The translations under genes and the position numbers were made by a program. The notes under the pieces were generated by a model. It did no database searches and had not been told where the DNA came from. It saw nothing but the letters and a program-made list of their open reading frames with translations. Of a stretch of 64,000 nucleotides of DNA, positions 1-64,000 are shown one piece after another. The stretch is from Candidatus Omnitrophota bacterium (GTDB lineage: Bacteria > Omnitrophota > Gorgyraeia > Zapsychrales > Fredricksoniimonadaceae). The stretch lies in NCBI GenBank assembly GCA_015233335.1, contig JADFXX010000001.1, positions 70,302 through 134,301 of the forward strand. The letters run 5' to 3'. Within the stretch, counting starts at the first letter, position 1. Every line of letters starts with the position of its first letter.

Positions 1-1
1 T

Positions 2-331
2 GAACAAGAAGAGGTCCGTGAATCTTTAAAATCCATTCTGGCAGATCACTATGAACTGATTACAGTTGACTCCCCATCCATGGCTGTTGATATTTTGTCC
101 CACACCAAAGACATCAAAGTCATGCTTTTGAATATTCTTATGCCCCTCACCGAGGGACCGGACGACTTAAAGGAAATAAAAAAGAAATTCCCTCAGTTGA
201 GGGTGATTATGGTGGGCGGGCATAAATCAGCCCAAATCACTGTCCCAGGCGCAAACGGGCACATCGTTAAACCATTTAAACCACAAGAAATATTGGATCT
301 GCTTAAAAAGCACATAACTCCACTGCTCTAA
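2..331 (+). CDS. CheY-like response-regulator receiver protein, 5' end outside window
   Basis: Frame is open from nt 2 (EQEEVRESLKSILADHYELITVDSPSMAVDIL...), so the listed ORF 80..331 is only its Met-initiated tail. DIKVMLLNILMP...LRVIMVGGH...VKPFKPQEILDLL fits the C-terminal half of a receiver domain. Overlaps the stop of the convergent HD-GYP gene by 4 nt. Confidence 0.6.
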   Translation, partial: EQEEVRESLKSILADHYELITVDSPSMAVDILSHTKDIKVMLLNILMPLTEGPDDLKEIKKKFPQLRVIMVGGHKSAQITVPGANGHIVKPFKPQEILDLLKKHITPLL

Positions 332-1515
332 AGCTCGCCTTTATAAAAAAGCTCTACCAAAGCATCAACCGGCTTGCGGTCGAACTGTTTGTTAATCCCC
401 TGCTGGATTTCGAGAATGGCTTTATCCTTACTAAAACCTTTTCGATAGGGCCTGTCGGTAGTCATGGCATCAAAAGCATCTGCCACTGCGATAATAGCCG
501 CGATGATGGGAACGTCCGCTCCTTTGAGCCCCTCGGGATATCCTTTAGCGTCATAACGCTCATGATGATATTTAACGCCGCTGATGACCTCCTCAAAACC
601 TGTTAACGGCGCCAAAATCTCCGCTCCGCGGCTGGTATGGCTTTTCATGATCTCATATTCTTCAGGAGTCAATTTATCTTTTTTAGAAAGAATCGACTCC
701 GGTATGCCGATCTTGCCGATATCATGTAAAAGGCCGGCGATATATAAATTTTCAAAAAATTTATGCGGGAATTTATACGCTTGGGACGCCTCCATCTGGC
801 GTCCTATGGCCAAGGCGTACTTGGTCACCCGTTCGGTATGGCCATGCGTATAGGTGTCCTTGGCTTCTATAGCTGAACCTAAAGCAATAGTGGTCTGGAC
901 AAATAAATTACGGTTACGCTCTGCTTCCGTTCTTAGATCATCAAATAGCTGGGCATTACGAATAGCCATCGCCACATCGCTGGCCAAAGCCGAGAAAAAA
1001 TCAAGTTCTTCCTGGTCAAAACGGCTGCCGTCAATTCTTTCCCCAAGCAGCAAGACAGCTAAAAGTGTATGCTGATAATAAGCCGGCACACAGGCCACCG
1101 CATTTAGTTTTGGCAGCTGTTCACTGACGCTGTGCAAAAGCTGTTTGATCCCATTTCCGTTGGAAATGACACTTTCCCTCCAAAGCAGTTTGTTAATGTC
1201 TTCCACGACCAAGGCATTACGATTTTCAAAAATATATTTATATTCTCTTTTAATAAAAAGCCTGATCAAAGGATGCGTCTTGTTAAAACGGATCAAACCC
1301 TCGGGGATGCGTTCTCCCAATTGCCCTCGGGAAATAGATAAAACATAAATGTCTTTAACAGGGTCATAGAGGATCATTCCCGCATGCTGGATTTGTACTT
1401 TCTGGACGAGGGAGCGGACAATCAGCTTGATGAGCAGGCGGGGGTCGTGGATTAAGATCATCCCTTTGGCCGCAGACTCCAACTCACGCTTATAGTCGAT
1501 TTTTAAGGAAGACAT
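328..1515 (-). CDS. GAF-domain HD-GYP phosphodiesterase (c-di-GMP-type signalling)
   Basis: 395 aa. N-terminal GAF-like region. C-terminal HD-GYP motifs read directly: HTERV, LLHDIGKIGIP, HHERYDAKGYPEGL, ADAFDAMTTDRPYRKG. Confidence 0.9.
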   Translation of the reverse strand: MSSLKIDYKRELESAAKGMILIHDPRLLIKLIVRSLVQKVQIQHAGMILYDPVKDIYVLSISRGQLGERIPEGLIRFNKTHPLIRLFIKREYKYIFENRNALVVEDINKLLWRESVISNGNGIKQLLHSVSEQLPKLNAVACVPAYYQHTLLAVLLLGERIDGSRFDQEELDFFSALASDVAMAIRNAQLFDDLRTEAERNRNLFVQTTIALGSAIEAKDTYTHGHTERVTKYALAIGRQMEASQAYKFPHKFFENLYIAGLLHDIGKIGIPESILSKKDKLTPEEYEIMKSHTSRGAEILAPLTGFEEVISGVKYHHERYDAKGYPEGLKGADVPIIAAIIAVADAFDAMTTDRPYRKGFSKDKAILEIQQGINKQFDRKPVDALVELFYKGEL

Positions 1516-1516
1516 G

Positions 1517-1876
1517 TCAAACCATCAACTGTGCAAGAACAATTTTTTCAAGATCTTCTAAGATAAATGGTTTATGGATATAATCGATAGCTCCCAGTAA
1601 GCGCGCTTCATTGACCGTTTCTTCATCTTCGACACCGGAGACCATGATCACCTTGACCGAAGAGTTACCTTGACGCAGCTGGCGCAAAACTTCGATCCCT
1701 GTCATCTCCTCCATCTTCACATCCAGAAGGACTAAATCCGGGTGCTCTCGCTCGATGAGATCCAATGCCTGACGCCCGCCGGAAGCGACCAGAACTTCAA
1801 TTTGCCGTTTTTTAAAGAAATTCCGGGCAAATTCGCGGATGTCATTTTCATCATCAACAATTAATAATTTGGACAT
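1517..1876 (-). CDS. single-domain CheY-like response regulator
   Basis: 119 aa; KLLIVDDE...DLVLLDVKMEEMTG...KVIMVSG...IHKPF receiver signature. Stop is 1 nt from the HD-GYP start. Confidence 0.9.
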   Translation of the reverse strand: MSKLLIVDDENDIREFARNFFKKRQIEVLVASGGRQALDLIEREHPDLVLLDVKMEEMTGIEVLRQLRQGNSSVKVIMVSGVEDEETVNEARLLGAIDYIHKPFILEDLEKIVLAQLMV

Positions 1877-1897
1877 AATTTCAGTTTACCCAAAACA

Positions 1898-4048
1898 TCA
1901 CCCAATAGCAACAGGCAAAAATAATTTTATCTTCGTGCCCTGCATGAATTTCGAAACCATTTCCACGCGGCCGCCATGGTTCTCTTCCACTATTTTCTTG
2001 ATCACATAAAGGCCCAGTCCCGTCCCTCTTTTACTGGAAAGCTTGGTCGTAAAAAACGGTGTGAACAATTTATGCATATCCTCGTCTTTAACCCCCATGC
2101 CGTTATCTTCAAAAGCAATCTCCGCATAACCGTCTTGTTTAAAAACGCGCACCATCAGGGTGGGCCGGTAATCAGGCTCATTGCTCTCATTCTTCCTTTG
2201 CACCATGGCATCATAGCTGTTATCAATCAAATTAAAAAACACCTCCTGCAACTGGGTAAAATTGCCTTTCACTTTAGGGATCGTCATAGGATCATAATCA
2301 TGGACGACTTTAAGCAGATCTGATTTGATTTTGAACTGCGCCATTTCAAGGGCCGAATTAAATACGGACTGAATATCCACGGCAGAAAAACCCGCCTCAC
2401 CTTTACGCGTATATTTCAAAAGGCCCTGGACAATTTCCCCTCCCTGGACCACATTTTCCTGCACGCGGACAAAAGCCCGCTCCAACTCCGTCATCACATC
2501 CTTCATTTTGTCCGGCATCGGTTCATTCTGATTCAAATGAATGGTATCTAAAGCATCTCCGGCAATAAAGCCCAATGCATGAAATCTGTTATTGATCTGA
2601 TGGGACAGCCCATCCGCCATAGTCCCTATGGTAGCCATTTTTTCGGCCTGAAACAACTGTTGATGGGTCAGCCTTACATCCTCATAAAACTTGGCATTTT
2701 CAATAGCCAAAGCCGCCTGATTTGCCAAAATACTAAAAACAGCAAGATCATCTTCGGTATAAGACATGCCGGATTCTTTTTTACCCATAAAAATAATAGC
2801 AGTCAGGTTCTTATCGATAAAAATGGGGACGACCAATGCCCCTTCAAACGAAGCAATGATCTGTGTAATCTGGACCAGCAAAGGATCCTTGAGGTCCAAG
2901 GCTCTTTGTTTAAATTCCTCATAAACGATAAAACTTTTATTATTCAATAAGTACTCCAGCAAAGGAGAGCTTTTTGCAATCGTATCAATAAACTGGCCCT
3001 TCCCGGATTTTCTCTTGGATGCGCCCAAAACATACTCCTGACGAGCTTCGTCATAAATATAGATGAGCGCATGTTCGATTTGGATCGCTCGTATTAATAT
3101 ATAAACGATCATACCGCACAACTTATTCAAATCCTTGATCCTTCCCATACCGGCTGAAGCCCGTCTTAAAGTTGACTGATACCGCCGCTGCTCTTGTAAC
3201 AGGCGATCCTCTGCTCTTCTTTGAATATAAAGATAAGCAAAGGGGCCGAATGTGGCAAGAACAAGCATCGCCCATATGGCAACTTCCCACAGATGATACT
3301 TATACCCAAAAATAAAAGGGATCCCTAAAACAAAAGCATAAACGCCGATAAATATAGCCGTATTGGATACAACCAGCCGGACATCCATCAAGCGATATCT
3401 AAAAATGGCATAAGTAGCAAGCGCCCCATAAACACAAACAAGGATCTGGCCGTAAGGATAAATATTAAGGCCCCAGGCCGCCGGCGCCGTATTCATCCCG
3501 CCCCCGAAACCGAATATCATAGCAACAAATAAATACTTGGCCTGAATATTAGAAATCCCTTTAGAATTTTTAATATATTGATAAAGCTCATAGAAAGACT
3601 TGCCGACGATAACGCTCCAGATAAACATAAAAAAGTTGTATAAAAGATTCGTCCTGAAATAATAGATCTGATGAAATGAAAAAAAGACCCTGTCTCCGAA
3701 CATCCAATTTGTAAAAACGGTCAAAATAATAAATACCAAAGATTCAAAATATCCAAAGATCAAAAACCGGGAAGACTTTAAATTACAAAATATATAAATG
3801 ACATGATAATAAAACAGCGCGATCAGGATGATACCGACGGTAAACATCTTCCACCCCAAGAAAGCGGTATCATGGTCTGTGGTTGACCCGCTGACAAACA
3901 TGCTGAAACCCCAAAAAGAGATCGAATAATTGACATACGACCACACTTTATGGAGTTTATTCTTCCCAAAAAATGAAATGAGCAAAGCAAGGCCTAAGTT
4001 GATCAAACCAATGCAAAGCCCGGCTATTGAAAAATAATTATTGATCAT
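1898..4048 (-). CDS. polytopic membrane sensor histidine kinase with GAF domain
   Basis: 716 aa. About 280-aa N-terminal region with roughly 8 hydrophobic helices, then a GAF-like segment. H-box GLSHQINNRFHAL. HATPase boxes NLIDNSYDAM, DNGMGV, GTGLGLYV. The ATG (4048-4046) overlaps the PKS TGA (4047-4045) as ATGA. Confidence 0.9.
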   Translation of the reverse strand: MINNYFSIAGLCIGLINLGLALLISFFGKNKLHKVWSYVNYSISFWGFSMFVSGSTTDHDTAFLGWKMFTVGIILIALFYYHVIYIFCNLKSSRFLIFGYFESLVFIILTVFTNWMFGDRVFFSFHQIYYFRTNLLYNFFMFIWSVIVGKSFYELYQYIKNSKGISNIQAKYLFVAMIFGFGGGMNTAPAAWGLNIYPYGQILVCVYGALATYAIFRYRLMDVRLVVSNTAIFIGVYAFVLGIPFIFGYKYHLWEVAIWAMLVLATFGPFAYLYIQRRAEDRLLQEQRRYQSTLRRASAGMGRIKDLNKLCGMIVYILIRAIQIEHALIYIYDEARQEYVLGASKRKSGKGQFIDTIAKSSPLLEYLLNNKSFIVYEEFKQRALDLKDPLLVQITQIIASFEGALVVPIFIDKNLTAIIFMGKKESGMSYTEDDLAVFSILANQAALAIENAKFYEDVRLTHQQLFQAEKMATIGTMADGLSHQINNRFHALGFIAGDALDTIHLNQNEPMPDKMKDVMTELERAFVRVQENVVQGGEIVQGLLKYTRKGEAGFSAVDIQSVFNSALEMAQFKIKSDLLKVVHDYDPMTIPKVKGNFTQLQEVFFNLIDNSYDAMVQRKNESNEPDYRPTLMVRVFKQDGYAEIAFEDNGMGVKDEDMHKLFTPFFTTKLSSKRGTGLGLYVIKKIVEENHGGRVEMVSKFMQGTKIKLFLPVAIG

Positions 4049-7000
4049 TTTATCTTCCCGAGAATACGGTCCATCAAGTGCCGGGGGATATCCTCCCCGG
4101 ACGGGGCAAACAATCGGTCTCTTTTAACCCATAACAATGACTGCTGGGCCACTGCCAATTTTTTACCGTTGTCCAAGAAAATCTCAAAATTCAGGATCAA
4201 CCCTTGTGTATACACCCGGCCTAGATACATCTTCACCACAATACGGTCAAAAGGCATGGCTTCACCCAAATGGTCAATTTTAAACCTTCTGCAAATAAAA
4301 TCGTTTTTGATATCATTCGATAAATATAAATCCGGCCATATTTTATAAAAATAAGTATCCACCGTCCTGCCCACCCATATAGGATAATTAGCGAAATAAA
4401 TATTCCCCACTAAATTAGACTCCTCCAGGGTCGTTGGAATGTGCAATTCGCTTAAGAACAACTGACCGGTCTCATATTCTTTGATTAAATCTCCTAAACC
4501 AAAATGGTCGTTATCATAAAACCCTTTGAACGATTCATGATCAAACACCCCTGATCTTGGCTCCATTTTCTGCATCACATCCTTAAGAAAAGAAGGGAGC
4601 CTGTTCACCCTTGCCTGACCGTGGTCGAGGATCTTAACCCATGATATTCTTTGCAAAACTCTTGCCACTTCTTCGGCAGCGCCATCACCATTGTGCTTTA
4701 AAAAGTCAAAATACAGCTCATAGACATTATCGTTGATTTTATTCCCCAGCCAAACCCTGCCTTCGACGATATCTCCGGCGCTCAATTCTCCTTGAATATC
4801 TACGATCACATTATTGGTAGCAACGCCCCATTCTTTAGTTTCAACCACACCTGCTAATTGTTTTAAGACGGAAACAAGAGCGAATTCCCGTATTTCACCG
4901 ATCCACTCACAGTAGCTGCTAAAATTGACACGCCTGCCGGTTGATTTGCCATGCTTGAATACCACCGGAAATTTCTTAGCAGTCAATAATTTTCCCTGGG
5001 GGCCGGTATAATCCGCATGAAAATGAAAATACTGATCCTCGAACCCCAACTGTTTATTAAGCTCCTGTTCTTGATAAGCGCCCTGCCCCTTAAGCAAAAA
5101 GGTCAGCAATCTTTCGGCGCCCCGGGAAAATTTCACAACAAGACCGATGAATAAATCATCCCCATTTCTCAGGATATAATAATCATTTTTGGATATTTTC
5201 TCGAAGCGCAGGGCTTCTAATGACGCGCCTGGCGATGTTTTGATAAAAGTTTCGATACAAGTCCAAACAACGGTCCCTAAATAATCCCGGGAAGCCCCCT
5301 CACTATCCTTGATGATCGCGTATTTATCCCCTCCCAGCAAAGACAGCCATTCCTCGGAGGTCCTCGGAGAAATCGTTTGAATATCAATGCCATGCTCCTT
5401 TGGCCCCACGGAACACAGGATTAAATTGTGCTCATGGGTAACCGATAAATGGACCTCGGGCCCACCATCGGTTTCAGCCAGAGGTTTTCCATATTGGTCC
5501 CATTTAATCTCAAGCTTTATTGATTTTTCAAATTTTCTTAAATAATCCTGTACGACTTTGTTCAGAAAAGGCAATTCTTCCTGGTGCCTGTGCCCTTTAG
5601 ATATTTTTTCTAAATCGGGAATATACTGCAAAGCCGTCAGGGGAAATTTGACCCCCAATTCGCGCTCATATTTAGCTATCAAATCTTTGAGGATGATTTG
5701 ATCTCTTTGGCAAGGGTTGACAATGTCACCGGCCCGGGGATTATCGGGAAGGCTTTCGAGGATTTTTAAAACACAATTCTTAATTCTGACGGACTCATCA
5801 GCGCTGTTGACCGCCTGGGCATCCCCGCGATAATGTTCCATATCCGTACGTAATATTTCAGACAACACAAGTTTATGCTCTGCCGATCTTTGATGAGTTC
5901 CCACTTCTATTTCTTCAATATAATTCGGCAAACAAGCATCCTGGGACACGATCAATTGCATGGACTGCAAAACAGAATCGATGAAGAACGGATCACCGGT
6001 CAAGTATTTTGAAGATGAACCGTTAAAAACAGAGGTAAAAAGACATTCGCCTTTTTTCGTCTTCTCGTCATAGCAAAGCTCATGGATCCGGTCAATACGC
6101 TGAAAACTCTTGCCTTGAAACAAAATCGGCCCATACAGATCCCTTTGGGGAACAATATCCAGCACATTTGCGATTTTTCTTTCTTTACCGTTCTTCTTTG
6201 GTCGCACAGCTGTATCTTCAAGCTCAAACACAGCTGAAAAATGCGGTTTTCTGTATCCTGACTCTTGGGTATAGATCTCGACTTTAACGCTCAATACGTC
6301 ATCCTTTGAAACTTTTTCTAAAACCTGAGCATGAATTTCGATGGTAGCTCCGGTATCTTCAGAAACCGGGATCGGTCTTTTAAGTTCAATATTTCTTGCT
6401 TTGATATGATCCAAGCCCCGCAGCCCCAAAACCTGCACAACAGCCTGCGCCATAGCCTCCAGTCCAAAAACAAACGGAAAGAGCAAAGACCCCTTCCAAT
6501 TATGGTCCAATAAATAAGGGTCCTCTTTGACATTAAGGTGCGCCTGGGCGATCAATTCAACGCCAAGAAGGAAATATTTAATTTCCTCGATAAATCGAAA
6601 ATGATTAGCCTTAAAAGGTGCCATTTTCCAGGTTTCAAGTCCGGCTAATCTGGCACTCACAATAACCTGCTCAACACCCGGCTCAGTTTCTACCAATTGT
6701 CTAAAGCGCTTAACCCCCTCTGCAACAGATATCGATCCGATCCCTTTTTGGGCAAGGCGGCCAACACTGCCTAATTTGACCCCCATACCGACTTCATCCC
6801 AAATGCTATACGCCACCGAAACAACCTGTGTAGAGGGATGCCGCAATTTAAATTGATGAAGATATAAGTTTAAAATCTCATTAGACAGGCCATACCAACC
6901 GCTTGCCTCCATGCCGGTCAGGCCGATAATTGAGGTAATGCCAACGATCATTTTAGGCGGAGCATCCGACAGGGCACGACAAATATGAACAGCCCCCATC

Positions 7001-10000
7001 ACCTTAGGCAGCGATTCAACGAAAACATCGTTCACGCTTGACTGCTTGAGACGTTTTAGGCTGTTTAAACCTGCCCCATGAATGAATCCAGTGATCTGAC
7101 CCCGAGTTTCCCTGATCTGTTTAATGATGAGGGCAACACTATTTTCATCAGTCACATCACACTGATAATAGCTGGCCTTTAAATGTTCCCCTTCGAACTG
7201 TTTTAATGTCTGAACAATTTCATTACTTTCATCTTTATTGTCCTTAGGGCACGCTGAACGCCCGACCAATATCATCTGCGCTTGGGTAGTCCGGGCAAAT
7301 TCTAAAGCACATTGTGCGCTGACACCTTTGGCTCCCCCTGTGACTATAACGACATCCTGCGGCCCCCATGCGATACCGCGCTTTTTGTAATCTGCCGGCT
7401 GCGAAGTTTCATAATACGCCACTTTTCTGATCAGTTTCGAATCATAGGCAATCGCACTAAACCGCTCATAGGTTTGAAGTTCGTCCATAATGCTCGATGC
7501 AATTTCACTCTCAGAGGATTGAATATCGAAATCAATAACTCTCACCTTCAATTGCGGGCTCTCAAGAAGCAACGTTGATACCAAAGATTTAGCTGAGGAT
7601 GAAGCAATTCCGCCCCCCCATTGAACAACAACTATAAAAGTATCTGGGCTTAAGGGATGAGAATACACCAAACCGATCAGTTTATGCATTCTTTGGATGA
7701 TCTCTTTTAAAGAATTTTTGTCAAAATCACCTGATTGTCTTGGTCTGGGGAGGATCGTGATCAGGCAATCCATGGGCCCGGTGTTTGCGGTCTTATCATC
7801 GTAACAGATCTTTTGTGTTTTGATCTTCTGATCTTTAAACTCCCGGGTGATCCGATCAGCCAGAGGCTCATCCTCTTGTGAAAGGATTATCACCCGCTTT
7901 AATTCCTTAAGCTGATTAACGTTGCGGGTTTTGATCTCTTCCGGCTTAAAATCAAGGATGAAATTCCTGACCCATGTTTTCTCATGGTAACGTTTTAAGA
8001 TTTCGCCGACTGATTCTTCATAAGATCCTGCTTGGGCCAGAACAGCCAACTCGTTGAGCTGGTCCCTGATTTCTCCTAAAGTGTTATTGGAAAGCTTCGT
8101 GGGATCCGCTTGTCCTGCCACTCCAAGCAGACGTCCCGCCCGGGCAATAAGTTCTGCCGCCTTAATGGAATCCAAATTCAGGTCATCCAGCAGTCTTGAG
8201 TTCAAAGCAATCGATTCTTTATCAAAACCTGTGATCTGATGGGTCAGATCGATCAAAAGATCAGCGATGTTATCCTTACCTCTAACTTGAGCCGGCAGGC
8301 CTCCGGGTATGATTTCTGCCGTTGACTGAAGCGTCCCTGCGGTTTGCGGCAGCTTTCGTAAAAGTTCAGTTTTCAAAATTTGATCGGCGATTTTCAGCGG
8401 ATATTCACACTGGTTCTCGATGAATCTTTTTCTAGATGCTGGGACAAATGTTCTGATCAGCCTGTTTTTATATAGATCTTCCCATTGAACAGGAATATTA
8501 CGTACAAACAATTCAGCAAGTACAATATTTAAATCACGGTCATTATAGGCGCTCGATTCGACAGGCAGACAAAGGGGGCCTTGGCCTTTATTGATGGCAC
8601 GGACCAAGTCTGTCAGCACTCGTCCGGGGCCGACTTCGATTAAAACATCGCACTCTTGAGCAATAACCCCAACCAAACCGACAAAATCAACGGGCAAAAT
8701 CACCTGCTTAGAAAAGTATTCTTTAATATTGACTAAAGCGCCGATGACCGCGGAATTGATGCCTGAATAAAGCCTGATCCCATTGGGTTTAAAAATTTCA
8801 GGGAGGATCCGGCAGGACCGGATCTTTTTTGAGACCGGCACCATCAAAGGAGAATGAAACGCTCCCGAAACATTCAAACGATGGGTCGAAATATCCTGGG
8901 CTTGGGCGGACTTGATTATTTTCTCAATTTCTTGATTCCCTCCGGACACGATCACCTGATTTGGGCTATTGATATTAGCCAGAACAATGTTGCCTTTGAC
9001 CTTAAAGACAAGTTCTTCGGCTTTGAGTTTTGAACAAAATAAACTAACCATGCCGCCGCCCAATCGTCCTTGGGTTGCCATCAATGCTCCGCGCAGCTGG
9101 GCAAATTGAATAAGAGTTTGCCGATCAAAAGCGCCGGCTTTATAAAAGGCTGTTAATTCACCCAAACTGTGGCCGGCAACAAGATCAGGCTCTATATGAA
9201 GCCGGGACAAAAATTCCGTCCAAATCAGAGAACTTAGGACGATTGCCGGCTGAGTGATTTTGGTGTCCGATAGTTGTTTTTCAAATTCTTGGGTCGTCTC
9301 TTGGCCAAAGAACTGATCGACGGATTTATAGATACTCTCGGACAAGGGTAGTTTAGACAGCGCGAGCAAATCCCGTGCCCATCCAAAACGTTGAGTTAAA
9401 ACCCGGGTCATATTCAAACGCTGTGAACCCTGTCCGGGATATAAAAACCCTATCCGGCACCCCTTAACCGCGCGGCTTAAAAGGATCAGTGTTGCGGGAT
9501 CATTGGCTTTGACGGGATGAATTTGACCTTCATCCAGTGAGGCAGTGTTGATTGCCTCTTCGAGTAAAACCATAGCGTCATACAAATGTTCGGGTGAATC
9601 TGTGACAATAGCCGCCTTGACCGAAAAGCTGTTCTTGGCTTTCTTATTTAAAAACGCAGCCAAGTCCGCCATTTCAGCGATACTGATATTGCGCAGGTCT
9701 TCTTTGAATTTTGCGATAATTTTCTTAAGATGAGCAACGGTCCGGGAGGTAAAGACAAAAACCTCACTCTGCTGGGGACTGACAAATAATGCCCCCTCGT
9801 CGATCTTAGGTTTTATGGCTTCGAGGGGCTTGTCATAAGATTCAACAGCCACATGACAGTTGATCCCTCCGAATCCGGCCGATGATATCCCCGCCCTAAC
9901 GGACTTGGCTGGTGATAGTACCGCTCCTTGAATAAGCGGATACAAATTCTTGGCCTTATCTTTGAAAACATCATTAGGTTTTACACAGCTGGCCGTAGGA

Positions 10001-11442
10001 GGCAAAATACGCTGATTAACGGCTAATACAGCTTTGATAAGGCCTCCGATACCTGCGGCTGCCTTAGTATGGCCGACAATGGATTTAAAGGAAGTAATCC
10101 CGCATTTCTGCAATTTCTCAGTTCCTGCAGGTATACTTTGTTCTATGGCCAAAGCGATGCCCTCAAGCTCAACCCGATCTCCCTTGGTTGTTCCGGTGCC
10201 GTGACCTTCAACAAAATCAACCTCAGCGATCTTATACTTAAGGTCCTTATAGGCACGTTTGATGGCCAATGATTGACCGCTCGAAGACGGTTCCATGATC
10301 CCGCCTTTACCGTCAGATGAGATCCCCCAGCCTTTGATGAGGGCATAAATGTAATTTTTATCCCTGAGAGCATCCTCTAGTCTTTTTAAAAGCACAAAGC
10401 CGCATCCCTCGCCGGGCAGAAAGCCATTGGCCCCCTGGTCATAAACAGACATTTTATCCCGGGCCAGAGCGCCGGCTTTGGCGAATCCCACTAATTCAAA
10501 TGGGTCAAGGCTGATATCCACCCCTCCGGCTAAAGCCAGGTCCACATTCTTCATTTTTAAAGCATCGGCGGCCGTCGCGACAGCCAGCAAAGATGATGAA
10601 CAAGCGCCGTCGACGATATACCCGCCGCCCTTTAAATTTAAATAGTTACAGATACGCCCGGCGATCGTATTGGCCAGGCCTCCGGCCAGAGAGTCTTCTG
10701 TAATAGGATAAAATGCTGATTTATAGACCTGTTCCATTTCAAGGGCAATATTGTGGCGCTCCTCCAAACCCATGCCGCGCCTCGACAATGTTGCATTCAA
10801 TACTTTTTGAACATACGGCCAGCGCAAGCGCAGGGTTTGGGAGCGTGTCTGCTCACCGGTCAGGGTGTTACCGACGATGACGCAGGTGTTTAAAAGAGGA
10901 ATTTCATTGAATTTGTAACCCGCATTTTCAAAAGTCTTAAGCGCCACATCCAAAGCCAGCCAATGCGCGACATCCGTTGATTCAACGGTTTTGCGGGGGA
11001 TCCGCAGCCGGCCCCAATCAAATACAAAATTTTCTAAAAAGGCAGCTTTGGTCAGGTAGGTTTTGTCCGAGGCTTTAGCATCGGCATCGTAGTATTCGCT
11101 CAAAGGCAGTCTCTGGTCTAACATCCGGCGAAACTGAATGCGGCGGGCCAGAATATTTTCCCAAAGTTCCTTGATATTGGAGGCCCCCGGATAATAACAG
11201 GCAAGCCCGATCACAGCGATGTCAGAAGAACTAAGAGGCAATTCCCTGGCTGACGGACGAGAGATCCCCTTTTTCCCTAAGAAATCTTCAATGATCTTTT
11301 TATAAGCACCGGTAATTTTTTGGGCCTTTTTCCAGCGATAATAATTGACCGTATGGGTATCAATACTGCGGCACAGGCCGACAACAGACAATTTTGCCTG
11401 GACTCGAAACCTTTCTAATTCTTTGAATAATTGACGGCTCAT
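4045..11442 (-). CDS. iterative type I polyketide synthase, enediyne-PKS-like (HTH-like N-term / KS-AT-ACP-KR-DH-PPTase / tandem hot-dog thioesterase)
   Basis: 2,465 aa. Approximate domain spans in nt: HTH-like 11269-11442; KS 9832-11226 (DGACSSSL, HGTGT, GHTKAAAG); AT 8563-9453 (GHSLGE, GAFHS); ACP 8038-8280 (LNLDSIKAAE); KR 6643-7359 (VTGGAKGVS, YGLSN); DH 5743-6600 (HNWKGSLLFP, DSVLQ); Sfp-type PPTase 5083-5640 (YGKP, HGIDIQ, WTCIETFIK); 4HBT-like hot-dog repeats 4573-5040 and 4048-4515 (IYFANYPIWVGRTVD). Confidence 0.9.
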   Translation of the reverse strand: MSRQLFKELERFRVQAKLSVVGLCRSIDTHTVNYYRWKKAQKITGAYKKIIEDFLGKKGISRPSARELPLSSSDIAVIGLACYYPGASNIKELWENILARRIQFRRMLDQRLPLSEYYDADAKASDKTYLTKAAFLENFVFDWGRLRIPRKTVESTDVAHWLALDVALKTFENAGYKFNEIPLLNTCVIVGNTLTGEQTRSQTLRLRWPYVQKVLNATLSRRGMGLEERHNIALEMEQVYKSAFYPITEDSLAGGLANTIAGRICNYLNLKGGGYIVDGACSSSLLAVATAADALKMKNVDLALAGGVDISLDPFELVGFAKAGALARDKMSVYDQGANGFLPGEGCGFVLLKRLEDALRDKNYIYALIKGWGISSDGKGGIMEPSSSGQSLAIKRAYKDLKYKIAEVDFVEGHGTGTTKGDRVELEGIALAIEQSIPAGTEKLQKCGITSFKSIVGHTKAAAGIGGLIKAVLAVNQRILPPTASCVKPNDVFKDKAKNLYPLIQGAVLSPAKSVRAGISSAGFGGINCHVAVESYDKPLEAIKPKIDEGALFVSPQQSEVFVFTSRTVAHLKKIIAKFKEDLRNISIAEMADLAAFLNKKAKNSFSVKAAIVTDSPEHLYDAMVLLEEAINTASLDEGQIHPVKANDPATLILLSRAVKGCRIGFLYPGQGSQRLNMTRVLTQRFGWARDLLALSKLPLSESIYKSVDQFFGQETTQEFEKQLSDTKITQPAIVLSSLIWTEFLSRLHIEPDLVAGHSLGELTAFYKAGAFDRQTLIQFAQLRGALMATQGRLGGGMVSLFCSKLKAEELVFKVKGNIVLANINSPNQVIVSGGNQEIEKIIKSAQAQDISTHRLNVSGAFHSPLMVPVSKKIRSCRILPEIFKPNGIRLYSGINSAVIGALVNIKEYFSKQVILPVDFVGLVGVIAQECDVLIEVGPGRVLTDLVRAINKGQGPLCLPVESSAYNDRDLNIVLAELFVRNIPVQWEDLYKNRLIRTFVPASRKRFIENQCEYPLKIADQILKTELLRKLPQTAGTLQSTAEIIPGGLPAQVRGKDNIADLLIDLTHQITGFDKESIALNSRLLDDLNLDSIKAAELIARAGRLLGVAGQADPTKLSNNTLGEIRDQLNELAVLAQAGSYEESVGEILKRYHEKTWVRNFILDFKPEEIKTRNVNQLKELKRVIILSQEDEPLADRITREFKDQKIKTQKICYDDKTANTGPMDCLITILPRPRQSGDFDKNSLKEIIQRMHKLIGLVYSHPLSPDTFIVVVQWGGGIASSSAKSLVSTLLLESPQLKVRVIDFDIQSSESEIASSIMDELQTYERFSAIAYDSKLIRKVAYYETSQPADYKKRGIAWGPQDVVIVTGGAKGVSAQCALEFARTTQAQMILVGRSACPKDNKDESNEIVQTLKQFEGEHLKASYYQCDVTDENSVALIIKQIRETRGQITGFIHGAGLNSLKRLKQSSVNDVFVESLPKVMGAVHICRALSDAPPKMIVGITSIIGLTGMEASGWYGLSNEILNLYLHQFKLRHPSTQVVSVAYSIWDEVGMGVKLGSVGRLAQKGIGSISVAEGVKRFRQLVETEPGVEQVIVSARLAGLETWKMAPFKANHFRFIEEIKYFLLGVELIAQAHLNVKEDPYLLDHNWKGSLLFPFVFGLEAMAQAVVQVLGLRGLDHIKARNIELKRPIPVSEDTGATIEIHAQVLEKVSKDDVLSVKVEIYTQESGYRKPHFSAVFELEDTAVRPKKNGKERKIANVLDIVPQRDLYGPILFQGKSFQRIDRIHELCYDEKTKKGECLFTSVFNGSSSKYLTGDPFFIDSVLQSMQLIVSQDACLPNYIEEIEVGTHQRSAEHKLVLSEILRTDMEHYRGDAQAVNSADESVRIKNCVLKILESLPDNPRAGDIVNPCQRDQIILKDLIAKYERELGVKFPLTALQYIPDLEKISKGHRHQEELPFLNKVVQDYLRKFEKSIKLEIKWDQYGKPLAETDGGPEVHLSVTHEHNLILCSVGPKEHGIDIQTISPRTSEEWLSLLGGDKYAIIKDSEGASRDYLGTVVWTCIETFIKTSPGASLEALRFEKISKNDYYILRNGDDLFIGLVVKFSRGAERLLTFLLKGQGAYQEQELNKQLGFEDQYFHFHADYTGPQGKLLTAKKFPVVFKHGKSTGRRVNFSSYCEWIGEIREFALVSVLKQLAGVVETKEWGVATNNVIVDIQGELSAGDIVEGRVWLGNKINDNVYELYFDFLKHNGDGAAEEVARVLQRISWVKILDHGQARVNRLPSFLKDVMQKMEPRSGVFDHESFKGFYDNDHFGLGDLIKEYETGQLFLSELHIPTTLEESNLVGNIYFANYPIWVGRTVDTYFYKIWPDLYLSNDIKNDFICRRFKIDHLGEAMPFDRIVVKMYLGRVYTQGLILNFEIFLDNGKKLAVAQQSLLWVKRDRLFAPSGEDIPRHLMDRILGKIK

Positions 11443-11463
11443 AGGAAGAATTTAATTTATACA

Positions 11464-11487
11464 ACAATTGTTACATATAACAATTGT
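11464..11487. promoter_or_regulatory. operator-like palindrome ACAATTGTTACATATAACAATTGT
   Basis: 22 of 24 positions are self-complementary. Contains two copies of the ACAATTGT core. Lies 22-45 nt upstream of the PKS start codon and overlaps the putative -10 element. Confidence 0.45.
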
Positions 11488-11510
11488 AACAAACAGTAAA
11501 CGGCAGTCAA
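11483..11510 (-). promoter_or_regulatory. putative sigma70-type promoter of the PKS operon
   Basis: The minus strand reads TTGACT (11510-11505), a 16-nt spacer, then TACAAT (11488-11483), about 40 nt upstream of the ATG at 11442. Confidence 0.45.
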
Positions 11511-11616
11511 TTTTTTATCATTATTTTTTTATAACACCAAAGAAAGCGCTATCTCAAAATAACTCATAGACCCTACAAGCGACATATTTATATGTTATAT
11601 TTTATAGTAGAAAGGT

Positions 11617-14600
11617 GTGAGTGTAATGAACGTCCCCATATCCCCTATTCCATCATTGCGAAGACCATTTTTTATACATTGGTTATCTCCTGTCATTTTA
11701 TCGGCTTTTCTTGTCAATTCAATCGGCCCAATGCCGGCCTATGGGCAAACAGATGAACTCAAGCTTCCTCTTGCGGGGGTCATGGTACGTTTAAGCCCGC
11801 CGCTTGATCCTCCCATGCTTAAAGGCATCAAGGTTTATCCTGATAACCCGTTTAGATTTGATTTTATCCTTGACCGGGGAGAAAACGAATTGTCGAGTGA
11901 CGCCCTTAAAGACGAATCCGGCAAACTCATTAAATATTTCCTTTCTTCGTTGACCATTCCAGAAAAAGACCTTTGGGTCAACCTCTCTCCTTATGAGAAA
12001 GAACGTATCATCCCCAACAGCTTTGGCTTAACCCAAATGGGCAGAGATCTATTAGCACAGGATTATGTCCTTAAGCAAATTACAGCCTCTTTAATTTATC
12101 CTGAAGATATTATTGGAAAGAATTTCTGGAAGCGTGTTTATGAAGAGGCCGCTAAACGTTACGGATCAACGGATATTCCTGTCAACACATTCAACAAGGT
12201 CTGGATCGTGCCTGATAAGGCCGTTGTCTATGAGAATGCGAAAGCGGGCACGGCCTATGTGATTGAAAGCAAATTAAAGGTCATGCTTGATCAGGATTAT
12301 CTATCCTTGGAGAAAAGCCAAACGCCAACCAGGGGACATTTGCCCGAAGGGCATGTGTCCCCAAGCCGCTTGCCAACCAATGAAGGGTTGCAGCTGAAAG
12401 CAACCCAGGTTAACAACCAATCGACAAGCAACTTGCCAGCCAAAGAAGGGTTGCAATTGAAAGCACCCCAGGGAAACAACGCTGCGACAAGCGAAGATAT
12501 CAACTCCCTCGGCTCACAGATCATCCGCGAAATCGTAATCCCCCAACTCACTCGTGAGGTTAATGAAAATAAAAATTTTACCAAACTTCGACAGGCCTAC
12601 AACAGCCTTATTCTAGCCACATGGTACAAGAAAAAAATAAAGGACAGCATCCTCTCACAGGTTTATACCGATAAAAATAGGATCGCGGGCATCACGGTGG
12701 ATGATCCTCAAGAGAAAGAAAAGATTTACCAGCGCTATTTACAGGCATTTAAGAAAGGCGTTTATAACTACATCAAAGAAGAAGTCGATCCTCTAACGCA
12801 GCAAATCATACCAAGAAAGTACTTCTCCGGCGGTATAAGCGGGACTAATTTAAGTTTAAATGTTTTCAGGACAACTTCTCAGAAACCGGATACCGCCATG
12901 CTCGCACTGCGCCGTGCAAAGGTCATTCAAATCGTTTTAAGGCTCCCAAGCACCTTAAAGCAGCTGATCACCGGTAGCAATCTTAAGGGAAAGGTCAAAG
13001 AAGTTTTTGGGGAAGACATTGATGCGTTAAGACAATTAGGTTTTCGTGATTCAGAATTAACACAAGCCTTAAGCGGCGACATGTCAGGACAATGGCGCTT
13101 TGGCGTTCCCTTTGATTTAACAGCATCTGAAGAAAACACCATAAGGCAGGAGTTTATCAATATGATCAACAGCAGGTCCCAAGACCCCTACAAAGAAATC
13201 GTTCTCTATGCTGTAGGCTTGGGCGTCGAGCCCAAAGAGGCTTTGGATGTAATCAAATTATTCTACAAGGTATTAAGCGATTCCGGGTTAAATCCACAGG
13301 ACTGGCATTTGACTTTTATCGGTATTGATAAATCCCCTGACATTGTGAACAATGCCAATGATCAATTATCCGCATACAGGAGAGCTTCGGGACTTTCTGA
13401 AGACAATCTTTATACGGCAGCCGTTGAAGCCAATGCTCTTTCGCCTGACGCATTGCAGGAAATCTTCAAGAATCAGGGCCGCGGCAAAAAGGCAGACATT
13501 GTTCTTAATAGACATACCCATTACGGAAATCTGCTCAATCAGCTAAGGCACTTCACTTTCGATGCCATCAGAGAGCACGATCATTATCGCAAGCAGGCTT
13601 TGAACGTATTTTTACAAATTAAAAATATCTTCACAGCATTGACAAGGCCGTCCTGTTTATACGTCACTGACGAAGGAGAAAACGCATTGATCATTCCCGG
13701 CGCAAAAATGGAAGGAAAATCCGGCGGCATGTACAGAGTTGTTGAGCCGACTAAAAACTTTTCACTGCATGACCTTTTTAAAGATTTAGCCATGCAGGCG
13801 AAAAACCCAAGTAAAGTTATAAATGTCATCACAGGCGCAGAAAAAGGAGATACCAGTGTCCTCTTGGGAATGGTTGCCGATGAATTACAAATCAGGGGCA
13901 TGGAAGGAACAGTAGCTCTGATCGGTCTTGGAAACACTCCTTGGCCGTTTTTAGAAACAGCTGAAATATTTCCAAAGGCCAAGGTCCTAGGCATTGACGA
14001 AGAAGAAAACTTGGTCAGCTTTCAGAATAAAAACCTGGAAGCTTATCCCGAACTGTTAAAAAATGAACGGGTTTCCATAAAAAGAGGTGATGCAACTGAT
14101 CTAAGTAAGACCGAGGGAGGGCGGATTTCGATCGCGGATCAAACTGTTGGATTTGTCTATTTTCAAAACGTATTCGATCTATATATCCAAAGCCCCGAAA
14201 ATATTCTGAAAATGCTCAGAGAGGCCATACGCGTTTTAAAGCCGGGTGGTTATTTGTACGTTGATGACGGGGCTGGAACATTAAATAGAAGTAAAGAATG
14301 GTTTAAGAGTGATCCTGAAAAATTAAGAATAATCAAAACCATCGAGAACGAGTTAAAAGATAAAATGAAAGATCTTAATCTGGCGGACTCGGTATCCTGG
14401 ATATACCAAAAGAACGATCGGGCGATGATCAATAAACCCGTTAAAAAAACTCCCAATCTAACACGTGCCCAGGCAGAAAAAGCGATCGGCTCACAGCTGC
14501 TTGATAAAATCAAAAGACAATATGGCAATACAGCTCCTTTGTCAGTTGTTGTTGAATCAACGCCGGATAGTGTTGTGATCGGAATTGAAGATCAGGGAAG

Positions 14601-15249
14601 AAAGATTTTCTCGGCAGCTTTCTCTGACAGCCAAAACTGGGGCCCTCAAAGTCATGGACAGACCCATGTTATTAACGAAAAAACCTTAACAAGCTATATC
14701 AAGCCCCCCACAGAGCAAAACTTACTTTATCTGCACTCGATACAGACGAATTATACCCTGTCGGAAAGCGGATTAGGCCGGCAAATCGTAGCTAATTTAT
14801 TAAAATTTTATGGGGAGAACAACGGATATACCCAAATGTCTTTAATACCTGACACTGATAATGACCAATGGATCATCACAAGCCGGGACGGTCAGGTCAT
14901 AGAGAGCCACTATAATGATGATTTAGACAGGATGCCCATTAAACCACAACCTATCACAAGCGCCGTACGTACAATAAACAATTTAAAAGGAGTGTCTATA
15001 AGCCAAAAGGCTTCCAAACAATATACGGCAGTGACCAATGCTCAAAACGGTGGTATTGACCTAACCCCCGCCAAAATGAATTTACAGACTCAAACGGATT
15101 CACGTTTCCCCGGTAATGATATGGGGATCAAATTCAACATTGACCCTGTCATGCTTGAAGAATTACGCAATGCCCCGGGCTTTGTTGCCCTCATCATCAA
15201 TATCCAGCCGCTTAACAGTCTTGGCGAGTTCTTAGGAGATAAAAATTAA
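11617..15249 (+). CDS. large orphan protein with N-terminal signal/anchor, conserved unknown N-domain, class I SAM-methyltransferase-fold region(s) and unknown C-terminal module
   Basis: 1,210 aa. GTG at 11617; an ATG at 11626 with AAAGGTG upstream is a likelier start. Hydrophobic N-terminus HWLSPVILSAFLVNSIGPMPAYG. Methyltransferase-like segment VLGIDEEENLV...IKRGDATDL...LREAIRVLKPGGYLYVDD. A weaker second Rossmann-like segment LYAVGLGVEP...FIGIDKSPDIV. C-terminal GGIDLTPAKMNLQTQ...APGFVALIINIQPLNSL. Confidence 0.6.
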   Translation: MSVMNVPISPIPSLRRPFFIHWLSPVILSAFLVNSIGPMPAYGQTDELKLPLAGVMVRLSPPLDPPMLKGIKVYPDNPFRFDFILDRGENELSSDALKDESGKLIKYFLSSLTIPEKDLWVNLSPYEKERIIPNSFGLTQMGRDLLAQDYVLKQITASLIYPEDIIGKNFWKRVYEEAAKRYGSTDIPVNTFNKVWIVPDKAVVYENAKAGTAYVIESKLKVMLDQDYLSLEKSQTPTRGHLPEGHVSPSRLPTNEGLQLKATQVNNQSTSNLPAKEGLQLKAPQGNNAATSEDINSLGSQIIREIVIPQLTREVNENKNFTKLRQAYNSLILATWYKKKIKDSILSQVYTDKNRIAGITVDDPQEKEKIYQRYLQAFKKGVYNYIKEEVDPLTQQIIPRKYFSGGISGTNLSLNVFRTTSQKPDTAMLALRRAKVIQIVLRLPSTLKQLITGSNLKGKVKEVFGEDIDALRQLGFRDSELTQALSGDMSGQWRFGVPFDLTASEENTIRQEFINMINSRSQDPYKEIVLYAVGLGVEPKEALDVIKLFYKVLSDSGLNPQDWHLTFIGIDKSPDIVNNANDQLSAYRRASGLSEDNLYTAAVEANALSPDALQEIFKNQGRGKKADIVLNRHTHYGNLLNQLRHFTFDAIREHDHYRKQALNVFLQIKNIFTALTRPSCLYVTDEGENALIIPGAKMEGKSGGMYRVVEPTKNFSLHDLFKDLAMQAKNPSKVINVITGAEKGDTSVLLGMVADELQIRGMEGTVALIGLGNTPWPFLETAEIFPKAKVLGIDEEENLVSFQNKNLEAYPELLKNERVSIKRGDATDLSKTEGGRISIADQTVGFVYFQNVFDLYIQSPENILKMLREAIRVLKPGGYLYVDDGAGTLNRSKEWFKSDPEKLRIIKTIENELKDKMKDLNLADSVSWIYQKNDRAMINKPVKKTPNLTRAQAEKAIGSQLLDKIKRQYGNTAPLSVVVESTPDSVVIGIEDQGRKIFSAAFSDSQNWGPQSHGQTHVINEKTLTSYIKPPTEQNLLYLHSIQTNYTLSESGLGRQIVANLLKFYGENNGYTQMSLIPDTDNDQWIITSRDGQVIESHYNDDLDRMPIKPQPITSAVRTINNLKGVSISQKASKQYTAVTNAQNGGIDLTPAKMNLQTQTDSRFPGNDMGIKFNIDPVMLEELRNAPGFVALIINIQPLNSLGEFLGDKN
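12369..12492 (+). repeat. in-frame tandem duplication, 63-nt period, 2 copies
   Basis: CTTGCCAACCAATGAAGGGTTGCAGCTGAAAGCAACCCAGG... (12369-12429) against CTTGCCAGCCAAAGAAGGGTTGCAATTGAAAGCACCCCAGG... (12432-12492), roughly 80% identical. Encodes LPTNEGLQLKATQVNNQSTS / LPAKEGLQLKAPQGNNAATS. Confidence 0.85.
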
Positions 15250-15614
15250 ACAATAGCATCAAAAGCGTTTTTAATGTGTTGGATTTCAAAGCCTCCTTCA
15301 ATATCCTCAAGGATAGAAACCACATCAAACCGCGAGCGGATTTCAAGGGAATAAAACTTGTACTTTAAATAAGACGCGGCCATCCGGGAAAGTTTCCGGA
15401 TCTTCCATGGGGTGACGGCTTCATAGGGCTGGCCCAGTCTTAAAGACTGCCGGGTTTTAACCTCAACAAAACAAACGGTCCGGCCATCCCGCGCGATCAG
15501 GTCGATTTCGCCTATTTTATTACGGAAATTCTCTTCTAAAATCTGGTAACCCTGTGTTTGAAGATATTGCCGGGCCAAAGACTCGCCATGTCGCCCAAGC
15601 GATTTATTGGACAT
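15246..15614 (-). CDS. yraN: YraN-family (UPF0102) endonuclease-like protein
   Basis: 122 aa; GESLARQYLQTQGYQILEENFRNKIGEIDLIARDG..VCFVEVKTR is the family signature. Confidence 0.8.
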   Translation of the reverse strand: MSNKSLGRHGESLARQYLQTQGYQILEENFRNKIGEIDLIARDGRTVCFVEVKTRQSLRLGQPYEAVTPWKIRKLSRMAASYLKYKFYSLEIRSRFDVVSILEDIEGGFEIQHIKNAFDAIV

Positions 15615-15645
15615 TCAAAAAGCTTATCCAATAAATGATTATTCG

Positions 15646-16674
15646 TCAATGCTTATATTCATTAATTATCAATTCTTTCAAACAATCAACCCAAACCGGC
15701 TGGGTATTAAGGCTTTCGACCATCTGCCATCGTCTGCCCCCATGCCTAAAAAAAAGTTTTTTATATTCATAACCTATTTCTACAGTGGTCTCCAAACAGT
15801 CCGCTACAAATGAAGGTGAAAAAACTAGAACACTTTTAATTCCTTTTTGAGCCAGCCGCTTGATCGTTTCATCCGTATGAGGCTTGATCCATGGCGTTGA
15901 GCCCAAACGCGATTGGAAGCAAGCCGTATAATCCCCTTTTGGGATACCCAACTCCTCTGCCAGCAAACGCGTTGTTTCAAAACACTGGGCCCTGTAGCAG
16001 TATCGATTTTTGCAGCCGTACACCATACAACAATCCCCCAGCCGGCATTCGCATGAGGATTTAAGGACCTGTTTCTGGGGCAAACCATGATAACTAAACA
16101 AATAATGGTCATACGGCGCTAAGGCCATATACTTGCGGCCTAATTGGGCAAAGGCTTTGATAAAAAGCGGATCATCAAAAAATCGGCTGATCAATTTTAA
16201 GTCAGGGATCACTTCCCATTTTTTTATCTCCTTCATCACCTCCTGGATCGTTGAGCCGCTTGACGCCCCGGCGTACTGAGGGTACAAAGGGATAACGGTC
16301 AAACTCTTCAAAGCCGTCGTTTTAAGACGTGATAAAACATCTTTGATGCCGGGGTTCTGATAACGCATGGCTAATTCAACTTGAAAACCTTCCCCCAGAG
16401 CCTGCTGTAATAGTTTCTGCACTTCATTCCCATAAAATTTTAGAGGAGAGCCTTGAGGAGTCCACAACATGCGGTAGGCTTTCGCCGATTGAGGTGCCCG
16501 GAAAGGAGCGATGACCAAATGGACCAGCAAAAACCTTGACCAGAAAGGAATATCCATGACCCTCGCGTCCATCAGAAATTCACGCAAATATTTGCGCACA
16601 TCCGCAATCGAGGGACTGTCAGGCGTCCCTAAATTTATGAGTAAAACACCATTCTTAAGTTTTGTCATAATCAA
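15646..16674 (-). CDS. hemH: ferrochelatase with Cys-rich insertion
   Basis: 342 aa; LLINLGTPDSPS..DVRKYLREFL.D.RV, YPQY and FSYHGLP motifs. Cys-rich stretch SSCECRLGDCCMVYGCKNRYCYRAQC follows HGLP. Confidence 0.9.
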   Translation of the reverse strand: MIMTKLKNGVLLINLGTPDSPSIADVRKYLREFLMDARVMDIPFWSRFLLVHLVIAPFRAPQSAKAYRMLWTPQGSPLKFYGNEVQKLLQQALGEGFQVELAMRYQNPGIKDVLSRLKTTALKSLTVIPLYPQYAGASSGSTIQEVMKEIKKWEVIPDLKLISRFFDDPLFIKAFAQLGRKYMALAPYDHYLFSYHGLPQKQVLKSSCECRLGDCCMVYGCKNRYCYRAQCFETTRLLAEELGIPKGDYTACFQSRLGSTPWIKPHTDETIKRLAQKGIKSVLVFSPSFVADCLETTVEIGYEYKKLFFRHGGRRWQMVESLNTQPVWVDCLKELIINEYKH

Positions 16675-16682
16675 ACGGGAAG

Positions 16683-16961
16683 CTACTTATTGATATTATC
16701 CAAAGGAGAGGTGACCATGTTCAAAGTCCCGGTGACCATCTGCTTTGCCATATAAAAAGTCCCCTTTAAAAAACCACCGGCGAGAGCAAAAGGCAAGAAC
16801 TTGGCATTGGCCGTTTCCGTTTTTACATTTTTGCCCACCTGCAAAGGGGCCATCATCAAATCTTTAAATCCGCCCTGAAATTTTCCGGCGGTATCAGCTA
16901 AAGAAGGCAAGGGGCAAACCACCATAGCAAAAAAAATAAAAAATAAGACCCTGCGTCTCAT
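16683..16961 (-). CDS. small exported protein, unknown function
   Basis: 92 aa with signal-like N-terminus MRRRVLFFIFFAMVVCPLPSLA. Tightly packed between the RNR gene and hemH. Confidence 0.45.
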   Translation of the reverse strand: MRRRVLFFIFFAMVVCPLPSLADTAGKFQGGFKDLMMAPLQVGKNVKTETANAKFLPFALAGGFLKGTFYMAKQMVTGTLNMVTSPLDNINK

Positions 16962-16976
16962 AAAACCCCTCCCCTG

Positions 16977-19900
16977 TTAAGAATGCTTACGATAATTCTC
17001 CCCTTCCCTCGAATAAAAGCAATGGGTCGTCTTTAAACCTTTTTCCCAGGCGTAGAAATACATCTCACTCATCTTCTTGGTGCTGGGCTTAGCCTGATAT
17101 AAACTAAAAGATTCCCCCATATCGATCCACTTTTGACGGCGGCTGGCGGCTTCAATGATCCATTCATAGTCGATCTCAAAACTGGTGGCATATTTTGCTT
17201 TTAATGCCGCCGGGACACGTGTCATTTCCTGAACGCTGCCATCAAAATATTTAAGATCGTTGATCATCTCCTGGTCCCAAAGTCCTGATTTTTTAAGGTC
17301 TTTCACCAGGCTTTCGTTGATCACAGAAAACTCTCCCAAGGTGCCGGTCTTAACAGATACATTCTTATAGGCAGGTTCGACACAGGCAGTTGTGCCGATG
17401 ATACTTGCGATTCCCTCACCCCCGGTAACGGCCATGATTAAACTGTTGCGCAATCCATTTTGTTTGATGTCTGCCCGCAGGGAAGCCCAATCCAGACGCT
17501 GCTGTTTGTCCATAGACAAATACCCGCCGCGCTCTTGTTCTAACAATTCGATCGTATCAATCGGCAAAAGCCCTCGTTCCCATTTGGAGCCTTTATAACT
17601 AGGATAGGTCCCCCGCAAACGGGCCAATTCGACACTGGCCGAGTAAGCGTAATACGACACCATTTCCGTACTTTCATCGGCAAAATCTACAGCCCCCTTG
17701 GAGGCATAACTGAGGTTCAAAGAATACAAAGCATCCTGAAAGCCCGTAATGCCCAAACCTATCGGACGATGGCGCTGGTTCGCCGCCTTAGATTCAACGG
17801 TTGGATAAAAATTGATATCAATGGACTGATCAAGCATATCGACCGCGATTGTGACAGTCTCTTTGAGCTTTGAGACATCAATCCCTTTTTCACTGACATG
17901 GGCCCCGAGATTGACTGATCCCAAATGACAAACCGCTGTTTCGTCTTTAGATGTATTTAATAAGACCCCGGCGCATAAATTGGCGCTGTGCACGACACCG
18001 ACATGATCTTGGCAGGAACGCACATTCGACGGATCTTTCCATGTCAGCCACGGATGTCCTGTTTCATAAACCATGCCCAGCATTTTGCGCCACAACTGCA
18101 CCGCGGAGATTGTTTTAAAATTTTCGATTTTGCCGTCTTGCGCTTTTTGTTCATACTCTTCATATCGCTTTTCAAAGGCCCGTCCGTAGATATGATGAAG
18201 ATCAGGGGTGTCAGAGGGTGAAAATAATGTCCACTGGGAGTTGGCCTTGACCCTTTTCATAAATAGATCAGGGATCCAGAGGGCCGTATGCATCTGGGGT
18301 GTACGCCGGCGTTCATCACCGGTATTTTTGCGCAGTTGGATGAATTCTTCAACATCCAAATGCCAAATTTCCAGATAAGCAGTAATAGCCCCGTGAGATT
18401 GGGGTCCCTGACTGACAGCAAGAGCGGCATCATTGGCAACTTTCAAGAAAGGGATGACCCCCCGGGCGCGCACACCCGTTCCCCTAATGGGGCTGCCCAA
18501 AGCGCGAATATTGCTCCAGTCATTGGCCAACCCACCGCTCCATCTAAAGAAAAGGGCGTCATCAGAGATACACTTAAAAATATGCTGCAGATCATCCTCA
18601 ATGGTGACGACAAAACAGGAAGACAGTTGCGCATGGCATGTGCCGGAATTTAATAGCGTCGCTGTTGACACCATAAACCGAAAAGTCGAAAGCATATTGT
18701 AATATTCGACGGCTTTTTGGTTTTTCGCGCTCCCCCCTTGAACAGCCAGTCCCATGGACACCCGCATCCAAAAAATCTGCGGCAATTCAATACGGGTCTC
18801 CTCTAAACGCATAAAATAGCGGTCATACAAAATCGTAAGCCCCACACTGCGAAAAAGAAAATCCCTCTGCGGGACAATCGCCTGACCTAATAATTTTAAA
18901 TCAAACTGCTTAAGCGCAGGATCCAACAATCCATGCTCCAGGCCTTTTTGGATAAAAGCCGCAAAATACTCCGGGTACATCGTCTCCATGACTTCAAAAG
19001 AAACGTCCTTCCCTAAAGCTTCCCGGTATTCCCTCAACAGCAATAAACGCGCCGCTACAAATCCGTAATTAGGTTCCTGCTCAATCAAAGAGCGTGCGGC
19101 CATGATATTGGCCTGGACTAATTGAAGCTGGGTCATGCCGTTAAAATAATGCTTGATCACCTCATAAAAAAGCTTATCCAAAGAAACATCCGATAATCCC
19201 CGACAGCAGATCTCAAACTGAAAGCGCACTTGATCCAGATCAATGGGCTTTTCGCCACCGCTTTCGTCCTTAACGTTCAAATTCCTGACGTTCTCCATAG
19301 AAAAATCTTTAAAAGCATGACCGCGGTTACGGCGGGCTTTAGCGCGTTCTTCTCTATAAATGATATATCGCCGGGCAACGTCATGAAACCCCGCGTCCAT
19401 GATCACTCGCTCGACAATGTCCTGAACTTCTTCAATATGAACAGATTTACCATCCGGCCAGCGCTTCGTAATCTCAAGGACAACTTTCCCGGAAAGCTCG
19501 TGGGCTTTTTCGACTAGAATTTCATTATAAACGTTCTTGTTTTGAGCGATCATCGCATGCGCTATGGCCGAAGAAATCTTTTCTTGTTTGAAGGAAACCA
19601 CTTTGCCGTCACGTTTGATCACAGAATACAAATCAAATAATTTACGCCGCTCGGCATGATGGCGGCGATAACTGGCATATCGCTCGGCAATCTCCTTATG
19701 AGAATTTTCATACAGCTGACGGATGACTTCATCCTGGATCTCTTCCACCGTTAAAAAGGGTCTGTGCGTCCCCCGTTCTCTAAGAACGGCCATGACACAA
19801 TCCGCCACTTTTTGAACATGGTTCGCAAGCTCCTGGCTTAATCCAGACTCACGGGGAAGGCCATATTGTTCTTTAAAAGAATTGGCGATGGCATGAACAA

Positions 19901-19982
19901 TACGTTGGGGGATAAATTCGATGATCTGACCGTTACGTTTCTGAATCTTGATATCAGAATTTGAAACAGTTTTCTGAGACAT
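16977..19982 (-). CDS. ribonucleotide reductase large-subunit homologue with two ATP-cones (class uncertain; class II-like, atypical active-site motifs)
   Basis: 1,001 aa. Two ATP-cone-like repeats (IQKRNGQIIEF..., VIKRDGKVVSF...). Matches to the E. coli NrdA core: LSSCF (C225), ANLC (N437/C439), AVCHLGSVNLG (C462). Differences: NLCAGV instead of NLC.E, KTTHCFY instead of KTLYY, and no nrdB adjacent. Confidence 0.8.
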   Translation of the reverse strand: MSQKTVSNSDIKIQKRNGQIIEFIPQRIVHAIANSFKEQYGLPRESGLSQELANHVQKVADCVMAVLRERGTHRPFLTVEEIQDEVIRQLYENSHKEIAERYASYRRHHAERRKLFDLYSVIKRDGKVVSFKQEKISSAIAHAMIAQNKNVYNEILVEKAHELSGKVVLEITKRWPDGKSVHIEEVQDIVERVIMDAGFHDVARRYIIYREERAKARRNRGHAFKDFSMENVRNLNVKDESGGEKPIDLDQVRFQFEICCRGLSDVSLDKLFYEVIKHYFNGMTQLQLVQANIMAARSLIEQEPNYGFVAARLLLLREYREALGKDVSFEVMETMYPEYFAAFIQKGLEHGLLDPALKQFDLKLLGQAIVPQRDFLFRSVGLTILYDRYFMRLEETRIELPQIFWMRVSMGLAVQGGSAKNQKAVEYYNMLSTFRFMVSTATLLNSGTCHAQLSSCFVVTIEDDLQHIFKCISDDALFFRWSGGLANDWSNIRALGSPIRGTGVRARGVIPFLKVANDAALAVSQGPQSHGAITAYLEIWHLDVEEFIQLRKNTGDERRRTPQMHTALWIPDLFMKRVKANSQWTLFSPSDTPDLHHIYGRAFEKRYEEYEQKAQDGKIENFKTISAVQLWRKMLGMVYETGHPWLTWKDPSNVRSCQDHVGVVHSANLCAGVLLNTSKDETAVCHLGSVNLGAHVSEKGIDVSKLKETVTIAVDMLDQSIDINFYPTVESKAANQRHRPIGLGITGFQDALYSLNLSYASKGAVDFADESTEMVSYYAYSASVELARLRGTYPSYKGSKWERGLLPIDTIELLEQERGGYLSMDKQQRLDWASLRADIKQNGLRNSLIMAVTGGEGIASIIGTTACVEPAYKNVSVKTGTLGEFSVINESLVKDLKKSGLWDQEMINDLKYFDGSVQEMTRVPAALKAKYATSFEIDYEWIIEAASRRQKWIDMGESFSLYQAKPSTKKMSEMYFYAWEKGLKTTHCFYSREGENYRKHS

Positions 19983-20023
19983 TTAAAAACTCTCTCAAAA
20001 ATGTCGTTGGGAAAAGCGATCTG

Positions 20024-20638
20024 TTATTTTTTAGCCGCGTGAAAACGTTTTTCAACTTCTGCCCAATTAACAACATTCCAAAAAGCCGCGACATAATCAG
20101 CACGGCGATTTTGATAATTAAGATAATAGGCATGCTCCCAAACGTCAATGACTAAAATGGGGGTCTTCCCTTCCGCCAAGGGGCTGTCCTGGTTGGCCGT
20201 CGATAATATCTCCAGCTTACCCTCACGGGTCACACAAACCCAGGCCCATCCGCTGCCAAAACGGGAAATGGCCGCCAGAGTGAATTTCTCTTTAAACAGG
20301 TCAAAGGAACCATAGGTTTGATTGATCGCCGCAGCCACATGGGTTTGGGGCTGGCCGCCTGCATGAGCTCCGATCACAGTCCAAAAAAAAGTATGATTGG
20401 CATGACCCCCGCCGTTATTGCGGACCGCCGTACGGATATCTTCCGGCACCTGATTAAGATTGCTGATTAAGTCCTCCACAGATTTATTTTCCAAATCCGC
20501 TCTGCCTTTAACGGCATTATTAAGATTATTAACATACGTTTGATGATGTTTAGAATGATGGATTTCCATAGTCTTCGCATCAATGTAAGGCTCTAAAGCA
20601 TTATACGAGTATGCTAATGTAGGTAACATGTAAGCCAT
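20024..20638 (-). CDS. Fe/Mn superoxide dismutase
   Basis: [32 protein letters not shown] and DVWEHAYYL motifs. I prefer the ATG at 20638 (MAYMLPTL) preceded by AGGAGGG; the ORF-track start at 20668 would overlap tpx. Confidence 0.95.
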
Positions 20639-20655
20639 AATATCCCTCCTATTTT

Positions 20656-21186
20656 TTAATGACGACAATTACAATTGCAAGATCCGCCGCGAACGGCTTT
20701 TAAAACTCCCTCATAATCCGGTTCACTGGTCACTTCTGAGACCAGCTGAGTATAGGTAACCTTTCCCTCCTCATTGATGACAAAAATACAACGGGCCAAA
20801 AGGCCTAGACCTTTGATCAAAACCCCATAGGTCTCGCCAAAATTCCCCCGATAATCTGATAAAGTCATAATGGCGCTTGCTCCTGAAGCCCCACACCAGC
20901 GTTTCTGTGCAAAGGGCAGATCTTTGCTGACAGTCAAGACCTGCACCCCTTCCAGGGAAGAAGCCTCCTGATTAAACCTCTTAGTTTGCAGATCACAGAC
21001 CGGAGTATCCAAAGATGGAACAATCGATAAAATAATCTTTTCGCCTTTAAATGAAGACAGCTTGACTTCAGACAGATCATTGGCGACTAAAAGCGCGTCA
21101 GGAGCCTGATCTCCGACCTTCACTTCCCGTCCGATCAAGGTCAAAGGATTGCCCTTCATGGTGATTGCACCCACACGTTCTATCAT
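20656..21186 (-). CDS. tpx: thiol peroxidase (Tpx) with short Cys-rich C-terminal tail
   Basis: 176 aa; [29 protein letters not shown] (peroxidatic Cys), FAQKRWCGA. Ends in the non-canonical tail [11 protein letters not shown]. Confidence 0.9.
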
Positions 21187-21334
21187 AACAACTCCTTCCT
21201 AATAACCTGTTTTGAAAAAGACAGATAAAATCAATTTAAATACTTCGTCTTTTGACTTATATAGAATACCATAAACAAGGGATTTACGAAAGCAAAATGT
21301 TGGACAAGGAAGAAATTTTGGTATAATCAAACCC

Positions 21335-21742
21335 ATGTTTGTATATAAAACCCAAATCCGCCTGCACGATACGGACGCCGCCGGCATCATTTTCTTTGCC
21401 AATCAATTTAAGCTCATTCATGATGCTTACGAACAATTGATGGAAAAATCCGGATGGAGCTTTCAAAGAATATTCAAAGCAGGCCTCTTTTTCCTGCCTG
21501 TCGTGCACGCGGAATCTGATTTCAAAGCTCCTTTGTTCACAGGGGATAAGATTGCGGTCACGATCAAGGTAGGGCATATTGGGAACACTTCATTTGTCCT
21601 TGAATACATGCTCAAGCGTTCAAAAAAACTAATTGGAACTGCAAAGACCGTGCATGTCGCCATCAACCCCAAAACCCGCAAAAAAATCCCTTTGCCGTCT
21701 TATTTAATCCGTATTTTAGAAAAATATCAGAATGAGCGTTGA
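21335..21742 (+). CDS. 4HBT-family hot-dog acyl-CoA thioesterase (candidate DHNA-CoA hydrolase)
   Basis: 135 aa; IRLHDTDAAGIIFFANQFKLIHDAYEQLM is a typical YbgC/4HBT N-terminus. Converges on and overlaps menE by 16 nt. The DHNA-CoA hydrolase role is inferred from men context only. Confidence 0.65.
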   Translation: MFVYKTQIRLHDTDAAGIIFFANQFKLIHDAYEQLMEKSGWSFQRIFKAGLFFLPVVHAESDFKAPLFTGDKIAVTIKVGHIGNTSFVLEYMLKRSKKLIGTAKTVHVAINPKTRKKIPLPSYLIRILEKYQNER

Positions 21743-23073
21743 GGCAAATCTTTTAAAAATTCCCGGCGGGAAAATTTGATCCCTCGGCTTATCAGATCCT
21801 GCGGCCAGGGATAAAAGGCTGTCGGAATTTTAAAACGCGGCAATTCTTTCTCTAAACATTGCCTCAAATGCTCTTGCGATAAATCCTTCCCTTCGCATTT
21901 GATAAAAGCAATCGGCCTGGCGCCGAACTCTCTGTCCTCTTTGGGAACAACCACGGCTTGGGCGATCCCCGGGATTCCCAAAAGCACCCTTTCAATTTCT
22001 TCAGGCTGGATATTTTCTCCGCCGGAGATAAACATATTGTCACATCGCCCCATCACCGTCAAACATCCTTGGGAGTCTAAGCGCCCTTTGTCTCCGGTCG
22101 CAAACCATCCCTCATGTTTTAAAGGTAAATAAATTTTATCACCCGCCACATACCCTTTAAACAAAACCTCTCCTTTGACTAAGATCTCGCCCTCAGGAGA
22201 GATGCATAATTGGCGATACGGCAAAACTTTAACGCAAGCACTGTCTTTTTGGGTGACTCGACCGGTCGCAACCTGCGAAGACATTTCTGTTAAACCATAA
22301 CTTAAATAAACGTTTAGTCCCAGCTTTGAAGACTGGTCAATAATAGTCCGAGGGATCGCGCTGCCCCCAAGCAAGATACATTTAAGCGAACGAAGCAAAG
22401 CATAGTTTTTTTCATCTGCCAATAATCGATGCAGCTGTGTGCTGACCAAAGAAACGTGTGTCACCCGGGAAGAATCAATGGATGCGGCCAAATCCTCACC
22501 TGTAGGAATGACCATGGCAGCGCCGGACAATAAACAACGGCTTACAACGGCAATGCCCGAAACATGGTATAAAGGCAGCGATAAAAGCCAGCGGTCAGAA
22601 TCCGTCAAAGGAATAATTGCATTCGAACCAAGGGCGCTATGATAATGATTGCCCCAAGTGTGCACGGCGGCCTTGGATTCACCGCTTGACCCTGAAGTGG
22701 CTATGATCGTGACCTTTTGCTCTAAATCTAGGTCTAAATAAGACTTCGGGTCGATCGGCTGGCGGGCATCAAAACAAACAGCACGTTTAACGTCAGCAGC
22801 TCGAAACACATGTTTAGCATTAATTTTAGCCGCATACGAAGCTATTGTTTTATCCGGCCAATGTCCGTTGACAAAAGCCGCCAGGGCCTTGATCTGCCAA
22901 AGAGCCAATAACAAAATAACAGATTCAACACTATTCTCATCGCAAATAACGACATGGTCACAGGCCTTGATCCCCATGCCTTTCAACTGCTTGATCGCCG
23001 AGGACAAATACCATGACAATTGCTCATGCTTGATCTGCCGTCGACCCCAAACTATTGAAAAATTCTTGTTCAT
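21727..23073 (-). CDS. menE: o-succinylbenzoate-CoA ligase
   Basis: 448 aa adenylate-forming enzyme (TSGSSGESKA, YGLTE, GWFATGDKG, ISGGENI) in a men operon. Confidence 0.8.
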   Translation of the reverse strand: MNKNFSIVWGRRQIKHEQLSWYLSSAIKQLKGMGIKACDHVVICDENSVESVILLLALWQIKALAAFVNGHWPDKTIASYAAKINAKHVFRAADVKRAVCFDARQPIDPKSYLDLDLEQKVTIIATSGSSGESKAAVHTWGNHYHSALGSNAIIPLTDSDRWLLSLPLYHVSGIAVVSRCLLSGAAMVIPTGEDLAASIDSSRVTHVSLVSTQLHRLLADEKNYALLRSLKCILLGGSAIPRTIIDQSSKLGLNVYLSYGLTEMSSQVATGRVTQKDSACVKVLPYRQLCISPEGEILVKGEVLFKGYVAGDKIYLPLKHEGWFATGDKGRLDSQGCLTVMGRCDNMFISGGENIQPEEIERVLLGIPGIAQAVVVPKEDREFGARPIAFIKCEGKDLSQEHLRQCLEKELPRFKIPTAFYPWPQDLISRGIKFSRREFLKDLPQRSF

Positions 23074-24146
23074 ATCATTAACAATTCTTTTTTAATGATC
23101 CCATGCTCATCGATGATGGGTTTATCACTTTTCAACCAGCGCTCGGTCCCTAAACCTGCCGTCTGTCCGGTCAAGCACGCCAGATTGGCCAACACCTTTA
23201 GACCCAAAGTTGATTCAAAGCAAGAGCTGATGATCGCTTTTTTCCCCAAACGGTGGGCCTGCTCAATCCAATCCAAGGTTGGAATAATGCCTCCTATAAT
23301 CATAGGCTTTAGAACATACGCACTAACCGCCTCATGATGCCCCAGAGGGGGCTGACATCGTCCCGGAGCATTCACACCGCATGGCATGACAGACAAAGTT
23401 TCATCCAAGGCCACCGGCAGATGCGCCTGCTGATAAAATTGTTCCAGCTGGCTTATATCACTTAAAGGCTCTTCGATAAATTCAATGCTTGCCCCTGTGA
23501 CTAATTCCGAAAAAAGGCAGGCCTCCTTGAGGCTCCATCTGCGGTTGGCATCCAGGCGCAGCCGGCCTTGAGGTGGCAATAAAGCCCGGATATCCGCTAC
23601 TTTTTTAACATCCAAGGCAATATTGCGATCACCCACCTTTAACTTAAAAACCTTGTAACCTTGCTTGATGAACATTTTAACATCCCACATCACCTGATCG
23701 TAGTTGCCCTCAAGCAGGGCCGCGCAAGGCACATCCTCGAGGGAGGTTCCCAGAAACCCGGCCATGCTCAAATCGCAAGCCTTTGCCGCCAGCATCATCA
23801 CAGCAGACTCTACGCCAAATCTCACCGACGGACATAAGTTTAAAATACGCCCCTCACGGCGCAAAAGATTTATTAATATGTCTTTATCCAAAGGAACCTG
23901 CGAATCCATCAGAAAGGAACGGATTTCTGTTAAGTCATGCCGAATGCGGCGCGGGGTCTCGGTGCTTATGCCCATAAGGGGCGCAATCTCACCTGTAGCC
24001 TCAATCCCGTTGAGAGCCTTCAATTTTAAATAAAAACCGCTGCGCTCACCGATGGTATTTGAAGCAAATACGAAAGGACGATGAAAAGGGATGTTATAAG
24101 TTGAAAAATCAACCTGGCAGATAACTAATGGCTGCACAAAAGCCAC
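23070..24146 (-). CDS. menC: o-succinylbenzoate synthase (enolase superfamily)
   Basis: 358 aa; KLKVG...LRLDANRRW...IEFIEEP...ALDE pattern of enolase-superfamily metal ligands. 4-nt overlap with menE. Confidence 0.75.
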   Translation of the reverse strand: MAFVQPLVICQVDFSTYNIPFHRPFVFASNTIGERSGFYLKLKALNGIEATGEIAPLMGISTETPRRIRHDLTEIRSFLMDSQVPLDKDILINLLRREGRILNLCPSVRFGVESAVMMLAAKACDLSMAGFLGTSLEDVPCAALLEGNYDQVMWDVKMFIKQGYKVFKLKVGDRNIALDVKKVADIRALLPPQGRLRLDANRRWSLKEACLFSELVTGASIEFIEEPLSDISQLEQFYQQAHLPVALDETLSVMPCGVNAPGRCQPPLGHHEAVSAYVLKPMIIGGIIPTLDWIEQAHRLGKKAIISSCFESTLGLKVLANLACLTGQTAGLGTERWLKSDKPIIDEHGIIKKELLMI

Positions 24147-25009
24147 CCTATGGAAAACAATACACTATAAACCAAAAGGTACCGGCCCGTCAAAACCAAA
24201 ACCCGGTTGAGACTAACGGCCTGCGCATGTGTCATGACCTCATGAATACAAGGAATAGCCAGAAATCCGGTCAAAGAAGCCACTGCCACTCCTTGATGGT
24301 CATTAGTAATCAAAACTACGGCAAAGGGTATTAAACTGGCCGCAATGATACAAAAAAGGTATTCCTTCATGGCAAAAGAGCGGCCAAAACGCACGGCCAG
24401 TGTTAATTTGCGGGCCTCCCTGTCAGTCTCAATGTCGCGTAAATTATTGACAGCTAAGATAGCCGTTGATAAGAAACCCGGAGCAAGACCTGAAACGATG
24501 ACCGCCCAGTCGACCTCCAAAGACTGAACAAAATAGGTCCCTCCTACCGCCACAGGCCCGAAAAAAATCAGCACAAATAAATCTCCCAGCCCTAAATATC
24601 CTAAAGGCCGCGGTCCCGCCGTATAAAGGATCCCGGAAAGAATGGACGCCGCCGCGATAATAAGGATACACATGCCTGCACGATGGACTAAATAAAGGGA
24701 GGATAAAGCGGCCAATACGAAAAAAAACAGGGATGCCAGCAGAACCGTTCGCGGCCTGATCAAGCCCGACTGAGTCACACGCCGCGGGCCCAGCCGAAGA
24801 GCCGTGTCTGCTCCTTTTTTAAAATCAAAATAATCGTTAGATAAATTAGTCCCGATCTGAATAGACAAAGCAGCTGATAAGGCCATCAGGGCCGAGGGGC
24901 CGTGAAAAAGGCCATTGCCAAAAGCCATGGCTGAACCTATGAAAACAGGAGCGACGGCCGCGGGCAAGGTATTAGGACGAATGGCTAAAAACCATGATGA
25001 AAATTTCAT
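24125..25009 (-). CDS. menA: 1,4-dihydroxy-2-naphthoate polyprenyltransferase
   Basis: UbiA-family polytopic protein with NDYFDFKKGAD and NNLRDIETD motifs. Start moved to the ATG at 25009 (MKFSSWFLAIRP), 1 nt after the menB stop. Confidence 0.85.
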   Translation of the reverse strand: MKFSSWFLAIRPNTLPAAVAPVFIGSAMAFGNGLFHGPSALMALSAALSIQIGTNLSNDYFDFKKGADTALRLGPRRVTQSGLIRPRTVLLASLFFFVLAALSSLYLVHRAGMCILIIAAASILSGILYTAGPRPLGYLGLGDLFVLIFFGPVAVGGTYFVQSLEVDWAVIVSGLAPGFLSTAILAVNNLRDIETDREARKLTLAVRFGRSFAMKEYLFCIIAASLIPFAVVLITNDHQGVAVASLTGFLAIPCIHEVMTHAQAVSLNRVLVLTGRYLLVYSVLFSIGWLLCSH

Positions 25010-25010
25010 A

Positions 25011-25832
25011 TTACGGTCTTTTGGGGAATTTGGAAAAATCCGGTTTGCGTTTTTGCACAAAGGCATCCCTGCCTTCCTGGGCTTCCTGCGTCATATAAAA
25101 TAAAAGTGTGGCATTGCCGGACAATTCCTGCAAACCGGACTGACCGTCACAATCCGCGTTCAAAGCGGATTTAAGGCACCGGATGGCCAGGGGCGAATGC
25201 TGCAGAATTTCCCGGCACCATTGCACAGTCTCCTCTTCCAGTTTTTTATACGGGACAACGGCATTGACCAATCCCATATCCAGTGCCTGCAGCGCACTGT
25301 ACTGGCGGCAAAGAAACCATATCTCCCGGGCTTTTTTCTGACCGACGATACGCGCCATATAACTTGAACCGTAACCTCCGTCGAATGACCCCACCTTAGG
25401 GCCGGTCTGACCAAACACCGCATTATCAGCCGCAATGGACAGATCACAAACCATCTGCAGGATCTGTCCGCCGCCTACCGCGTAACCTGCCACCATCGCG
25501 ATGACCGGTTTGGGGCAAATACGGATATGCCGCTGCAGGTCCAAAACATTCAAACGATGAGTGCCGTCCTGGTCCTTATATCCGGCATCCCCGCGGATAT
25601 GCTGATCCCCGCCTGAGCAAAACGCTTCACGGCCCTCACCTGTCAAAATAATCACACCCACTTTTTCATCATCACGGGCATCCTCGAGGGCATGCATCAT
25701 TTCTTTGACCGTTAAGGGCGTAAAAGCGTTCCGCTTCTGAGGACGATTGATCGTGATCTTAGCAATCCCCTCCATCTTATGGTATTTGATCTCGTCGTAG
25801 GCCCTCACTTCTTCCCAGGAAAATTTCGGCAT
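25011..25832 (-). CDS. menB: 1,4-dihydroxy-2-naphthoyl-CoA synthase
   Basis: 273 aa crotonase-fold protein; [37 protein letters not shown] are classic MenB strings. Confidence 0.95.
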
Positions 25833-25857
25833 GAGGCTTCTCCTAAAGTTGGCGCAA

Positions 25858-26196
25858 TTAGTGTATTACTACTTTCGGGTTAAAAGGCTCACCATGATAC
25901 CGAGGGAGCAAATGAAGATGCGCGTGCATAACGATCTGACCGGCAGCCTCACCGCAGTTAGCTATGATATTAAAACCATCCGGCTTAAACTCCCTGAGCA
26001 ACAAAGCGCGGGCCTTCTCAAGCATTTCAAAAACCGCTTTAATCTCGTCGGGAGTAGATTCAAAGAGTGTTAAAAAATGGCGCTTAGGGATAAAAAGCAT
26101 ATGCCCCCGAGTGATCGGCTTAATGTCATAGACGACATAAACCAGTTCGTTTTCCATCACCTTGGGCAAATTTTTACAAAATATGCAATCAGGCAT
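25858..26196 (-). CDS. HIT-family nucleotide hydrolase/transferase
   Basis: 112 aa; CIFC..., [10 protein letters not shown] and the histidine triad HAHLHLLPR. Confidence 0.9.
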
Positions 26197-26207
26197 CGGG
26201 GATCCGT

Positions 26208-26513
26208 TTAAACTTTAAGACTGCGTTCAAGCTCTTCAATATCTTTTTTGGCTTTAATGGGTATGGTATGAAAGATCTCACAATAAACCTGGATAGCCAA
26301 ATCCTTCTCTCCCTCCATCAATAAATGGCGCACATCAAACATTGTAGCTTTGCCCTTTTGGGGCAGCTTACCGCAACGACGGGCATTATCAAGAAACCAG
26401 GCACGATTGGCATTTAAGAAAACCAGGGCACAGACTAAAATAACGAGGACTATGTATAAATAAAGCATAATTTTTTCCAAAAAATTATCCATTTTCCTTC
26501 GATTCTTTGGCAA
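26208..26513 (-). CDS. small membrane protein with L7/L12-C-like tail, unknown function
   Basis: One hydrophobic helix (LYLYIVLVILVCALVFL), then ...LLMEGEKDLAIQVYCEIFHTIPIKAKKDIEELE. The true start is probably an internal Met (26492 or 26468), because the long form overlaps xseB. Confidence 0.4.
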   Translation of the reverse strand: MPKNRRKMDNFLEKIMLYLYIVLVILVCALVFLNANRAWFLDNARRCGKLPQKGKATMFDVRHLLMEGEKDLAIQVYCEIFHTIPIKAKKDIEELERSLKV

Positions 26514-26697
26514 AATCTTCCACCACCTGCTTGACTTCCAATTCGGCTTTGTCGATCTTGGCCTTACAAAGCTTGATCAAACTCACAGCTTCCTTAACCT
26601 TCAAGGACAGCTCATCAACGTCAATATCATCACCTTCGATTTTCGTTATAATTTCATCCAGTCGCTCGATAGCCTTATGATATTTCACATCTGCCAT
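26485..26697 (-). CDS. xseB: exodeoxyribonuclease VII small subunit
   Basis: 70 aa; helical LDEIITKIEGDDIDVDELSLKVKEAVSLIKLCKAKIDKAELEV pattern, immediately downstream of xseA. Confidence 0.85.
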   Translation of the reverse strand: MADVKYHKAIERLDEIITKIEGDDIDVDELSLKVKEAVSLIKLCKAKIDKAELEVKQVVEDFAKESKENG

Positions 26698-26698
26698 A

Positions 26699-28009
26699 TT
26701 ATACCTCTTTTAAAATGCTGTGGACAACCCCGTCGACCAGCTGTGTGGTCATGCCTTTGACGCCCTTAGCATCATTGACTCTGCGGATAAGATTCCCCTC
26801 ATGGCTACGGGTAACGCTAAAACCTCGTTTTAATATGTTTTGAGGGTCCGCCAACTCTGCCAGCTTTTGATATTGGTTTATTTTAGTCCTCGACTTTTGA
26901 AGGTGCAAATAAATTATTTTATTTAGATTAATCTTTTTGTCTTCCAGTGACTTTCTTGTCTCCTTGATCAAGCTTGCCGGGCCCCGCTTGAGATTTTCCA
27001 TAATCCCTGCGAGCCTTTGATGATGGCTTGTGATGAGACCCAGCGTCCTAGTCTGCAAAACCGTACTCCTATCTTTAAGACGACTACGCCCTTCCTCCAA
27101 AACCCCAAGCGCGCCTTGCATGATCTTTTCCTGACGCAGATCGATGCCGCGTAAGAATTCCTCTAGGCGCTCCACTAAAAATCTGGCTATGGCAGTAGGT
27201 GTCTTGGCAAAAGTATGGGCCGCCAGATCGGTCACAGTGGTATTGATTTCATGGCCTATGGCGCTAAGGACCGGTACGCCTGATTGTGCGATAGCCGTGA
27301 CAATTTTCTCACTATCAAAACAGCTTAACTCCGCAATAGACCCTCCGCCGCGGGTGATAACGATCACATCCACTTCAAGGATACGTTGAAGGTCCATTAA
27401 AGCTTTGATCACAGAACTTTGGGTATTTTTCCCCTGCATCACAGCATTGCATATATAAACCCTGAAAGCATAGCCGCTATTTCTCAGTTCCGAAATAAAA
27501 TCATGATATGCCGCAGAGTCATAGGAAGTAATAAGACCGACGTTCAAGATGACCAAAGGCATCTCTAAACGCTTGTTCATCTCTAAGATCCCTTTTTGTT
27601 TAAGCAATGCGATCAAGCGCTGGCGGTCCTGGGCAATTTTACCCAAGGTGTAGACAGGGTCAATACTTTCGACAATTAACCGCACCTGGCCATGCCCGGG
27701 ATAAAAATCCACTTTGCAAAGGAATTTAACTTCGATATCATCTTTCAATTCAAACGCATTTTCTCCCTTTTTGAGGATGGCATCGATTTTAGGCCGGACC
27801 GGGGCAAAAATAACCAGTCCTATGCGGGCCGTAATGTCCTGAGTCGCGGCATCTTTTTCACAGAGCTCAAAAAATATGTGCTTTTTATCTTTGCCGCGAT
27901 CATAGCCCTGTATTTCACCGCAAACCCATACAGCCCCGGGAAACCCGCTTTTTAGGACATCACGGATGAAATTATTTAATTCAGATACTGTTAAGAATTC
28001 ATCGCTCAT
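26699..28009 (-). CDS. xseA: exodeoxyribonuclease VII large subunit
   Basis: 436 aa; LTVSELNNFIRDVL...VWVCGEIQG (OB fold), ITRGGGSIAELSCFD, SAIGHEINTTVTDL. Confidence 0.9.
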   Translation of the reverse strand: MSDEFLTVSELNNFIRDVLKSGFPGAVWVCGEIQGYDRGKDKKHIFFELCEKDAATQDITARIGLVIFAPVRPKIDAILKKGENAFELKDDIEVKFLCKVDFYPGHGQVRLIVESIDPVYTLGKIAQDRQRLIALLKQKGILEMNKRLEMPLVILNVGLITSYDSAAYHDFISELRNSGYAFRVYICNAVMQGKNTQSSVIKALMDLQRILEVDVIVITRGGGSIAELSCFDSEKIVTAIAQSGVPVLSAIGHEINTTVTDLAAHTFAKTPTAIARFLVERLEEFLRGIDLRQEKIMQGALGVLEEGRSRLKDRSTVLQTRTLGLITSHHQRLAGIMENLKRGPASLIKETRKSLEDKKINLNKIIYLHLQKSRTKINQYQKLAELADPQNILKRGFSVTRSHEGNLIRRVNDAKGVKGMTTQLVDGVVHSILKEV

Positions 28010-28430
28010 GGTTTAGAAACCCCAGTTGCAGCATCTCTCTTTCGAGGTCCTGCCCGGCAGGAATAATCAGTGCTTCCATTGTCCCGAGTCTCTCATCCAG
28101 ATCATTTTTCAAGGCATGCAGTTTGCGGGCATTTTCAGTGCTTCTATTTTTGATATCTTTCGCGTACCAATCCTCATATTCCTTATAAGCCTTAAAAGAG
28201 TGATTAAAATCCTTAACGGCACAAGCATATAATCTCAGGGATTCATGGCGCTTGATCAAGTCCAGATCGCAAACCAAAGGCCATGCATCATTTAAAAATG
28301 CATGGCTTATAAACTGCCGCTGGTCCATCACATAAAACAATTCCAGGTTATTTTCCATTTCAGCCAAAAAGGCGAACAAAACTTTTCTCAATTGTTTTTC
28401 TTCGGGATTACCATTAAATATCGAAAACAT
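27999..28430 (-). CDS. hypothetical protein
   Basis: 143-aa ORF packed in an operon (11-nt overlap with xseA). No motif recognised. Confidence 0.45.
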   Translation of the reverse strand: MFSIFNGNPEEKQLRKVLFAFLAEMENNLELFYVMDQRQFISHAFLNDAWPLVCDLDLIKRHESLRLYACAVKDFNHSFKAYKEYEDWYAKDIKNRSTENARKLHALKNDLDERLGTMEALIIPAGQDLEREMLQLGFLNHER

Positions 28431-28439
28431 AATTCTCTC

Positions 28440-30623
28440 CTACCAAGTCAAAAATTTAAAAGTTTTGAGACTCACGGCCAGTTCATCCATGTTAATAATA
28501 GGCAAGATTGTTGAGTAATCATCGGTCCATACACGCTGTTTGTCAATCGATTCCGTATCAAGCGGCTGCCAGCCTTCTTTAGAGATCAGTCTAAAGAACC
28601 GCTCGCCATCCCACGTTAAAAGGCACCAGATGGAACGCATGTTAAAGCCCCCGTCCGGCACATCCTTGAAAGCGGCAAAGGCTCCCGTGTCTTGTGCAAT
28701 TTTAACTAATACCGGCTTTAAATTCAAATACCTATTGGTGATATGAAAAACCGCCGCTCCCTGCAAAGCAAGTTTTTTTTCATACTCAAGGATGACATCT
28801 TTATTGACGAGATGTATCGGTATGGCATCTCCGCTGAAAGCATCAATGATCAAAAGATCATACCAGGCATCCGGCATTTTTTCCAATGACAGGCGCGCGT
28901 CTCCTAAAATAATATTAACACTCCCCGGCGCTTTTGCTAAATACCAAAAATACTTCCCGGCTATATCTGAAACATCGCCGTCTAACTCATAATAATCTAT
29001 CGGACAGGACGGTTTGGCATACATGGACAATGTCCCCGTGCCCAAACCCACGACCCCCACCCTTTTAGCCTCAAAAACATCAGCAGTCAATAAACCTCCC
29101 ACGGCTGAAGTCGGGCTGTAATATCCCAAGGGGATAACGCGTTTCTCTTCGTCAATAAATTCAGCGCCATGCAAGGTTGTGCCGTGCACCAATGCCCGAA
29201 CTCCATTCGCTGAATCATAGACCTCATAAATCCCGTAATAATTCCTTTTCTTAATAATAAAATGGACATTTTGCCAGATGGATTCAAGCCAACAAGTCGC
29301 TATAATAATGCCGACCAAAACAGCAATAAAGAATTTCCTCGCTTTGGCCAATCCCCAAAAAGCAAACCAAACCATGCCCCATAAGAGAACAAAAGGCAAA
29401 ACATGATAATCCTTAAAAACATGAGGCCAAACAAAAAAAGCCAATACAACCATTAGAACATAAACGCACAAACGCCAAACAGGCACTTTTCTTAAATGGG
29501 AAGGCATCATCAGAGCGACTAAAAAAAGCCCGACTAAGTATTCTATCAAAGTATTGGAGATCAAAGGAATGATCCAGCTGGTTAAAATCCCGCCTAAAAA
29601 CCCCCCCAAGGAAATCATCACATAAAAGAGGGTCATTTGGCGTTCGGAGGCAGGTTTGGAGAGTATCAACTGATTTTGGGTATACATGCATATAAAAAAC
29701 AAAAAACCGCATAACAAGGCAATAACCATGAGGACCGGCAAGATATGTTTTTGCGATAAAAAATACATCAACGCCTGCAAGCCGATGATGGGTCCGATAA
29801 AGCGAATGATCCATGACGGGCACCACGGATTCTTTTTAAAATTCAGGACAAAAGCCATTAAATAAATCCCCAGAGGAACGACCCATAGCAAGGGGACGGG
29901 TGCGACTTCATAGGTCATGATATTGGTCACCGATAAAAACATCACAACCCCGGCCGCTCCCAGACATAGCCAGCGCAATATTTGTTTATCAGCAACCCAG
30001 CCAAAGGGTGAAACGTCGGCTACATGCTTAAAGGACTCGTCCGGTTTGACCCTCCAACAAGCGATCACGTTAGCAAGCACTAAAATGGCATATAAAAGCC
30101 GCCATATTTGCAACTGCTCTGTGTTTGTCAAAAACTGCTCAAAGAAAAAGGGATAGCTAAAAAGCGCCGCAAAAGACCCCAAATTAGACACCGCGTAAAG
30201 GCCGTAAGGGTTATCCCGCCCTTTTAAGACAGACATCGCCAGCCAGCTTTGGGTCACAAGGCTCATCGTAGAAAGCACAAAAAAAACCGGACCGATCGTC
30301 ATGGTCAGGCGCCAGAATATATCCACCACAAGCGGCAGGGAGGTGCCGTAATGTAAAAAATGGATGTCACGTACGGGAAAAAACAAGAACGGGATAAATA
30401 AAAGCCATAAATGGATTTTTAAATAATGGCGCATCCCCCGGTGCCGCAGGAGCATATGGGCAAAGCAATAGCCAGCCAGCAAAACTGCCTGAAAAAAAAC
30501 AATACATGCCCCCCACACCAGATAGCTGCCGCCGTAACTCGGGAGAAACAATTTCGCGATGATCAATTCAATTTGAAATAATAAAAAAGCGGAAAGAAAA
30601 GTGATAGATATTAAGATCGCCAT
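28440..30623 (-). CDS. membrane-fused spermidine-synthase-like aminopropyltransferase
   Basis: 727 aa. About 450-aa polytopic N-terminal region, then a SpeE-like domain: RVGVVGLGTGT, YYELDGDV, DLLIIDAFSGDAIPIHL. Confidence 0.75.
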   Translation of the reverse strand: MAILISITFLSAFLLFQIELIIAKLFLPSYGGSYLVWGACIVFFQAVLLAGYCFAHMLLRHRGMRHYLKIHLWLLFIPFLFFPVRDIHFLHYGTSLPLVVDIFWRLTMTIGPVFFVLSTMSLVTQSWLAMSVLKGRDNPYGLYAVSNLGSFAALFSYPFFFEQFLTNTEQLQIWRLLYAILVLANVIACWRVKPDESFKHVADVSPFGWVADKQILRWLCLGAAGVVMFLSVTNIMTYEVAPVPLLWVVPLGIYLMAFVLNFKKNPWCPSWIIRFIGPIIGLQALMYFLSQKHILPVLMVIALLCGFLFFICMYTQNQLILSKPASERQMTLFYVMISLGGFLGGILTSWIIPLISNTLIEYLVGLFLVALMMPSHLRKVPVWRLCVYVLMVVLAFFVWPHVFKDYHVLPFVLLWGMVWFAFWGLAKARKFFIAVLVGIIIATCWLESIWQNVHFIIKKRNYYGIYEVYDSANGVRALVHGTTLHGAEFIDEEKRVIPLGYYSPTSAVGGLLTADVFEAKRVGVVGLGTGTLSMYAKPSCPIDYYELDGDVSDIAGKYFWYLAKAPGSVNIILGDARLSLEKMPDAWYDLLIIDAFSGDAIPIHLVNKDVILEYEKKLALQGAAVFHITNRYLNLKPVLVKIAQDTGAFAAFKDVPDGGFNMRSIWCLLTWDGERFFRLISKEGWQPLDTESIDKQRVWTDDYSTILPIINMDELAVSLKTFKFLTW

Positions 30624-30710
30624 GGGGACATATTAAATGTAAAAAATTCCTTTGTCATTGAAAAAAAAATATCATTGCGAACCCTAAAGCACACTGATAG
30701 AATCCCGCAA

Positions 30711-31862
30711 ATGAAGATTTCCAAACAGTTTAAAAAATATCCATACCGCACCAGAGTCATCAAGAAAATCGAAAGCATCTCACCTGAAGAGTTTGGCCGG
30801 ATATTCCCCCCTGTGAGCGAAGGATACCAGTTCTTCAAAACACTGGATGAATCGAAATTCACACAGTTCCTTTTTTATTATATCCTTGTTTATGACCATA
30901 AACAATTAGTCAGTGTTGCCCCCTGTTTTTCTGTCAACTATTCACTGGATACCAGTATGAGCGGCCCCCTTCGCCGGATTTCCAATGCGATCAAAAAAAT
31001 ATCCCCTCATCTGTTTAGCATCAAAGCTTTGGTCTGCGGCATACCCATGGGACAGGGGCAGATCGGTCTGGCCCGTCAATCAAGGGACATCCTGCAAGCC
31101 GTCCAACAACGCATGGAAGAGTTGGCGCACGAGATCCACGCTCCTGTCATTGCCTTTAAGGATTTTGATCGCTCCTATGATGAACTTTTTGATCCCCTGA
31201 TCAAAGATGGATTCATAAAGATCGACAGCCTGCCCATGACCCGTTTAAACTTGAGCTTCTCAAGTTTCGAAGGCTATTTGAAAACCCTCAGTAGCGCCAC
31301 CCGTTATGATTTTCGAAGAAAACTAAAAAAAGCCGCAACAGTTAAAATTGAATCCTCCGTGGTAAGCTCTCTGGATGAAGAGGCCCTCGATCAAGTCTAC
31401 TCTCTTTACCTGCAGACCGTGACTGCGCATGAAACGGGCTTTGAAATCCTACCAAAAGATTTTTTTAGATTGATCTCTCAAAACATGCCCCATGAGGCCA
31501 AATTCTTTCTCTACAGGATCAACTCAAGACTGGCGGCCTTTGTTTTTTGTTTAGCCTCAAACGGGGTTTTACTGGATTATTACCTGGGACTGGACTACTC
31601 CCAAGCTCACGAATATCACTTGTATTTTTTCAAATTTAAGGACATCATGGATTGGTGTCTCGCTCATGGTATTAAAACATACGAGATGGGCGATACCGGA
31701 TACGAGCCTAAGCGCAGGTTAGGATTTGATTTTGTGCCGATGTCCCTTTTCGTCAAAATGCGTCCAAGGCCCTTGAGACCTGTATTAAAGATTTTAAGAG
31801 CACTGCTAAAGTTTGATAACTTTGACCCTGAGATTAAACGATGGAAAAAATCATTAAAATAA
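30711..31862 (+). CDS. GNAT-fold FemAB-like (DUF482-type) acyltransferase
   Basis: About 383 aa from the ATG at 30711 (the ORF track starts at TTG 30675). The C-terminal YHLYFFKFKDIMDWCLAHGIKTYEMGDTGYEPKRRLGF resembles the FemAB-like/DUF482 family as I recall it. The family call is tentative. Confidence 0.5.
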   Translation: MKISKQFKKYPYRTRVIKKIESISPEEFGRIFPPVSEGYQFFKTLDESKFTQFLFYYILVYDHKQLVSVAPCFSVNYSLDTSMSGPLRRISNAIKKISPHLFSIKALVCGIPMGQGQIGLARQSRDILQAVQQRMEELAHEIHAPVIAFKDFDRSYDELFDPLIKDGFIKIDSLPMTRLNLSFSSFEGYLKTLSSATRYDFRRKLKKAATVKIESSVVSSLDEEALDQVYSLYLQTVTAHETGFEILPKDFFRLISQNMPHEAKFFLYRINSRLAAFVFCLASNGVLLDYYLGLDYSQAHEYHLYFFKFKDIMDWCLAHGIKTYEMGDTGYEPKRRLGFDFVPMSLFVKMRPRPLRPVLKILRALLKFDNFDPEIKRWKKSLK

Positions 31863-32272
31863 GACAGTTGCCGCTTAAGATCTTCCTTTTGATCGTGGCC
31901 AATGACTTAATCGACACATCGGCCCAACTCTTAATGAAAAAAGGACTGGGCATTTGTGAGCTAAACAGCATCCGTTCTTTCTTTGATCATCTTTTAAATT
32001 TTGGCAATCCCCTTATTTTTCTGTTCTGGGCGGGGCTGATCATCTATCTTTTAAATTTCTTTATATGGATGAAAGTCTTATCCAAGGTAGATCTAAGTGT
32101 CGCCCTCCCTTTGGCCAGCAGCAGCTATATTCTCATTCCGATCGCGGCTATCTTCTTTCTGCATGAGCTTGTAAAACCCCTGCGCTGGCTGGGACTTGCT
32201 TTGATCGTGCTTGGCATATACTTTATTTCAGGAAGCAAGCCCTCAAAAGACCAAGGAGCCGTGCATGAGTAA
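31841..32272 (+). CDS. half-size EamA/DMT (ArnE/ArnF-like) 4-TM transporter subunit
   Basis: 143 aa with four hydrophobic helices. Paired with a second similar gene, overlapping it by 8 nt. Confidence 0.55.
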   Translation: MEKIIKIRQLPLKIFLLIVANDLIDTSAQLLMKKGLGICELNSIRSFFDHLLNFGNPLIFLFWAGLIIYLLNFFIWMKVLSKVDLSVALPLASSSYILIPIAAIFFLHELVKPLRWLGLALIVLGIYFISGSKPSKDQGAVHE

Positions 32273-32636
32273 GATCATTCTCCTTGTTCTCATCGCTGAA
32301 TTCTGGATTATCATAGGACAGGTCTGTTTTAAAAAAAGCGCTGACCGTTTGAATGCCCGGGGGAAAGGCCCAAAAACATGGGTCTTACATTTGCTTGGGT
32401 CCATATCGCGCACTCCGACGATTTGGATAGGCGCTGCTGCGATGTTCGTCGGAATGCTGTTTTGGTTTGCCGCTTTAAGTTCCGGCGAACTTAGTTATGT
32501 CTATCTGCTGGGAAGCATCCAATACATTATAGCCCTTGTTGCCGCACACTTCTTTCTAAACGAAAAAATCAACAAATCCAAATTGATCGGGACCCTGCTG
32601 ATTACGTTAGGAATTATTTTGACGATCGCCAGTTAA
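32265..32636 (+). CDS. half-size EamA/DMT (ArnE/ArnF-like) 4-TM transporter subunit
   Basis: About 123 aa from the ATG at 32265 (MSKIILLVLIAEFW...), four hydrophobic helices. Partner of 31841..32272. Confidence 0.55.
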   Translation: MSKIILLVLIAEFWIIIGQVCFKKSADRLNARGKGPKTWVLHLLGSISRTPTIWIGAAAMFVGMLFWFAALSSGELSYVYLLGSIQYIIALVAAHFFLNEKINKSKLIGTLLITLGIILTIAS

Positions 32637-32657
32637 TCAACTCGCTGGGGATGACAA

Positions 32658-33128
32658 TCAAAATTTCCGAAGACAACGAACGTAGGCTTCAGTCGGCTTT
32701 GTGTCGAATACGGGGATTGTACTGGAATAGTGAAGGGTACCGTCAAGAAAATTCTGGGACGAAGCGAATTGAGCGTTATTTTGTGTTGAAGACCAGTAGT
32801 TTGACGACATGACCAATTCACGACGACGAGAGTAAAGCAGGCCATTCAATTCAGTTTCTGTGGGCAAATACCAGCCGGAAGAAAAGTCTCCAAATTTTAA
32901 GTCCCGGCAATAAGCCACGGCGCTCTCCCATTTCATGGGTCCGGCATCTCTGGGTGTCAGCATATAATCAAAGCCGGCATATAACGCGCCCCCCTCACAG
33001 GTTTGTCCTATAAGCACTGGAGTTGATTGGGTCCCTGTACAAGGATCAGCCGCATACAAATTTTCTACACTGCCCGTAAAGAAACCAAGAGATAAGGCAA
33101 AAATGACAAACAGCTTAGAACATGTCAT
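32658..33128 (-). CDS. secreted DUF1566 (Lcl C-terminal-like) protein
   Basis: Start set at the ATG at 33128 (MTCSKLFVIFALSLGFF, preceded by AGAGGGGGA). W.SAVAYC..L....SGWYLPTETEL and C-terminal YVRCLR fit the DUF1566 pattern. Confidence 0.55.
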   Translation of the reverse strand: MTCSKLFVIFALSLGFFTGSVENLYAADPCTGTQSTPVLIGQTCEGGALYAGFDYMLTPRDAGPMKWESAVAYCRDLKFGDFSSGWYLPTETELNGLLYSRRRELVMSSNYWSSTQNNAQFASSQNFLDGTLHYSSTIPVFDTKPTEAYVRCLRKF

Positions 33129-33150
33129 TAAGATCCCCCTCTTTTGATGA

Positions 33151-34527
33151 TTAGGCCCCCAAAGCTTTTTGCAAAGCCTCTTCAAAAAGCATGACTGACA
33201 GATCGATTTCATCCTCGGTGATATAAAGTGACGGGGCCAAAGTAAACACATTTTTATAATACCCGCCGATATCCAGCACTAATCCGCGTTTTTTCCCCCC
33301 GGCTGTCAACTGGGCCCCTAAGCCGATATTCATGATCCGGTCCGTCAGATCGCGATCAGGCGTAAACCCGTCCTTTTGACATATTTCAATACGCAGCGCT
33401 AACCCCAAACCGTCTACCTGACCGATAGATGGATATTTTTTCTGAAGATTCTTAAGCTGTTTTAGAAAATACGCCCCTCTTTTAGGCACATCCACATCAA
33501 AATTTGAATCTTCGATCAAGTCCATCACGGCCAATCCAGCGGCAGTGCCAAGGGGATTGGAAGAAAATGTGGAATGGGTCATCCCCGGAGGAAAAACTTC
33601 CGGTGAAATAAGCTCTTCTTTGGCCCAGATCCCGGAAATAGGGTTAAGACCGTTGGTCAGGGCTTTACCGAAAACAATAATGTCCGGCACCACCCCGAAA
33701 TGTTCGATGGACCATAACTTTCCGGTGCGGTAAAAGCCCATCTGGATCTCATCCGCGACAAATAAGACATGATATTTATCCAGGGTCTTTTTCAGTTCTT
33801 TAAAATAATCCATAGGAGGGACAATATATCCTCCGGTCGCCTGCACGGGCTCGACAAAAAAAGCGCCATATTCGCAGTTTTTATTTTTGGGATTGACCAA
33901 GGAATAATATTCAGATTCAAACAACTTCTCAAATCTCCTTAAGCAGGCAAGGCCGCAACTTTCCCGTGACTTGCCTTCAGGACAGCGGAAGCAATAGGGA
34001 TAAGGGACAAAATGGGCCCGATCGGAAAAATGGCCATAATGTTCCCGATAGCGGTAACTGGAAGTGATGGCCGTGGCGGCAAGGGTGCGGCCATGATAGC
34101 CGCCCATAAAGGAGAACATCGGGATTTTGCCCGTGTGATTACGCACAACTTTAATAGCATCTTCAATGGCCTGTGCTCCCCCGACATTAAAATGCACCCG
34201 GCCTTTGACACCAAATTTTTTCTCGATATCCTGGGAAATCTTAGCCGCTAAGCGTATTTTCTCTTCATGCAAATATTGGCAGGCCAACTGCGGGAGGGTA
34301 TCGATCTGTTTTTTTAAAACATCATTCAAGCGCCGGTTCTTATAGCCAAAATTGGCCGCGGAATACCACATCTGTAAATCGACATACTGGCGCCCTTGAG
34401 AATCGTACAAATAAATCCCGTCCGATTCACGAAAAATATTTAATTGTTTGGCATAATGGACGGTGTCTCCCCAAGAGCAATACTTCGATTCCATCTCAAG
34501 TAATTCTTTGTCATCCATGGGTTGCAC
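33151..34527 (-). CDS. class III (omega-type) PLP aminotransferase
   Basis: 458 aa; GGAQAIEDAIK, GGYHGRT, EPVQATGGYIVPP, FVADEIQMGFYRTG, and FGKALTNG (Schiff-base Lys). Confidence 0.9.
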   Translation of the reverse strand: MQPMDDKELLEMESKYCSWGDTVHYAKQLNIFRESDGIYLYDSQGRQYVDLQMWYSAANFGYKNRRLNDVLKKQIDTLPQLACQYLHEEKIRLAAKISQDIEKKFGVKGRVHFNVGGAQAIEDAIKVVRNHTGKIPMFSFMGGYHGRTLAATAITSSYRYREHYGHFSDRAHFVPYPYCFRCPEGKSRESCGLACLRRFEKLFESEYYSLVNPKNKNCEYGAFFVEPVQATGGYIVPPMDYFKELKKTLDKYHVLFVADEIQMGFYRTGKLWSIEHFGVVPDIIVFGKALTNGLNPISGIWAKEELISPEVFPPGMTHSTFSSNPLGTAAGLAVMDLIEDSNFDVDVPKRGAYFLKQLKNLQKKYPSIGQVDGLGLALRIEICQKDGFTPDRDLTDRIMNIGLGAQLTAGGKKRGLVLDIGGYYKNVFTLAPSLYITEDEIDLSVMLFEEALQKALGA

Positions 34528-34540
34528 GTCCTATTGATAT

Positions 34541-35269
34541 TTAACGGCTGTGACGGCCGGAGTTGATCGCTTCCTGAAAATAATTATAAACGTCTCCTAA
34601 GTCCTTATAAGGGATGCAGGGCAGCTCTTCCTTGTTCATAAAACGCAATAAATTATCCTTGGCAAAAACAATATCCGAAACGCGCGCGGGGCAAAAATCC
34701 GAACGGCCGTCTCCAACAAAAACGATCAGCTTATTTTCCGTTTTGTCTTTAGTCAAATGGATCTTCTTGCAATGGGCGCAAGTCAGGCAAAAAGGATTGT
34801 CATAAGGGAAAGACGGGATGATATGGTCACGATAGAATCTCAGGGAGTTGCCGTAGACTTTCAGGTCCTTGATCCTGTGGTATTCTAAGATCTTCTCGAT
34901 GATGCAGGTAAAGTTATCACTCAAGATCACCGGCTTAATGCCTTCTTGGACCAGCAAAGACAGTAGCTGATGAAAATGAGGATCCAGCTCGACTTTTTTA
35001 ATAAAATTAAACAGAGCGCTTCTCGTGACCCGCACGTTCTTCAACTGCCCTTCCAAGCATTCTTTAGTTCCGATTGTACCCTCCAACCATGCCTTTTCCA
35101 AGGCCATCCAATTCTTATTGATAGAAAAACGCCGAATAACATCGTCTAAAACATCAGATATGGTCATGGTATGATCAAAATCAAAAAACACACGGCAATT
35201 AGACAACACGATGGGCGATTTAGTGTGGAGTTTTGTTTCCATCTGATGAAGACGATTAACAAAAGGCAT
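34541..35269 (-). CDS. HAD-superfamily phosphatase, MtnX/PSPase-like subfamily
   Basis: 242 aa; FFDFDHTMT (DxDxT), VILSDN, GDGRSD, plus the Cys motif CLTCAHCK that I associate with MtnX-type HADs. Confidence 0.7.
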   Translation of the reverse strand: MPFVNRLHQMETKLHTKSPIVLSNCRVFFDFDHTMTISDVLDDVIRRFSINKNWMALEKAWLEGTIGTKECLEGQLKNVRVTRSALFNFIKKVELDPHFHQLLSLLVQEGIKPVILSDNFTCIIEKILEYHRIKDLKVYGNSLRFYRDHIIPSFPYDNPFCLTCAHCKKIHLTKDKTENKLIVFVGDGRSDFCPARVSDIVFAKDNLLRFMNKEELPCIPYKDLGDVYNYFQEAINSGRHSR

Positions 35270-35274
35270 ATTGT

Positions 35275-36162
35275 TTATGAGACCAGGGGTTTACCGGAAA
35301 AAAAGCGCTGCATATGCATAGCTACCGTATTACGCTCCTGATCAGCGGTTATGATATGGTAAGAATTATGCAGAAGCACGAGTTCTTTACGGGAAGACCT
35401 CACCCTGTTATAAATAAACTGGGAATTACGCTCGCTGCTCATATCATCATGCTTGGCCTGGATCAGTTGTATTGGCGTGGAAATATCATCTAGACAGCCG
35501 TTTAAATGTTTAACCAATTTTTGCAGTTGATACAATAAGGTCAATGGGAAAAAAGGATACCCGTATTGGGCCACCTGCTCCAAGTTATCCAGTTTCGCAT
35601 GGCTGTAAAATTCATGGATGCGCCTGCGGACCGCTTCATTCTTGATACCGTAAGGCGGTTCTTCCTTAAAATAAAAGAAATATTTAAGCGGCGTATTGTA
35701 GGCCAAAGGCAGCAGGAACCGGTACCATGGCGAATTCCATCCGTCATAGAAAAGCGTGGGAGAAAGACAGCTGACACCGGCTATCTCATTTTTGAATTCA
35801 TGGGATAACACCAGAGCTAATAAAGCCCCCATAGAAAGGCCGCTGACATAAATTTGCTTGAACTGCCCGCGGATCTGAAGATAAGATTGACGGACCGTCT
35901 GATAAAAATCCTGCCATTGACTCATTTGGAGAATATGGATCGGCGCCCCATGATTCGCCAAACGCGGGCAATAGACCGCATATCCCTGACGGTTCAGGTA
36001 ATTGGCCAAAAACCGCATTTCATGAGGCGTTCCCGTCATACCATGGATGAGAATAATCGCCTCTCCATTTTGGCCCGGCAACTCAAAGCCATTGTCGGGA
36101 AGATCCGACTTGCCCTTAGCCTTAAATAGATTCTTTAAATTAGCAGAAAACTTAACCGCCAT
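35275..36162 (-). CDS. alpha/beta-hydrolase (esterase/lysophospholipase-like)
   Basis: 295 aa; HGMTGTP oxyanion region, nucleophile elbow GLSMGA, and a C-terminal His in SYHII. Confidence 0.8.
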   Translation of the reverse strand: MAVKFSANLKNLFKAKGKSDLPDNGFELPGQNGEAIILIHGMTGTPHEMRFLANYLNRQGYAVYCPRLANHGAPIHILQMSQWQDFYQTVRQSYLQIRGQFKQIYVSGLSMGALLALVLSHEFKNEIAGVSCLSPTLFYDGWNSPWYRFLLPLAYNTPLKYFFYFKEEPPYGIKNEAVRRRIHEFYSHAKLDNLEQVAQYGYPFFPLTLLYQLQKLVKHLNGCLDDISTPIQLIQAKHDDMSSERNSQFIYNRVRSSRKELVLLHNSYHIITADQERNTVAMHMQRFFSGKPLVS

Positions 36163-36167
36163 ATCTT

Positions 36168-36416
36168 TTATTTCCCTTCTTTTTGGGAGGCGATATAATC
36201 CACAATATTCTTGACGGTCCGGGCCTCATAGAGAGCCGCATCAGGGATCTTCAATTCAAATTTTTCTTCCAGCTCAAAAGCAACTTCCACGGACCCGAAA
36301 GAATCCAGTCCTAAATCCTCAACTAATTTAGACTCTAAGGTGATCCGTCCTGCATCCATGGTCAATTGCTTGGCCAAAATCTCTTTGACGATCGTCTCAA
36401 TCTCGCTATAAATCAT
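36168..36416 (-). CDS. acyl carrier protein (dedicated)
   Basis: 82 aa with the phosphopantetheine site LGLDSFGSVE. Confidence 0.9.
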   Translation of the reverse strand: MIYSEIETIVKEILAKQLTMDAGRITLESKLVEDLGLDSFGSVEVAFELEEKFELKIPDAALYEARTVKNIVDYIASQKEGK

Positions 36417-36421
36417 AGGTT

Positions 36422-37669
36422 TTAAACTCCCCTAAAATCCGAAAAAACAATACAAGCATTACAATTACCGAATCCAAATGAATTGGATAAAACATGGTTC
36501 AATTTCTTAGGACGACCCTCGAGCGGTACATAATCCAAATCGCACTCGGGGTCTTTATGCTTATAATTGATCGTAGGCGCAATAAACTGATCCTTGATCG
36601 ATAATGCACACACCACCGCTTCAATGCCTCCCGCGGCCCCAAGGCTGTGGCCTATCATGGATTTAGTCGATGAAACCGGGATCTGATAAGCCTTTTCGCC
36701 AAATACCTGCTTAATAGCCTTGGTTTCCGCACGGTCATTGGCCACAGTCGAGGTGGCATGGGCATTGATATAATCAACCCGATCGGCACTGAGTCCGGCA
36801 TCCTTCAAGGCATCCGACATGCCGCGTGCGGCATCGTCTCCGCTGGCATCAGGCATAACCATGTGACGTGCACCGGAATTACTGGCATACCCGGTGATTT
36901 CCGCATAAATCGGCGCGTTCCGTTGGCGTGCATGTTCCAGTTCTTCTAAAACAAGTCCGCCGCCGCCTTCACTTAAGACAAAGCCATCCCTTTCTAAATC
37001 AAAAGGTCTTGAAGCTTCCTGCGGCACATCATTTTTTTTTGAAAGAACCCTTAAAGCGCTATACGCCCCGAAATTCAAACGCGTCAGGGGAGCTTCAACC
37101 CCTCCTGTCACACATATATCCATGTCACCCCACTGCACCTTACGAAAAGCCTCGCCAATGGCATGGCTTGCGGAAGCACAAGCGGTTGAAATGACCATGT
37201 TCGGCCCCAAAAAACCATACCGGATCGCAATGTGACTTGACACCGCATTCGGTGAAATTCTGGGCACCGAAGAAGGATTGATACGATTCGCCCCGCGTTC
37301 CAGGATCGCCACCATCTGCTCTTCATGGAACATCATTCCGCCTAATCCGGAACCGATGATGACCCCTATCCTCTGTTTATCTTCACGGTCTAAATCTAAC
37401 CGGCTGTCTGCGACGGCCATTTGGGAGCAGGCCAATCCAAAATGCACAAACCTGTCAACCTTTTTAGCCACCTCTGCAGGCATATATTGAGAAGGATCAA
37501 AATCTTTGACCTCCCCGGCGATTCGCGCATCAAAAACCTCAGCGTCAAAGCAGGTGATCTTATCTATGCCGGAGCGTCCCTCTTTGTTGGCCTGCCAAAA
37601 TTGTTCACGACCGATACCGTTACAGGCAACCACCCCCAAACCGGTAATCACAACGCGCCGTTTCTTCAT
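36422..37669 (-). CDS. beta-ketoacyl-ACP synthase I/II family
   Basis: Start set at the ATG at 37669 (MKKRRVVITGLGVV). Catalytic triad contexts ACASASHAIGEA, NAHATST and GHSLGAAGG. Confidence 0.9.
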   Translation of the reverse strand: MKKRRVVITGLGVVACNGIGREQFWQANKEGRSGIDKITCFDAEVFDARIAGEVKDFDPSQYMPAEVAKKVDRFVHFGLACSQMAVADSRLDLDREDKQRIGVIIGSGLGGMMFHEEQMVAILERGANRINPSSVPRISPNAVSSHIAIRYGFLGPNMVISTACASASHAIGEAFRKVQWGDMDICVTGGVEAPLTRLNFGAYSALRVLSKKNDVPQEASRPFDLERDGFVLSEGGGGLVLEELEHARQRNAPIYAEITGYASNSGARHMVMPDASGDDAARGMSDALKDAGLSADRVDYINAHATSTVANDRAETKAIKQVFGEKAYQIPVSSTKSMIGHSLGAAGGIEAVVCALSIKDQFIAPTINYKHKDPECDLDYVPLEGRPKKLNHVLSNSFGFGNCNACIVFSDFRGV

Positions 37670-37814
37670 TATAGCAAAATCCTTAACCTTGTTAATGATT
37701 AATTTAAATAAATGATTCTGACTGTTTTTCAACCCTAACTACTTAAAGTTAATAGGGTTCATACTATACCACAGTGCTAAAAAAACAATCTTTTTTTTTA
37801 CATAAATACTTTAA

Positions 37815-38237
37815 TCAAAAATTAAACTTTGCCCCTTCAGGAGTTAATGTTGTTCCTCCTTCAATCTGGCTTTCCCCTCCCCCCTTATTGAGGGACGCTC
37901 TCAAGTTTTCCTTCCGGACCCATCGCTTCATCTGGTCTTCACTTAAGGTCTTGCTCAACTTAAGATATTCATCACGTCTTAATGCCTCCAATGTGCTTTT
38001 TAAAACAGCATGGTTCACAATCAGGTCCCCTTGCATTTCCTGTAAAATCGCATCACGTTTGGACATATATTCTTTAATAATGGGCCTTACGGCATCTGCC
38101 TGTGCATCAGTCATATTAAGCTCAGTTGTCATTCGTCTGACACTGTCCTCTGCGTTTAAAGTCATATCCTGAGCATAAACAGACACCCCCAACACTAAAA
38201 ATACCCCTAAAATAGAACCGGCCAGTTGAATATTCAT
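37815..38237 (-). CDS. periplasmic LTXXQ-motif (Spy/CpxP-like) protein
   Basis: 140 aa; signal peptide ILGVFLVLGVSVYAQ. LNMTDAQADAV and LSEDQMKRW are LTXXQ-like repeats. Confidence 0.5.
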   Translation of the reverse strand: MNIQLAGSILGVFLVLGVSVYAQDMTLNAEDSVRRMTTELNMTDAQADAVRPIIKEYMSKRDAILQEMQGDLIVNHAVLKSTLEALRRDEYLKLSKTLSEDQMKRWVRKENLRASLNKGGGESQIEGGTTLTPEGAKFNF

Positions 38238-38249
38238 ACCACCCTCCTT

Positions 38250-39440
38250 TTACTCTTCGTCGATTCCTTCCGACATTAATTGCCCTCCCCTTTTTAAAAG
38301 CAAATGCTGAGGGAAAAAGGCAAAATTAGCTATCATCGTCGGTATAACGGCACTGGCGATCACCGCGGCAACCAGAAAAGAATACTGTTGGGGGGTTACT
38401 ATGCCGTGCGACAGTCCATACATCGATGAAATCGTCCCAAAAGTAAGCCCCGTTGACATCAATAAAGTATAGTACCATCTTTCGGAATTTTGCTTACGAA
38501 AAACCCCGATCACAGGATAAAGCCCAAATATCTTTGAGACAATCTTCCCTGTAAAAAGCACCAAGAATATAAAGGGCGCGCTGATCAAAGCCGGGACTGA
38601 AACCAGAGAGCCCGCTCTAATAAAATAAAAAGGTGTCAGAAACCCCACCGTTAAGGTACGAAGCCTCCTGATCCAAAGATGCTCTTCAACAGCAAATTCA
38701 GCCAAAAGCATGCCTGCTATATAGGCAGGTAAAACAGCTTCACTCCCTGACCAAGTGGCCAAAGCCCCTAAACCAAAAAGCACAAAAACCACCCACTTGA
38801 CCCTTATAGCAGCTGTTCTATTACCATACTTCCTATGAAGCAATGATGTGATATACGGAAAAAAACTAAGGACGATAACGCTTAGAATAATAAAGACCGC
38901 TGTTTTATAAGTAAATGGCGCAAACAAAAGCCCCAAAGCAATGACAGTCCCTAAATCATTGACAAAACATGCTCCCAAAATCCCCTTACCGAATTCGGTC
39001 TTATTAAACCCCGTCTCCAGCATGACCGCATAGACAACGGCCATGGAGGTCGTCGAAAGAGCAACTCCTGCCAACCAACTGGCCCGCACATCCCAATGCA
39101 GGAAAAAATACGCAAAAGCAGCGCATCCGAGAAAGGGGGCGAAAAATCCCACCAACCCCACAACCCCCACTTCAACCCATTTAGTACGTATAACCCTTGG
39201 ATCAAGCTCTGCCCCCGCAAGAAAGGTCAGCATAACAGCTCCGCTGGAGGCTAAAAAACGAAGCCATTCCGAATTATTCCCAAAAGAACCGGGACCGTAG
39301 AAATGATTTATCACAAAAGCCGCGAACACCCCTACACATATTTCCACAAGCGCTATGGAAATTCTTAAATGTTTAGCGATCATAGCAGAAATAACAGCCA
39401 GCCCCAGCCATATGGCAGCGATCGTATAAATGCCTTCCAT
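38250..39440 (-). CDS. CPA-family cation:proton antiporter
   Basis: 396 aa with about 11-12 TM helices. The pattern AGAELD, ...FVNDLGTVI..., ...FLTPFYFI..AG is typical of Kef/NapA-type Na_H exchangers. Confidence 0.8.
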   Translation of the reverse strand: MEGIYTIAAIWLGLAVISAMIAKHLRISIALVEICVGVFAAFVINHFYGPGSFGNNSEWLRFLASSGAVMLTFLAGAELDPRVIRTKWVEVGVVGLVGFFAPFLGCAAFAYFFLHWDVRASWLAGVALSTTSMAVVYAVMLETGFNKTEFGKGILGACFVNDLGTVIALGLLFAPFTYKTAVFIILSVIVLSFFPYITSLLHRKYGNRTAAIRVKWVVFVLFGLGALATWSGSEAVLPAYIAGMLLAEFAVEEHLWIRRLRTLTVGFLTPFYFIRAGSLVSVPALISAPFIFLVLFTGKIVSKIFGLYPVIGVFRKQNSERWYYTLLMSTGLTFGTISSMYGLSHGIVTPQQYSFLVAAVIASAVIPTMIANFAFFPQHLLLKRGGQLMSEGIDEE

Positions 39441-39487
39441 AAAATATCCCTTAAAAATTCCTAACTTTACATACGTACATTAAAAAC

Positions 39488-39517
39488 CTCCTACAATTCT
39501 AAACAGAATCGTAGGAG
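39488..39517. promoter_or_regulatory. inverted repeat CTCCTACAATTCT-aaac-AGAATCGTAGGAG in the antiporter upstream region
   Basis: 12/13-bp stem with a 4-nt loop. On the minus strand it is followed by GTTTTTA and sits just downstream of, or over, a TTGACG(39544-39539)-N17-TAAACT promoter-like pair. Confidence 0.3.
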
Positions 39518-39703
39518 TTTATACTAACCCTCCTTGAACGTCAAGTTATCCGTTGATCAATAGTGTTTTTATTTGATAATCCCAAGCCCCATCCATTCAA
39601 ACTCGCGGCCCAAAAACAATAACATAATCATAAAATATTGCTTTCCAAGATGCCCCATTCTTGATAAATTAATACAATAGCTGGTCCAGACCTTTAAAAA
39701 ACT

Positions 39704-40837
39704 ATGCATTCCCAAGATAAAAAAGTTTTTATCCTCGCCTCTATCGAAGAAGTGTCTATTTTGCGTAAATTCGCGATCCTCTTTCTGATCTCCTCCATTA
39801 TACCGATGTTCCTGCTTTATTATATTTATCTTTATAAAACAAGGCTCGGGTTTATGGCCATGATCATGATGGTTTTGGGCGTTTTTGTGGGATATTTTTC
39901 TATCCGTTCGTTATTAATTAAAGCGACCGATATCGCCCGGGAAAATCGTCGTGCTATCGAACCTTTTTTAAGCCCCCAGATCATCAAAGAAATCAGCCAG
40001 GGAGAAAACGAATTAGTCGTCTTAAAACACACCTTCAGCGCCCTGACCAAACAATTGGCGACGACGATCACCGAATTAAAGAATAAAAATGATGAACTTC
40101 TGGCCCTAGATCAACTCAAGGATGACTTTGTCAACAACGTCTCCCATGAGTTTCGCCTGCCGTTGTCGATCATTCAGGAAAGCATCCGTCAGATCACCGA
40201 AGGCATGTTCGGGCAGATCAATGAGGCCCAACAAAAATATTTAAACATGTCTCTTCGCAACATCGACCGCTTAAAGACACTCATAGATATAATGCTCGAC
40301 ATCTCCAAAATTGAAAAGGGCAAATTAGAACTCTTCAAGAAAAATATGGATTTAAGAGACGTGATCAAAGAAGTCGTCTCTGACCTGTCCCAAAAAATTG
40401 AAAAGAAAGGCCTTAAACTCAAGCTTGAGCTGCCGGCGCAACCTGTTGAAATTGTCGCCGATCGTGATAAAATCATCCAGGTTTTGATCAACCTAGTCGG
40501 CAATGCCTGTAAGTTCACCCAGCAAGGCTCCATTGAGATATCTGCGCGTGAAAATGAGGATTCTATTGAGTGCACGGTCACAGATTCGGGAATCGGGATT
40601 AGCTCCAAAGACCTGCCCCATCTTTTTTCAAAATTTCATCAGATCGCCGCTCCCCAGGAAAAAGGGACAGGGCTGGGGTTAGTCATTGCCAAACATATTA
40701 TCGAGCTGCATCATGGACAGATCTATGTCGAAAGTCAAGAAAAGATAGGCACCAAATTTACTTTTACGCTGCCGAAAAATACGGCGGCCCCTAACGGAAA
40801 GGCAGTGGACAATGAAAAAAATATTAATCGTGGATGA
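39704..40837 (+). CDS. membrane sensor histidine kinase
   Basis: 377 aa; two N-terminal TM helices, H-box VSHEFRLPL, HATPase boxes NLVGNACKF, DSGIGI, GTGLGLVIAKH. Confidence 0.9.
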   Translation: MHSQDKKVFILASIEEVSILRKFAILFLISSIIPMFLLYYIYLYKTRLGFMAMIMMVLGVFVGYFSIRSLLIKATDIARENRRAIEPFLSPQIIKEISQGENELVVLKHTFSALTKQLATTITELKNKNDELLALDQLKDDFVNNVSHEFRLPLSIIQESIRQITEGMFGQINEAQQKYLNMSLRNIDRLKTLIDIMLDISKIEKGKLELFKKNMDLRDVIKEVVSDLSQKIEKKGLKLKLELPAQPVEIVADRDKIIQVLINLVGNACKFTQQGSIEISARENEDSIECTVTDSGIGISSKDLPHLFSKFHQIAAPQEKGTGLGLVIAKHIIELHHGQIYVESQEKIGTKFTFTLPKNTAAPNGKAVDNEKNINRG

Positions 40838-41192
40838 TGATGTGGATATCGTCGATCTGGTTGAAAACAGGCTAAAAAAGAACAATTATGAGGTCACGTT
40901 CACCAATGACGGTGATAACGGGTATAGAAAGGCCATTGAACAAAAACCTGACCTGATCATTATGGATGTCATGATGCCTAATATGCACGGGGGCGAGGCG
41001 GTCAAGCTTTTAAAAGCAAATGATATCACCAAGAATATCCCGGTCCTTTTCTTTACAGCCATGAATTCCTATTTACCTAAAGGCGCCGAGCTAGACCAGA
41101 TCAATGTTAACGGTCAACTGTATCCGGCGATTACCAAACCTTTTGAACCGAACAAATTATTAGCCGCGATCAAATCCCTCTTGGGGGAATGA
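40812..41192 (+). CDS. single-domain response regulator
   Basis: 126 aa; KILIVDDD...DLIIMDVMMPNMHG...TKPF. Overlaps the kinase gene by 26 nt. Confidence 0.9.
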   Translation: MKKILIVDDDVDIVDLVENRLKKNNYEVTFTNDGDNGYRKAIEQKPDLIIMDVMMPNMHGGEAVKLLKANDITKNIPVLFFTAMNSYLPKGAELDQINVNGQLYPAITKPFEPNKLLAAIKSLLGE

Positions 41193-41195
41193 TCA

Positions 41196-42704
41196 TCACC
41201 CCCCGGTATGGCACTCCGAACAGTTTGTCGTCTTCCAGGATTCGTCCCCGTCAAAAGGATGCTGGAATGGCAGTCCATCAGAATCTTTCTGCACAGCTGT
41301 CCCGCTGCCTTGTTGTGTGATGATATGGCATGATGTGCATTTGCGGGATATCCCCTCTCCTGTCTTGGTCTTATGCTCATCATCATGACAACGGAAACAA
41401 CCTAAAGAAATCATATGTCCGATATTATCCGGATATGCGTCCCAGCGGGACTTCATCTCAGGAAAGAAATTCATCCGGTAGATCAAAGAAACGGCTTTGA
41501 TGGCCTCTTCAACTTTGTCCTTATGCTCCCCATAATACGCAGCCTGTTTCTTGGCATAATACTCAGTTAACCCCAAACGTATCTTTTCTAAAGCTTGATC
41601 CACAGAGAGATATTCTTTGGAAAGGACCTCGACGGCTTTGGCCTTGATCATGGGAATAGACGGGCTGATACGCTCCTCGGCCAACGCCCGGTTGATCGAA
41701 ACATCAGGAGCTTCAAAGCGGTGGGTTGGTCGGTTGTGGCAATCCATACAGTCCATTTTTCTGATCTTGTTTTGAGGCGGAGCTGTATTTTTATAAGGCG
41801 ATCCCTTGGTCGTATAAATCCTGGCGACCCCCGCCTTATTGATGGCCTTGATCCAGCTGATCTTCTGGCGCTTCGCATCTTCAGGCACGTAATAAATCTC
41901 ATCACCGTAATACATATGGGCGTGAATACCGGATTCGCCGTTTTGTCCGCCCCCGATACGGATCAGCATCTTGATATTCCATGGCAGAGTTTTGCTTGGG
42001 TCATCAGGGTAATAAATCTTATCCAACTGTATGGCATTAAAAGCTTTCCCCGGCCAATGACATTCTTCGCAGGTCTCCTTGGCGGGACGCAAGGTTTCAA
42101 CAGGAGCGGGAGTGGGCCTTGAGTAGGTCCCTTTAATCGCCATAAAAAGCATTTTAACGCCGGCCATTTTGTAATGCACGTACCAACCCACTCCGGAGCC
42201 GATATGGCATTCCACACATTTGACCTGGGCATGGGGCGACTGGGTATAGGCCGTATATTCCGGATTCATGACCTGATGGCATGTGACCCCGCAAAAACGC
42301 TCTGATTCCGTATAATTATAAGCTTTATAACAACCTATTGCGGTCATGATCAAAACAATAGCGGTTCCGACCATAAAAATAAGAATGGCATTCTGGTGGG
42401 TCGACAGAGAAAGGTCGATAACGATGAGTTTATGCGTGCCTCCGTGAGCGCCTTTAAGGATCCGACGCCGCGAAACCCAAGCCCCCCATGGAATCAATAT
42501 CAGGCCGACAATAAGAAACGGCGGCAGGAAAACATATGTAATAAGGCCAAGATAAACGCTGTGGGCGGAAGAAAAGAAATCAATGCAAAATAAAAAAAGT
42601 TCACAGCAAAGAATAAATACGGAAAGCCCTGCCCCTATATAAGTTGTATTGTTATAAAAATGATCGGGAAATCTCTGTTTTCTTTTTTTGGGAAGGTTAT
42701 TCAT
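41196..42704 (-). CDS. inner-membrane multihaem cytochrome c, NapC/NirT-related, ImcH-like
   Basis: 502 aa with three N-terminal TM helices. Six CxxCH motifs (CVECH, CEECH, CMDCH, CFRCH, CTSCH, CSECH) plus one CX3CH (CGVTCH, nt 42276-42293). Confidence 0.75.
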   Translation of the reverse strand: MNNLPKKRKQRFPDHFYNNTTYIGAGLSVFILCCELFLFCIDFFSSAHSVYLGLITYVFLPPFLIVGLILIPWGAWVSRRRILKGAHGGTHKLIVIDLSLSTHQNAILIFMVGTAIVLIMTAIGCYKAYNYTESERFCGVTCHQVMNPEYTAYTQSPHAQVKCVECHIGSGVGWYVHYKMAGVKMLFMAIKGTYSRPTPAPVETLRPAKETCEECHWPGKAFNAIQLDKIYYPDDPSKTLPWNIKMLIRIGGGQNGESGIHAHMYYGDEIYYVPEDAKRQKISWIKAINKAGVARIYTTKGSPYKNTAPPQNKIRKMDCMDCHNRPTHRFEAPDVSINRALAEERISPSIPMIKAKAVEVLSKEYLSVDQALEKIRLGLTEYYAKKQAAYYGEHKDKVEEAIKAVSLIYRMNFFPEMKSRWDAYPDNIGHMISLGCFRCHDDEHKTKTGEGISRKCTSCHIITQQGSGTAVQKDSDGLPFQHPFDGDESWKTTNCSECHTGG

Positions 42705-42840
42705 TTTGATAATTGTAACATAAAAAACAAGATGTTACAGTCATAACCCAAAAATCAAACTAAACTCCAATCCCCTCAAACCGAGCGGCCTTTCATATTC
42801 TGCAAAAACGTATTTATTTAGCGTTCAGAGAGCCACTTGC

Positions 42841-42923
42841 GTGTCATTGCGAGCGAAGCGAAGCAATCTAGAGCCATGCTAAGAGATTGCTTCGTCGCTA
42901 AAAAGCGCTCCTCGCAATGACAC
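42841..42923. repeat. inverted pair of a short dispersed element (GTGTCATTGCGAG...CGAAGCAATCT)
   Basis: Copy A 42841-42869 is on the plus strand. Copy B 42884-42923 is on the minus strand and carries an 11-nt internal insertion. They are separated by 14 nt, in the divergent intergenic region between the two cytochrome genes. A third copy lies at 54140-54173. Confidence 0.75.
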
Positions 42924-43041
42924 TATGAGAGATTTCTCTCTGCGTACTAAACATCTATGCAAGAACAGCGTTAGGCTTTTTTCTCTACGTAGTTTTACTT
43001 ATAACATTACATTTGTCTCTATATTATGATAATCAATATCT

Positions 43042-45825
43042 ATGCTTCAACGAATGACCCTACTTCTGGTTTTCATTCTGGTCCTGCCTTTTACGTTAAA
43101 TGAAAGCCATGCACAAGCTGTTGTGACAAACACCCCCAAGGCGAAAGCCCCTGTTTCTGATGACGATTGTTTGGCCTGTCACAACGATCCAAGCAGCGCG
43201 CCTTTTGTCGATCAAAAGAAATTTAAGACATCGGTTCATGGAGAAAGTCTCTGTACCGGCTGTCATAAGGATTTGATCGGCAGTGATTTCCCCCATAAGA
43301 CTCCTTTAGCACCGGTTGATTGCGGACAATGTCATGCCGAACAACAAACTCGATTTTCAGATAGTGTTCACGGCCATGCACTGTCCCGTCAAGATAAGCT
43401 GGCTCCACGTTGTGTTAACTGCCACGGCAACCACGATATTCTTCCTGTGAAGGACCCTAAATCAAATGTAGCGCCCTTTCATATTCCTTTTGTTTGCGGT
43501 TCATGCCATAGTGAAGGCAAACCAGTTGCCCTTCAGCGGGAGATCCATGCAGATCACATTTTAGAGAACTATTCCGAAAGCATCCATGGAGAAGGGCTTC
43601 TTAAAAAAGGCCTTAATGTCACGGCAACTTGCGCCTCCTGCCATCGGGCCCATCAAATCCTTCCTCATTCTGATCCCCGCTCCTCGATTGCCCGCGATAA
43701 TATAGTCAAGACCTGTCTGCAATGCCACAGCCAGATCGAACAAGTTCATCGCAAGATCATCAAAGGGGAATTATGGGAACAAAACCCCCAAAGCATCCCT
43801 GTTTGCGTCGACTGCCATCAGCCCCACAAGGTACGAAAAGTTTACTACGCACAAGGAGTCGCTGACCGGGACTGCCTGACCTGTCATTCCAATAGAGGCA
43901 TCGTTTCATCCCGTGATCAGCATTCGCTTTTTGTTAACGAACAGGAGATCAACGATTCTATTCATGCCAAGATTGCCTGTGCCCAGTGCCATACACAGGT
44001 ATCTGTTTCCAAGGTGCGCTCCTGCGAAACAATCACAAAGCCGGTGGATTGCGCCATCTGCCACAGTGGGCAAGTCGAGCTTTACCAGCAGGGAATTCAC
44101 GGAAAATTATTTAAAGCAGGCAGTCCCAACGCCCCCTCCTGCAGGGATTGTCACGGGACACATGCGATCCTCTCACATAAGGACCTTAAATCACCTTCTT
44201 ATCCGACTAATATCCCCACCCTTTGCGCCCGGTGTCATCGTGAAAATGAAAAAGCAGCCCTTCTTTATAGAGGGAATGAGCACCAGATCACAACCAATTA
44301 TATAGAAAGCATCCATGGTAAAGGTCTCTTAGACAGCGGTCTGGTTGTGACCGCCACCTGTACAAGCTGTCACTCCGCCCACAAACAGCTGCCTGCCTCA
44401 GATGCCGCATCTTCAGTGAACCGTAACAATATAGCGGCCACCTGTTCCGCATGCCATAAAGGTGTTTATGAAAAATATATAAAAAGCGTTCATGCCATAG
44501 GCCGTGGGGAAAACTCAGATCAATTACCGGCCTGCAATAATTGCCATACGGCCCATACCATTAAAAGAACTGATGAGAGTAGTTTTAAGTTTGATATCAT
44601 GAACAGTTGCGGAAAATGTCATAAAGAGATTGCAGAAACTTACTTTCAAACAGTCCACGGGAAAGCATCCAAACTCGGATTCGCTAAATCTGCTAAATGC
44701 CAGGATTGCCATGGTTCCCATGAAATTCTGCCCGTGACCGACCCTCACTCGTCCTTAAGCCGCAAGAACATCGTTGCGACCTGCCAGAAATGCCATGTTG
44801 GCGCACCAAGACGTTTTGCCGGCTATCTGACCCATGCCACCCACCATGATCCCAAGAAATATCCTTGGATATTCTGGACATTCTGGTTTATGACGGGTCT
44901 GTTGGTCATGACCTTTACGTTAAGCATTCTCCATACGCTCTTGTGGCTGCCCAAATCGCTCGAAATGAGACGGCTCTATCCGCCCAAGTATGATCCGTCG
45001 GAAAAACAATACGTGCGTTTCCCGGTATTTTACCGGATACTCCATATCATCATGATCATAAGCTTCCTGACACTGACCACGACCGGCATGATGCTGAAGT
45101 TCTCATATACTCATTGGGCGGCGCTTATCTCGACGATGATCGGCGGCTTTGCGGTTTCAAGCTTTCTGCATCGCTGTGCGGCGGTCACCCTCTTCGGCCT
45201 TTTTATCGCTCATGTCTGGCATCTTCTCTATTTCAAACGGCTGGAGTCCAAGAGCTTCAAAGAAGTTCTTTTTGGGCCGGACAGTATTCTGTTTTCAAAA
45301 AAAGACCTGAAAGAAATTGCAGCCACGATGAAATGGTATTTGGGAAAGGGGCCATATCCAAAATACGGACGCTGGACTTATTGGGAAAAATTTGATTATT
45401 TTGCCGTACTTTGGGGGATCGTGATCATCGGCACCTCAGGCCTTATGCTTTGGTTCCCTGAGGGCTTTACACACGTTTTACCCGGATGGGTCATCAATGT
45501 AGCGACCATCATCCACAGCGACGAAGCCTTGCTGGCCGCAGGGTTTATTTTCACCATTCACTTTTTTAATACTCACTTTAGGCCCGAAAAGTTCCCTATG
45601 GATACGGTGATCTTCACCGGCCGCATGTCTATTGAAGAATTAAAACGTGAACGCCCATTGGAATACGAAGCTTTGGTCAACAGCGGCAAGCTTGAAGGAC
45701 AGATGGTAGAGCCCATGCCACCCAAAAAGATATTAGCTTTAAGGGTCTTCGGCTGGACAGCCCTGTCGATCGGATTGGTATTAGTTATTTGTATTATTTA
45801 TACGATGATTTTCGGGTATAAGTAA
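43042..45825 (+). CDS. 19-haem cytochrome c fused to a FdnI/HydC-type membrane cytochrome b domain (CbcL-like)
   Basis: 927 aa with a signal peptide. 19 CxxCH motifs counted in aa 43-585. The C-terminal roughly 330 aa (nt ~44839-45825) has about 6 TM helices with conserved-looking His residues (ILHII, FLHRC, IAHVWH, IIHSDE, TIHFFNTHF). Confidence 0.85.
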   Translation: MLQRMTLLLVFILVLPFTLNESHAQAVVTNTPKAKAPVSDDDCLACHNDPSSAPFVDQKKFKTSVHGESLCTGCHKDLIGSDFPHKTPLAPVDCGQCHAEQQTRFSDSVHGHALSRQDKLAPRCVNCHGNHDILPVKDPKSNVAPFHIPFVCGSCHSEGKPVALQREIHADHILENYSESIHGEGLLKKGLNVTATCASCHRAHQILPHSDPRSSIARDNIVKTCLQCHSQIEQVHRKIIKGELWEQNPQSIPVCVDCHQPHKVRKVYYAQGVADRDCLTCHSNRGIVSSRDQHSLFVNEQEINDSIHAKIACAQCHTQVSVSKVRSCETITKPVDCAICHSGQVELYQQGIHGKLFKAGSPNAPSCRDCHGTHAILSHKDLKSPSYPTNIPTLCARCHRENEKAALLYRGNEHQITTNYIESIHGKGLLDSGLVVTATCTSCHSAHKQLPASDAASSVNRNNIAATCSACHKGVYEKYIKSVHAIGRGENSDQLPACNNCHTAHTIKRTDESSFKFDIMNSCGKCHKEIAETYFQTVHGKASKLGFAKSAKCQDCHGSHEILPVTDPHSSLSRKNIVATCQKCHVGAPRRFAGYLTHATHHDPKKYPWIFWTFWFMTGLLVMTFTLSILHTLLWLPKSLEMRRLYPPKYDPSEKQYVRFPVFYRILHIIMIISFLTLTTTGMMLKFSYTHWAALISTMIGGFAVSSFLHRCAAVTLFGLFIAHVWHLLYFKRLESKSFKEVLFGPDSILFSKKDLKEIAATMKWYLGKGPYPKYGRWTYWEKFDYFAVLWGIVIIGTSGLMLWFPEGFTHVLPGWVINVATIIHSDEALLAAGFIFTIHFFNTHFRPEKFPMDTVIFTGRMSIEELKRERPLEYEALVNSGKLEGQMVEPMPPKKILALRVFGWTALSIGLVLVICIIYTMIFGYK

Positions 45826-46809
45826 GCGCAGGCGAAATAATCCCGGCGATGCTTTGAGATAGCGCTCAGAAGAGATCTCCTTTAACCAAAAATTTTTCGT
45901 ATCGGCGTTTTCTTCAATACGGTCATCCCCGATATGCTGGCCCTTAAACATCGGCATAACATCCCAATTGGAATCAATATAACAAAAAGCTTCAATATTC
46001 CAGTCCCTGATAAAGCGGAATAGATGATTTAAAAAATCGATCTTGCCTTGGACCGTATACATTCCCCAAGGGGTCGATTCAGCGATCATAAAAGGCTTAT
46101 GATGTTCCCGGGCTAATTTCACAAAATCTGATGTTCTCCAAAGCCCGCTTGGCATTGCGAACATGCTGGCAGCAAACCAGTCCACATAATCATCCCCCGG
46201 GTACCAATCGATCCACTGAAAAGCGGATTTGTCCCCCCAGCAATAGGAATGCCAGACCCAGGCCGCATTGTTCACTCCTTCTTTACGCAAAAAATCCACC
46301 ACATAGCGGAAAGCCCGTTTATATTTTTGGGGATCATAATGGTTCAAAGGATTATCAAACTCATAACCGATGCGCAGATAAACCGGCCGATCAGCTTTTT
46401 TAAGCCACTGGGCCAATGTTTTCAAATTGGCATCATACGTTCCGGCGATCGTATCATCAAGCGCATCCACCATGTATAAGCCGATCTGAACAACAGAATT
46501 AGGATAAACCCTTAAAAGGGCATCGCCATCCATCGGTCCGGATCCAAGATCACTTGGCGACTTAAGCCCCTCCATTTTCTGGATTGAAGAATACATCATA
46601 GTCCCGCCGGGAGTATTGCCGGTTGCGCGGACATACCCGGCAATGGTATCGCGGTCCTGTCCGACCAAAAGAAGAGTCTTTCCCGACGGAGGAACAAACG
46701 GAGCTGAAGCAGAAAATACCGGGCAGGCCGCCATGATGAGCAGTACTGTGCAAATTACAAGCACAGAACAGACGATATCGGGCTTATTCTTTTGTGTAAT
46801 TGTTTTCAT
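45781..46809 (-). CDS. secreted clan GH-A glycoside-hydrolase-like protein (GH26-like)
   Basis: 342 aa; signal peptide; RIGYEFDNP, WVWH, WYPGDDYVDW, FMIAEST resemble GH26/GH5-type strand-end motifs. Tentative. The 3' end overlaps the convergent cytochrome gene by 45 nt. Confidence 0.45.
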   Translation of the reverse strand: MKTITQKNKPDIVCSVLVICTVLLIMAACPVFSASAPFVPPSGKTLLLVGQDRDTIAGYVRATGNTPGGTMMYSSIQKMEGLKSPSDLGSGPMDGDALLRVYPNSVVQIGLYMVDALDDTIAGTYDANLKTLAQWLKKADRPVYLRIGYEFDNPLNHYDPQKYKRAFRYVVDFLRKEGVNNAAWVWHSYCWGDKSAFQWIDWYPGDDYVDWFAASMFAMPSGLWRTSDFVKLAREHHKPFMIAESTPWGMYTVQGKIDFLNHLFRFIRDWNIEAFCYIDSNWDVMPMFKGQHIGDDRIEENADTKNFWLKEISSERYLKASPGLFRLRLLIPENHRINNTNN

Positions 46810-47515
46810 GGGAATTTATTCTACAAAAAATCTTCACAAATATAATTCCTAGTTCATACAAGATCATAAGCGGGATTGCCAGTGTCAGTTGGGAGGCGAT
46901 ATCAGGCGGAGTCAGAAAAGCCGCGGCAATCAGAATGATAATAATAGCATGCCGCCTCTTCTGACAGAGAAATTCCGGAGTGGCGATGCCGATTTTGGCT
47001 AGAAATGCCAGAACAAGCGGAAGCTCAAAGGCCGCGCCAAAGGCCACGATCATGTGCCCCAAGAACCCCAAATAATTCTTCACCGTCACCATAGGGACCA
47101 GATACTCCGAAGAAAAACTCATCAGGAATCTGTAGGCCATGGGTACGGCTACAAAATACGCGAAAGCCCCGCCCGATATAAAAAACACAAGCGATAAAGG
47201 CGCAAAGATCAAAACAAATTTCTTTTCGGAAGGCTTGAGGGCCCCGGCCACAAAAGCCCAGATCTGATAAAGAATATACGGAGAGGCGACCAGCAGGGCC
47301 AAAACCGCGTCTAATATCATGGTGGCCGAAAACGCCTCACCGGGCGCGGTAAAGACCAAGCGGCCTGCCGGATGCGTCAGCACGGGGATGAGCTTGCCGA
47401 CATAGCTATAACATAGGCAAAGGGCTAAAACATAAGCGCCCGCGGACTTGATCATCCGCGAGCGCAGTTCTTCCAAATGCTTAAAAAACGACTGAAAAAA
47501 AGGGTTCAAACTCAC
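46784..47515 (-). CDS. tatC: twin-arginine translocase subunit TatC
   Basis: 243 aa; FKHLEELRSR, six TM helices, PPD motif (LTPPDIASQ). The GTG start overlaps the tatA stop (GTGA). Confidence 0.9.
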   Translation of the reverse strand: MSLNPFFQSFFKHLEELRSRMIKSAGAYVLALCLCYSYVGKLIPVLTHPAGRLVFTAPGEAFSATMILDAVLALLVASPYILYQIWAFVAGALKPSEKKFVLIFAPLSLVFFISGGAFAYFVAVPMAYRFLMSFSSEYLVPMVTVKNYLGFLGHMIVAFGAAFELPLVLAFLAKIGIATPEFLCQKRRHAIIIILIAAAFLTPPDIASQLTLAIPLMILYELGIIFVKIFCRINSHENNYTKE

Positions 47516-47685
47516 TGTGGCTTAGAATCGATCGGCTTTTTGACATCTTCTTCGGTATCGCGTAAATTCTTTTTAAACTCGCGGATGGCCTTACCTAAAG
47601 CAGCGCCGACCTCAGGTAATTTTTGTGCTCCAAAAAGCAGAATAAATACAACCAAAATCAAAATCAACTCAGGCATACGGCCCAT
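47512..47685 (-). CDS. tatA: twin-arginine translocase subunit TatA/E (not in the ORF track, 57 aa)
   Basis: Hand translation of the minus strand gives MGRMPELILILVVFILLFGAQKLPEVGAALGKAIREFKKNLRDTEEDVKKPIDSKPQ*. The FGAQKLPE..A.GKAIREFKK string is the TatA signature. Confidence 0.85.
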   Translation of the reverse strand: MGRMPELILILVVFILLFGAQKLPEVGAALGKAIREFKKNLRDTEEDVKKPIDSKPQ

Positions 47686-47770
47686 ATTCAACGCTCCTTA
47701 ACAAAACCTAAAGTATGATTAATAATTAAAAAATATTATATAACCGATGTAATAAAGCGACAAGCACTAT

Positions 47771-47788
47771 CTCTGGGCCTTCCCAGAG
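47771..47788 (-). terminator. short GC-rich hairpin just after the tetrahaem cytochrome stop
   Basis: CTCTGGG-cctt-CCCAGAG, a 7-bp perfect stem, 2 nt downstream of the stop at 47791-47793. No clear U-tract follows, so this is a weak call. Confidence 0.3.
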
Positions 47789-47790
47789 CG

Positions 47791-48342
47791 TCACCCTTTA
47801 GGCATCGGATGTTTTATTTTTTCCCACATGGTTTTAAAATCAAACGTTTTGGCAGTAGGTGATTCGGAGTTGTGGCATTTAGCACATGTCTTTTCATCCG
47901 GCACCTTCAGGCCCCCGTCGATCGATTGTTGCTTATCCTTCATAATACTCATCTTCATATAATCTTTCCCTGCTCCGTGACAGGATTCGCAAGAAACCCC
48001 CTCTTCAACAGTGACCTTATCCGTCACCTTATTTTCGCTGAATCCATAGGCGGTGGAGTGGCACTTTAAACATTTGCCGCTGGCCTGAGGATTATCGACC
48101 CCAAATTTTTTGCCAACGTCCTTGGCTTGGGCGGTCCCCAGTGTATCAAAAGCTTTAGCATGGGATGACCCTTGCCAGATGACCGCCTGTTGTCCCATTT
48201 TCTCACTTTTATGGCACATAGAACATTTACTCACGCCCACAAATTCATGATCAGGAGTCTGGGCCATAGAATTAGAGGCACACATAAAAATTACACCGGC
48301 CCCCAAGATCATCCACAACCCTAAAAACCATTTTTTATTCAT
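47791..48342 (-). CDS. periplasmic tetrahaem cytochrome c
   Basis: 183 aa; signal peptide; CSMCH, CLKCH, CESCH, CAKCH. Confidence 0.85.
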   Translation of the reverse strand: MNKKWFLGLWMILGAGVIFMCASNSMAQTPDHEFVGVSKCSMCHKSEKMGQQAVIWQGSSHAKAFDTLGTAQAKDVGKKFGVDNPQASGKCLKCHSTAYGFSENKVTDKVTVEEGVSCESCHGAGKDYMKMSIMKDKQQSIDGGLKVPDEKTCAKCHNSESPTAKTFDFKTMWEKIKHPMPKG

Positions 48343-48361
48343 TTAAAATGCTCCTCTCTCT

Positions 48362-49570
48362 TCAATCTTTTTCGAGCGTTGGAATAAGTTTATTAAGTGC
48401 AAAAAAGAACAAGAAAGGCAACATAATGATCGTCAATGCCCCTAGCAGCCCTTCTTTATATGTTTCCAGACTATGCGGGATAATAGGCAGTTCAAAATGC
48501 ATAAAACCCGCCCATGACAAAGAGAAAGCCTGCCCGCCTATAACAACATTCCAGCGCATCATAAAAACGCCAAAAAGTATTAAGGTAGTCGCGGTCAGTA
48601 TTTTTCCCATCGACAGCGGTTTTCGCAAAAGAATGATCAATGGCACCAAATTGCCGCAGAAATACTGGAACAAAAAGATGCTTAAAAAATCCTTTTCATA
48701 AATAACCGAACGCAGAATATTCCATGATTTCATGGCCGTATAGCCTCTGAACACCATATCCAAAAGTTCCAAAGAAATAGCAAAGACCAAAAAGATCAAG
48801 AGATACTTCGTCGCCATGCGTACGGCATCCAGTTCTTTTTTCGGCATAGCGGACTTCGAACGCCACAAGTTAATTAAGGAATAAAATAAAATACAAAGGG
48901 CGATACCGGACACAGCCGCCGAAACGATAAATATAACCGGCATCAGGGGCGTCATCCACATAGCATTGGCCTTAACAGAGCCGAAAATAAATCCGGCATA
49001 ACCATGCAGGAAGCAAGCCACGGGGATCCCTGTACTGGCCAAAATTTTAGTAACCTTCTCATCTTTCTCAATCGCATCATGCCCGATATCCCAGGCCCCC
49101 AGCGTTAATACGCCATAAGTGACCCTTCTGGCCTGATTGAGCCAACCTTTGCGTCCAACCAATGCCTTTGCCTGTTCGACAAAGTATCTGCGGTAAATAA
49201 ACCATATTTCCATCGATACGATCGCGAAATAAAGGGAATAGACCATGCCAAATGCGGCGATGGCGGAAGTAAAATGCGGAGTGAAAAAAACCTCTTCACA
49301 TCGCAAAGGTTGTTGTAAATGAAGCAAAAGCGGCAAAGGAGCTGCCCACAAAAGAGCAAAGGAAAAAATAAGCGAAAACTTTGCTATCCTTTTTAATTCC
49401 TGCCGGGCGAAGACATGGTACAAAGAAGACAACACAAAAGCCCCGGCCACAAGTCCGGTCATAAAAGGATACATGACGATCTGAATACCCCAGTAAATAT
49501 ACTCATTGGGATAAACAAACAATTCCTTGACCGTCCACTCCGATCCATGAACTATGACAGGATGGATCAC
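48362..49570 (-). CDS. NrfD/PsrC-family integral membrane quinone-interacting subunit
   Basis: 402 aa with about 10 TM helices. Follows a Tat-dependent 4x[4Fe-4S] subunit, the canonical NrfD-family pairing. Confidence 0.8.
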   Translation of the reverse strand: MIHPVIVHGSEWTVKELFVYPNEYIYWGIQIVMYPFMTGLVAGAFVLSSLYHVFARQELKRIAKFSLIFSFALLWAAPLPLLLHLQQPLRCEEVFFTPHFTSAIAAFGMVYSLYFAIVSMEIWFIYRRYFVEQAKALVGRKGWLNQARRVTYGVLTLGAWDIGHDAIEKDEKVTKILASTGIPVACFLHGYAGFIFGSVKANAMWMTPLMPVIFIVSAAVSGIALCILFYSLINLWRSKSAMPKKELDAVRMATKYLLIFLVFAISLELLDMVFRGYTAMKSWNILRSVIYEKDFLSIFLFQYFCGNLVPLIILLRKPLSMGKILTATTLILFGVFMMRWNVVIGGQAFSLSWAGFMHFELPIIPHSLETYKEGLLGALTIIMLPFLFFFALNKLIPTLEKD

Positions 49571-49574
49571 TGCC

Positions 49575-50363
49575 TCACCTCACCGATCTATCCAGGCCCA
49601 GATAATAAGCCTGAGGGTCTGTCCCATATTCTTCTTTTAATACAGAGACCCTTTCATTTAAAACTATTTTGGTCACCGGATCATCAGGGTCTTTGATATT
49701 TCCTATTTGTCTTGCCCCAACCGGACAATTCTGAACACAAGCGGGTTTTAATCCCTTGACCGTACGGTGATAACAAAAATTACACTTCTCAGCGACTTTA
49801 AGCTCAGGGTTAAAGAATCTGGCGCTATACGGACAGGCTTCAATGCAATACCCGCAGCCGATACACCATTTCCTGTCAACCATGACAATCCCCTCTTTGA
49901 TCTGATAGGTTGCCCCGACAGGGCATACCTGCACGCAAGGCGGATTTTCACACTGGTTGCAAAGCTTGGGAACAAAGAACCCTTTGGCAATCTCAGATGG
50001 GGGCACTGCCTGGCCTTCGATCGCGGCATCAATAAATCCGTCCCGTCCGGCCTTGGGAGAATCAATAAGAGTGTCCCCGTCTTTTTTGACCACATATCTC
50101 TCGACCCAGGTCCGGGATACCGGCGCATCGTAAGCGATCTCATTTTCCTGCTTACAAGCCTTGACACAAAAACCACAGCCGATACATTTATTCGTGTCCA
50201 CCAAGAATACCCATCGTCGCTTGGTATTTTGCACAAAGGCCAAGGCCTCACTAGGCCCGAGGATTTTAAAGGCCGCCGGAGATAGGGCTACAGCGGCTAC
50301 CCCCATACATACGGTCTTTATAAATTTCCTTCGTTCTTGATCCACAGGTTCATTATTTTCCAT
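49575..50363 (-). CDS. Tat-exported 4x[4Fe-4S] ferredoxin-like subunit (PsrB/NrfC/HybA/DsrO family)
   Basis: 262 aa; twin-arginine signal QERRKFIKT. Four Cys clusters: CIGCGFCVKAC, CNQCENPPCVQVCP, CIGCGYCIEACP, CNFC...CVQNCP. Confidence 0.9.
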   Translation of the reverse strand: MENNEPVDQERRKFIKTVCMGVAAVALSPAAFKILGPSEALAFVQNTKRRWVFLVDTNKCIGCGFCVKACKQENEIAYDAPVSRTWVERYVVKKDGDTLIDSPKAGRDGFIDAAIEGQAVPPSEIAKGFFVPKLCNQCENPPCVQVCPVGATYQIKEGIVMVDRKWCIGCGYCIEACPYSARFFNPELKVAEKCNFCYHRTVKGLKPACVQNCPVGARQIGNIKDPDDPVTKIVLNERVSVLKEEYGTDPQAYYLGLDRSVR

Positions 50364-50886
50364 TGATCGCTGCCCCCGTTTCCTTCAAATTAGTCCCGGC
50401 CAGATTGTTATCAACCGTACGGCTAGGCCCGTTGGGATGATGCGGATCATGACATGAACAACACTCTTTCCCGGGATAATGCTGTTGCGGGTCAATCCCT
50501 TTGATCTGACCGCGTAAGCTAGTCGGATAATTGAGTTTTGTATGGCATCGTTCGCAAAGCTCACGACTTTTGTCAATGGGAAGCTTCTCAATGGTATCAG
50601 GATGGCCAACCGCAGGCCCATGGCAATTTTCACATTGAATGATCTTATGTGGGGATGCTATGATCTTTTTAAAATTCTCATCATGGCAGTCGGCACAATA
50701 TTCTCTTGACTGGTATTTGACTTTAAAATCTGCCCACTCTTTTTCATTGCCTTGCCTGTGATAACTGTACATAAAGCCCCTGTCCCCCACTTTAAAGTCC
50801 TTGGGGACAAAAAAATGCCGTACTGTGATAAGAATCACAAATACGGCAAGAACGACTAAAAATGGTCGTATCACATGATTATGCAT
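50353..50886 (-). CDS. membrane-anchored tetrahaem cytochrome c
   Basis: 177 aa; N-terminal TM helix (RPFLVVLAVFVILITV); CADCH, CENCH, CERCH, CSCH (CCSCHDPHH). Confidence 0.85.
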   Translation of the reverse strand: MHNHVIRPFLVVLAVFVILITVRHFFVPKDFKVGDRGFMYSYHRQGNEKEWADFKVKYQSREYCADCHDENFKKIIASPHKIIQCENCHGPAVGHPDTIEKLPIDKSRELCERCHTKLNYPTSLRGQIKGIDPQQHYPGKECCSCHDPHHPNGPSRTVDNNLAGTNLKETGAAINGK

Positions 50887-50914
50887 TAAATCCTTAAGGA
50901 TTTACTGACTTTCT

Positions 50915-52999
50915 TTACCAGGAAAACTTAGCATCGAGCATAAAAATGTTCGCTGAATAGTTGCCGGCGCCACCAACTCCCGCAACATCCCGATAGCTGG
51001 CGTGTTCATATTTAGGGCCTATCTTCAACCATTTATGATAGGTCCAATCAAGACCTGTTGTAAAGTTAAGCATCCTAAAATTAGACCCTAAAGGGACTCC
51101 GTTAGCAAAATTAACATAATTATCGGAGATCGTATAAGTCACGGTATTGGTCCATGTTAAATTATTTATAGGACTATAACTGTCTGAAAAACTCCAGCTA
51201 TTGTCTCCTGAGTTGAAAGTAGGAATATAAGGATAAGTTGCCGTATTAGCCCCGCCCGGCTCTGATGCGGCCAATGTCCTGACATAATTTTCCACGTGCG
51301 AATATGTCAGCATCAATAAAAGAGGGTCGATGGGCTGTAATGTAATGTCATACGTGAATACGGATGACAACATATGATTCTCGGATACGGGATAATGGGA
51401 CACCGATTCAGCCACTGCCGATGCCTGGGGATTATAAACAGTATCGATGAATTGATATTTCAATGAATTCTGCACCCATCGATACGGCTTCCAAGACAGA
51501 GTCGAATCTACCTGGGTTGAATTTATTTTTAAAGAATCAAGACAAATAAGATAGAGGGGATTGCTTACAGTAGCATCATCCGTATCATATCTGCTGTTTT
51601 CTATACGATGCTTAACCTGGTTTCTGATCGTAAAAAACCTGTTAGGCACAATATCCATACCGACAGTCCACGACGCTTTCTGGGTTCTATCCAGCCTGTT
51701 TTGATAATCTGCGTGGCCGGAGGCGTTATAATTCTCAATATTCCAATCTCTCCATTGCTCCATTGCACTTTCAGCGTACAGACTGGTATGAGATATACCT
51801 GAATAGCGCAGGGCGACGTGTTCCCCAACATGATCATTACGATTTTTGACATTCTGAGTATATGTATTCGCGTTCGTTGTTGGTATAGCATATTGAGATT
51901 GTACGCTGTTTTCCATGTGTTCATACCTGCCATCGGCAAGAAAAGTCAAATCAGGGGTCAAACTAGAATTTAAGTTCATCACCCAAACATGGTCACTCTC
52001 CACGCCATTAGCAAAGTTCCAATTCCACTTTGTTCCTGTAGCAGTAACGACGCCGCTTGAATTGATCGTTTGCGACAACACCTGCGTTAGATCGGTATCA
52101 TGAATGCGGTTATAATGATACCCCAACGCCACAAAGGTCTTGTCATTGAGCATCCACTTTTCGGCTCTAACCCCGGAGCCAAATAATTTGGCATCAGGGT
52201 ATTGACCATAGGTGACTTGGGTAATTGATGAAGCTGGATTGTAATTCAGACCCGGCATTATTGTTTGATTATGATTATAATCAACTTCAATTTTCTGGTC
52301 TCCTTTTAAAGTGACTCCGGCAACATCTTTTTTCTCTTTAAGGGTAATTCTGTCAATCGTATCATTGACCCCCATCCAGGCCGGAGCAATATTCCTACTG
52401 CCTAAACTAGACGTGGCAGAACCCCATGCCTCCATTGACTTATAGCCATCTTTAGAATCATGTTCATAAGTCAGGTCTATGAAAGGGTCCGTCATAGGTC
52501 CCAAGCCGGCTTCTAATTTGAAGTAACTGATATCTATTTGCAGATCAGGACTATTGGCATGAGCCCCGCTGACAACATTCTGTCCGGCCGTAGTTCCGTA
52601 GTTAGGATAGACCGCTCCGGTATTGTCATAATATTTTCTAAAAGCATTATAATCGATTTGCAAGAAAGCCAAGTCTCCCTTGGTTAAGGTTAAATGAGCG
52701 GTATAATCATCGGTTTTCTCGAATGCGCTTCCCTCAACACTAAGAGAAATGTCTTTATTAATGCTCTTAACAAAGGTGATATCACCGATACCGGCATTGC
52801 CGCCCTCCTTCATCCAATTAAGGGCTTGGAATTTACCCACATTTCCCTTAACATAGGCATACTGCACGACAGGAGACAGCGTGATGCTAAAAGGCGCTGT
52901 TGATTCCTGGGCCCAGGTAAACTGTCCTATCCCTGTCATCCAACTGGCTACTGTTAGCGTTAATAAGATTCGGAGGCTTCTCATATTTTTTCCTCTCAA
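50915..52999 (-). CDS. outer-membrane beta-barrel protein, MtrB/PioB-like porin candidate
   Basis: 694 aa; signal peptide ending TWAQE. Y/N/T/S/G-rich with alternating amphipathic strands and the C-terminal signature ...MLDAKFSW. Starts 7 nt after the 8-haem cytochrome gene. Confidence 0.65.
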   Translation of the reverse strand: MRGKNMRSLRILLTLTVASWMTGIGQFTWAQESTAPFSITLSPVVQYAYVKGNVGKFQALNWMKEGGNAGIGDITFVKSINKDISLSVEGSAFEKTDDYTAHLTLTKGDLAFLQIDYNAFRKYYDNTGAVYPNYGTTAGQNVVSGAHANSPDLQIDISYFKLEAGLGPMTDPFIDLTYEHDSKDGYKSMEAWGSATSSLGSRNIAPAWMGVNDTIDRITLKEKKDVAGVTLKGDQKIEVDYNHNQTIMPGLNYNPASSITQVTYGQYPDAKLFGSGVRAEKWMLNDKTFVALGYHYNRIHDTDLTQVLSQTINSSGVVTATGTKWNWNFANGVESDHVWVMNLNSSLTPDLTFLADGRYEHMENSVQSQYAIPTTNANTYTQNVKNRNDHVGEHVALRYSGISHTSLYAESAMEQWRDWNIENYNASGHADYQNRLDRTQKASWTVGMDIVPNRFFTIRNQVKHRIENSRYDTDDATVSNPLYLICLDSLKINSTQVDSTLSWKPYRWVQNSLKYQFIDTVYNPQASAVAESVSHYPVSENHMLSSVFTYDITLQPIDPLLLMLTYSHVENYVRTLAASEPGGANTATYPYIPTFNSGDNSWSFSDSYSPINNLTWTNTVTYTISDNYVNFANGVPLGSNFRMLNFTTGLDWTYHKWLKIGPKYEHASYRDVAGVGGAGNYSANIFMLDAKFSW

Positions 53000-53005
53000 A
53001 AAAGT

Positions 53006-53794
53006 TTAATAGTATAAATGCGCGCTATAATTAGACCCATGCACTGCATCATGACAGCCCGATTTCCAGCATGTTCCGGCCGTCCAAAAACTGGCATGGC
53101 TTCCGCCACCCATATTGGGGTATAGGACCGTTGCATGGCAACGCAAACAAAGATTATAATCCCCGGCTACCAACATTTTATCATTGACCGAACCGTGGAC
53201 CTGATGACAAACAGTACAGCCCTCTTTTAAAGCATCATGCTTAAAAACATACGGTCCGCGTTTGTCCGTATGGCACTTGAAACAAACCTCATTCACCCCA
53301 TCTTCGGAGGTGGCCGTCCAGGGACGAACATCTATGGAGTGGGCATCATGACAATCCGTGCAGCTCATCTTTCCCTCAACAACCGGGTGATGATAAGGCA
53401 GGCGGAACTGCATCTTCTTATCAGTGTGACAGGTAAAGCATACTTCAGGGTCCTTCTTAGGGTTGATCATAGTACCCTTGCCGCCGCCGTTATCTGCGTG
53501 GATCGAACCGGGGCCATGGCATGTTTCGCAAGCTTCAGCGCCGGTGGTGTCATTCTTGATATTAATGCGCGCATGGGTTGAAAGCTTATACTCCTTAACC
53601 TGCTTCTCATGGCAGGTGGCGCAAGTGTCCATGCCCACATACTTGGCTTTCTTTAAATAAAGCATTTCATTGACCTTGGCTTGGTCTGCTTGGGACACGG
53701 AAATCCCTCCTACCCAAAACAGTCCAAATACCAACGCCAAGACTACAAACAGCGCTCTAGCTTGTCCAATGATTTGGTGTCTTGCCTCTTTCAT
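53006..53794 (-). CDS. periplasmic multihaem cytochrome c, MtrA/DmsE/OmaB-like (7 CxxCH + 1 CX4CH)
   Basis: 262 aa; signal/anchor; CATCH, CETCH, CFTCH, CTDCH, CFKCH, CTVCH, CLRCH, plus CWKSGCH followed by DAVHGSN, which resembles MtrA-family C-termini. Confidence 0.8.
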   Translation of the reverse strand: MKEARHQIIGQARALFVVLALVFGLFWVGGISVSQADQAKVNEMLYLKKAKYVGMDTCATCHEKQVKEYKLSTHARINIKNDTTGAEACETCHGPGSIHADNGGGKGTMINPKKDPEVCFTCHTDKKMQFRLPYHHPVVEGKMSCTDCHDAHSIDVRPWTATSEDGVNEVCFKCHTDKRGPYVFKHDALKEGCTVCHQVHGSVNDKMLVAGDYNLCLRCHATVLYPNMGGGSHASFWTAGTCWKSGCHDAVHGSNYSAHLYY

Positions 53795-53820
53795 AAGTCC
53801 TCCAATTAGGCTTATAGTAC

Positions 53821-54117
53821 TTATTTAGTCGTTGCCGGTGCTGTTTTAGCAAAATCCTCGATTGTTCCTACCTTTTTATAAGTATCAGCTGTCGGCTTTT
53901 GGTCTCCAGCGCTTTTAATAACGGCCTTTCCATAATCATTGGGATCATGCGCCCCGTCATCCTTCTTAGGCATTCTATCCACATGGCAATCAATGCATTT
54001 GGCCTTAGCATCATCACCAAACGCTTCCTTATAAGCTTTGATCTGCATCATATCAGCATGCACCGGCACTGCCCAAAAGATAAAACCTGTTAAGACAACA
54101 AGCATGATTTTTTTCAT
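53821..54117 (-). CDS. small periplasmic monohaem cytochrome c
   Basis: Start set at the ATG at 54117 (MKKIMLVVLTGFIFWAVPVHA signal). Single CIDCH. The 18-aa N-terminal extension in the ORF track is read-through of the repeat element. Confidence 0.75.
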   Translation of the reverse strand: MKKIMLVVLTGFIFWAVPVHADMMQIKAYKEAFGDDAKAKCIDCHVDRMPKKDDGAHDPNDYGKAVIKSAGDQKPTADTYKKVGTIEDFAKTAPATTK

Positions 54118-54139
54118 CTTATTCTCCTCTTGATTTTTA

Positions 54140-54173
54140 GTGTCATTGCGAAGATCAACGCGGCGAAGCAATC
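54140..54173. repeat. third copy of the GTGTCATTGCGA...CGAAGCAATCT element
   Basis: GTGTCATTGCGAAGATCAACGCGGCGAAGCAATCT, between the hemA stop (54188) and the first cytochrome gene of the operon. Confidence 0.7.
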
Positions 54174-54187
54174 TCTTAAAAACGGGA

Positions 54188-55264
54188 TTACTTCACCTCT
54201 GCGGGGCTCGTAATGACACTCTTTGAATTTCTTCCCTCTATTAATTGTATTTTATTTATAACTGCATAGAACTCTTGCACTTTATTTGAAACAATTTGTT
54301 CAACCTGCCGGGCGGCACCAAGCCGCTTTTGAACATTGTTTTGAACCACGCGGTCCATATCATCTACAGTCAATAAACAGACGCCGTTAACTTGAGCCAC
54401 ATCCGGAGCAATATTGCGCGGCATGGAAATGTCAATACAAACCAATTTTTTACCGCCCCTTATCTGCATTGTTTTTTCAACCAGATCTTTTTCAATCAGA
54501 TAATGCGGACAAGAAGATGAACATATACAGACATCCACTTGAGGAAGGATCCGGGGCAATTCCAAAAACTCAACAGCACGGGCCGGGCTGTGTTTTGCCA
54601 GCTCTTCGGCTTTTTCCAAAGTCCTGTTCATGATATAAATATTTTTGACCCCTTTATTTCCCAGCTCCTGAAGGGTCAAACTGCCCATCTTACCGGAGCC
54701 TAAAATCAACACTGTCTTATCTTGCAGGGAACCCACGATATTCTGTGCCATGCAGACACTCGCCCAGCTGACTGAAGAACCGCCAAAATCGATCTGGGTT
54801 TCCCGGCGGGCTTTCTTGCCTGTCTCAAGGACTAAATTAGTCAGGACATTAAAAACTTTATCCATCATGGCATTTTTGCGGGAAAGCTCGACAGCTTCCC
54901 TGATCTGCCCTAAAATTTGTTTCTCGCCTAAAATCAAAGAATCCAAGCCGCAGGCAACTTCCAATAAATGAACAACGGCCTGCTCCCCCTGAAGCACATA
55001 AAATAATTCTTGCAGTTCTTTTGTTTGGGGTTGATGTTTAAGCAGGAACAACTTATTAAGAATTTCTGAAGGACTATACTCATCCACGACATGAGCATAA
55101 ACTTCACACCGGTTGCAGGTGGAAAGGACGATCGCAGACAAGATCGAGGGGTCACTTTTAAATTCGGACAGGAAAAGCTCAACTTCTAACGGGGACAGAT
55201 AAAATTTTTCACGTGTTTGGATGGCAGACGTTTTATGATTAATGCCGACCGTCAGTATCTTCAT
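54188..55264 (-). CDS. hemA: glutamyl-tRNA reductase
   Basis: 358 aa; ILTVGINHKTS..REK, STCNRCEVY (catalytic Cys), LILGSGKMG (NADPH site). Somewhat short at the C-terminus. ATGA overlap with the upstream response regulator. Confidence 0.85.
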   Translation of the reverse strand: MKILTVGINHKTSAIQTREKFYLSPLEVELFLSEFKSDPSILSAIVLSTCNRCEVYAHVVDEYSPSEILNKLFLLKHQPQTKELQELFYVLQGEQAVVHLLEVACGLDSLILGEKQILGQIREAVELSRKNAMMDKVFNVLTNLVLETGKKARRETQIDFGGSSVSWASVCMAQNIVGSLQDKTVLILGSGKMGSLTLQELGNKGVKNIYIMNRTLEKAEELAKHSPARAVEFLELPRILPQVDVCICSSSCPHYLIEKDLVEKTMQIRGGKKLVCIDISMPRNIAPDVAQVNGVCLLTVDDMDRVVQNNVQKRLGAARQVEQIVSNKVQEFYAVINKIQLIEGRNSKSVITSPAEVK

Positions 55265-55638
55265 TCTCCTCCTGCCTTGTTTAGGATTTTATTAATGCTG
55301 GGGACAAGGTTATCACAAAGGTCGCTTTTGTTAATAAATTCCTTAATAACGCCTTGGCCCGCCAGCGGCTCTACATCCTTAATATCAAACATGGTCAACA
55401 TAATGATCGAGCACTCCGGGAGTATCGCCTTAATCTGGGTGGCGGCTTCAACACCGTTCATGCCCTTAAGCCAGAAATCCATCAATATAATCTGCGGTTT
55501 GTTCTCTTGGACTGTTGCAACCGCCTCTTCTCCGGACGAAGCTTCCAATATATCAGCATCAACATGACTTACCTGCAGGAAGTTACACACCGCTTGACGA
55601 AAATCCTTATGATCTTCCACAATTAAAATGGTCGGCAT
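55261..55638 (-). CDS. single-domain response regulator
   Basis: Start set at the ATG at 55638 (MPTILIVEDHKD...). IILMDFWLKGMNG and IIMLT receiver motifs. Confidence 0.85.
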   Translation of the reverse strand: MPTILIVEDHKDFRQAVCNFLQVSHVDADILEASSGEEAVATVQENKPQIILMDFWLKGMNGVEAATQIKAILPECSIIMLTMFDIKDVEPLAGQGVIKEFINKSDLCDNLVPSINKILNKAGGE

Positions 55639-55763
55639 AAATCCAGAACGTATCTTCTCTTGTGTCAATAATAGGGGGCTTGAAGTCAAAATACTATAGA
55701 ATATATAATGATATATCTAAATACGAAAAACTACTTAAGACGATACGTAGTATCACGTAAAAA

Positions 55764-56408
55764 TTAGACCAATCCCTTGGCCAAAGCATATTTAACCAGA
55801 GCTGCAGTGGTCTTAAAACCTAATTTATGGATCAAGCGGTTACGGTGGGTTTCCACAGTGCGGATACTGATTTTCAAACGGGTGGCAATATTTTTGTTGG
55901 CGTTCCCCTGAGCCACCAATTTTAGAATTTCTTTTTCCCGTACGGTCAAAATTTCCAAAGAAGGGACATCCCCCTCTTTGACGGAACGTACATATTGTTC
56001 AGTAATAAGCTCTGAAATAGCCGGTGAAACAAAGGTCTTATTCTTCATGACCATTTTAATGGCCATGACCAAAAGATCAAAAGCATTATCTTTCAGGACA
56101 TACCCCGATGCGCCAAATGCCATGGCCCGTTTAAAATGTTCCTGGTCCTTTTGCATCGTCAAAACTAGGCATTTGATGTGAGGAAAATCCTTTCGGATCT
56201 CTTTTAATGTGGCAAGGCCGTCTAAATTAGGCATGGACAGGTCCATCACCACACAGTCAGCCTTAACAGAGGCTAATTTCTCCAAAAGGTCCTCACCGTC
56301 CCGTGCCTGGGCCACCACTTTAAAATCCGGCTCACGGTCAAGAAGACCTTTTAATCCGGCCCTCAATATTTCATGGTCATCAGCCAAAATAATACGCACA
56401 CAGGCCAT
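55764..56408 (-). CDS. NarL/FixJ (LuxR-HTH) family response regulator
   Basis: Start at the ATG at 56408 (MACVRIILADDHEILR). The receiver domain is followed by LTVREKEILKLVAQGNANKNIATRLKISIRTVETHR. Confidence 0.9.
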   Translation of the reverse strand: MACVRIILADDHEILRAGLKGLLDREPDFKVVAQARDGEDLLEKLASVKADCVVMDLSMPNLDGLATLKEIRKDFPHIKCLVLTMQKDQEHFKRAMAFGASGYVLKDNAFDLLVMAIKMVMKNKTFVSPAISELITEQYVRSVKEGDVPSLEILTVREKEILKLVAQGNANKNIATRLKISIRTVETHRNRLIHKLGFKTTAALVKYALAKGLV

Positions 56409-57454
56409 TATTTTTCTCTCCAGCAAGGGATATCCGCGATAATAGCTGTGCCTTTTTTAAGTTGGGACCGGATATCTATTCTGCCTCCTAAAAGGCTGGT
56501 CCTTTCGCGCATGGTGATGAGCCCCAGTCCTTTGGACTTGTCCTTCAAAATAAAGCCGCACCCGTTATCCTCAATGGTGATCTTCAAAGAATTTTTGATG
56601 ACCCGTAAAGTCACCCTGACATTGGTGGCCTTGGCATTCTTGACTATATTAGTCAATGCTTCCTGAACAATACGAAACACATTAATGGTTTCGGACTGAA
56701 AATGTAAATTCTCCAGATGGCCGTGTGTGAAAACAATTTTAACTTGTCCCCCGCGGTTGATCTCATCGATCATCAAATTAATGGAGGTGGTCAGGCCCAA
56801 AGCTTCCAGGGTCGATGGACGCAGACGCATGGCTAAATTGCGCGACTTATCGATGATCGTATCCAAATAGACAAGGATCTTTTTATGCTCTTTGAGGGGA
56901 CTGACATTCATCCCCTTCTGCAGCCATGCGGATTGAAATAACATTTTAAGCGTGGCGAGCGACTGGCCTAGATCATCATGCAGGTCACGGGCAATGCGTT
57001 CGCATTCCTGTTCCTGGGCCTGAATAATGCGCGCAGGCAGTGCCTTGATCTGATCTTCCATCGCTTTACGCTGGCTGATCTCATAACGGATAGAAACATA
57101 TTGATAGGGTCTGGCCTTATCGTCAAGAAAAGGGACTATCGTGGTGTCAACCCAGTAAAAACTGCCGTCTTTGGCACGATTACGGATCTCACCTTTCCAT
57201 ACCTGACCTTGCAGGATGGTTGACCACATATCCGTGAAAAACTCTTTGGGATGATAGCCGGAATTGATGATCCGGTGATTTTGGCCTATAAGTTCTGCCC
57301 GGGAGTACTTAGACACCTCACAGAATTTATCATTGGCATAAATAATATTCCCGGCAGGATCGGTCATGGCCACAATGGCAGACGCGTCTAAAGCAAACTT
57401 AATATCAGACAATTCCTTAAGCGTTTCCGGTAATGTATGGTATTGAACTTCCAT
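56408..57454 (-). CDS. PAS-domain histidine kinase, HisKA_3 (NarX/DegS) type
   Basis: 348 aa; PAS ([32 protein letters not shown]), H-box [12 protein letters not shown], HATPase NIVKNA and DNGCGF. Confidence 0.9.
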   Translation of the reverse strand: [348 protein letters not shown]

Positions 57455-57541
57455 GCCCTGACCTCTAATTTTTGAACAATTATAGCATTGTTCATTAGTA
57501 TTTCAAAAGAGTAAAGTTAAGATCCATGCTTGGGCGCGGTG

Positions 57542-57710
57542 AGATGAACAGTTATTATATATTCGGCACATTCAGGAATTTTTTGCCAAAAGTCTGCGAG
57601 GCTTTATGACAAAAATGTTCCAAATACAGAAAATCTTTAGAACATTTTTGTCATAAACCGAAGCAGACGGCAAAAATATTCCGTGCCGAATATATAATAA
57701 CTGTTCATCT
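57542..57710. repeat. 169-bp near-perfect palindromic hairpin (MITE-like or insulator/terminator)
   Basis: Outer arms 57542-57569 / 57683-57710 are 28/28 complementary. Inner arms 57603-57620 / 57640-57657 are 18/18. Additional paired blocks TTTTGCC/GGCAAAA and GTCTGC/GCAGAC. 19-nt loop. Confidence 0.85.
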
Positions 57711-57737
57711 AGCATGGCCGTCCAATATCAAAAAAGA

Positions 57738-58421
57738 CTACTTAACTATGAGAGTCTTTTGGAACCTGGCCTTTAACAGCTCTATTTCCGCAAAAGTGTA
57801 TTGGGTTTGTTGATTAAACCGGGAGTCAACCATCTTAGGAGAAGGAACAAATGTCTGCAGGACATAATGATTAGCCTTTTTTAACAGATGCTGGATATCG
57901 GTCAAATCCTCGGTGGTGCAGAACTCTTTGACTAATGTCGTACGAAACTGATAAGGGATGCCGCTGTCTATAATTAAATTGATGCTTTCTATGATCTTGT
58001 CTATAGGGCAAGTCATGCTTGTAAGACCACGGTACTTGCCGACGGAAGTTTTGATATCCATGGCTATGTAATCGATTAAATGTGACGCGATAAGAGCAGC
58101 AAGCACTTGAGGCTGACTGCCGTTGGTGTCTAATTTGACCGCAAAGCCCATAGCCCTGATTTGGACAATAAAATCAGACAACCCTTCTTGGATGGTCGGC
58201 TCACCGCCGGTCAACACAACTCCCTCCAGTTTCCCGCGGTGATGCTGCAGATAACTCAAGATCTCCTCTGGAGTCAGAAGATCTCCAAAACGTTCAGGCA
58301 GAACCAGTTCAGGGTTGTGGCAGAAGCCGCATCGAAAATGACAGCCTTGAGTAAAAACAGTGGCCGCAACCTTCCCCGGAAAATCGACCAAGGTCAGTTT
58401 CTGAAAACCGCCTATGCGCAT
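57738..58421 (-). CDS. nrdG: anaerobic ribonucleotide reductase activating radical-SAM protein
   Basis: 227 aa; FTQGCHFRCGFCHNPE cluster motif and GVVLTGGEP. Overlaps nrdD by 10 nt. Confidence 0.9.
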   Translation of the reverse strand: MRIGGFQKLTLVDFPGKVAATVFTQGCHFRCGFCHNPELVLPERFGDLLTPEEILSYLQHHRGKLEGVVLTGGEPTIQEGLSDFIVQIRAMGFAVKLDTNGSQPQVLAALIASHLIDYIAMDIKTSVGKYRGLTSMTCPIDKIIESINLIIDSGIPYQFRTTLVKEFCTTEDLTDIQHLLKKANHYVLQTFVPSPKMVDSRFNQQTQYTFAEIELLKARFQKTLIVK

Positions 58422-60514
58422 ACTTGATAGGTTTTGCGGCGTCTAAACTCTTCCTTTTTACCCTTATTCCACTGTTTAACCGGCCTCAAATACCCAACCA
58501 CCCTTGAGTACACCTCGCATTCACTCCCGCAACGCTCACAGCTGGCATGCTCACCGGCTAGATAACCGCAGCTGGGACATACGCTAAAAGTCGGGGTGAT
58601 CGTAAAATAGGGCAGACGATATTTGCTGCAGATCGTTCGTATCAGATTCTTGAGGGCCTTTGTATCGCTGATGTCCTCACCGATAAAACCATGCAGCACA
58701 GTGCCTCCGGTATACAGCGTTTGCAGATCATCCTGATGATCTAAGGCCGCAAAAACATCATTGGTATGCTGGACAGGCAAATGCGTTGAATTAGAATAGA
58801 ATGGTTCACGGCCTTGGGCGTATTCTTCTTCGTTGGCACAAATGATATCCACATAGATGCCCTTATCCAGTTTAGCCAGACTGTAGGACGTCCCTTCGGC
58901 CGGTGTTGCCTCGAGGTTAAAAATGTTGCCCGTTTCATGCTGGAAGGCAACCAGCTTGTCACGCATGAACTCCAATACCCTGACAGCAAAATCTTTACCT
59001 TTAGGCGAAGCGATGTTCTCTCCGATCAAATTCATGCAGGCCTCATTCATCCCCAAAAGTCCGATCGTGGAGAAATGGTTCTTCCAATACTGGTCAAAAC
59101 GCTCCTTGATGTGACGAAGATAAAATTTAATATAGGGATACAGGTTCTCCTCGGTCAATTTTTCTAAGATCTTGCGTTTAATCTCAAGGCTTTCCTTGGC
59201 CAGGTTCATTTTTTCAAGCAGCTGCACAAAAAACTCTTCTTCGGTATGGGCCGTATAGCCGATCCGCGGTAAGTTGATCGTGACAACCCCGATCGAACCG
59301 GTCAGAGGGGACGCTCCGAACAAACCACCCCCCCGGCTTCGAAGCTCACGGTTATCCAGACGCAGACGACAGCACATACTGCGGGCATCTTCAGGGTTCA
59401 TGTCTGAATTGATAAAATTGGAAAAATACGGGATCCCGTATTTAGCGGTCATTTTCCATAACAGATCAAGGTTGGGGTTGTCCCAGTTAAAATCCTTGGT
59501 CATGTTGTAAGTCGGAATGGGGAATGTGAACACACGGCCCTTGGCATCGCCTTCAAGCATCACTTCCAAAAAGGCTTTATTGAACATATCCAGCTCTTTT
59601 TGAAACTCACCGTAGGTCTCTTTTTGGACTTCTCCGCCGCGCACAACGCCTTGATTTGCAAAATAAGAAGGCACCGTCAAATCCATGGTGATATTAGTAA
59701 ACGGCGTCTGAAAGCCCACGCGAGTCGGCACATTCACATTAAAGACAAATTCCTGCAGGGCCTGTTTGACTTCTTCATAACTCAATTTATCATAACGGAT
59801 AAAAGGCGCCAGCAGCGTATCGAAATTAGAGAATGCCTGGGCTCCGGCCGCCTCCCCTTGCAGGGTATAAAAGAAATTAACGATCTGCCCTAAAGCACTG
59901 CGTAAATGCTTAGGCGGCTTGCTTTCCATTTTACCGGAGACCCCCTTAAACCCGACTGTCAGCAGATCATGCAAATCCCAGCCGACGCAATAAACGCTTA
60001 ATAACCCCAGATCATGAATATGAAAATCCCCGTTCTGATGCGCATCTTTAATAGGCACGGGATAAATACGGTTGAGCCAATACAATTTGCTGACTTCGGA
60101 GGAAATATAATGGTTAAGACCCTGCAGAGAATAGGCCATGTTGCTGTTCTCATTGACCCGCCAATCATACTGGTTAAGATATTTATCCACCAGGTCCGTA
60201 TTAAATTTTGAGATGATCTGACGCATCTCGGCATGCTGCTGGCGGTAAAGGATATAGGATTTGGCCGTCTTGCGATAAGGGGATGAAAGCAAAACCTCCT
60301 CGACAATATCCTGAATGCCTTCAACCGTCGGATTATCGATGAAGATCTGCTGGGCAATATTAAGGACTCTCACGGTCATCATCTGGGCTGTTTCAAGCCC
60401 GAATTCGCCCGTGGCCCCTCCAGCTTTGGTCAAGGCATTGGTAATTTTCTGCGGGTTAAAATCCTCTACTCTGCCATTGCGTTTAACGATCGTTGTAAAT
60501 ACAGCTACGGCCAT
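58412..60514 (-). CDS. nrdD: anaerobic (class III) ribonucleoside-triphosphate reductase
   Basis: 700 aa; ATP-cone (VKRNGRVEDF), C-terminal Zn ribbon CPSCG...CERCG and the glycyl-radical motif SRVVGYLRP. Confidence 0.95.
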   Translation of the reverse strand: MAVAVFTTIVKRNGRVEDFNPQKITNALTKAGGATGEFGLETAQMMTVRVLNIAQQIFIDNPTVEGIQDIVEEVLLSSPYRKTAKSYILYRQQHAEMRQIISKFNTDLVDKYLNQYDWRVNENSNMAYSLQGLNHYISSEVSKLYWLNRIYPVPIKDAHQNGDFHIHDLGLLSVYCVGWDLHDLLTVGFKGVSGKMESKPPKHLRSALGQIVNFFYTLQGEAAGAQAFSNFDTLLAPFIRYDKLSYEEVKQALQEFVFNVNVPTRVGFQTPFTNITMDLTVPSYFANQGVVRGGEVQKETYGEFQKELDMFNKAFLEVMLEGDAKGRVFTFPIPTYNMTKDFNWDNPNLDLLWKMTAKYGIPYFSNFINSDMNPEDARSMCCRLRLDNRELRSRGGGLFGASPLTGSIGVVTINLPRIGYTAHTEEEFFVQLLEKMNLAKESLEIKRKILEKLTEENLYPYIKFYLRHIKERFDQYWKNHFSTIGLLGMNEACMNLIGENIASPKGKDFAVRVLEFMRDKLVAFQHETGNIFNLEATPAEGTSYSLAKLDKGIYVDIICANEEEYAQGREPFYSNSTHLPVQHTNDVFAALDHQDDLQTLYTGGTVLHGFIGEDISDTKALKNLIRTICSKYRLPYFTITPTFSVCPSCGYLAGEHASCERCGSECEVYSRVVGYLRPVKQWNKGKKEEFRRRKTYQVCA

Positions 60515-60562
60515 ACTTCTCCCCCCTCCTTTGCCCTCCCCGCCAGGGGGAAGGAAAAAACA

Positions 60563-61354
60563 TTAAATTGAAAAAGTGGTTTTTTTAAAATTCCCGTGAC
60601 GTTTGATCGTTGCCCTCTCATCCATGGGTGTATATTCTTTATGCGGCAGATCATAAACGCTAACAACAGGCATATCTGCGAATAATGTCTTGGCCTTCTG
60701 CATAAGCTCGCGGTTAAGCGGTTTGACCCCGCAGGGCCGCAGAGGGGTATCAAGTTCGACTTCATCAGCGCCTATACTTCGGGCTACTTGGGCGATCTGC
60801 CGGATATTTTCAAAATTATCATCGATCAACATAATCTGTAAAGCCAGCTTGCCTTTAAACGTTCTTCGAAAATCTTTGATCCCCTCTACGATCTTCTTAA
60901 GGTCAAGCGCCTTTCCCCCAACAACCTTCTCAAAAACCAGTTGATCACCGGCATCGATTTTAGCCAGCACAAAATCTGCCCGCATAAGATCATCACGCAC
61001 ATCTAAGCGGTCCATCAGTGATGAGTTAGTCAATACGGCAACCTTTTCAGGCCTTGTTTTTTTAATTCCGCGGATCAGCTCTCCCAGATTCAATGCAAGA
61101 GTAGGCTCGCCGCGCCCTGAAAAAGTAATGTGATCGACCGTGTCCAGAGGCACCCGGCTAATCTCATGAAGGACATCCTTTAGTTCCACGTATATTTTGC
61201 GTTCATAGGTCAATTGCGTAGTCTTTCCCAACTGACAATAAACACAATCCATGTTGCAAATTTTATCATGGGAAGTTAGCGGGTCGACGCCCAGAGAACT
61301 GCCTAAACGCCATGAATGCACCGGGCCAAAAATATAGCGGAACGAATCGGTCAT
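60563..61354 (-). CDS. radical SAM protein (COG0731/TYW1-like small family)
   Basis: 263 aa; GPVHSWRLGSSLGVDPL...CNMDCVYCQLG, FSGRGEPTL. Confidence 0.75.
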   Translation of the reverse strand: MTDSFRYIFGPVHSWRLGSSLGVDPLTSHDKICNMDCVYCQLGKTTQLTYERKIYVELKDVLHEISRVPLDTVDHITFSGRGEPTLALNLGELIRGIKKTRPEKVAVLTNSSLMDRLDVRDDLMRADFVLAKIDAGDQLVFEKVVGGKALDLKKIVEGIKDFRRTFKGKLALQIMLIDDNFENIRQIAQVARSIGADEVELDTPLRPCGVKPLNRELMQKAKTLFADMPVVSVYDLPHKEYTPMDERATIKRHGNFKKTTFSI

Positions 61355-62829
61355 ACGTATAATTTCTCGTTACGGGAGGTTTCCTCAAATTTGCTGATAT
61401 TGCTCATAAAGTCTTTCACGCACAATTTGACCAGATTATCATAAGAACTATCCATAATGCGATGGATGCGCTCAGGCTTCGAATAAAATTCCCTCATGCA
61501 CCAAGAGCCCCAACGGCCCACTTCTTCGATGGTCAAAAACTTGGTTGGAATGACCGGGTGCTGAAAATCCCACTCTTTTAGATTGATCTTCTTGGGATCA
61601 AAAAAACCGTTGCTTAGGCTCTTTCGCCAAATGGGAGAGCCCGGCACCGGCGTCACATAATCAAGCGCCAGGATATCAGGGTCAATTTCCTCAGCCACAC
61701 GCAGGCGCTCCTTGATCTTCTTTTCATCGTCTTCCTCAAGGCCGATCAGCACCGTGCCGACGGTCGCCACATTATTAGCACGCAGAATATCAACAGTGCT
61801 TTTAATTTCCTCTAAAGTGACCCCTTTACCGATGCGGGTCAATTCAATATCTGACGCCACCTCGACACCAACCAGCCCCATGAATAATCCCGCACGGGCC
61901 ATCAAGGGGACCAAGTCTTTCTGTTTCTTCCAGTCATCCGCACGGCCTAAACAGACCCACTGAACAGGGTTCCCCCGGCGTATCTTCTCCTCGCAAAAGG
62001 CCTTAACAACCTGGGGGTTCACATTAAAAGCATCATCCTGAAAAACAACCACTTTGATACCATATGTATTATATAGCAGATCAAGTTCATCATTGATGCG
62101 TTGGGCCGAAAGTCCGCGCCATGAAGTAAAATCCTTGGTTGACGAGCGCGGATCATACAAGCTCCATTCATAACAAAAATGACACCCTCCCGGACATCCG
62201 CGCGAGGTCATCAATTCCGCAAAAGGCTTCCAATACGTATGCCCGACGTATTTATCCATGGGAAACAGGTCATAGGCCGGCATCGGCAAAATATTAAGGT
62301 CGGGTATCAAACCACGGTGAGGCCCGATGACAATGTTTCCCTGATCATCCCTTGAAACCAATCCCGCGATATTCCGAAGGACGCCAGGGCCCTGATTCAG
62401 AGACTTTAACAGGTCTGCGAAGGTCAGCTCCGCCTCACCCACTAAAATAAAATCGATCGACGGATTTTCTTCCATCGACTCATGAGAGTAGGAAGAGTAC
62501 CACAAACCACCCATGACAGTTTTGGTCTTCGGCAGGATCTTTTTAATCTCTTTTGCGCTTTCATTAAAATGCCAGATAACCGCCAGGCCTCCTGTCGAAT
62601 GTAAAAGGTCGCCGAATACGACGACATCAGGCTTGATCGCCTGCACACGTTCAAGCATAGCAGGATAATCCAAGTCCATGGCCCGGCAGTCTAATACCTC
62701 AACTTGGGCCAATTGCTGTTGGCGGACGTATGCAGCTAATTGCGCGTAAAACTGATTGGGAGCTTTGTGATTACCGTGGGTTGCCCATGCACCGATGGGA
62801 GGGGTGAGAAACAAAACCTTAGTGTTCAT
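61351..62829 (-). CDS. class B (cobalamin-binding domain) radical SAM enzyme
   Basis: 492 aa. N-terminal B12-binding-like Rossmann segment (PDVVVFGD...VMGG...), then SRGCPGGCHFCYEW. 4-nt overlap with the downstream rSAM gene. Confidence 0.8.
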   Translation of the reverse strand: MNTKVLFLTPPIGAWATHGNHKAPNQFYAQLAAYVRQQQLAQVEVLDCRAMDLDYPAMLERVQAIKPDVVVFGDLLHSTGGLAVIWHFNESAKEIKKILPKTKTVMGGLWYSSYSHESMEENPSIDFILVGEAELTFADLLKSLNQGPGVLRNIAGLVSRDDQGNIVIGPHRGLIPDLNILPMPAYDLFPMDKYVGHTYWKPFAELMTSRGCPGGCHFCYEWSLYDPRSSTKDFTSWRGLSAQRINDELDLLYNTYGIKVVVFQDDAFNVNPQVVKAFCEEKIRRGNPVQWVCLGRADDWKKQKDLVPLMARAGLFMGLVGVEVASDIELTRIGKGVTLEEIKSTVDILRANNVATVGTVLIGLEEDDEKKIKERLRVAEEIDPDILALDYVTPVPGSPIWRKSLSNGFFDPKKINLKEWDFQHPVIPTKFLTIEEVGRWGSWCMREFYSKPERIHRIMDSSYDNLVKLCVKDFMSNISKFEETSRNEKLYV

Positions 62830-62910
62830 ATGAAAAACCTGGCCTTTCTTACTTAAAATTAGTATGGATTAAAATACTAAAATAATAAATAGGACAACCT
62901 ACGCAAACAC

Positions 62911-64000
62911 CTACGTAGTACCACGTAAAGAATAAATCCTCCAAATAGTAACAATTAAAAAAATCAGCTCACAGACAGCATAGACGATCAAACCGGTGGC
63001 GACTCCGGATGTAAAACCGTAAGAATGAAGACCCACGCTTAAAAGATTAACCCCGAACCATGCCCACATGACTACCATGAGGCCGATAACAGCACCGACG
63101 GCAAGCTCCCGAGGGCCGATCAAGGAAGACACCTTGGCATGTAACAGCATGGCAATCCACAAAACAATCATCAAAGCCCCGTTTTCTTTAGGGTCCCATC
63201 CCCAAAACCTGCCCCAGCTTTGGTCTGCCCAAATGCCCCCTAAATTTGTTCCCAAAAAAGTCATGGTCAAAGCAAGTCCTAAAATACCTAGGGTCGTTTT
63301 GTATGTTTGATCAAGCACAAGAGTATCCCGGCGAAATGCCGCCCCTAAAAGCCACATATGACCGAGGAGTCCCGCCACACAAGCGGCCCCATAACCCATG
63401 GTAATGGTTGTAACATGGGTCGCCAGCCAAAAATTGGAATTAAGGACAGCCACAAGCATCCCCATCGTGTCCCCTTCCATGCTGTATTTATTGGCAATAA
63501 ACAACATCGCAGTACCGCCGATAGCTGCGGTTATGATTCCAAGCCACTGTTTGTTATAAAACTCGATGGCCAACCCCAAAAAAACAGCTATGAATCCGAC
63601 GAAGATAAAAGTCTCATAAAGACTGGCCACAGGCGGTCGGTCCATAATGATAATACGCGCGATTAGCCCCCAAGCATGTGGGAGTACCCCGGCTAAGACG
63701 CTCCACAACCCCAAACGATACCAGATCACCTTTGGTGAAGAAAAAGAGATCACAAAAAAAATAAATGCCAGAATATAGAGCACAATAGACCAGGTAAAAG
63801 GGCCGGTTGCCTGGTACAACAACTCCAGAGGAAAGGTGTTTGTCTTTTTAAGATCATCTTTTGAAAGCAGGCTGCAAACAGCGTTTGAATAGGAATGAGC
63901 GGCCACACTGAATTCAACATCATCGCCCCGCAGATAACTGTGGGTCATGTCCTCCCAAAATTTGACCAGCTGCGGATTAGAGCTATTACTTTTTTTAAAT
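62911..64000 (-). CDS. ccsA: cytochrome c biogenesis protein CcsA/ResC (system II), 5' end outside window
   Basis: Trp-rich haem-handling motif WADQSWGRFWGWDPKENGAL plus flanking His residues. The frame stays open upstream of Met 63948 to the window edge (…FKKSNSSNPQLVKFWEDMTHSY…), so the gene is probably longer, possibly a CcsB-CcsA fusion. Confidence 0.85.
   Translation of the reverse strand, partial: FKKSNSSNPQLVKFWEDMTHSYLRGDDVEFSVAAHSYSNAVCSLLSKDDLKKTNTFPLELLYQATGPFTWSIVLYILAFIFFVISFSSPKVIWYRLGLWSVLAGVLPHAWGLIARIIIMDRPPVASLYETFIFVGFIAVFLGLAIEFYNKQWLGIITAAIGGTAMLFIANKYSMEGDTMGMLVAVLNSNFWLATHVTTITMGYGAACVAGLLGHMWLLGAAFRRDTLVLDQTYKTTLGILGLALTMTFLGTNLGGIWADQSWGRFWGWDPKENGALMIVLWIAMLLHAKVSSLIGPRELAVGAVIGLMVVMWAWFGVNLLSVGLHSYGFTSGVATGLIVYAVCELIFLIVTIWRIYSLRGTT

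Follow-up and report, generated by a model that had tools for sequence, protein, structure and literature searches.

Does a giant polyketide synthase (PKS) gene in a member of the Omnitrophota encode an enediyne pathway, or does its likeness to enediyne synthases point to another product? The question is raised by a 64,000-nucleotide stretch of contig JADFXX010000001.1 (assembly GCA_015233335.1, positions 70,302 to 134,301), henceforth referred to as the window (64 kb), in which a sequence-only reading had recognised a PksE-like PKS with a built-in PPTase, to which a duplicated hot-dog thioesterase is fused. Our comparisons support the reading of this gene as a PKS of the enediyne type that would carry both its own activating and its own release enzyme. 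Below we describe its architecture and ancestry, its neighbours, the product that these suggest and the explanations that compete with ours.

Domain architecture of the synthase

The 2,465-aa open reading frame was present as claimed in the ORF list and its translation (Table 1), and every motif attributed to the protein was recovered where it had been placed. Specifically, the ketosynthase (KS) carries DGACSSS at residue 278 (Cys281), HGTGT at 414 and GHTKAAAG at 457; the acyltransferase (AT) GHSLGE at 757 and GAFHS at 860; the ketoreductase (KR) TGGAKGVS at 1368 and YGLSN at 1517; the dehydratase (DH) HNWKGSLLFP at 1647 and DSVLQ at 1822; and the PPTase YGKP at 1984, HGIDIQ at 2017 and WTCIETFIK at 2060, while the ACP motif LDSI occurs once only, at 1090 (Ser1092). 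The Pfam scan that the earlier reading had proposed matched ketoacyl-synt (2e-52), Ketoacyl-synt_C, Acyl_transf_1 (2e-23), PP-binding (4e-6), KR (1e-21), PKS_DH_N with PS-DH, and 4HBT_2, with E-values far below chance, and detected neither an ER nor an MT domain in the PKS. For the C-terminal region the outcome was divided: 4HBT_2 matched as foreseen, but the Pfam ACPS model gave no match to the query.

Solved structures of enediyne synthases recur among the relatives of individual domains, with the DynE8 AT among the top matches of the acyltransferase and the CalE8 ACP as the second-best match of the ACP domain. The GAFH motif denotes a malonyl-type AT by established motif rules. The DSIK motif of the ACP is found in one copy here and in one to four copies in other family members. 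As to the in-cis PPTase, that assignment holds on three counts, namely colinearity with SgcE, a match of the family profile to Sfp (E 1.7e-5) and the catalytic residues: H2003, D2020, E2064 and K2068 are the equivalents of Sfp H90, D107, E151 and K155 and are kept in 108-113 of 113 homologues. The equivalent of Sfp E109 is Gln2022, at a position that varies across the family (113 homologues). Given this substitution and the lack of a Pfam ACPS match, self-priming could be weak.

Table 1 Features of the PKS locus (positions in the window)
Feature	Position	Strand	Residues and sites	Basis
PKS, whole gene	4045..11442	-	2,465 aa, ATG start	HTH-KS-AT-ACP-KR-DH-PPTase-hot-dog-hot-dog synthase; ORF list and translation
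Promoter-like site	11470..11510	-	-35 TTGACT, TG-extended -10 TACAAT	Best sigma-70-like match in 12 kb
N-terminal four-helix domain	11269..11442	-	1-58 (~58 aa)	Cro/C1 (XRE)-like HTH fold, predicted
Ketosynthase	9823..11226	-	73-540; Cys281, His414, His458	Pfam and motifs
Acyltransferase	8587..9456	-	663-952; Ser759	Pfam Acyl_transf_1; FabD model 1e-45
Single ACP	8068..8259	-	1062-1125; Ser1092 in LNLDSIK	Pfam PP-binding
Ketoreductase	6796..7350	-	1365-1549; TGGAKGVS, Tyr1517	Pfam KR; colinear with SgcE KR
PKS-type dehydratase	5752..6555	-	1630-1897; His1647, Asp1822	Pfam PKS_DH_N and PS-DH; aligned with SgcE DH
Sfp-type PPTase domain	5092..5595	-	~1950-2117	Colinear with SgcE PPTase
Hot-dog repeat 1	4543..5010	-	~2145-2300	Pfam 4HBT_2; tblastn with SgcE10 matches 4633-4929
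Hot-dog repeat 2	4078..4470	-	~2325-2455	Half nearest CalE7/DynE7/SgcE10; phmmer CalE7 1e-9
HisKA_7TM-GAF histidine kinase	1898..4048	-	Start overlaps PKS stop by 4 bases	Pfam and NCBIfam
Stand-alone receiver (REC)	1517..1876	-		Pfam Response_reg 8e-31
GAF-HD-GYP protein, predicted c-di-GMP phosphodiesterase	328..1515	-		Pfam HD_5 2.5e-35 and GAF

Relationship to enediyne synthases

Residues 73-2094 align with residues 2-1902 of SgcE in one colinear BLASTP block (32.7% identity, 895 bits), and identity rises to 49.7% in the KS. The best match among 892 plasmid-borne PKS records was a cyanobacterial member of the same family (Gloeothece, 48.9% identity), followed by actinomycete enediyne synthases at about 39-40% in KS-AT, with all other sampled PKSs at 29% or less. 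The KS phylogeny proposed in the sequence-only reading was built as a distance-based (NJ) tree that covered the family, three actinomycete PKSEs, FabF and two further type I PKSs; the family and the PKSEs grouped together with 100% bootstrap, to the exclusion of the remaining sequences. The expected placement with SgcE-type synthases was thus recovered, whereas the comparison with PfaA was made through NCBIfam scores only. Two sequences tried as PfaA references proved to be other enzymes, the one from Fulvitalea a Pks2-like iterative PKS and the one from Vibrio a modular PKS. Taken together, the colinearity with SgcE, the identity gap and the KS tree support the description of the protein as PksE-like.

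The order KS-AT-ACP-KR-DH-PPTase is shared with SgcE, CalE8 and DynE8 over about 1,900 colinear residues, without an ER or MT domain in either. The ACP motif differs, being LNLDSIK in the query and LHMSSI in SgcE; HMSSI is also the motif of the CalE8 ACP (PMC3107222). The hosts differ as well: SgcE, CalE8 and DynE8 come from actinomycetes, while the query belongs to an Omnitrophota genome (a Candidatus Omnitrophica MAG), for which NCBI lists the identical protein.

Predicted C-terminal double hot-dog thioesterase

When the C-terminal fragment was searched alone, Pfam 4HBT_2 matched it with 36 bits in two stretches. The claim of a fused, duplicated CalE7/SgcE10-type thioesterase was borne out: homology between the two repeats is clear (hhalign probability 99.3%, E 2e-20) and both are related to SgcE10, which scores 87 bits against the profile of the second repeat and 45 bits against that of the first. 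In a family-profile search of the tail, the best solved structures were DynE7, CalE7 and SgcE10 (E 1.4e-25 to 3e-25), and the next 4HBT protein outside the enediyne thioesterases followed at E 0.014. Judged by sequence, both halves of the tail derive from the CalE7/SgcE10 type. The arrangement is what sets the query apart, since SgcE, CalE8 and DynE8 work with discrete proteins of about 150 aa (SgcE10, CalE7 and DynE7), whereas here the thioesterase is part of the PKS chain and occurs twice, as a predicted double hot-dog. Such a didomain lies at or near the protein C-terminus in nearly all of the best 150 of 467 library matches.

An AF2 model of the tail (pLDDT 82.8) places both repeats together in one double hot-dog, and Foldseek relates this model to acyl-ACP thioesterases (E 4e-13, target-normalised TM 0.70-0.75). 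FatA/FatB and bacterial acyl-ACP thioesterases likewise hold two tandem hot-dog halves in one chain, but the resemblance is one of fold only, with 8-14% sequence identity and no Pfam Acyl-ACP_TE match. Thioesterases of the FatA/FatB type act on the ACP-bound acyl chain.

Residues of the catalytic type are kept in both halves across 113 homologues. The catalytic residues of CalE7 are reportedly Asn19, Tyr29 and Arg37, a result ascribed to Kotaka et al. 2009. Repeat 2 conserves Asn2343, Tyr2353 and Asp2362 (113 homologues). Its position for CalE7 Arg37, which we take to be the key arginine, is occupied by Val2361 in the query and by Arg in only 70 of the 113 homologues, which counts against the mechanism proposed below. 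Repeat 1 has Tyr2177 and Arg2185 at CalE7-type positions, without the Asn, and 110 of the 113 homologues share Arg2185 and Glu2186.

Cassette genes and the likely product

Enediyne clusters are marked by further genes beside the PKS; E2-E5 of the C-1027 cluster are two DUF1702 proteins, a CRTAC1-like protein and an UnbU-like membrane protein. Searching with SgcE2-E5 (tblastn), we found no match in the window, which reaches about 4 kb downstream of the PKS gene, nor any in the ±10 kb flanks of 80 related loci from many phyla, in agreement with the claim that no warhead-cassette genes lie nearby. Within the one bona fide reference cluster examined (C-1027, SGLP1), E2-E5 directly abut the PKS. 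Since no E2-E5 homologue was found, the product is not expected to become an enediyne. A linear polyene would be the likeliest product instead, and the earlier proposal of a polyene or hydrocarbon seems reasonable.

N-terminal domain, promoter and signalling genes

At its N-terminus the query carries a further domain that enediyne synthases lack; of the nearest 120 homologues, 35 conserve it. Its AF2 model (pLDDT 79.5) resembles Cro/C1-type HTH proteins (e.g., HipB, SinR and 434 Cro), which make up nearly all of the 50 Foldseek matches listed, although the E-values are weak (0.16-1.1; probability 0.5-0.97) and HTH matches in Pfam are sub-threshold only. Overlapping the promoter-like site, direct reading of the sequence reveals an inverted repeat, GTTACA-N9-TGTAAC, at 11470-11490. 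In loci L005/L006 and L013, whose homologues also bear the HTH, the same pattern lies no more than about 45 nt from the start codon; across 1.58 Mb it turned up at just 6 separate positions.

Downstream of the PKS, the neighbours are signalling genes, where an enediyne synthase would be accompanied by the E2-E5 cassette, not found here. In 13 loci of the Omnitrophota type the PKS is followed by a homologous kinase after no more than about 30 nt (by first ATG), and in five loci from Desulfobacterota the distance is 15-110 nt. The REC protein is found in the same position in L008, L013, L014, L015 and L020, as are orthologues of the HD-GYP protein with 62-89% identity; the latter also matches the NCBIfam model of the NosR-family c-di-GMP phosphodiesterase (7.5e-34). 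The Desulfobacterota homologues of the PKS bear an N-terminal PilZ domain (Pfam). After the operon, housekeeping glycine-cleavage genes follow in L014, the closest syntenic relative with flanking sequence.

Other genes of the window do not appear to belong to this system. A divergent 1,210-aa ORF with a methyltransferase domain (11617-15249) was considered as a PKS partner and rejected, there being no homologue beside the PKS in 80 loci, and Men genes and FabF further along were set aside as ordinary primary metabolism. The window also encodes a superoxide dismutase and a peroxiredoxin, and therefore nothing in it marks a strict anaerobe, contrary to the impression of an anaerobe-like genome given earlier.

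Proposed mechanism and alternative explanations

We consider it likely, on the whole of the evidence, that the protein is a self-contained, iterative, highly reducing type I PKS of the PKSE lineage. By homology, its own Sfp-type PPTase domain would prime Ser1092 of the single ACP, after which the malonyl-type AT, KS, KR and DH would work in every cycle; because there is neither an ER nor a methyltransferase, a linear conjugated polyene would build up on the ACP. The C-terminal SgcE10/CalE7-type pair, acting as an intramolecular double hot-dog, would hydrolyse the thioester in cis, and by analogy release may be coupled with decarboxylation, giving a polyene hydrocarbon or ketone. Within the Omnitrophota lineage the PKS would be co-transcribed with the 7TM-GAF kinase, probably with translational coupling, and followed by the REC and HD-GYP genes. 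These genes are adjacent, and polyene synthesis is probably tied to a c-di-GMP signalling circuit, as suggested by the operon with kinase, REC and HD-GYP, by the N-terminal HTH-like domain and by the inverted repeat in the promoter.

One alternative refines this explanation rather than contradicting it. The polyene may itself be a membrane-soluble ligand or chromophore of the 7TM-GAF kinase, which would tune c-di-GMP through REC and HD-GYP, and the PKS may itself be regulated, either by c-di-GMP through PilZ (Desulfobacterota) or by binding its own promoter through the HTH (Omnitrophota); the locus would then serve a polyketide-based signalling circuit and not a pigment or antibiotic pathway. 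The tight, same-strand PKS-kinase junction kept in two phyla (with overlapping stop and start in the window), the conserved HD-GYP gene adjoining the operon, the PilZ domain fused to homologous PKSs, and the pairing of the HTH-like domain with a conserved inverted repeat are all consistent with such a circuit. However, adjacency of genes does not tell who senses what, the E-values of the HTH fold match are weak, and cyanobacterial and Thermoactinomycetaceae members occur without the kinase, beside halogenases and exporters or with no identifiable recurrent neighbour. Nor do we know of any ligand of HisKA_7TM domains, and we regard this refinement as unlikely, though not negligibly so.

The preferred reading, an iterative polyene synthase of the PKSE lineage, has also to be weighed against two other classes of product. 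The enzyme would be a PfaA-like "secondary lipid" synthase if it made a polyunsaturated or unusual fatty acyl chain for membrane lipids, freed as the acid by the thioesterase. The KS-AT regions of the two are related: the query scores 506 bits over KS and AT on the PfaA model TIGR02813, slightly above SgcE (457 bits), but its 505.8 bits are about half of the curated NCBIfam cut-off of 1010.1, and SgcE and the query lie far under that cut-off on the same profile. The DSIK-type ACP motif (LNLDSIK), which we take to resemble that of PUFA synthases, the one to four tandem ACPs of other family members, a PUFA-synthase trait, and the fold likeness of the tail to fatty acyl-ACP thioesterases would fit such an enzyme. 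Against it, the query has one ACP only, a DH of the PKS type and a PPTase and thioesterase built into the chain, Pfam finds no ER domain, no PfaB/C/D-type gene was found among the annotated neighbours in the window or the recurrent neighbour families of 80 loci, pairwise similarity and the KS tree favour the enediyne PKS lineage, and the specific kinship of the tail is with enediyne thioesterases and not with Pfam Acyl-ACP_TE. We therefore hold a lipid synthase to be quite improbable. A true enediyne or polyyne pathway, with tailoring genes elsewhere in the genome or of unknown type, would account for a KS, an architecture and a thioesterase type that are those of enediyne synthases and for the JGI label of homologues (see below), and such genes could lie beyond the 64 kb of this genome that the analysis covered. 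Yet in C-1027 the E2-E5 genes abut the PKS, the window and the ±10 kb flanks of 80 family loci returned no homologue of them, and in L014 the operon gives way to glycine-cleavage housekeeping genes, so that we rate this pathway as very improbable indeed.

Distribution of the family and relation to known systems

The sequence-only reading had called the architecture unusual, which does not stand: at least 242 species representatives across many phyla carry the PPTase-TE-TE tail (i.e., PPTase followed by the two thioesterase repeats), among them Omnitrophota, Desulfobacterota, Cyanobacteria and Thermoactinomycetaceae, and the C-terminal extension is common to 119 of the 120 closest database proteins. 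The enzyme family is thus large, widespread over many phyla and uncharacterised. Earlier papers already describe "enediyne-like" KS clades outside the actinobacteria, seen in metagenomes, and cryptic PksE-like genes, in both cases without an assigned product (PMC10308959, PMC2442094), and none of the family members has a known product (PMC10308959; bioRxiv 10.1101/2022.10.12.511943). Several homologues are named "enediyne polyketide synthase" in the JGI annotation. Neither enediynes nor thioesterases are mentioned in the classification of pfa-like clusters by Shulse and Allen, and the family was not located in it.

Cryptic PksE-like clusters of cyanobacteria (Microcystis PCC 7806, Gloeothece PCC 7822) belong to the same protein family as the query, and the Microcystis, Prochloron and Okeania loci have the same PPTase-TE-TE tail. 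They nevertheless differ in several ways. In cyanobacteria the synthase is often encoded in two parts, whereas the query is one gene; the HTH-like domain of the query is absent; and downstream come FAD-dependent halogenases, an alpha/beta hydrolase and exporters in place of the kinase, REC and HD-GYP genes.

According to one survey, sediment Deltaproteobacteria may be a new source of enediynes (PMC10308959). If the KS clades of that survey belong to the PPTase-TE-TE family, such "enediyne" calls probably mark another product, most likely a polyene, because the tested cassette genes E2-E5 occurred in 0 of 80 loci, of which many are Desulfobacterota loci. KS-based tools and KEGG-style annotation also label genes of the family "enediyne". 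Mixing as it does the traits of enediyne synthases and PUFA synthases, the family may show the origin of the enediyne synthase and its separate thioesterase. If our explanation is true, no simpler route to a conjugated polyene or C15-type hydrocarbon would be known than this self-priming, self-releasing single gene. Furthermore, the recurring association with a 7TM kinase, HD-GYP and PilZ and the presence of an HTH domain on a megasynthase together suggest second-messenger control or self-control of a PKS; we found no description of control of this type (kinase-REC-HD-GYP, PilZ or HTH) in the literature searched.

Finally, two observations on relatives hint at a hydrophobic product. In several of them a FadL/TodX-type outer-membrane channel lies directly upstream of the PKS; no such channel was found in the 64-kb window, and it is therefore not counted as part of this locus. 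Other homologues are fused to an amine-oxidase/phytoene-desaturase-like domain, according to precomputed Pfam matches.

Architecture of the polyketide synthase and its kinship with enediyne synthases

The domain content of the polyketide synthase (PKS) was observed directly, and every motif and the whole domain order listed by the sequence-only reading were found in place: KS (DGACSSS with Cys281, HGTGT at 414, GHTKAAAG at 457), AT (GHSLGE at 757, GAFHS at 860), one ACP (a single LDSI, at 1090), KR (TGGAKGVS at 1368, YGLSN at 1517), DH (HNWKGSLLFP at 1647, DSVLQ at 1822), PPTase (YGKP at 1984, HGIDIQ at 2017, WTCIETFIK at 2060) and two hot-dog thioesterase (TE) repeats. Pfam models identified KS, AT, PP-binding, KR, PKS_DH_N/PS-DH and 4HBT_2, and detected neither an ER nor a methyltransferase domain; of the domains proposed earlier, only ACPS scored below threshold. 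The identical NCBI entry, from a Candidatus Omnitrophica MAG, is annotated solely as 'SDR family NAD(P)-dependent oxidoreductase'.

Coordinates of the main features (window positions unless a related locus, L, is named)
Feature	Position	Strand	Remark
PKS ORF	4045..11442	minus	2,465 aa
HisKA_7TM-GAF histidine kinase, REC, GAF-HD-GYP gene set	328-4048	minus	next to PKS
N-terminal HTH-like domain, PKS residues 1-58	11269-11442	minus	Cro/C1-type fold match, weak E-values
Promoter-like site with inverted repeat	11470-11510	minus	
FadL/TodX channel genes	L004 6410-7720; L005/L006 8570-9865; L013 2556-3896		

We searched the KS-AT region against 72,556 plasmids with tblastn. The best match was one cyanobacterial relative (48.9% identity), followed by about 40 Streptomyces/Nonomuraea type I PKSs (39-40%), several of which, where neighbours were annotated, adjoin 'enediyne biosynthesis protein' genes; the remaining PKSs sampled down the ranking reached at most 29%. 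SgcE, the C-1027 enediyne synthase, was recovered on plasmid SGLP1 of the producer with cassette genes beside it, and in full-length BLASTP its residues 2-1902 aligned with PKS residues 73-2094 in one colinear block (32.7% identity, 895 bits) that includes the PPTase region. This colinearity, together with a 16-member family profile that matched Sfp (E = 1.7e-5) and, weakly, AcpS, bears out the in-cis PPTase proposed earlier; an ACPS hit is also precomputed in Pfam on one homologue (P0088). Equivalents of Sfp His90, Asp107, Glu151 and Lys155 are kept in 108-113 of 113 homologues, and that of Glu109, variable across the family, is Gln2022 in the PKS.

In a neighbour-joining KS tree (463 columns, 200 bootstraps) with FabF and two other type I PKSs as outgroups (one iterative, one from an NRPS-PKS cluster), the family grouped with three actinomycete enediyne synthases at 100% bootstrap, as the PksE-like assignment had implied. 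The actinomycete enzymes were monophyletic at 100% and the fused family at 63.5%. PfaA, a PUFA-synthase subunit, was compared through its NCBIfam model, in place of a sequence in the tree: it scored 506 bits on the PKS and 457 on SgcE, both about half of its cut-off of 1010. Tandem ACPs are common to PUFA synthase and other family members (1-4 copies). The ACP of the PKS resembles that of CalE8, another enediyne synthase, and its LNLDSIK motif resembles the PUFA-synthase ACP motif.

A fused, duplicated hot-dog thioesterase

PKS residues 2095-2465 had no SgcE counterpart in the full-length alignment, and all but one of the 120 closest database proteins share this extension. That it is a fused, duplicated hot-dog TE, as first read, was confirmed: hhalign found the two halves homologous (99.3%, E = 2e-20), both matched SgcE10, the discrete C-1027 thioesterase taken from SGLP1, by tblastn (window 4144-4449 and 4633-4929), and their profiles scored 87 and 45 bits on it. 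The top solved-structure matches of the family profile were DynE7, CalE7 and an SgcE10-type 'ACP-polyene thioesterase' (E ~1e-25). An AF2 model of residues 1925-2465 (pLDDT 82.8) matched double hot-dog acyl-ACP thioesterases over ~300 columns (E = 4e-13, TM 0.70-0.75). Whereas the discrete hot-dog enzymes dimerise between chains, the tail carries both halves in one; with its two repeats, a single chain would therefore build the dimer of the discrete enzymes. Conserved polar residues are Tyr2177, Arg2185 and Glu2186 in repeat 1 and Asn2343, Tyr2353 and Asp2362 in repeat 2; we take Val2361 to occupy the position of CalE7 Arg37. No description of such a fused double thioesterase was found in the literature searched.

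Absence of the enediyne cassette and proposed product

The genes abutting SgcE encode two DUF1702 proteins, a CRTAC1-like protein and the membrane protein SgcE5, annotated as Rnf subunit D and presumably UnbU-like. The earlier claim that cassette genes are lacking nearby held wherever sequence was available, with no homologues of the C-1027 warhead genes E2-E5 in the 64-kb window, whose left flank beyond the PKS is short, or in 80 related genomic loci searched to ±10 kb. The operon of the closest syntenic relative is followed by glycine-cleavage genes. A non-enediyne reading is well supported. Most likely, the PKS would prime its own ACP, build a chain iteratively from malonyl units while fully ketoreducing and dehydrating it, and release a linear polyene in cis through its hot-dog domains; this chemistry and the chain length are aspects that we infer.

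Linkage to a signalling operon

The PKS stop and the kinase start share 4 bases, and the kinase, receiver and GAF-HD-GYP genes are spaced by 21 bases and 1 base, respectively. The operon is conserved: in 13 Omnitrophota-type loci, the first ATG of a homologous kinase lies within ~30 nt downstream of the PKS, and in 5 of them REC and HD-GYP come next (60-89% identity). In Desulfobulbaceae-type genomes the PKS has PilZ at its N-terminus (E = 3.7e-7) and an amine-oxidase/phytoene-desaturase-like domain at its C-terminus, and the genes that follow encode a hybrid kinase of 7TM-GAF type and a REC-HD-GYP protein; in Desulfobacterales a hybrid kinase is directly upstream. Kinases of these kinds adjoin the PKS in 30 of the 80 loci, and the kinase/REC/HD-GYP linkage was seen in L008, L013, L014, L015, L020, L027, L041 and L062. 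Conservation of the set in Omnitrophota and Desulfobacterota links the PKS to c-di-GMP signalling, a regulatory logic that we infer.

A convergent receiver-domain ORF lies at the left window edge (80-331, plus strand); at the corresponding position, L005, L008 and L013 encode a receiver and additional 7TM kinases on the opposite strand.

Of the 120 closest homologues, 35 conserve PKS residues 1-58, which were modelled as four helices (pLDDT 79.5) that match Cro/C1 (XRE)-type HTH domains almost exclusively, with weak E-values; PilZ occupies the same position in Desulfobacterota homologues. The best promoter match within 12 kb lies ~40 nt before the PKS ATG and is overlapped by the inverted repeat GTTACA-N9-TGTAAC. 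Two other genomes have this repeat at the promoters of their HTH-bearing homologues (L005/L006 ~9957-9982; L013 ~3963-3990). Across 1.58 Mb, the pattern GTTACA-N(5-16)-TGTAAC was found at six distinct sites only, and the repeat is therefore a candidate operator, to which the PKS's own HTH domain may bind.

Other neighbours

In several Omnitrophota relatives, the gene immediately upstream of the PKS encodes an outer-membrane channel of the FadL/TodX type, which passes hydrophobic compounds; none was found in the window. Cyanobacterial members are split into a KS-AT and an ACP-to-TE gene (L002 11953-26394, on a Gloeothece PCC 7822 plasmid; Microcystis L054-L056). In place of the kinase set, as many as three FAD-dependent halogenase genes come next, together with genes for an alpha/beta hydrolase and for exporters of the ABC/HlyD type, which suggests a halogenated polyene.

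Elsewhere in the window, a divergent 1,210-aa ORF (11617-15249, plus strand) has a class I methyltransferase (residues ~770-900) as its sole recognisable domain and no homologue near the PKS in the 80 loci, and a 727-aa ORF (28440-30623, minus strand) has no Pfam match. A menaquinone-type run (21727-25832, minus strand) encodes a MenE-like AMP ligase, MenC-like o-succinylbenzoate synthase, UbiA/MenA prenyltransferase and MenB-like enoyl-CoA hydratase; upstream of it are peroxiredoxin, Fe/Mn superoxide dismutase, ribonucleotide reductase and ferrochelatase genes. The genome had been called anaerobe-like; given the peroxiredoxin and dismutase genes, a strict anaerobe is unsupported.

Distribution

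Such a self-contained PKS had been thought unusual for a non-actinomycete, anaerobe-like genome, a view at odds with the at least 242 genomes that encode the PPTase-TE-TE tail among 185,579 species-representative genomes scanned. Carriers include Omnitrophota, Planctomycetota, Desulfobacterota (among them cultured Desulfosarcina variabilis), Cyanobacteria (Microcystis, Prochloron, Okeania, Microcoleus), Acidobacteriota, Thermoactinomycetaceae and Methylococcales. The hot-dog didomain matched 467 of 1.84 billion cluster representatives, and in nearly all of the top 150 it lies at or near the protein C-terminus. Earlier studies recorded 'enediyne-like' KS clades outside the Actinobacteria, for which no product is known (PMC10308959; bioRxiv 10.1101/2022.10.12.511943), and a Microcystis PksE-like gene with three halogenases (PMC2442094).

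Follow-up and report, generated by a model that had tools for sequence, protein, structure and literature searches.

A few metabolic enzymes, the trigger enzymes, combine a DNA-binding domain with catalysis: PutA (RHH plus proline dehydrogenase/P5C dehydrogenase), BirA (winged HTH plus biotin ligase) and NadR (HTH plus NMN adenylyltransferase), and what defines them is DNA binding that responds to the catalytic or loading state of the enzyme. The usual regulators of polyketide and fatty-acid megasynthases are separate and cluster-situated. A literature search on HTH-PKS fusions, on trigger enzymes in connection with PKS, and on Omnitrophota PKS returned nothing relevant. As far as the literature found shows, the combination of a promoter dyad and a fused helix-turn-helix (HTH) domain has not been described before for the polyketide synthase (PKS) enzyme class.

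The stretch of DNA analysed here (64 kb, referred to as the window) carries such a combination. An uninterrupted ORF of 2465 aa on the minus strand (4045-11442) encodes an HTH domain and a catalytic enzyme in one polypeptide, as is also the case in orthologues. Like PutA, BirA and NadR, the protein has a small N-terminal domain of DNA-binding type, in this case predicted, covalently attached to a metabolic enzyme, and its own promoter contains a dyad, here a putative operator, so that autorepression would be expected. Unlike them, the enzyme is an iterative megasynthase of 2465 aa, and the domain it carries, a four-helix HTH resembling Cro/C1, belongs to an uncurated family.

A second comparison is with the Cro/C1 repressors and the C proteins of restriction-modification systems (434 Cro, P22 c2, SinR, C.BclI, C.Esp1396I), with which the domain shares its fold, its length of ~60 aa and paired dyads, putative operators in HTH-PKS, overlapping its own promoter. 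It differs in that it does not reach the curated Pfam thresholds of HTH_3, HTH_19 or HTH_31, its best sub-threshold similarity being to HTH_Tnp_1_2, and in having four helices, not five; moreover, in the window it forms the N-terminus of a PKS and is no free protein.

The megasynthase and its operon

The enzyme is an enediyne/PUFA-like iterative type I PKS with the architecture KS-AT-ACP-KR-DH-hotdog TE (Table 1). The order KS-AT-ACP-KR-DH found by Pfam is the one expected of PksE/PfaA-type PKSs and is shared with PksE (SgcE/CalE8) and PfaA, and the closest database relatives are named 'enediyne polyketide synthase' or 'PfaA-like'. Enediyne systems likewise use a hotdog (4HBT-type) thioesterase, but there it is a separate protein, whereas in the window PKS it is fused to the C-terminus. 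The window PKS further differs from PksE and PfaA in its N-terminal HTH, in that no PPTase domain was detected in it by Pfam at E up to 1, and in that it falls far below the NCBIfam cut-offs for PfaA (TIGR02813, 505.8 bits against 1010.1) and PKS_plus_SDR (NF045894, 534.6 bits against 1740). It is accompanied in the genome by a histidine kinase, a receiver and an HD-GYP protein in place of enediyne tailoring genes.

Table 1. Coordinates of the features discussed, numbered within the window
Feature	Position	Strand	Remarks
-35 hexamer TTGACT	11505..11510	-	TTGAC invariant across six orthologous promoters
-10 hexamer TACAAT	11483..11488	-	TACA invariant in orthologous promoters
24-nt palindrome	11464..11487	.	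ACAATTGTTA-TATG-TAACAATTGT; + strand ACAATTGTTACATATAACAATTGT
Putative operator unit A	11476..11491	.	16-bp imperfect dyad TGTTACAATTGTTATA (minus strand), centred on CAATTG
Putative operator unit B	11460..11475	.	16-bp imperfect dyad TGTAACAATTGTTGTA (minus strand), 2 mismatches
ATG start codon of HTH-PKS	11440..11442	-	MSxQL start common to all fused orthologues
HTH domain, codons 2-58	11269..11439	-	predicted helices 3-15, 20-27, 31-40, 46-58
Linker, codons 59-72	11227..11268	-	length and sequence vary among orthologues; predicted disordered
PKS body	4045..11226	-	by Pfam domains and closest named relatives
PKS domains (aa, Pfam)			KS 73-485, AT 666-944, ACP 1062-1125, KR 1365-1549
PKS domains, C-terminal part (aa, Pfam)			DH 1630-1897, 4HBT-type hotdog thioesterase 2172-2286
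Co-oriented genes downstream of PKS	328..4048	-	probably one operon with PKS
7TM-GAF histidine kinase	1898-4048	-	start overlaps PKS stop
Receiver-only protein	1517-1876	-	Pfam
GAF-HD-GYP protein	328-1515	-	Pfam

The identical gene order of histidine kinase, receiver and GAF-HD-GYP protein follows the orthologous PKS at locus L001. The receiver protein of the PKS operon has no output domain, and within the window no other DNA-binding protein was found to be encoded beside the PKS, whose further neighbours are a methyltransferase-containing giant ORF, UPF0102, ferrochelatase and RNR. A sister PKS carries a PilZ domain at its N-terminus, in the position matching that of the HTH, a hint, in line with the trigger-enzyme reading taken up below, that signal inputs generally dock at this end of the PKS.

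The N-terminal domain and its relatives

A first-pass annotation had placed the beginning of the KS near aa 73, in agreement with the Pfam boundaries, and residues 1-72 thus constitute an extension. The same annotation noted that roughly the first 58 residues follow the spacing of Cro/C1 (XRE) HTH domains, which held with respect to the predicted fold and not with respect to membership in HTH_3 or any other curated family. The AlphaFold2 model of aa 1-67 (pLDDT 83) is a compact all-alpha fold of four helices with a helix 2 - turn - helix 3 arrangement, and a poor model of HTH and KS together (aa 1-520, pLDDT 59), informative on these two regions and not on packing against the KS, shows a folded HTH and a disordered linker, with pLDDT below 50 over residues 61-72. 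When the HTH model was compared with PDB using Foldseek, almost all of the top 50 neighbours were Cro/C1-XRE repressors, among them C.BclI, SinR, HipB, 434 Cro and repressor, P22 c2, CylR2, ClgR and DdrO (TM 0.5-0.65, probability at most 0.96), and the comparison with BFVD gave CI repressors and HTH_XRE proteins (probability 0.99); for both databases pooled, TM was 0.5-0.69, probability up to 1.0 and E at least 0.07. The enzyme HppE and Mbf1 were also found among the structural neighbours.

Sequence profiles pointed in the same direction. A profile search of PDB sequences gave mostly XRE repressors, whose alignments were in register starting at residue 1, with a best E of 0.034, hhalign against a bona fide HTH_3 protein gave an in-register alignment (E 1.7e-4), and the top PHROGs families were mostly transcriptional regulators, CI-like repressors and terminase small subunits. 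Pfam families matched by more than a few of 23 family members were almost all HTH DNA-binding, with HTH_Tnp_1_2 as the commonest neighbour (19/23, best E 2e-5), followed by HTH_3 (10/23, all sub-threshold, best E 0.0064) and HTH_26 (7/23). The window protein itself gave no match to HTH_3 (PF01381) at E up to 1 and did not pass the cut-offs of HTH_Tnp_1 (PF01527, 15.6 bits against 24.1) or HTH_Tnp_1_2 (PF13022, 14.3 bits against 27.9). Since no curated Pfam or NCBIfam model was passed by the first 58 aa, the HTH represents an uncurated family; as modelled, it is XRE-like by fold, with HTH_3 membership not demonstrated. The domain is strongly basic, with a net charge of +9 and a pI of 10.2 (10.15) as compared to 7.5 for the remaining PKS. 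A pI of 9.6-10.9 is found across all members of the family, in which W37, F54 and L55 are invariant.

A word-indexed protein search with the 72-aa extension gave no match, which reflects the sensitivity limit of that search, because an exhaustive HMMER search of 1.84 billion representative proteins then yielded 18 relatives, and only these, all with the match confined to the extreme N-terminus. The relatives are either fused to orthologous PKSs (~2500 aa, from Omnitrophota/PVC MAGs, all beginning with MSxQL) or free-standing proteins of 61-70 aa. At five of the six loci with readable downstream sequence the free-standing gene is the first gene of a dissociated KR/KS/DH/ACP operon, of the type KR-(REC)-KS-DH-KS-ACP-KS, and overlaps the next gene. 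The orthologue comparison suggested by the first-pass annotation thus revealed a small separate gene at the head of synthase operons in other lineages, which directly supports the reading of a small repressor fused to a PKS. Separate and fused forms were found in closely related cassettes from one sample.

One relative is a tandem double domain, and some members have mobile-element-like surroundings (ArdA, integrase) in place of a synthase operon, each with its own repeated dyads over the promoter. In free-standing members the -10 element ends 7-8 nt ahead of the start codon, a leaderless-like layout that is shared with, and typical of, cI and C-protein genes. Loci L004 and L023 have a canonical HTH_3 gene two genes upstream, whose product could be the dyad binder there. 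Locus L021, where the domain appeared to be reduced to its tail, preceded by unrelated GC-rich sequence, was left out as a possible chimeric contig.

Dyads at the promoter

The sigma70-like promoter TTGACT-16 nt-TACAAT, noted in the first-pass annotation, stood up to closer scrutiny: it scores 10/12, higher than the other five promoter-like sites found by scanning 2 kb, and its 16-nt spacer ends in TGn, making it an extended -10 promoter (TTGACT-16-TGnTACAAT). Given the usual spacing of ~7 nt, transcription presumably starts near 11476. The overlapping 24-mer, previously described as 22/24 self-complementary, indeed differs from its reverse complement at two positions. It has perfect 10-nt arms around a 4-nt centre and, with up to 3 mismatches allowed, has no second copy in the 64-kb window (0 expected).

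The 24-mer stretches between the centres of units A and B, two adjacent 16-bp dyads, each centred on CAATTG, that together create it; the centres of its inner half-sites, TTGTTA-N4-TAACAA, are 10 bp apart. Unit A spans the -10 element and the presumed transcription start, has 2 mismatches to the perfect dyad TGTAACAATTGTTACA of locus L002, and coincides with a direct-repeat family (D1) with a period of 16. Unit B is located at about +2 to +17 of the transcript, and six orthologous promoters preserve its core ACAnnTGT unchanged, even though neither hexamer covers it. Apart from the -35 element, only TACAnTTG and ACAnnTGT are invariant in the footprint alignment of these promoters.

Dyads of the ACAATTGT type were observed at 8 of 19 domain-bearing loci and at none of the PKS relatives lacking the domain, a control set of four with three members from GC-richer genomes. 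Within 179 kb there were 10 ACAATTGT sites, 8 of them in the 1.7 kb of sequence analysed upstream of domain genes, corresponding to a ~400-fold enrichment. The word occurs at 6/17 loci (shuffle mean 0.10, maximum 2) and is the top shared 8-mer upstream of domain genes, above the -35 word; the most widely shared 6-mer is TAACAA/TTGTTA (11/17 loci). Allowing up to 2 mismatches, the 16-bp dyad has five matches, four of which are upstream of domain genes. Dyads overlap the promoters of at least eight family members. Two further loci agree with the pattern, L028 with a perfect 18-bp dyad and L030 with the same two units as in the window and a different spacer, and L012 has compensating arms ACACTTGT and ACAAGTGT.

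It had been anticipated that orthologues keep both extension and palindrome. The extension and promoter-overlapping dyads are kept, but L004, L013, L014 and L015 have no significant dyad or have different repeats. Part of the motif conservation is promoter conservation, because the left arm overlaps the -10 TACAAT, and since many loci are orthologous they are not independent. Inspection by eye of the recognition-helix residues (aa 31-40) against the presence of ACAATTGT revealed no clear pattern in a set with too few sequences. The ACAATTGT dyads travel with the HTH domain and leave a clear phylogenetic footprint.

Proposed autoregulation and competing explanations

On balance we favour the explanation that an iterative type I PKS has acquired a small autoregulatory HTH protein at its N-terminus by fusion, yielding a self-repressing megasynthase. 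A possible autoregulatory arrangement by such a gene fusion had been put forward in the first-pass annotation and is supported by the free-standing homologues that head synthase operons. The fusion would have arisen in an Omnitrophota/PVC lineage, and in other lineages the HTH protein heads polyketide/fatty-acid-type synthase operons as a separate gene in translational coupling with the next. In the fused form, a linker of ~14 aa would join a basic Cro/C1-like domain of 58 aa to the KS. Because the KS of type I PKS/FAS is an obligate homodimer, the two HTH domains of a PKS dimer would come to lie near its two-fold axis. This pair would bind the dyads in its own sigma70-type promoter, which extend over the -10 element and the transcription start as far as about the 17th transcribed base, and the bound HTH-PKS would block RNA polymerase. 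Accumulating PKS would in this way throttle the PKS - histidine kinase - receiver - HD-GYP operon by negative autoregulation. DNA binding by the HTH domain, repression and the dimer-on-dyad geometry are what we infer; the matching palindrome on its own promoter suggests that the enzyme probably switches off its own gene.

A doubtful alternative, yet one to be taken seriously, is that the HTH fold does not bind DNA and is a protein-protein, docking or regulatory module, with the co-encoded receiver-only protein or partner enzymes as examples of partners, the dyads being read by another, unlinked regulator. Translational coupling to KR/KS genes, seen in the free-standing versions, is common among subunits, and the receiver-only protein is encoded in the fused operon and in one free-standing operon type, but the dyad accompanies the domain whether fused or unfused and is absent upstream of the four relatives without it, and members in ArdA/integrase contexts have repeated dyads of their own over their promoters. 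Also in favour of this alternative, the structural neighbours HppE and Mbf1 are XRE folds without classical repressor function (the XRE-like domain of HppE is not known to regulate transcription), no curated HTH model was passed and some orthologues have no clear dyad. The uniformly very basic character of the domain argues for DNA binding, and the tandem two-domain member suggests that the dimer is the functional unit, as in operator binding.

We consider it unlikely that the protein is a trigger enzyme in the full sense, with an HTH pair that would bind or release the operator depending on the state of the enzyme (ACP/KS acyl loading, product build-up or membrane association) or on histidine kinase - receiver - HD-GYP (c-di-GMP) signals. 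Lipid/polyene synthesis would in that case feed back directly on transcription, without a separate regulator.

It is very improbable that the extension lies outside the working PKS, with translation starting from the in-frame TTG at aa 68, which is preceded by AGGGAA, or the GTG at aa 77, and with the upstream codons as a leader or the remnant of a small ORF. The ATG at 11442 is not preceded by a Shine-Dalgarno sequence (upstream sequence AAATTCTTCCTATG), just as the first-pass annotation stated, but several orthologues have a good one before the same ATG (GGAGG in L013, AGGAG in L018, GGGGG in L030). The frame cannot begin earlier, owing to an in-frame TAA (11452-11454) 12 nt 5' of the ATG, and it runs unbroken in the window, as it does in over 12 independently assembled orthologues, while the two remaining frames of the extension are full of stops. 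The amino acid sequence of the extension is conserved with third codon positions near saturation, and identity falls from codon position 2 to 1 to 3, as in coding sequence. The former doubt about the true start is thus largely resolved by the shared MSxQL, the Shine-Dalgarno sequences of some orthologues, the codon-position pattern and the upstream stop. An additional internal start may yield some enzyme lacking the HTH.

Least credible of all is that the palindrome is no protein operator and reflects chance AT-rich symmetry around the -10 element or an RNA element, for even though the region is AT-rich, TACAAT supplies 5/8 bases of the left ACAATTGT and shuffling the 100-nt upstream region by dinucleotides gives as high a dyad score in 0.5% of cases, a low frequency but not a vanishing one, the right arm is invariant in the six orthologous promoters where spacer and leader vary, the motif is enriched upstream of domain genes, and the left arm would not be transcribed. 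A leader hairpin or riboswitch was rejected, since the transcribed part of the leader folds at -2.7 kcal/mol, no more stably than shuffles (z = +0.36), and Rfam gave no match in 11200-11800 at E up to 1.

If the self-repressing fusion is true, the few known enzyme-repressors (PutA, BirA, NadR) would be joined by a megasynthase, a PKS that reads its operator through a domain of its own, and uncultivated PVC-group bacteria would provide a compact, portable repressor/operator pair consisting of a ~60-aa domain and the 16-bp dyad TGTAACAATTGTTACA. With the HTH both separate and fused in closely related cassettes of one sample, the family would also offer a clean natural 'Rosetta-stone' fusion. The newly defined, small and uncurated HTH family would mark polyene/lipid synthase operons, and as an operon marker it would help genome mining in Omnitrophota, about whose regulation, to our knowledge, almost nothing is known.

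The N-terminal domain and the PKS start codon

As the first-pass annotation had it, residues 1-72 of the PKS precede the KS as delimited with Pfam. A word-indexed protein search with aa 1-72 gave no match. When 1.84 billion representative proteins were scanned exhaustively with HMMER, 18 relatives came up, each matched over aa 1 to about 60 and at the extreme N-terminus of the target. The closest PKS orthologues, retrieved with aa 1-420, share 68-77% identity with the query, belong to Candidatus Omnitrophota or 'Planctomycetales' MAGs and have the extension too, every one beginning MSxQL; remoter PKSs begin right at the KS without it. Aa 59-72, between the domain and the KS, are variable in length and sequence among the aligned orthologues and predicted to be disordered in the structure model. 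Aa 1-60 carry a net charge of +9 and have a pI of 10.15 (remainder of the protein, 7.5), and the pI is 9.6-10.9 in all 23 members of the domain family.

The AlphaFold2 model of the domain, built from the 23-sequence alignment (pLDDT 83), has four helices (residues 3-15, 20-27, 31-40 and 46-58). Nearly all of the top 50 Foldseek matches in the PDB were Cro/C1-type HTH structures (TM 0.5-0.65, probability up to 0.96), among them C.BclI, SinR, HipB, 434 Cro and repressor, P22 c2, ClgR, CylR2, DdrO, HigA2, CapH and Mbf1; the neighbours among viral models were CI repressors and HTH_XRE proteins (probability 0.99). All Foldseek E-values were at least 0.07, as expected for a 60-residue helical domain. 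The family profile, compared with PDB sequences, returned chiefly XRE repressors (best E 0.034), with alignments starting at residue 1, and hhalign placed the family in register with a bona fide HTH_3 protein (E 1.7e-4). Pfam families matched by more than a few of the 23 members were almost exclusively HTH (HTH_Tnp_1_2 in 19, HTH_23 in 12, HTH_Tnp_1 and HTH_3 in 10 each, HTH_26 in 7), and the top PHROGs families were chiefly transcriptional regulators, CI-like repressors and terminase small subunits. No HTH family in Pfam exceeded its curated cut-off with the window protein. The sequence-level tests point in the same direction as the fold, though not with the same significance. The earlier comparison with Cro/C1 (XRE) domains stands as regards the four-helix fold and its XRE structural neighbours; the domain agrees with the XRE class in fold and falls below the Pfam thresholds, that of HTH_3 included. 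Model and profiles together argue for a DNA-binding-type HTH of Cro/C1-like fold in an uncurated family, rather than a demonstrable member of Pfam HTH_3. The main alternative, a possible one, is that the XRE-like fold serves a role other than DNA binding, for which HppE, a structural neighbour, is a precedent among such folds.

The start of the PKS had been called uncertain, no Shine-Dalgarno sequence preceding the ATG at 11442. That absence holds on reading the sequence, and an in-frame TAA 12 nt upstream means that no earlier start is possible. Across the extension, codon identity of ten fused orthologues to the window decreases in the order position 2, position 1, position 3; the remaining two frames are stop-rich; and good Shine-Dalgarno sequences stand ahead of the equivalent ATG in three related loci (GGAGG in L013, AGGAG in L018, GGGGG in L030). 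Together these observations largely remove the doubt; the codon-position identity and the orthologous Shine-Dalgarno sequences favour the ATG at 11442 and make a downstream codon unlikely as the sole start. Comparison and structure model indicate that the extension is a real, translated and separately folded domain. In another related locus (L021, 2710-3010) just the domain tail (..LVGKFLEKK) stands before the KS, with unrelated GC-rich sequence upstream in frame; this may be a chimeric contig or a disrupted HTH.

Promoter and dyads

Features of the PKS gene and its promoter in the window, and dyad copies in loci with a free-standing domain gene
Feature	Position	Strand	Source
-35 TTGACT	11510-11505	minus	sequence reading
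Spacer, 16 nt, ending in TGn	between TTGACT and TACAAT	minus	sequence reading
-10 TACAAT	11488-11483	minus	sequence reading
PKS ATG	11442	minus	sequence reading
PKS ORF, 2465 aa	4045-11442	minus	ORF call
KS	aa 73-485 of PKS	minus	Pfam
AT	aa 666-944 of PKS	minus	Pfam
ACP	aa 1062-1125 of PKS	minus	Pfam
KR	aa 1365-1549 of PKS	minus	Pfam
DH	aa 1630-1897 of PKS	minus	Pfam
4HBT-type hotdog thioesterase	aa 2172-2286 of PKS	minus	Pfam
L011, TGTATCAATTGATACA, three copies	1549-1564, 1787-1802, 1822-1837
L026, ACAATA-N8-TATTGT, three copies	around 2510-2545 and 2950-3080
L027, TGTTATAACA, three copies	around 3460-3490 and 3700-3790

The promoter described earlier, TTGACT-16 nt-TACAAT, was confirmed: with a score of 10/12 it ranks first among six promoter-like sites over the 2 kb scanned. 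The 24-mer overlapping it (11464-11487) is indeed 22/24 self-complementary, with perfect 10-nt arms around a 4-nt centre; allowing up to 3 mismatches, the window contains it once (0 expected), and 0.5% of the shuffled versions of the local 100 nt attained its dyad score. TACAAT itself supplies part of the left arm. That the palindrome is an RNA element is unlikely, as the region has no Rfam match, shuffled sequences fold at least as well as the transcribed part, and the left arm would lie outside the transcript.

Comparison with related loci bears on the palindrome as a DNA site, many of these loci being related by descent. The orthologous promoters are always strong (TTGACA-16/17-TAnAAT-like, with the -10 38-48 nt ahead of the ATG) and are followed by TTAC/GTAA-rich repeats. 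When six of them were aligned, the invariant blocks were only the -35, TACAnTTG (the -10 plus left arm) and ACAnnTGT (right arm); the right arm being 3' of the -10, its conservation is not explicable by promoter function. Among the first 17 loci the dyad word ACAATTGT is the most widely shared 8-mer, above the -35 word, and TAACAA/TTGTTA is the top 6-mer (11/17 loci). ACAATTGT was found in 6 of the 17 (shuffle mean 0.10, maximum 2 in 1000 shuffles), and the 1.7 kb lying upstream of domain genes holds 8 of its 10 occurrences in 178.8 kb, an enrichment of about 400-fold. Exact copies occur twice each in the window, L030 and L023, and once each in L001, L002, L008, L016 and L028. Four PKS relatives without the extension, a small control set, had none of the dyad words upstream. 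In some fused orthologues (L004, L013, L014 and L015) the dyad falls short of significance or the repeats are of another kind. L012 shows arms that compensate each other, ACACTTGT and ACAAGTGT, which supports the operator reading.

L002 (3405-3428) has a perfect 24-bp palindrome, AAACTGTAACAATTGTTACAGTTT, with the 16-bp core TGTAACAATTGTTACA, about 45 nt 5' of the FadL/Toluene_X outer-membrane channel genes lying ahead of the orthologous PKS. The same regulator may have a second operator here, in which case channel and PKS would form a small regulon; in L001 the corresponding place lacks such a palindrome. With up to 2 mismatches TGTAACAATTGTTACA has 5 matches in 179 kb, four of them upstream of domain genes: one each in L011 and L018, and two in the window, at 11476-11491 (unit A) and 11460-11475 (unit B). 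On this comparison the best reading of the 24-mer is therefore a pair of neighbouring 16-bp dyads with CAATTG at the centre of each. A distance of 10 bp separates the centres of the 24-mer's inner half-sites, TTGTTA-N4-TAACAA, as is usual for an HTH dimer. A 15-nt inverted copy of the operator centre (11466-11480), 80% complementary, lies at 11588-11602 beside the divergent gene's weak promoter-like site (TATAGT, 11603-11608); either a weak additional site or chance in AT-rich sequence could account for it.

Two MAGs, JANPFV01 (L013, L018) and CAYIQK01 (L015, L020), hold two HTH-PKS paralogues each, every one with its own strong promoter and with differing downstream repeats; L018 carries AGTAACAATTATTACA and L013 direct repeats of the TTACTGTTAA type. 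This suggests that operator specificities diverged within a single genome.

Free-standing relatives and probable gene fusion

Whether the HTH is a separate gene elsewhere had been proposed as a check, and it is: free-standing relatives of 61-70 aa exist, several of them heading synthase operons. Gene context was read at six distinct loci with downstream sequence. P0131, P0132, P0135 and the L028 protein are each encoded by the gene that opens a dissociated-synthase operon and runs into the start of the following gene; the operons comprise KR, receiver (in L006), KS, FabA/ApeI-like DH, KS, ACP and KS. P0129 and P0134, the latter a tandem double domain, are in mobile-element-like contexts (ArdA, integrase, small unknown genes). 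Free-standing members have their own repeated dyads over promoters and beside genes (table); one copy in L011, L026 and L027 covers the gene's own promoter. In these loci and L006 the -10 ends 7-8 nt ahead of the start codon, a leaderless-like arrangement of the kind known from phage cI and C-protein genes.

The gene fusion suggested in the first-pass annotation has a Rosetta-stone counterpart in two loci from one metagenome sample. L004 (4691-5880) and L023 (3648-4851) share a 1.2-kb block, 80% identical, of an XRE/HTH_3 gene and an LTD-domain, PEP-CTERM-like gene; it precedes a fused HTH-PKS in L004, whereas in L023 it precedes a free-standing HTH and a type II-like KR-KS-DH-KS-ACP-KS operon. 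The arrangement looks like a cassette with exchangeable synthases. Both blocks lie 3' of Rhs/YD-repeat toxin genes.

The operon and its possible autoregulation

The PKS is closest to PfaA-like and 'enediyne' iterative type I PKSs (NCBIfam, nearest database proteins), far under the family cut-offs; it is related to the PksE/PfaA families but stands outside them. It is followed 3' by genes for a 7TM-GAF histidine kinase, a receiver-only protein and a GAF-HD-GYP protein (328-1515) (Pfam), in synteny with L001. No other DNA-binding protein is encoded near the PKS in the window, and the upstream neighbours are unrelated. The divergent 1210-aa ORF (11617-15249, plus strand), likely starting at the ATG at 11627 behind AAGGTG, has a class I methyltransferase domain at aa 770-900 and no family for the remainder; L001 and L002 have Toluene_X porin genes on the PKS strand in its place. 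The flanking SOD, RNR, ferrochelatase and UPF0102 genes are syntenic among the three.

Type I PKS/FAS dimerise via the KS. A PKS dimer joined in this way would present two tethered HTH domains, which could bind units A and B and cover the -10, the inferred transcription start near 11476 and about +2 to +17. Bound HTH-PKS would block RNA polymerase at the sigma70-type promoter that drives the putative PKS - HK - REC - HD-GYP operon, giving negative autoregulation; we infer the binding, the direction of the regulation and the stoichiometry. Such a protein would resemble the enzyme-repressors PutA, BirA and NadR in function, and Cro/CI/C-protein autoregulation in layout. A literature search found no HTH-PKS fusion.

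Both the fused-PKS operon (1517-1876) and L006 (1841-2242), the latter within a type II-like operon headed by a free-standing HTH, encode a receiver-only response regulator without output domain; from this recurrence comes the idea that receiver and HTH might work jointly as a split response regulator. The KS-containing relative P0119 ends in a Sigma70_r4_2 domain (aa 547-598) that scores over the Pfam cut-off and stands immediately after the KS, which may be a frameshifted or chimeric gene call or a further DNA-binding fusion. In P0021, 61% identical to the window PKS over the KS, an N-terminal PilZ domain (28.3 bits, cut-off 22.5) occupies the place of the HTH. PilZ is a c-di-GMP receptor, and the GAF-HD-GYP protein at the end of the window operon is a putative c-di-GMP phosphodiesterase. 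In this PKS clade the N-terminus seems to have acquired regulatory domains repeatedly.

Follow-up and report, generated by a model that had tools for sequence, protein, structure and literature searches.

Gene content of the locus

The window, a 64,000-nucleotide stretch of a Candidatus Omnitrophota MAG, contains a cluster of eight genes that encode, on the minus strand, a beta-ketoacyl-ACP synthase (KAS), an acyl carrier protein (ACP), an alpha/beta hydrolase, a HAD phosphatase and an aminotransferase and, on the plus strand, a Fem-like transferase and two half-size EamA proteins. The genes were all found at or very near the coordinates given in the original prediction, and the gaps along the minus-strand genes, given there as 5-13 nt, measure 5, 5, 5 and 13 nt in the order listed. 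The Fem-like ORF runs 22 nt into the first EamA ORF, which in turn overlaps the second. Catalytic motifs are intact across the cluster proteins. Hydrophobic segments are absent from every soluble enzyme of the cluster, suggesting that synthesis takes place in the cytoplasm and that the product needs to be exported or flipped.

The KAS (36422..37669, minus strand; 415 aa) is of the FabF type and passes the equivalog model TIGR03150 for FabF (551 bits; cut-off 493.75), with matches to the N- and C-terminal Pfam ketoacyl-synt domains and the triad Cys163/His304/His340 present. The ACP encoded after it (36168..36416, minus strand; 82 aa; PF00550) scores 67.8 bits against the AcpP equivalog TIGR00517, just under the cut-off of 70.45, shares 31 of 78 residues (~40%) with Escherichia coli AcpP and carries the serine motif LGLDSF (DSF), compared with GADSLD (DSLD) in the housekeeping protein. 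None of fabD, fabG or fabH lies near the pair. A KAS-ACP-hydrolase-HAD context was present in all ~50 metagenome loci whose KAS is at least 67% identical, and among these close relatives the order of KAS and then ACP is constant. Opitutaceae MAGs (L069 and L073) likewise have a KAS of 67-70% identity adjoining their cluster copy. In Opitutae and Chthoniobacterales, the same cluster holds a different type of KAS (31-37% identity) with an ACP of its own. As the close KAS relatives are all cluster-bound, the gene order is fixed and the ACP is divergent, the KAS and ACP look dedicated to the cluster, in line with the earlier proposal that they stand apart from the housekeeping fab genes.

The hydrolase (35275..36162, minus strand; 295 aa; Pfam Hydrolase_4) is of the monoacylglycerol-lipase/Est30 carboxylesterase type, its top PDB sequence matches being thermostable monoacylglycerol lipases and carboxylesterases (E ~1e-26). 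It has the nucleophile motif GLSMG and zero hydrophobic segments, and is of a cytoplasmic type. The adjacent HAD-IB phosphatase (34541..35269, minus strand; 242 aa) exceeds the TIGR01489 cut-off of 81.55 with 96.5 bits but falls far short of the serB model, at only 36.7 bits for a cut-off of 144. Its motifs are DFDHT and GDGRSD, with D30, D32, S117, D118, K168, D187 and D191 invariant; also invariant are C71, C161, C164, H166, C167 and C193, which form a conserved Cys/His cluster in the cap. A Foldseek search with its AlphaFold model (pLDDT 85) returned MtnX (2FEA; TM 0.75-0.82) as the best match, followed by phosphoserine phosphatases. Judged by its motifs and predicted fold, the HAD protein is a small-molecule phosphatase of the MtnX/phosphoserine-phosphatase type with an intact active site. 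The last gene of the strand encodes a class III (omega-type) PLP aminotransferase-fold enzyme (33151..34527, minus strand; ~456 aa) that scores 264 bits against PF00202 and carries the motifs DEIQ and FGK288, while none of the NCBIfam equivalogs reaches its cut-off. Its nearest solved relatives, at only ~200 bits, are Pyrococcus amino-acid racemases and GABA/ornithine transaminases, and the enzyme could be a racemase or lyase instead of a transaminase.

The soluble Fem-like protein (30711..31862, plus strand; 383 aa; COG3146, PF04339 and PF13480, FemAB_like/Acetyltransf_6) is a tandem-GNAT transferase of the FemX/MprF fold. With its AlphaFold model (pLDDT 86) as the query, the top ~25 PDB matches in Foldseek were all aminoacyl-tRNA-dependent transferases, namely FemX (E 2.5e-13), Sbb17/Sba18 (TM 0.56-0.72 for Sbb17), FemA and the synthase domains of MprF. 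Fold similarity to FemX and MprF is moderate (TM 0.45-0.6) and would not by itself prove tRNA dependence, and sequence identity to the best structural matches is only 12-14%. A motif check found that the Q/RxxGxG/A CoA-loop motif is absent. The protein, originally taken for a FemAB-like acyltransferase, is in light of the fold search better read as a putative aminoacyl-tRNA-dependent aminoacyl transferase than as an acyl-CoA- or acyl-ACP-dependent one. This reading has a precedent in the argolaphos cluster, whose COG3146/PF13480 proteins are regarded as aminoacyl-tRNA ligases (PMC8976061). The two EamA/DMT membrane proteins (31841..32272 and 32211..32636, plus strand; both PF00892) have 3-4 and 4 hydrophobic segments, respectively, and the true start of the second is probably the ATG at ~32265. 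Their description as an ArnEF-like pair holds in that ArnF and ArnE are the best NCBIfam matches of the two halves, but not in score, which at 48 and 33 bits against ArnF falls far under the cut-off of 99. Guanidinium, polyamines, cationic drugs or a cationic glycolipid are the cargo of four-helix SMR transporters, small proteins of a size similar to these halves (PMC9574504).

Several further genes flank or interrupt the cluster. An ORF located between the aminotransferase gene and the EamA pair (32658-33251, minus strand) encodes a small secreted Lcl_C-domain protein; the original prediction does not mention it, and its real start is probably M42, at ~33128. The gene for a 140-aa small secreted protein with a signal-peptide-like N-terminus (37815..38237, minus strand) immediately precedes the KAS gene in practically every close relative and is tentatively counted as part of the cluster; the protein's match to LTXXQ (CpxP/Spy-like) is non-significant (E 0.11). 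Equally tentative members are a histidine kinase and a receiver-only response regulator, both assigned by NCBIfam (39704..41192, plus strand). Kinase and regulator genes also occur directly upstream of hydrolase-HAD-aminotransferase genes in several unrelated loci (L028, L042, L049, L061 and L062), and in one further locus an OmpR-type regulator and a HAMP kinase precede hydrolase-HAD-aminotransferase-Fem-EamA-EamA. This association, which is suggestive only, makes it possible that the two-component genes regulate the cluster.

Divergent from the Fem-like gene, across an 87-nt gap, is a gene for a 727-aa polytopic protein (28440..30623, minus strand) with ~13-15 hydrophobic segments within its first 440 residues. 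Its likeness to NF037959, a fused MFS/spermidine synthase subfamily, is weak (49 bits, cut-off 40), and a Pfam search gave zero matches even at E<=1. Only the closest relatives (L006, L007 and L011-13) have the gene; L008, L015 and L089, which retain the rest of the cluster, lack it, as do all distant cluster-bearing loci. Its product is not a stable cluster partner.

Conservation and rearrangement across genomes

A scan of species-representative genomes recovered 340 with a HAD relative, and the best 80 of these were compared. This revealed a near-universal core in which the HAD and aminotransferase genes are adjacent in nearly all of the 80, and around which the hydrolase, KAS/ACP, Fem-like and EamA genes keep reappearing, with no fewer than 12 different orders and orientations. 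Among the 41 species-level loci that are fully visible, the aminotransferase gene adjoins the HAD gene in 38 and the EamA halves are paired in 27; in most loci the hydrolase gene immediately precedes the HAD gene, and the Fem-like gene adjoined the EamA pair in every locus compared. The aminotransferase is the best-conserved cluster protein, with 65-88% identity across phyla versus 40-50% for the HAD protein in the same loci. Cluster-bearing taxa include Omnitrophota, Verrucomicrobiota (Opitutae, Chthoniobacterales) and single MAGs labelled Betaproteobacteria, Casimicrobiaceae, Terriglobales and others, a wide distribution that is probably vertical and spans whole lineages.

The arrangements themselves are diverse. 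The five-gene block is kept in an entirely different neighbourhood at 63% HAD identity (L001 and L002). All eight genes are colinear in one abundant freshwater organism (L090/L091; ACP-KAS-hydrolase-HAD-aminotransferase-EamA-EamA-Fem), while another has a regulator and kinase followed by hydrolase-HAD-aminotransferase-Fem-EamA-EamA. Recurrence of the same gene set in dozens of species-level genomes and in many arrangements indicates that the grouping is not due to chance. Neighbourhood conservation, which the original prediction had put forward as a test, thus extends far beyond close relatives, and the five-gene operon and the convergent Fem-EamA-EamA trio belong together as one conserved functional unit.

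The cluster is composed of two linked modules that can work separately, as Fem-EamA-EamA is also found alone (L169 and L170). In the L170 lineage, a single case, the trio is followed directly by a gene for an AsmA/YhdP-like lipid-transport protein. Conversely, HAD-aminotransferase occurs in many Omnitrophota lineages without the KAS, ACP, hydrolase and Fem-like genes, with an arginase-fold protein and a DegT aminotransferase in their place, which suggests that the core reaction can do without the acyl part. In other lineages, the HAD-aminotransferase pair lies beside two ATP-grasp ligases and a lysine-aminomutase-like protein (L003/L004) or beside a PaaK-like ligase (L064, L072, L081 and L086-88), and these varied amide-forming neighbours fit an amine product that is later N-acylated or aminoacylated. 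Several Omnitrophota lineages have a DegT (ArnB-type) sugar aminotransferase adjoining the EamA pair, with PagL-like, LpxL-like and PIG-L genes nearby, and both L006 and the P0276 locus encode PMT_2 (ArnT-like) proteins at a distance of a few genes.

Resemblance to known systems

As originally suspected, the combination appears to be undescribed, since no account of it was found in the papers searched. Close parallels in layout are MprF/aminoacyl-phosphatidylglycerol synthase systems with their hydrolases AhyD, VirJ and PesT, in which one operon encodes a tRNA-dependent synthase of the same tandem-GNAT fold class, a translocator that takes the product across the membrane and an esterase or hydrolase, a known layout for lipid aminoacylation (PMC6103681). 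A role in changing envelope charge is plausible both for those systems and for the cluster. Here, however, the transferase is a separate soluble PF04339/PF13480 protein, where those systems have a DUF2156 domain fused to a large flippase, and translocation falls to two half-size EamA proteins. That the cluster also has an aminotransferase, phosphatase, KAS and ACP of its own suggests a self-built acceptor and not phosphatidylglycerol. FemX/FemAB and the natural-product peptide synthases (Sbb17/Sba18, DhpH/DhpK-type, AlpF/AlpO) supply the best structural matches of the Fem-like protein, and AlpO shares its COG3146 assignment, but identity is low and the cluster has no peptidoglycan-precursor or antibiotic-scaffold context.

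The Arn pathway for lipid A aminoarabinose (ArnB, ArnE/ArnF) likewise has two half-size DMT proteins encoded by separate genes, installs its amine with an aminotransferase and shares a possible link to two-component systems; in the cluster, however, the aminotransferase is class III rather than DegT, and ArnA, ArnC, ArnD and ArnT are absent. Adjacent, often overlapping genes for an aminotransferase and a HAD phosphatase also link the cluster with the SerC/SerB, HisC/HisB-N and NtdA/NtdB pairs, which make amino alcohols or amino acids, and its HAD protein is of the phosphoserine-phosphatase/MtnX structural type, although none of these pairs has a class III aminotransferase and the cluster pair reaches no equivalog model. 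In iturin/mycosubtilin-type lipopeptide synthesis, the amine-transferase step acts on a beta-ketoacyl-ACP, and the cluster similarly sets a KAS, whose product is a beta-ketoacyl thioester, beside a class III-type aminotransferase with neither reductase nor dehydratase. In contrast to those systems, the cluster consists of free-standing proteins and lacks an NRPS, and variants without KAS and ACP conserve the aminotransferase just as well.

Proposed function and alternative readings

The eight-gene cluster probably builds an amine-bearing acyl compound, adds a tRNA-borne amino acid and moves the product across the inner membrane. As a tentative model, one possibility among several, we propose that an amine-forming module (hydrolase, HAD phosphatase and class III aminotransferase, preceded here by the KAS and ACP) feeds a split, MprF-like aminoacylation-and-flipping module (Fem-like transferase and EamA pair) that remodels the envelope. 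Several points sit less easily with this model: the PLP enzyme could be a racemase or lyase, the HAD-aminotransferase pair occurs without the acyl genes, the Fem-EamA-EamA trio stands alone in places, the fold similarity to FemX/MprF is moderate, neither EamA half comes near the ArnE/ArnF cut-offs, and the AsmA-like link is a single case.

We consider it rather unlikely that the cluster instead makes a small water-soluble secreted metabolite, for which the HAD protein and aminotransferase would yield a small amino alcohol or unusual amino acid, the KAS and ACP no more than a short beta-keto or beta-amino unit, the Fem-like protein a peptide bond from aminoacyl-tRNA (as in phosphonopeptides, streptothricin-type compounds and pacidamycin) and the EamA pair a plain DMT exporter. 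EamA-family proteins are classically metabolite exporters, the HAD protein is of a small-molecule type, the ATP-grasp and PaaK-like variants resemble small-molecule tailoring, and the Fem-like model fits Sbb17/Sba18, which are aminoacyl-tRNA peptide synthases with a small amine as acceptor, no less well than MprF; COG3146/PF13480 enzymes are also part of the argolaphos cluster, which makes a small molecule. Against this, the KAS is very near long-chain FabF, the hydrolase resembles monoacylglycerol lipases, and the whole-lineage distribution is unlike that of patchy secondary-metabolite clusters. An Arn-like modification of lipopolysaccharide or another envelope glycan, with an amine unit placed on polyprenyl-phosphate and flipped by the EamA pair, is unlikely: the ArnF/ArnE best matches, the DegT and lipid A genes and the PMT_2 proteins point towards it, yet the EamA halves fail to reach even half of the ArnE/ArnF cut-off scores, an ArnC- or ArnT-type transferase is neither a conserved partner nor encoded near the cluster in the window, and the lipid A genes come from one syntenic Omnitrophota lineage and thus count as a single observation.

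We give little weight to the suggestion that the HAD and PLP enzymes only supply an amino acid (for example serine from phosphoserine, possibly racemised to the D-form) to loosely linked users. It draws on the phosphoserine phosphatases that follow MtnX in the structural search and on the alanine/serine and broad-specificity racemases that are the best solved relatives of the PLP enzyme, but the serB score is low and the tight, repeatedly reshuffled linkage with the hydrolase, KAS/ACP, Fem-like and EamA genes would be left unexplained. The original prediction of a polyamine-bearing or N-acylated lipid, made with the 727-aa protein as a membrane aminopropyltransferase, is very improbable despite the divergent position of that gene and a score that passes NF037959, as the protein has no Pfam match and the polyamine idea loses its basis where the remaining cluster is kept and the 727-aa gene is missing. 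Hardly credible at all is the idea that the KAS and ACP serve housekeeping fatty-acid synthesis and have unrelated neighbours: the KAS does exceed the FabF cut-off, and the L001 block does sit among housekeeping genes on a single strand, but the KAS-then-ACP order away from fabD, fabG and fabH, the divergent ACP, the cluster-bound state of every close KAS relative found, the recruitment of another KAS type with its own ACP in Opitutae and Chthoniobacterales and the retention of the gene set in many orders argue against it. Taken together, what stands of the original interpretation is the conserved unit, its apparently dedicated KAS and ACP and the seemingly undescribed combination, while the 727-aa partner and the acyltransferase reading are not supported.

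Under the two-module model, the aminotransferase and phosphatase would successively convert a small phosphorylated carbonyl compound into an amino alcohol or amino acid, following the logic of SerC/SerB, HisC/HisB and NtdA/NtdB. The KAS and ACP would provide a dedicated acyl chain, probably 3-oxo, that the esterase-type hydrolase may off-load or transfer onto the amine or alcohol. The Fem-like enzyme would then add an amino acid from an aminoacyl-tRNA donor, and the EamA pair would carry the cationic product over the inner membrane. Overall, the cluster may work like a split MprF system in which the synthase, flippase and esterase are supplied by dedicated substrate-building enzymes, and it would probably remodel the envelope, possibly under two-component control.

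Organization and conservation of the cluster

Every gene named in the original prediction was recovered from the window by ORF listing and profile searches. The minus strand encodes a KAS (36422-37669), an ACP with its serine motif (36168-36416), an alpha/beta hydrolase (35275-36162; Hydrolase_4, GLSMG motif), an MtnX-like HAD-IB phosphatase (34541-35269; DFDHT and GDGRSD motifs) and a class III aminotransferase (33151-34527; DEIQ motif and FGK lysine), separated by intergenic gaps of 5, 5, 5 and 13 nt. Convergent on this five-gene operon, the plus strand encodes a 383-aa "FemAB-like" protein (30711-31862), here called Fem-like, and two half-size EamA proteins whose genes overlap one another (31841-32272 and 32211-32636). 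The catalytic motifs of the cluster enzymes are all intact, including C163, H304 and H340 of the KAS, and none of these enzymes has a hydrophobic segment; the EamA halves are the only membrane proteins of the set.

The HAD and the aminotransferase match proteins from a 212-kb contig of a Candidatus Omnitrophica (Omnitrophota) MAG at 100% identity. The genes flanking the cluster are ordinary. On one side is a run of menaquinone genes (a menE-like AMP-binding enzyme, menC, menA and menB), then genes for a HIT protein and xseA (21727-25832, minus strand), an arrangement that is syntenic in relatives; on the other are a small secreted protein, a CPA2 antiporter and a histidine kinase with a receiver. 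A gene for a small Lcl_C-domain secreted protein (32658-33251, minus strand), overlooked in the original prediction, lies between the aminotransferase and the EamA pair. As its long ORF overlaps the 3' end of the aminotransferase gene by 101 nt, its real start is probably M42 (~33128); in relatives the position is empty or taken by a TPR protein, and the ORF was rejected as a cluster member. In a scan for promoters and terminators, the best promoter-like site of the region (37668-37695, minus strand; TTAACA-16-TATAAT with an extended TG) was uninformative because its -10 hexamer ends directly before the KAS ATG; the site is either spurious or a hint of an unusual or leaderless start. Site counts exceeded those of shuffled sequence just modestly.

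Further away in the window, a 2465-aa type I PKS/FAS-like megasynthase with KS, AT, ACP, KR, DH and 4HBT thioesterase-like domains is encoded at 4045-11442 on the minus strand, beyond which lie genes for a GAF histidine kinase (1898-4048) and a GAF-HD protein (328-1515) on the same strand; divergent from the megasynthase is a gene for a 1210-aa methyltransferase-domain protein (11617-15249, plus strand). The region 41196-53794 is dense in multihaem cytochrome c genes, including one for a 927-aa cytochrome fused to a cytochrome b561-like domain, and also encodes NrfD, a 4Fe-4S protein, TatC and a 694-aa protein that has no family match; it looks like an extracytoplasmic electron-transfer module.

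An HAD-alignment scan of species-representative genomes identified a relative in 340 genomes, and the loci of the best 80 of these were compared. The best 80 were mostly from Omnitrophota, with 12 from Verrucomicrobiota (Opitutae, Opitutaceae and Chthoniobacterales) and single MAGs labelled Betaproteobacteria, Casimicrobiaceae, Terriglobales, Deltaproteobacteria, Thermodesulfobacteriota and Planctomycetota; records named "uncultured Planctomycetales/Planctomycetia", all from one binning project, were counted as Omnitrophota on the assumption, made from sequence identity, that they belong there. Components were detected by tblastn with the window proteins and by de novo clustering of neighbouring ORFs, and were counted in those 41 loci where the visible sequence extended at least 7 kb from the HAD gene in each direction. 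This revealed the aminotransferase in at least 38 of the 41 loci, the EamA pair in at least 27, the hydrolase in at least 25, the Fem-like gene in at least 18 and the KAS in at least 15, all lower bounds because ORF calling was crude.

Close relatives (76-83% HAD identity) share the layout of the window, and at 63% HAD identity (loci L001/L002) the KAS-ACP-hydrolase-HAD-aminotransferase run is intact among quite different genes. The order is aminotransferase-hydrolase-HAD-Fem-EamA-EamA in three loci (L058, L059 and L070), while in three others (L052, L065 and L078) KAS-ACP-aminotransferase is divergent from hydrolase-HAD-Fem-EamA. L090/L091, from an organism represented in 49 blocks of the collection, carries one colinear operon, ACP-KAS-hydrolase-HAD-aminotransferase-EamA-EamA-Fem; another locus has an OmpR-type regulator and a HAMP kinase followed by hydrolase-HAD-aminotransferase-Fem-EamA-EamA, and the cluster set also occurs in L079, a MAG labelled Betaproteobacteria. 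With so many differing gene orders, the linkage is not explicable by shared ancestry of one arrangement. Conservation of the neighbourhood in relatives, proposed as a check in the original prediction, thus holds in both close and distant genomes, and we conclude that the cluster is real and widely conserved.

The KAS and ACP pair

The original prediction treated the KAS and ACP as dedicated to the cluster. As would be expected of ordinary FAS-II genes for housekeeping fatty-acid synthesis, the KAS scored 551 bits against the FabF equivalog TIGR03150, exceeding the cut-off of 493.75. The ACP, however, fell just under the cut-off of the AcpP equivalog TIGR00517 (67.8 versus 70.45), carries LGLDSF in place of GADSLD and shares 31 of 78 residues (~40%) with E. 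coli AcpP. The gene order also opposes a housekeeping role, as the KAS precedes the ACP, with the hydrolase, HAD and aminotransferase following, rather than acpP preceding fabF, and no fabD, fabG or fabH was found among the annotated neighbours of the pair in the window. Scanning metagenomes with the KAS gave 76 loci, in which the relatives of at least 67% identity (~50 of the 76) were all in a small secreted protein-KAS-ACP-hydrolase-HAD context; relatives of 38-50% identity sit elsewhere, two of them with an upstream ACP 52-57% identical to E. coli AcpP. Taken together, gene order, ACP divergence and the confinement of close KAS relatives to the cluster point to a dedicated pair, and we give the housekeeping alternative almost no credence.

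Opitutaceae MAGs have a KAS 67-70% identical and an ACP 51% identical to those of the window, adjoining their cluster, and other Verrucomicrobiota have recruited a different KAS type (31-37% identity, under all FabF cut-offs) together with an odd ACP of their own. In the lineage of the window, the cluster KAS is always preceded by the gene for a 140-aa secreted protein with two LTxxQ-like motifs (37815-38237, minus strand). Its assignment as CpxP/Spy-like was rejected, the LTXXQ Pfam match being insignificant (E 0.11). An LTXXQ/Metal_resist-like protein is also encoded after the cluster in one unrelated locus.

The HAD-aminotransferase core and its variants

The HAD phosphatase passes the TIGR01489 subfamily model (96.5, cut-off 81.55) and fails the MtnX equivalogs (63.6 against a cut-off of 303 and 73.5 against 292), and mtnW, mtnK and mtnA were absent from among its neighbours. 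Its structural model (pLDDT 85) is closest to MtnX (TM ~0.8) and next to phosphoserine phosphatases, both of which are small-molecule phosphomonoesterases, and a Cys/His cluster in its cap is invariant. Within class III, the aminotransferase falls in the GABA/ornithine transaminase-racemase branch, with all 69 of its equivalog matches (ArgD, GabT, BioA, EctB/Dat, PbfA and racemases) under cut-off, the best being PRK05769 at 293 versus 552. It retains 65-88% identity across phyla where the HAD retains 40-50%. The hydrolase resembles bacterial monoacylglycerol lipases and Est30-type carboxylesterases. Assignments to biotin (BioH/BioA-like), ectoine (EctB/EctA-like) or phosphonate (PbfA/PhnX-like) metabolism were each rejected, as the defining partners are absent and equivalog scores are under cut-off.

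The HAD and aminotransferase form a universal core in which the genes often overlap, and conservation of the aminotransferase is the same whether or not the KAS and ACP are present. Most simply, the two would act one after the other, as aminotransferases and phosphatases do in SerC/SerB, HisC/HisB and NtdA/NtdB, and turn a phosphorylated small carbonyl compound into either an amino alcohol or an amino acid. That the HAD and the PLP enzyme provide simple amino-acid supply or racemisation appears improbable.

In a large syntenic Omnitrophota group the HAD-aminotransferase pair is followed by a putative arginase-fold protein, a DegT aminotransferase and the EamA pair, with no KAS, ACP, hydrolase or Fem-like gene. 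The arginase-fold family is very divergent and conserves arginase-like metal-ligand motifs; its PDB sequence match was insignificant (arginase, E 0.86) and its Pfam match borderline. Loci of this variant include L024, L026, L031, L036, L038 and L040, and PagL-like, LpxL-like and PIG-L genes lie nearby. At L003/L004 (10001-15413), the genes after the pair encode two ATP-grasp ligases and a radical SAM enzyme resembling lysine-2,3-aminomutase, a set that may be a beta-lysine-type tailoring variant. In other lineages the neighbour of the pair is a PaaK-like adenylating enzyme, in some cases together with an M20 deacylase. Repeated pairing with three unrelated amide-forming kinds of enzyme (Fem-like, ATP-grasp and PaaK-like) fits an amine that is later acylated or aminoacylated.

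The Fem-like gene and EamA pair also occur as a free-standing trio. In one such locus (L170, 9001-13372), a gene starting 2 nt after the trio encodes an 807-aa AsmA/YhdP/DUF748-like protein, whose family has been linked to lipid transport to the outer membrane; as L170 was the only such locus found, the gene was rejected as a recurrent partner.

A candidate tRNA-dependent aminoacylation and translocation system

The Fem-like protein has no phmmer match to any PDB chain, matches only PF04339 and PF13480 in Pfam, and scores far under the cut-offs of the NCBIfam FemX and PEP-CTERM FemAB models. Its AlphaFold model (pLDDT 86) is a tandem GNAT, and the top ~25 Foldseek matches are all aminoacyl-tRNA-dependent transferases (FemX, Sbb17/Sba18, FemA and MprF/aaPG synthase domains), with acyl-CoA-using tandem GNATs ranked below them; the Q/RxxGxG/A CoA loop is absent from the protein. 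The best structural match, FemX, reaches a TM of only 0.53-0.6 at 13-14% identity, and the Foldseek matches that show the MprF-type synthase fold are to 5VRV, 4V34, 4V36, 6LV0, 7DUW and 9GOE (E ~1e-10, TM 0.44-0.6). COG3146/PF13480 proteins of the argolaphos cluster have been treated as aminoacyl-tRNA ligases (PMC8976061), and an earlier functional prediction for COG3146/PF04339 was invalidated (PMC3223725).

Like the ArnE/ArnF type (~110-130 aa with 4 TM helices), the transporter pair of the original prediction consists of two adjacent half-size DMT proteins; its scores, however, are under the ArnE and ArnF equivalog cut-offs. The first EamA protein scored 48 against ArnF (cut-off 99) and 39.9 against ArnE (cut-off 92), the second 32.9 and 25.8, also under the cut-offs, and ArnA, ArnB, ArnC, ArnD and ArnT were absent from among the annotated neighbours in the window. 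Small four-helix SMR transporters, about as large as the EamA halves, typically carry cations or a cationic glycolipid (PMC9574504).

We tentatively favour, as the best explanation, an amine-forming module that feeds a split MprF-like aminoacylation and flipping module. The FabF-like KAS and its private ACP, unaccompanied by a reductase or dehydratase, would provide a 3-oxoacyl chain, which the esterase could off-load or transfer; the Fem-like enzyme would attach an amino acid taken from aminoacyl-tRNA, and the EamA pair would translocate the cationic product. By analogy, this would be a system of tRNA-dependent aminoacylation with translocation. A synthase, flippase and esterase in one operon is an established layout for tRNA-dependent lipid aminoacylation (PMC6103681). 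Two-component genes lie directly upstream in several unrelated loci, which may hint at regulated envelope remodelling. The Fem-like protein shares the tandem-GNAT synthase fold of MprF. In MprF, however, the synthase is fused to an N-terminal multi-helix flippase and contains DUF2156, whereas the Fem-like protein is soluble, with no hydrophobic segment and no DUF2156. Because domain architecture, sequence family and translocator all differ, the system would be MprF-like in its working and is not a member of the family.

It is possible, if somewhat doubtful, that the cluster represents a lipid-aminoacylation system that has gone unrecognised in PVC-group and other Gram-negative bacteria: a split analogue of MprF, made up of a FemX-type aminoacyl-tRNA transferase and a heterodimeric flippase of half-size DMT proteins. 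Its substrate would be a new amino-lipid, with the linked aminotransferase, HAD, esterase, KAS and ACP building both the head group and the acyl chain. A soluble aminoacylated metabolite is a comparably possible product, as the Sbb17/Sba18 fold matches are as good as those to MprF. Modification of a glycan in the manner of Arn is unlikely: DegT aminotransferases neighbour the EamA pair, in other lineages only, and ArnE/ArnF are the best matches of the EamA halves, but these scores are under cut-off and there is no ArnC or ArnT. We consider very unlikely the polyamine lipid of the original prediction, which relied on a polytopic 727-aa protein encoded divergently at 28440-30623. This protein exceeds the cut-off of NF037959 (fused MFS/spermidine synthase; 49 versus 40) through a weak match of its C-terminal part, over residues 436-635 only, scores 25 against a cut-off of 304 for the polyamine aminopropyltransferase equivalog, and has no Pfam match at E<=1. 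Its gene is missing from the close relatives L008, L015 and L089, which keep all else, and was rejected as a cluster member.

No described combination of these genes was found in the literature searched; the parts come from known families and their assembly is new. As the cluster is compact (7 kb in the window and a single eight-gene operon in L090), the hypothesis is directly testable by heterologous expression. If the aminoacylation mechanism holds, tRNA-dependent aminoacylation of the envelope would have a second, modular route in addition to MprF. Functions would also follow for COG3146/PF04339, a large family that has no tested role, and for an orphan class III aminotransferase that is very highly conserved. 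Omnitrophota and Verrucomicrobiota, which are abundant in freshwater, groundwater and soil and barely cultured, would gain a new class of lipid or metabolite that bears an amine.
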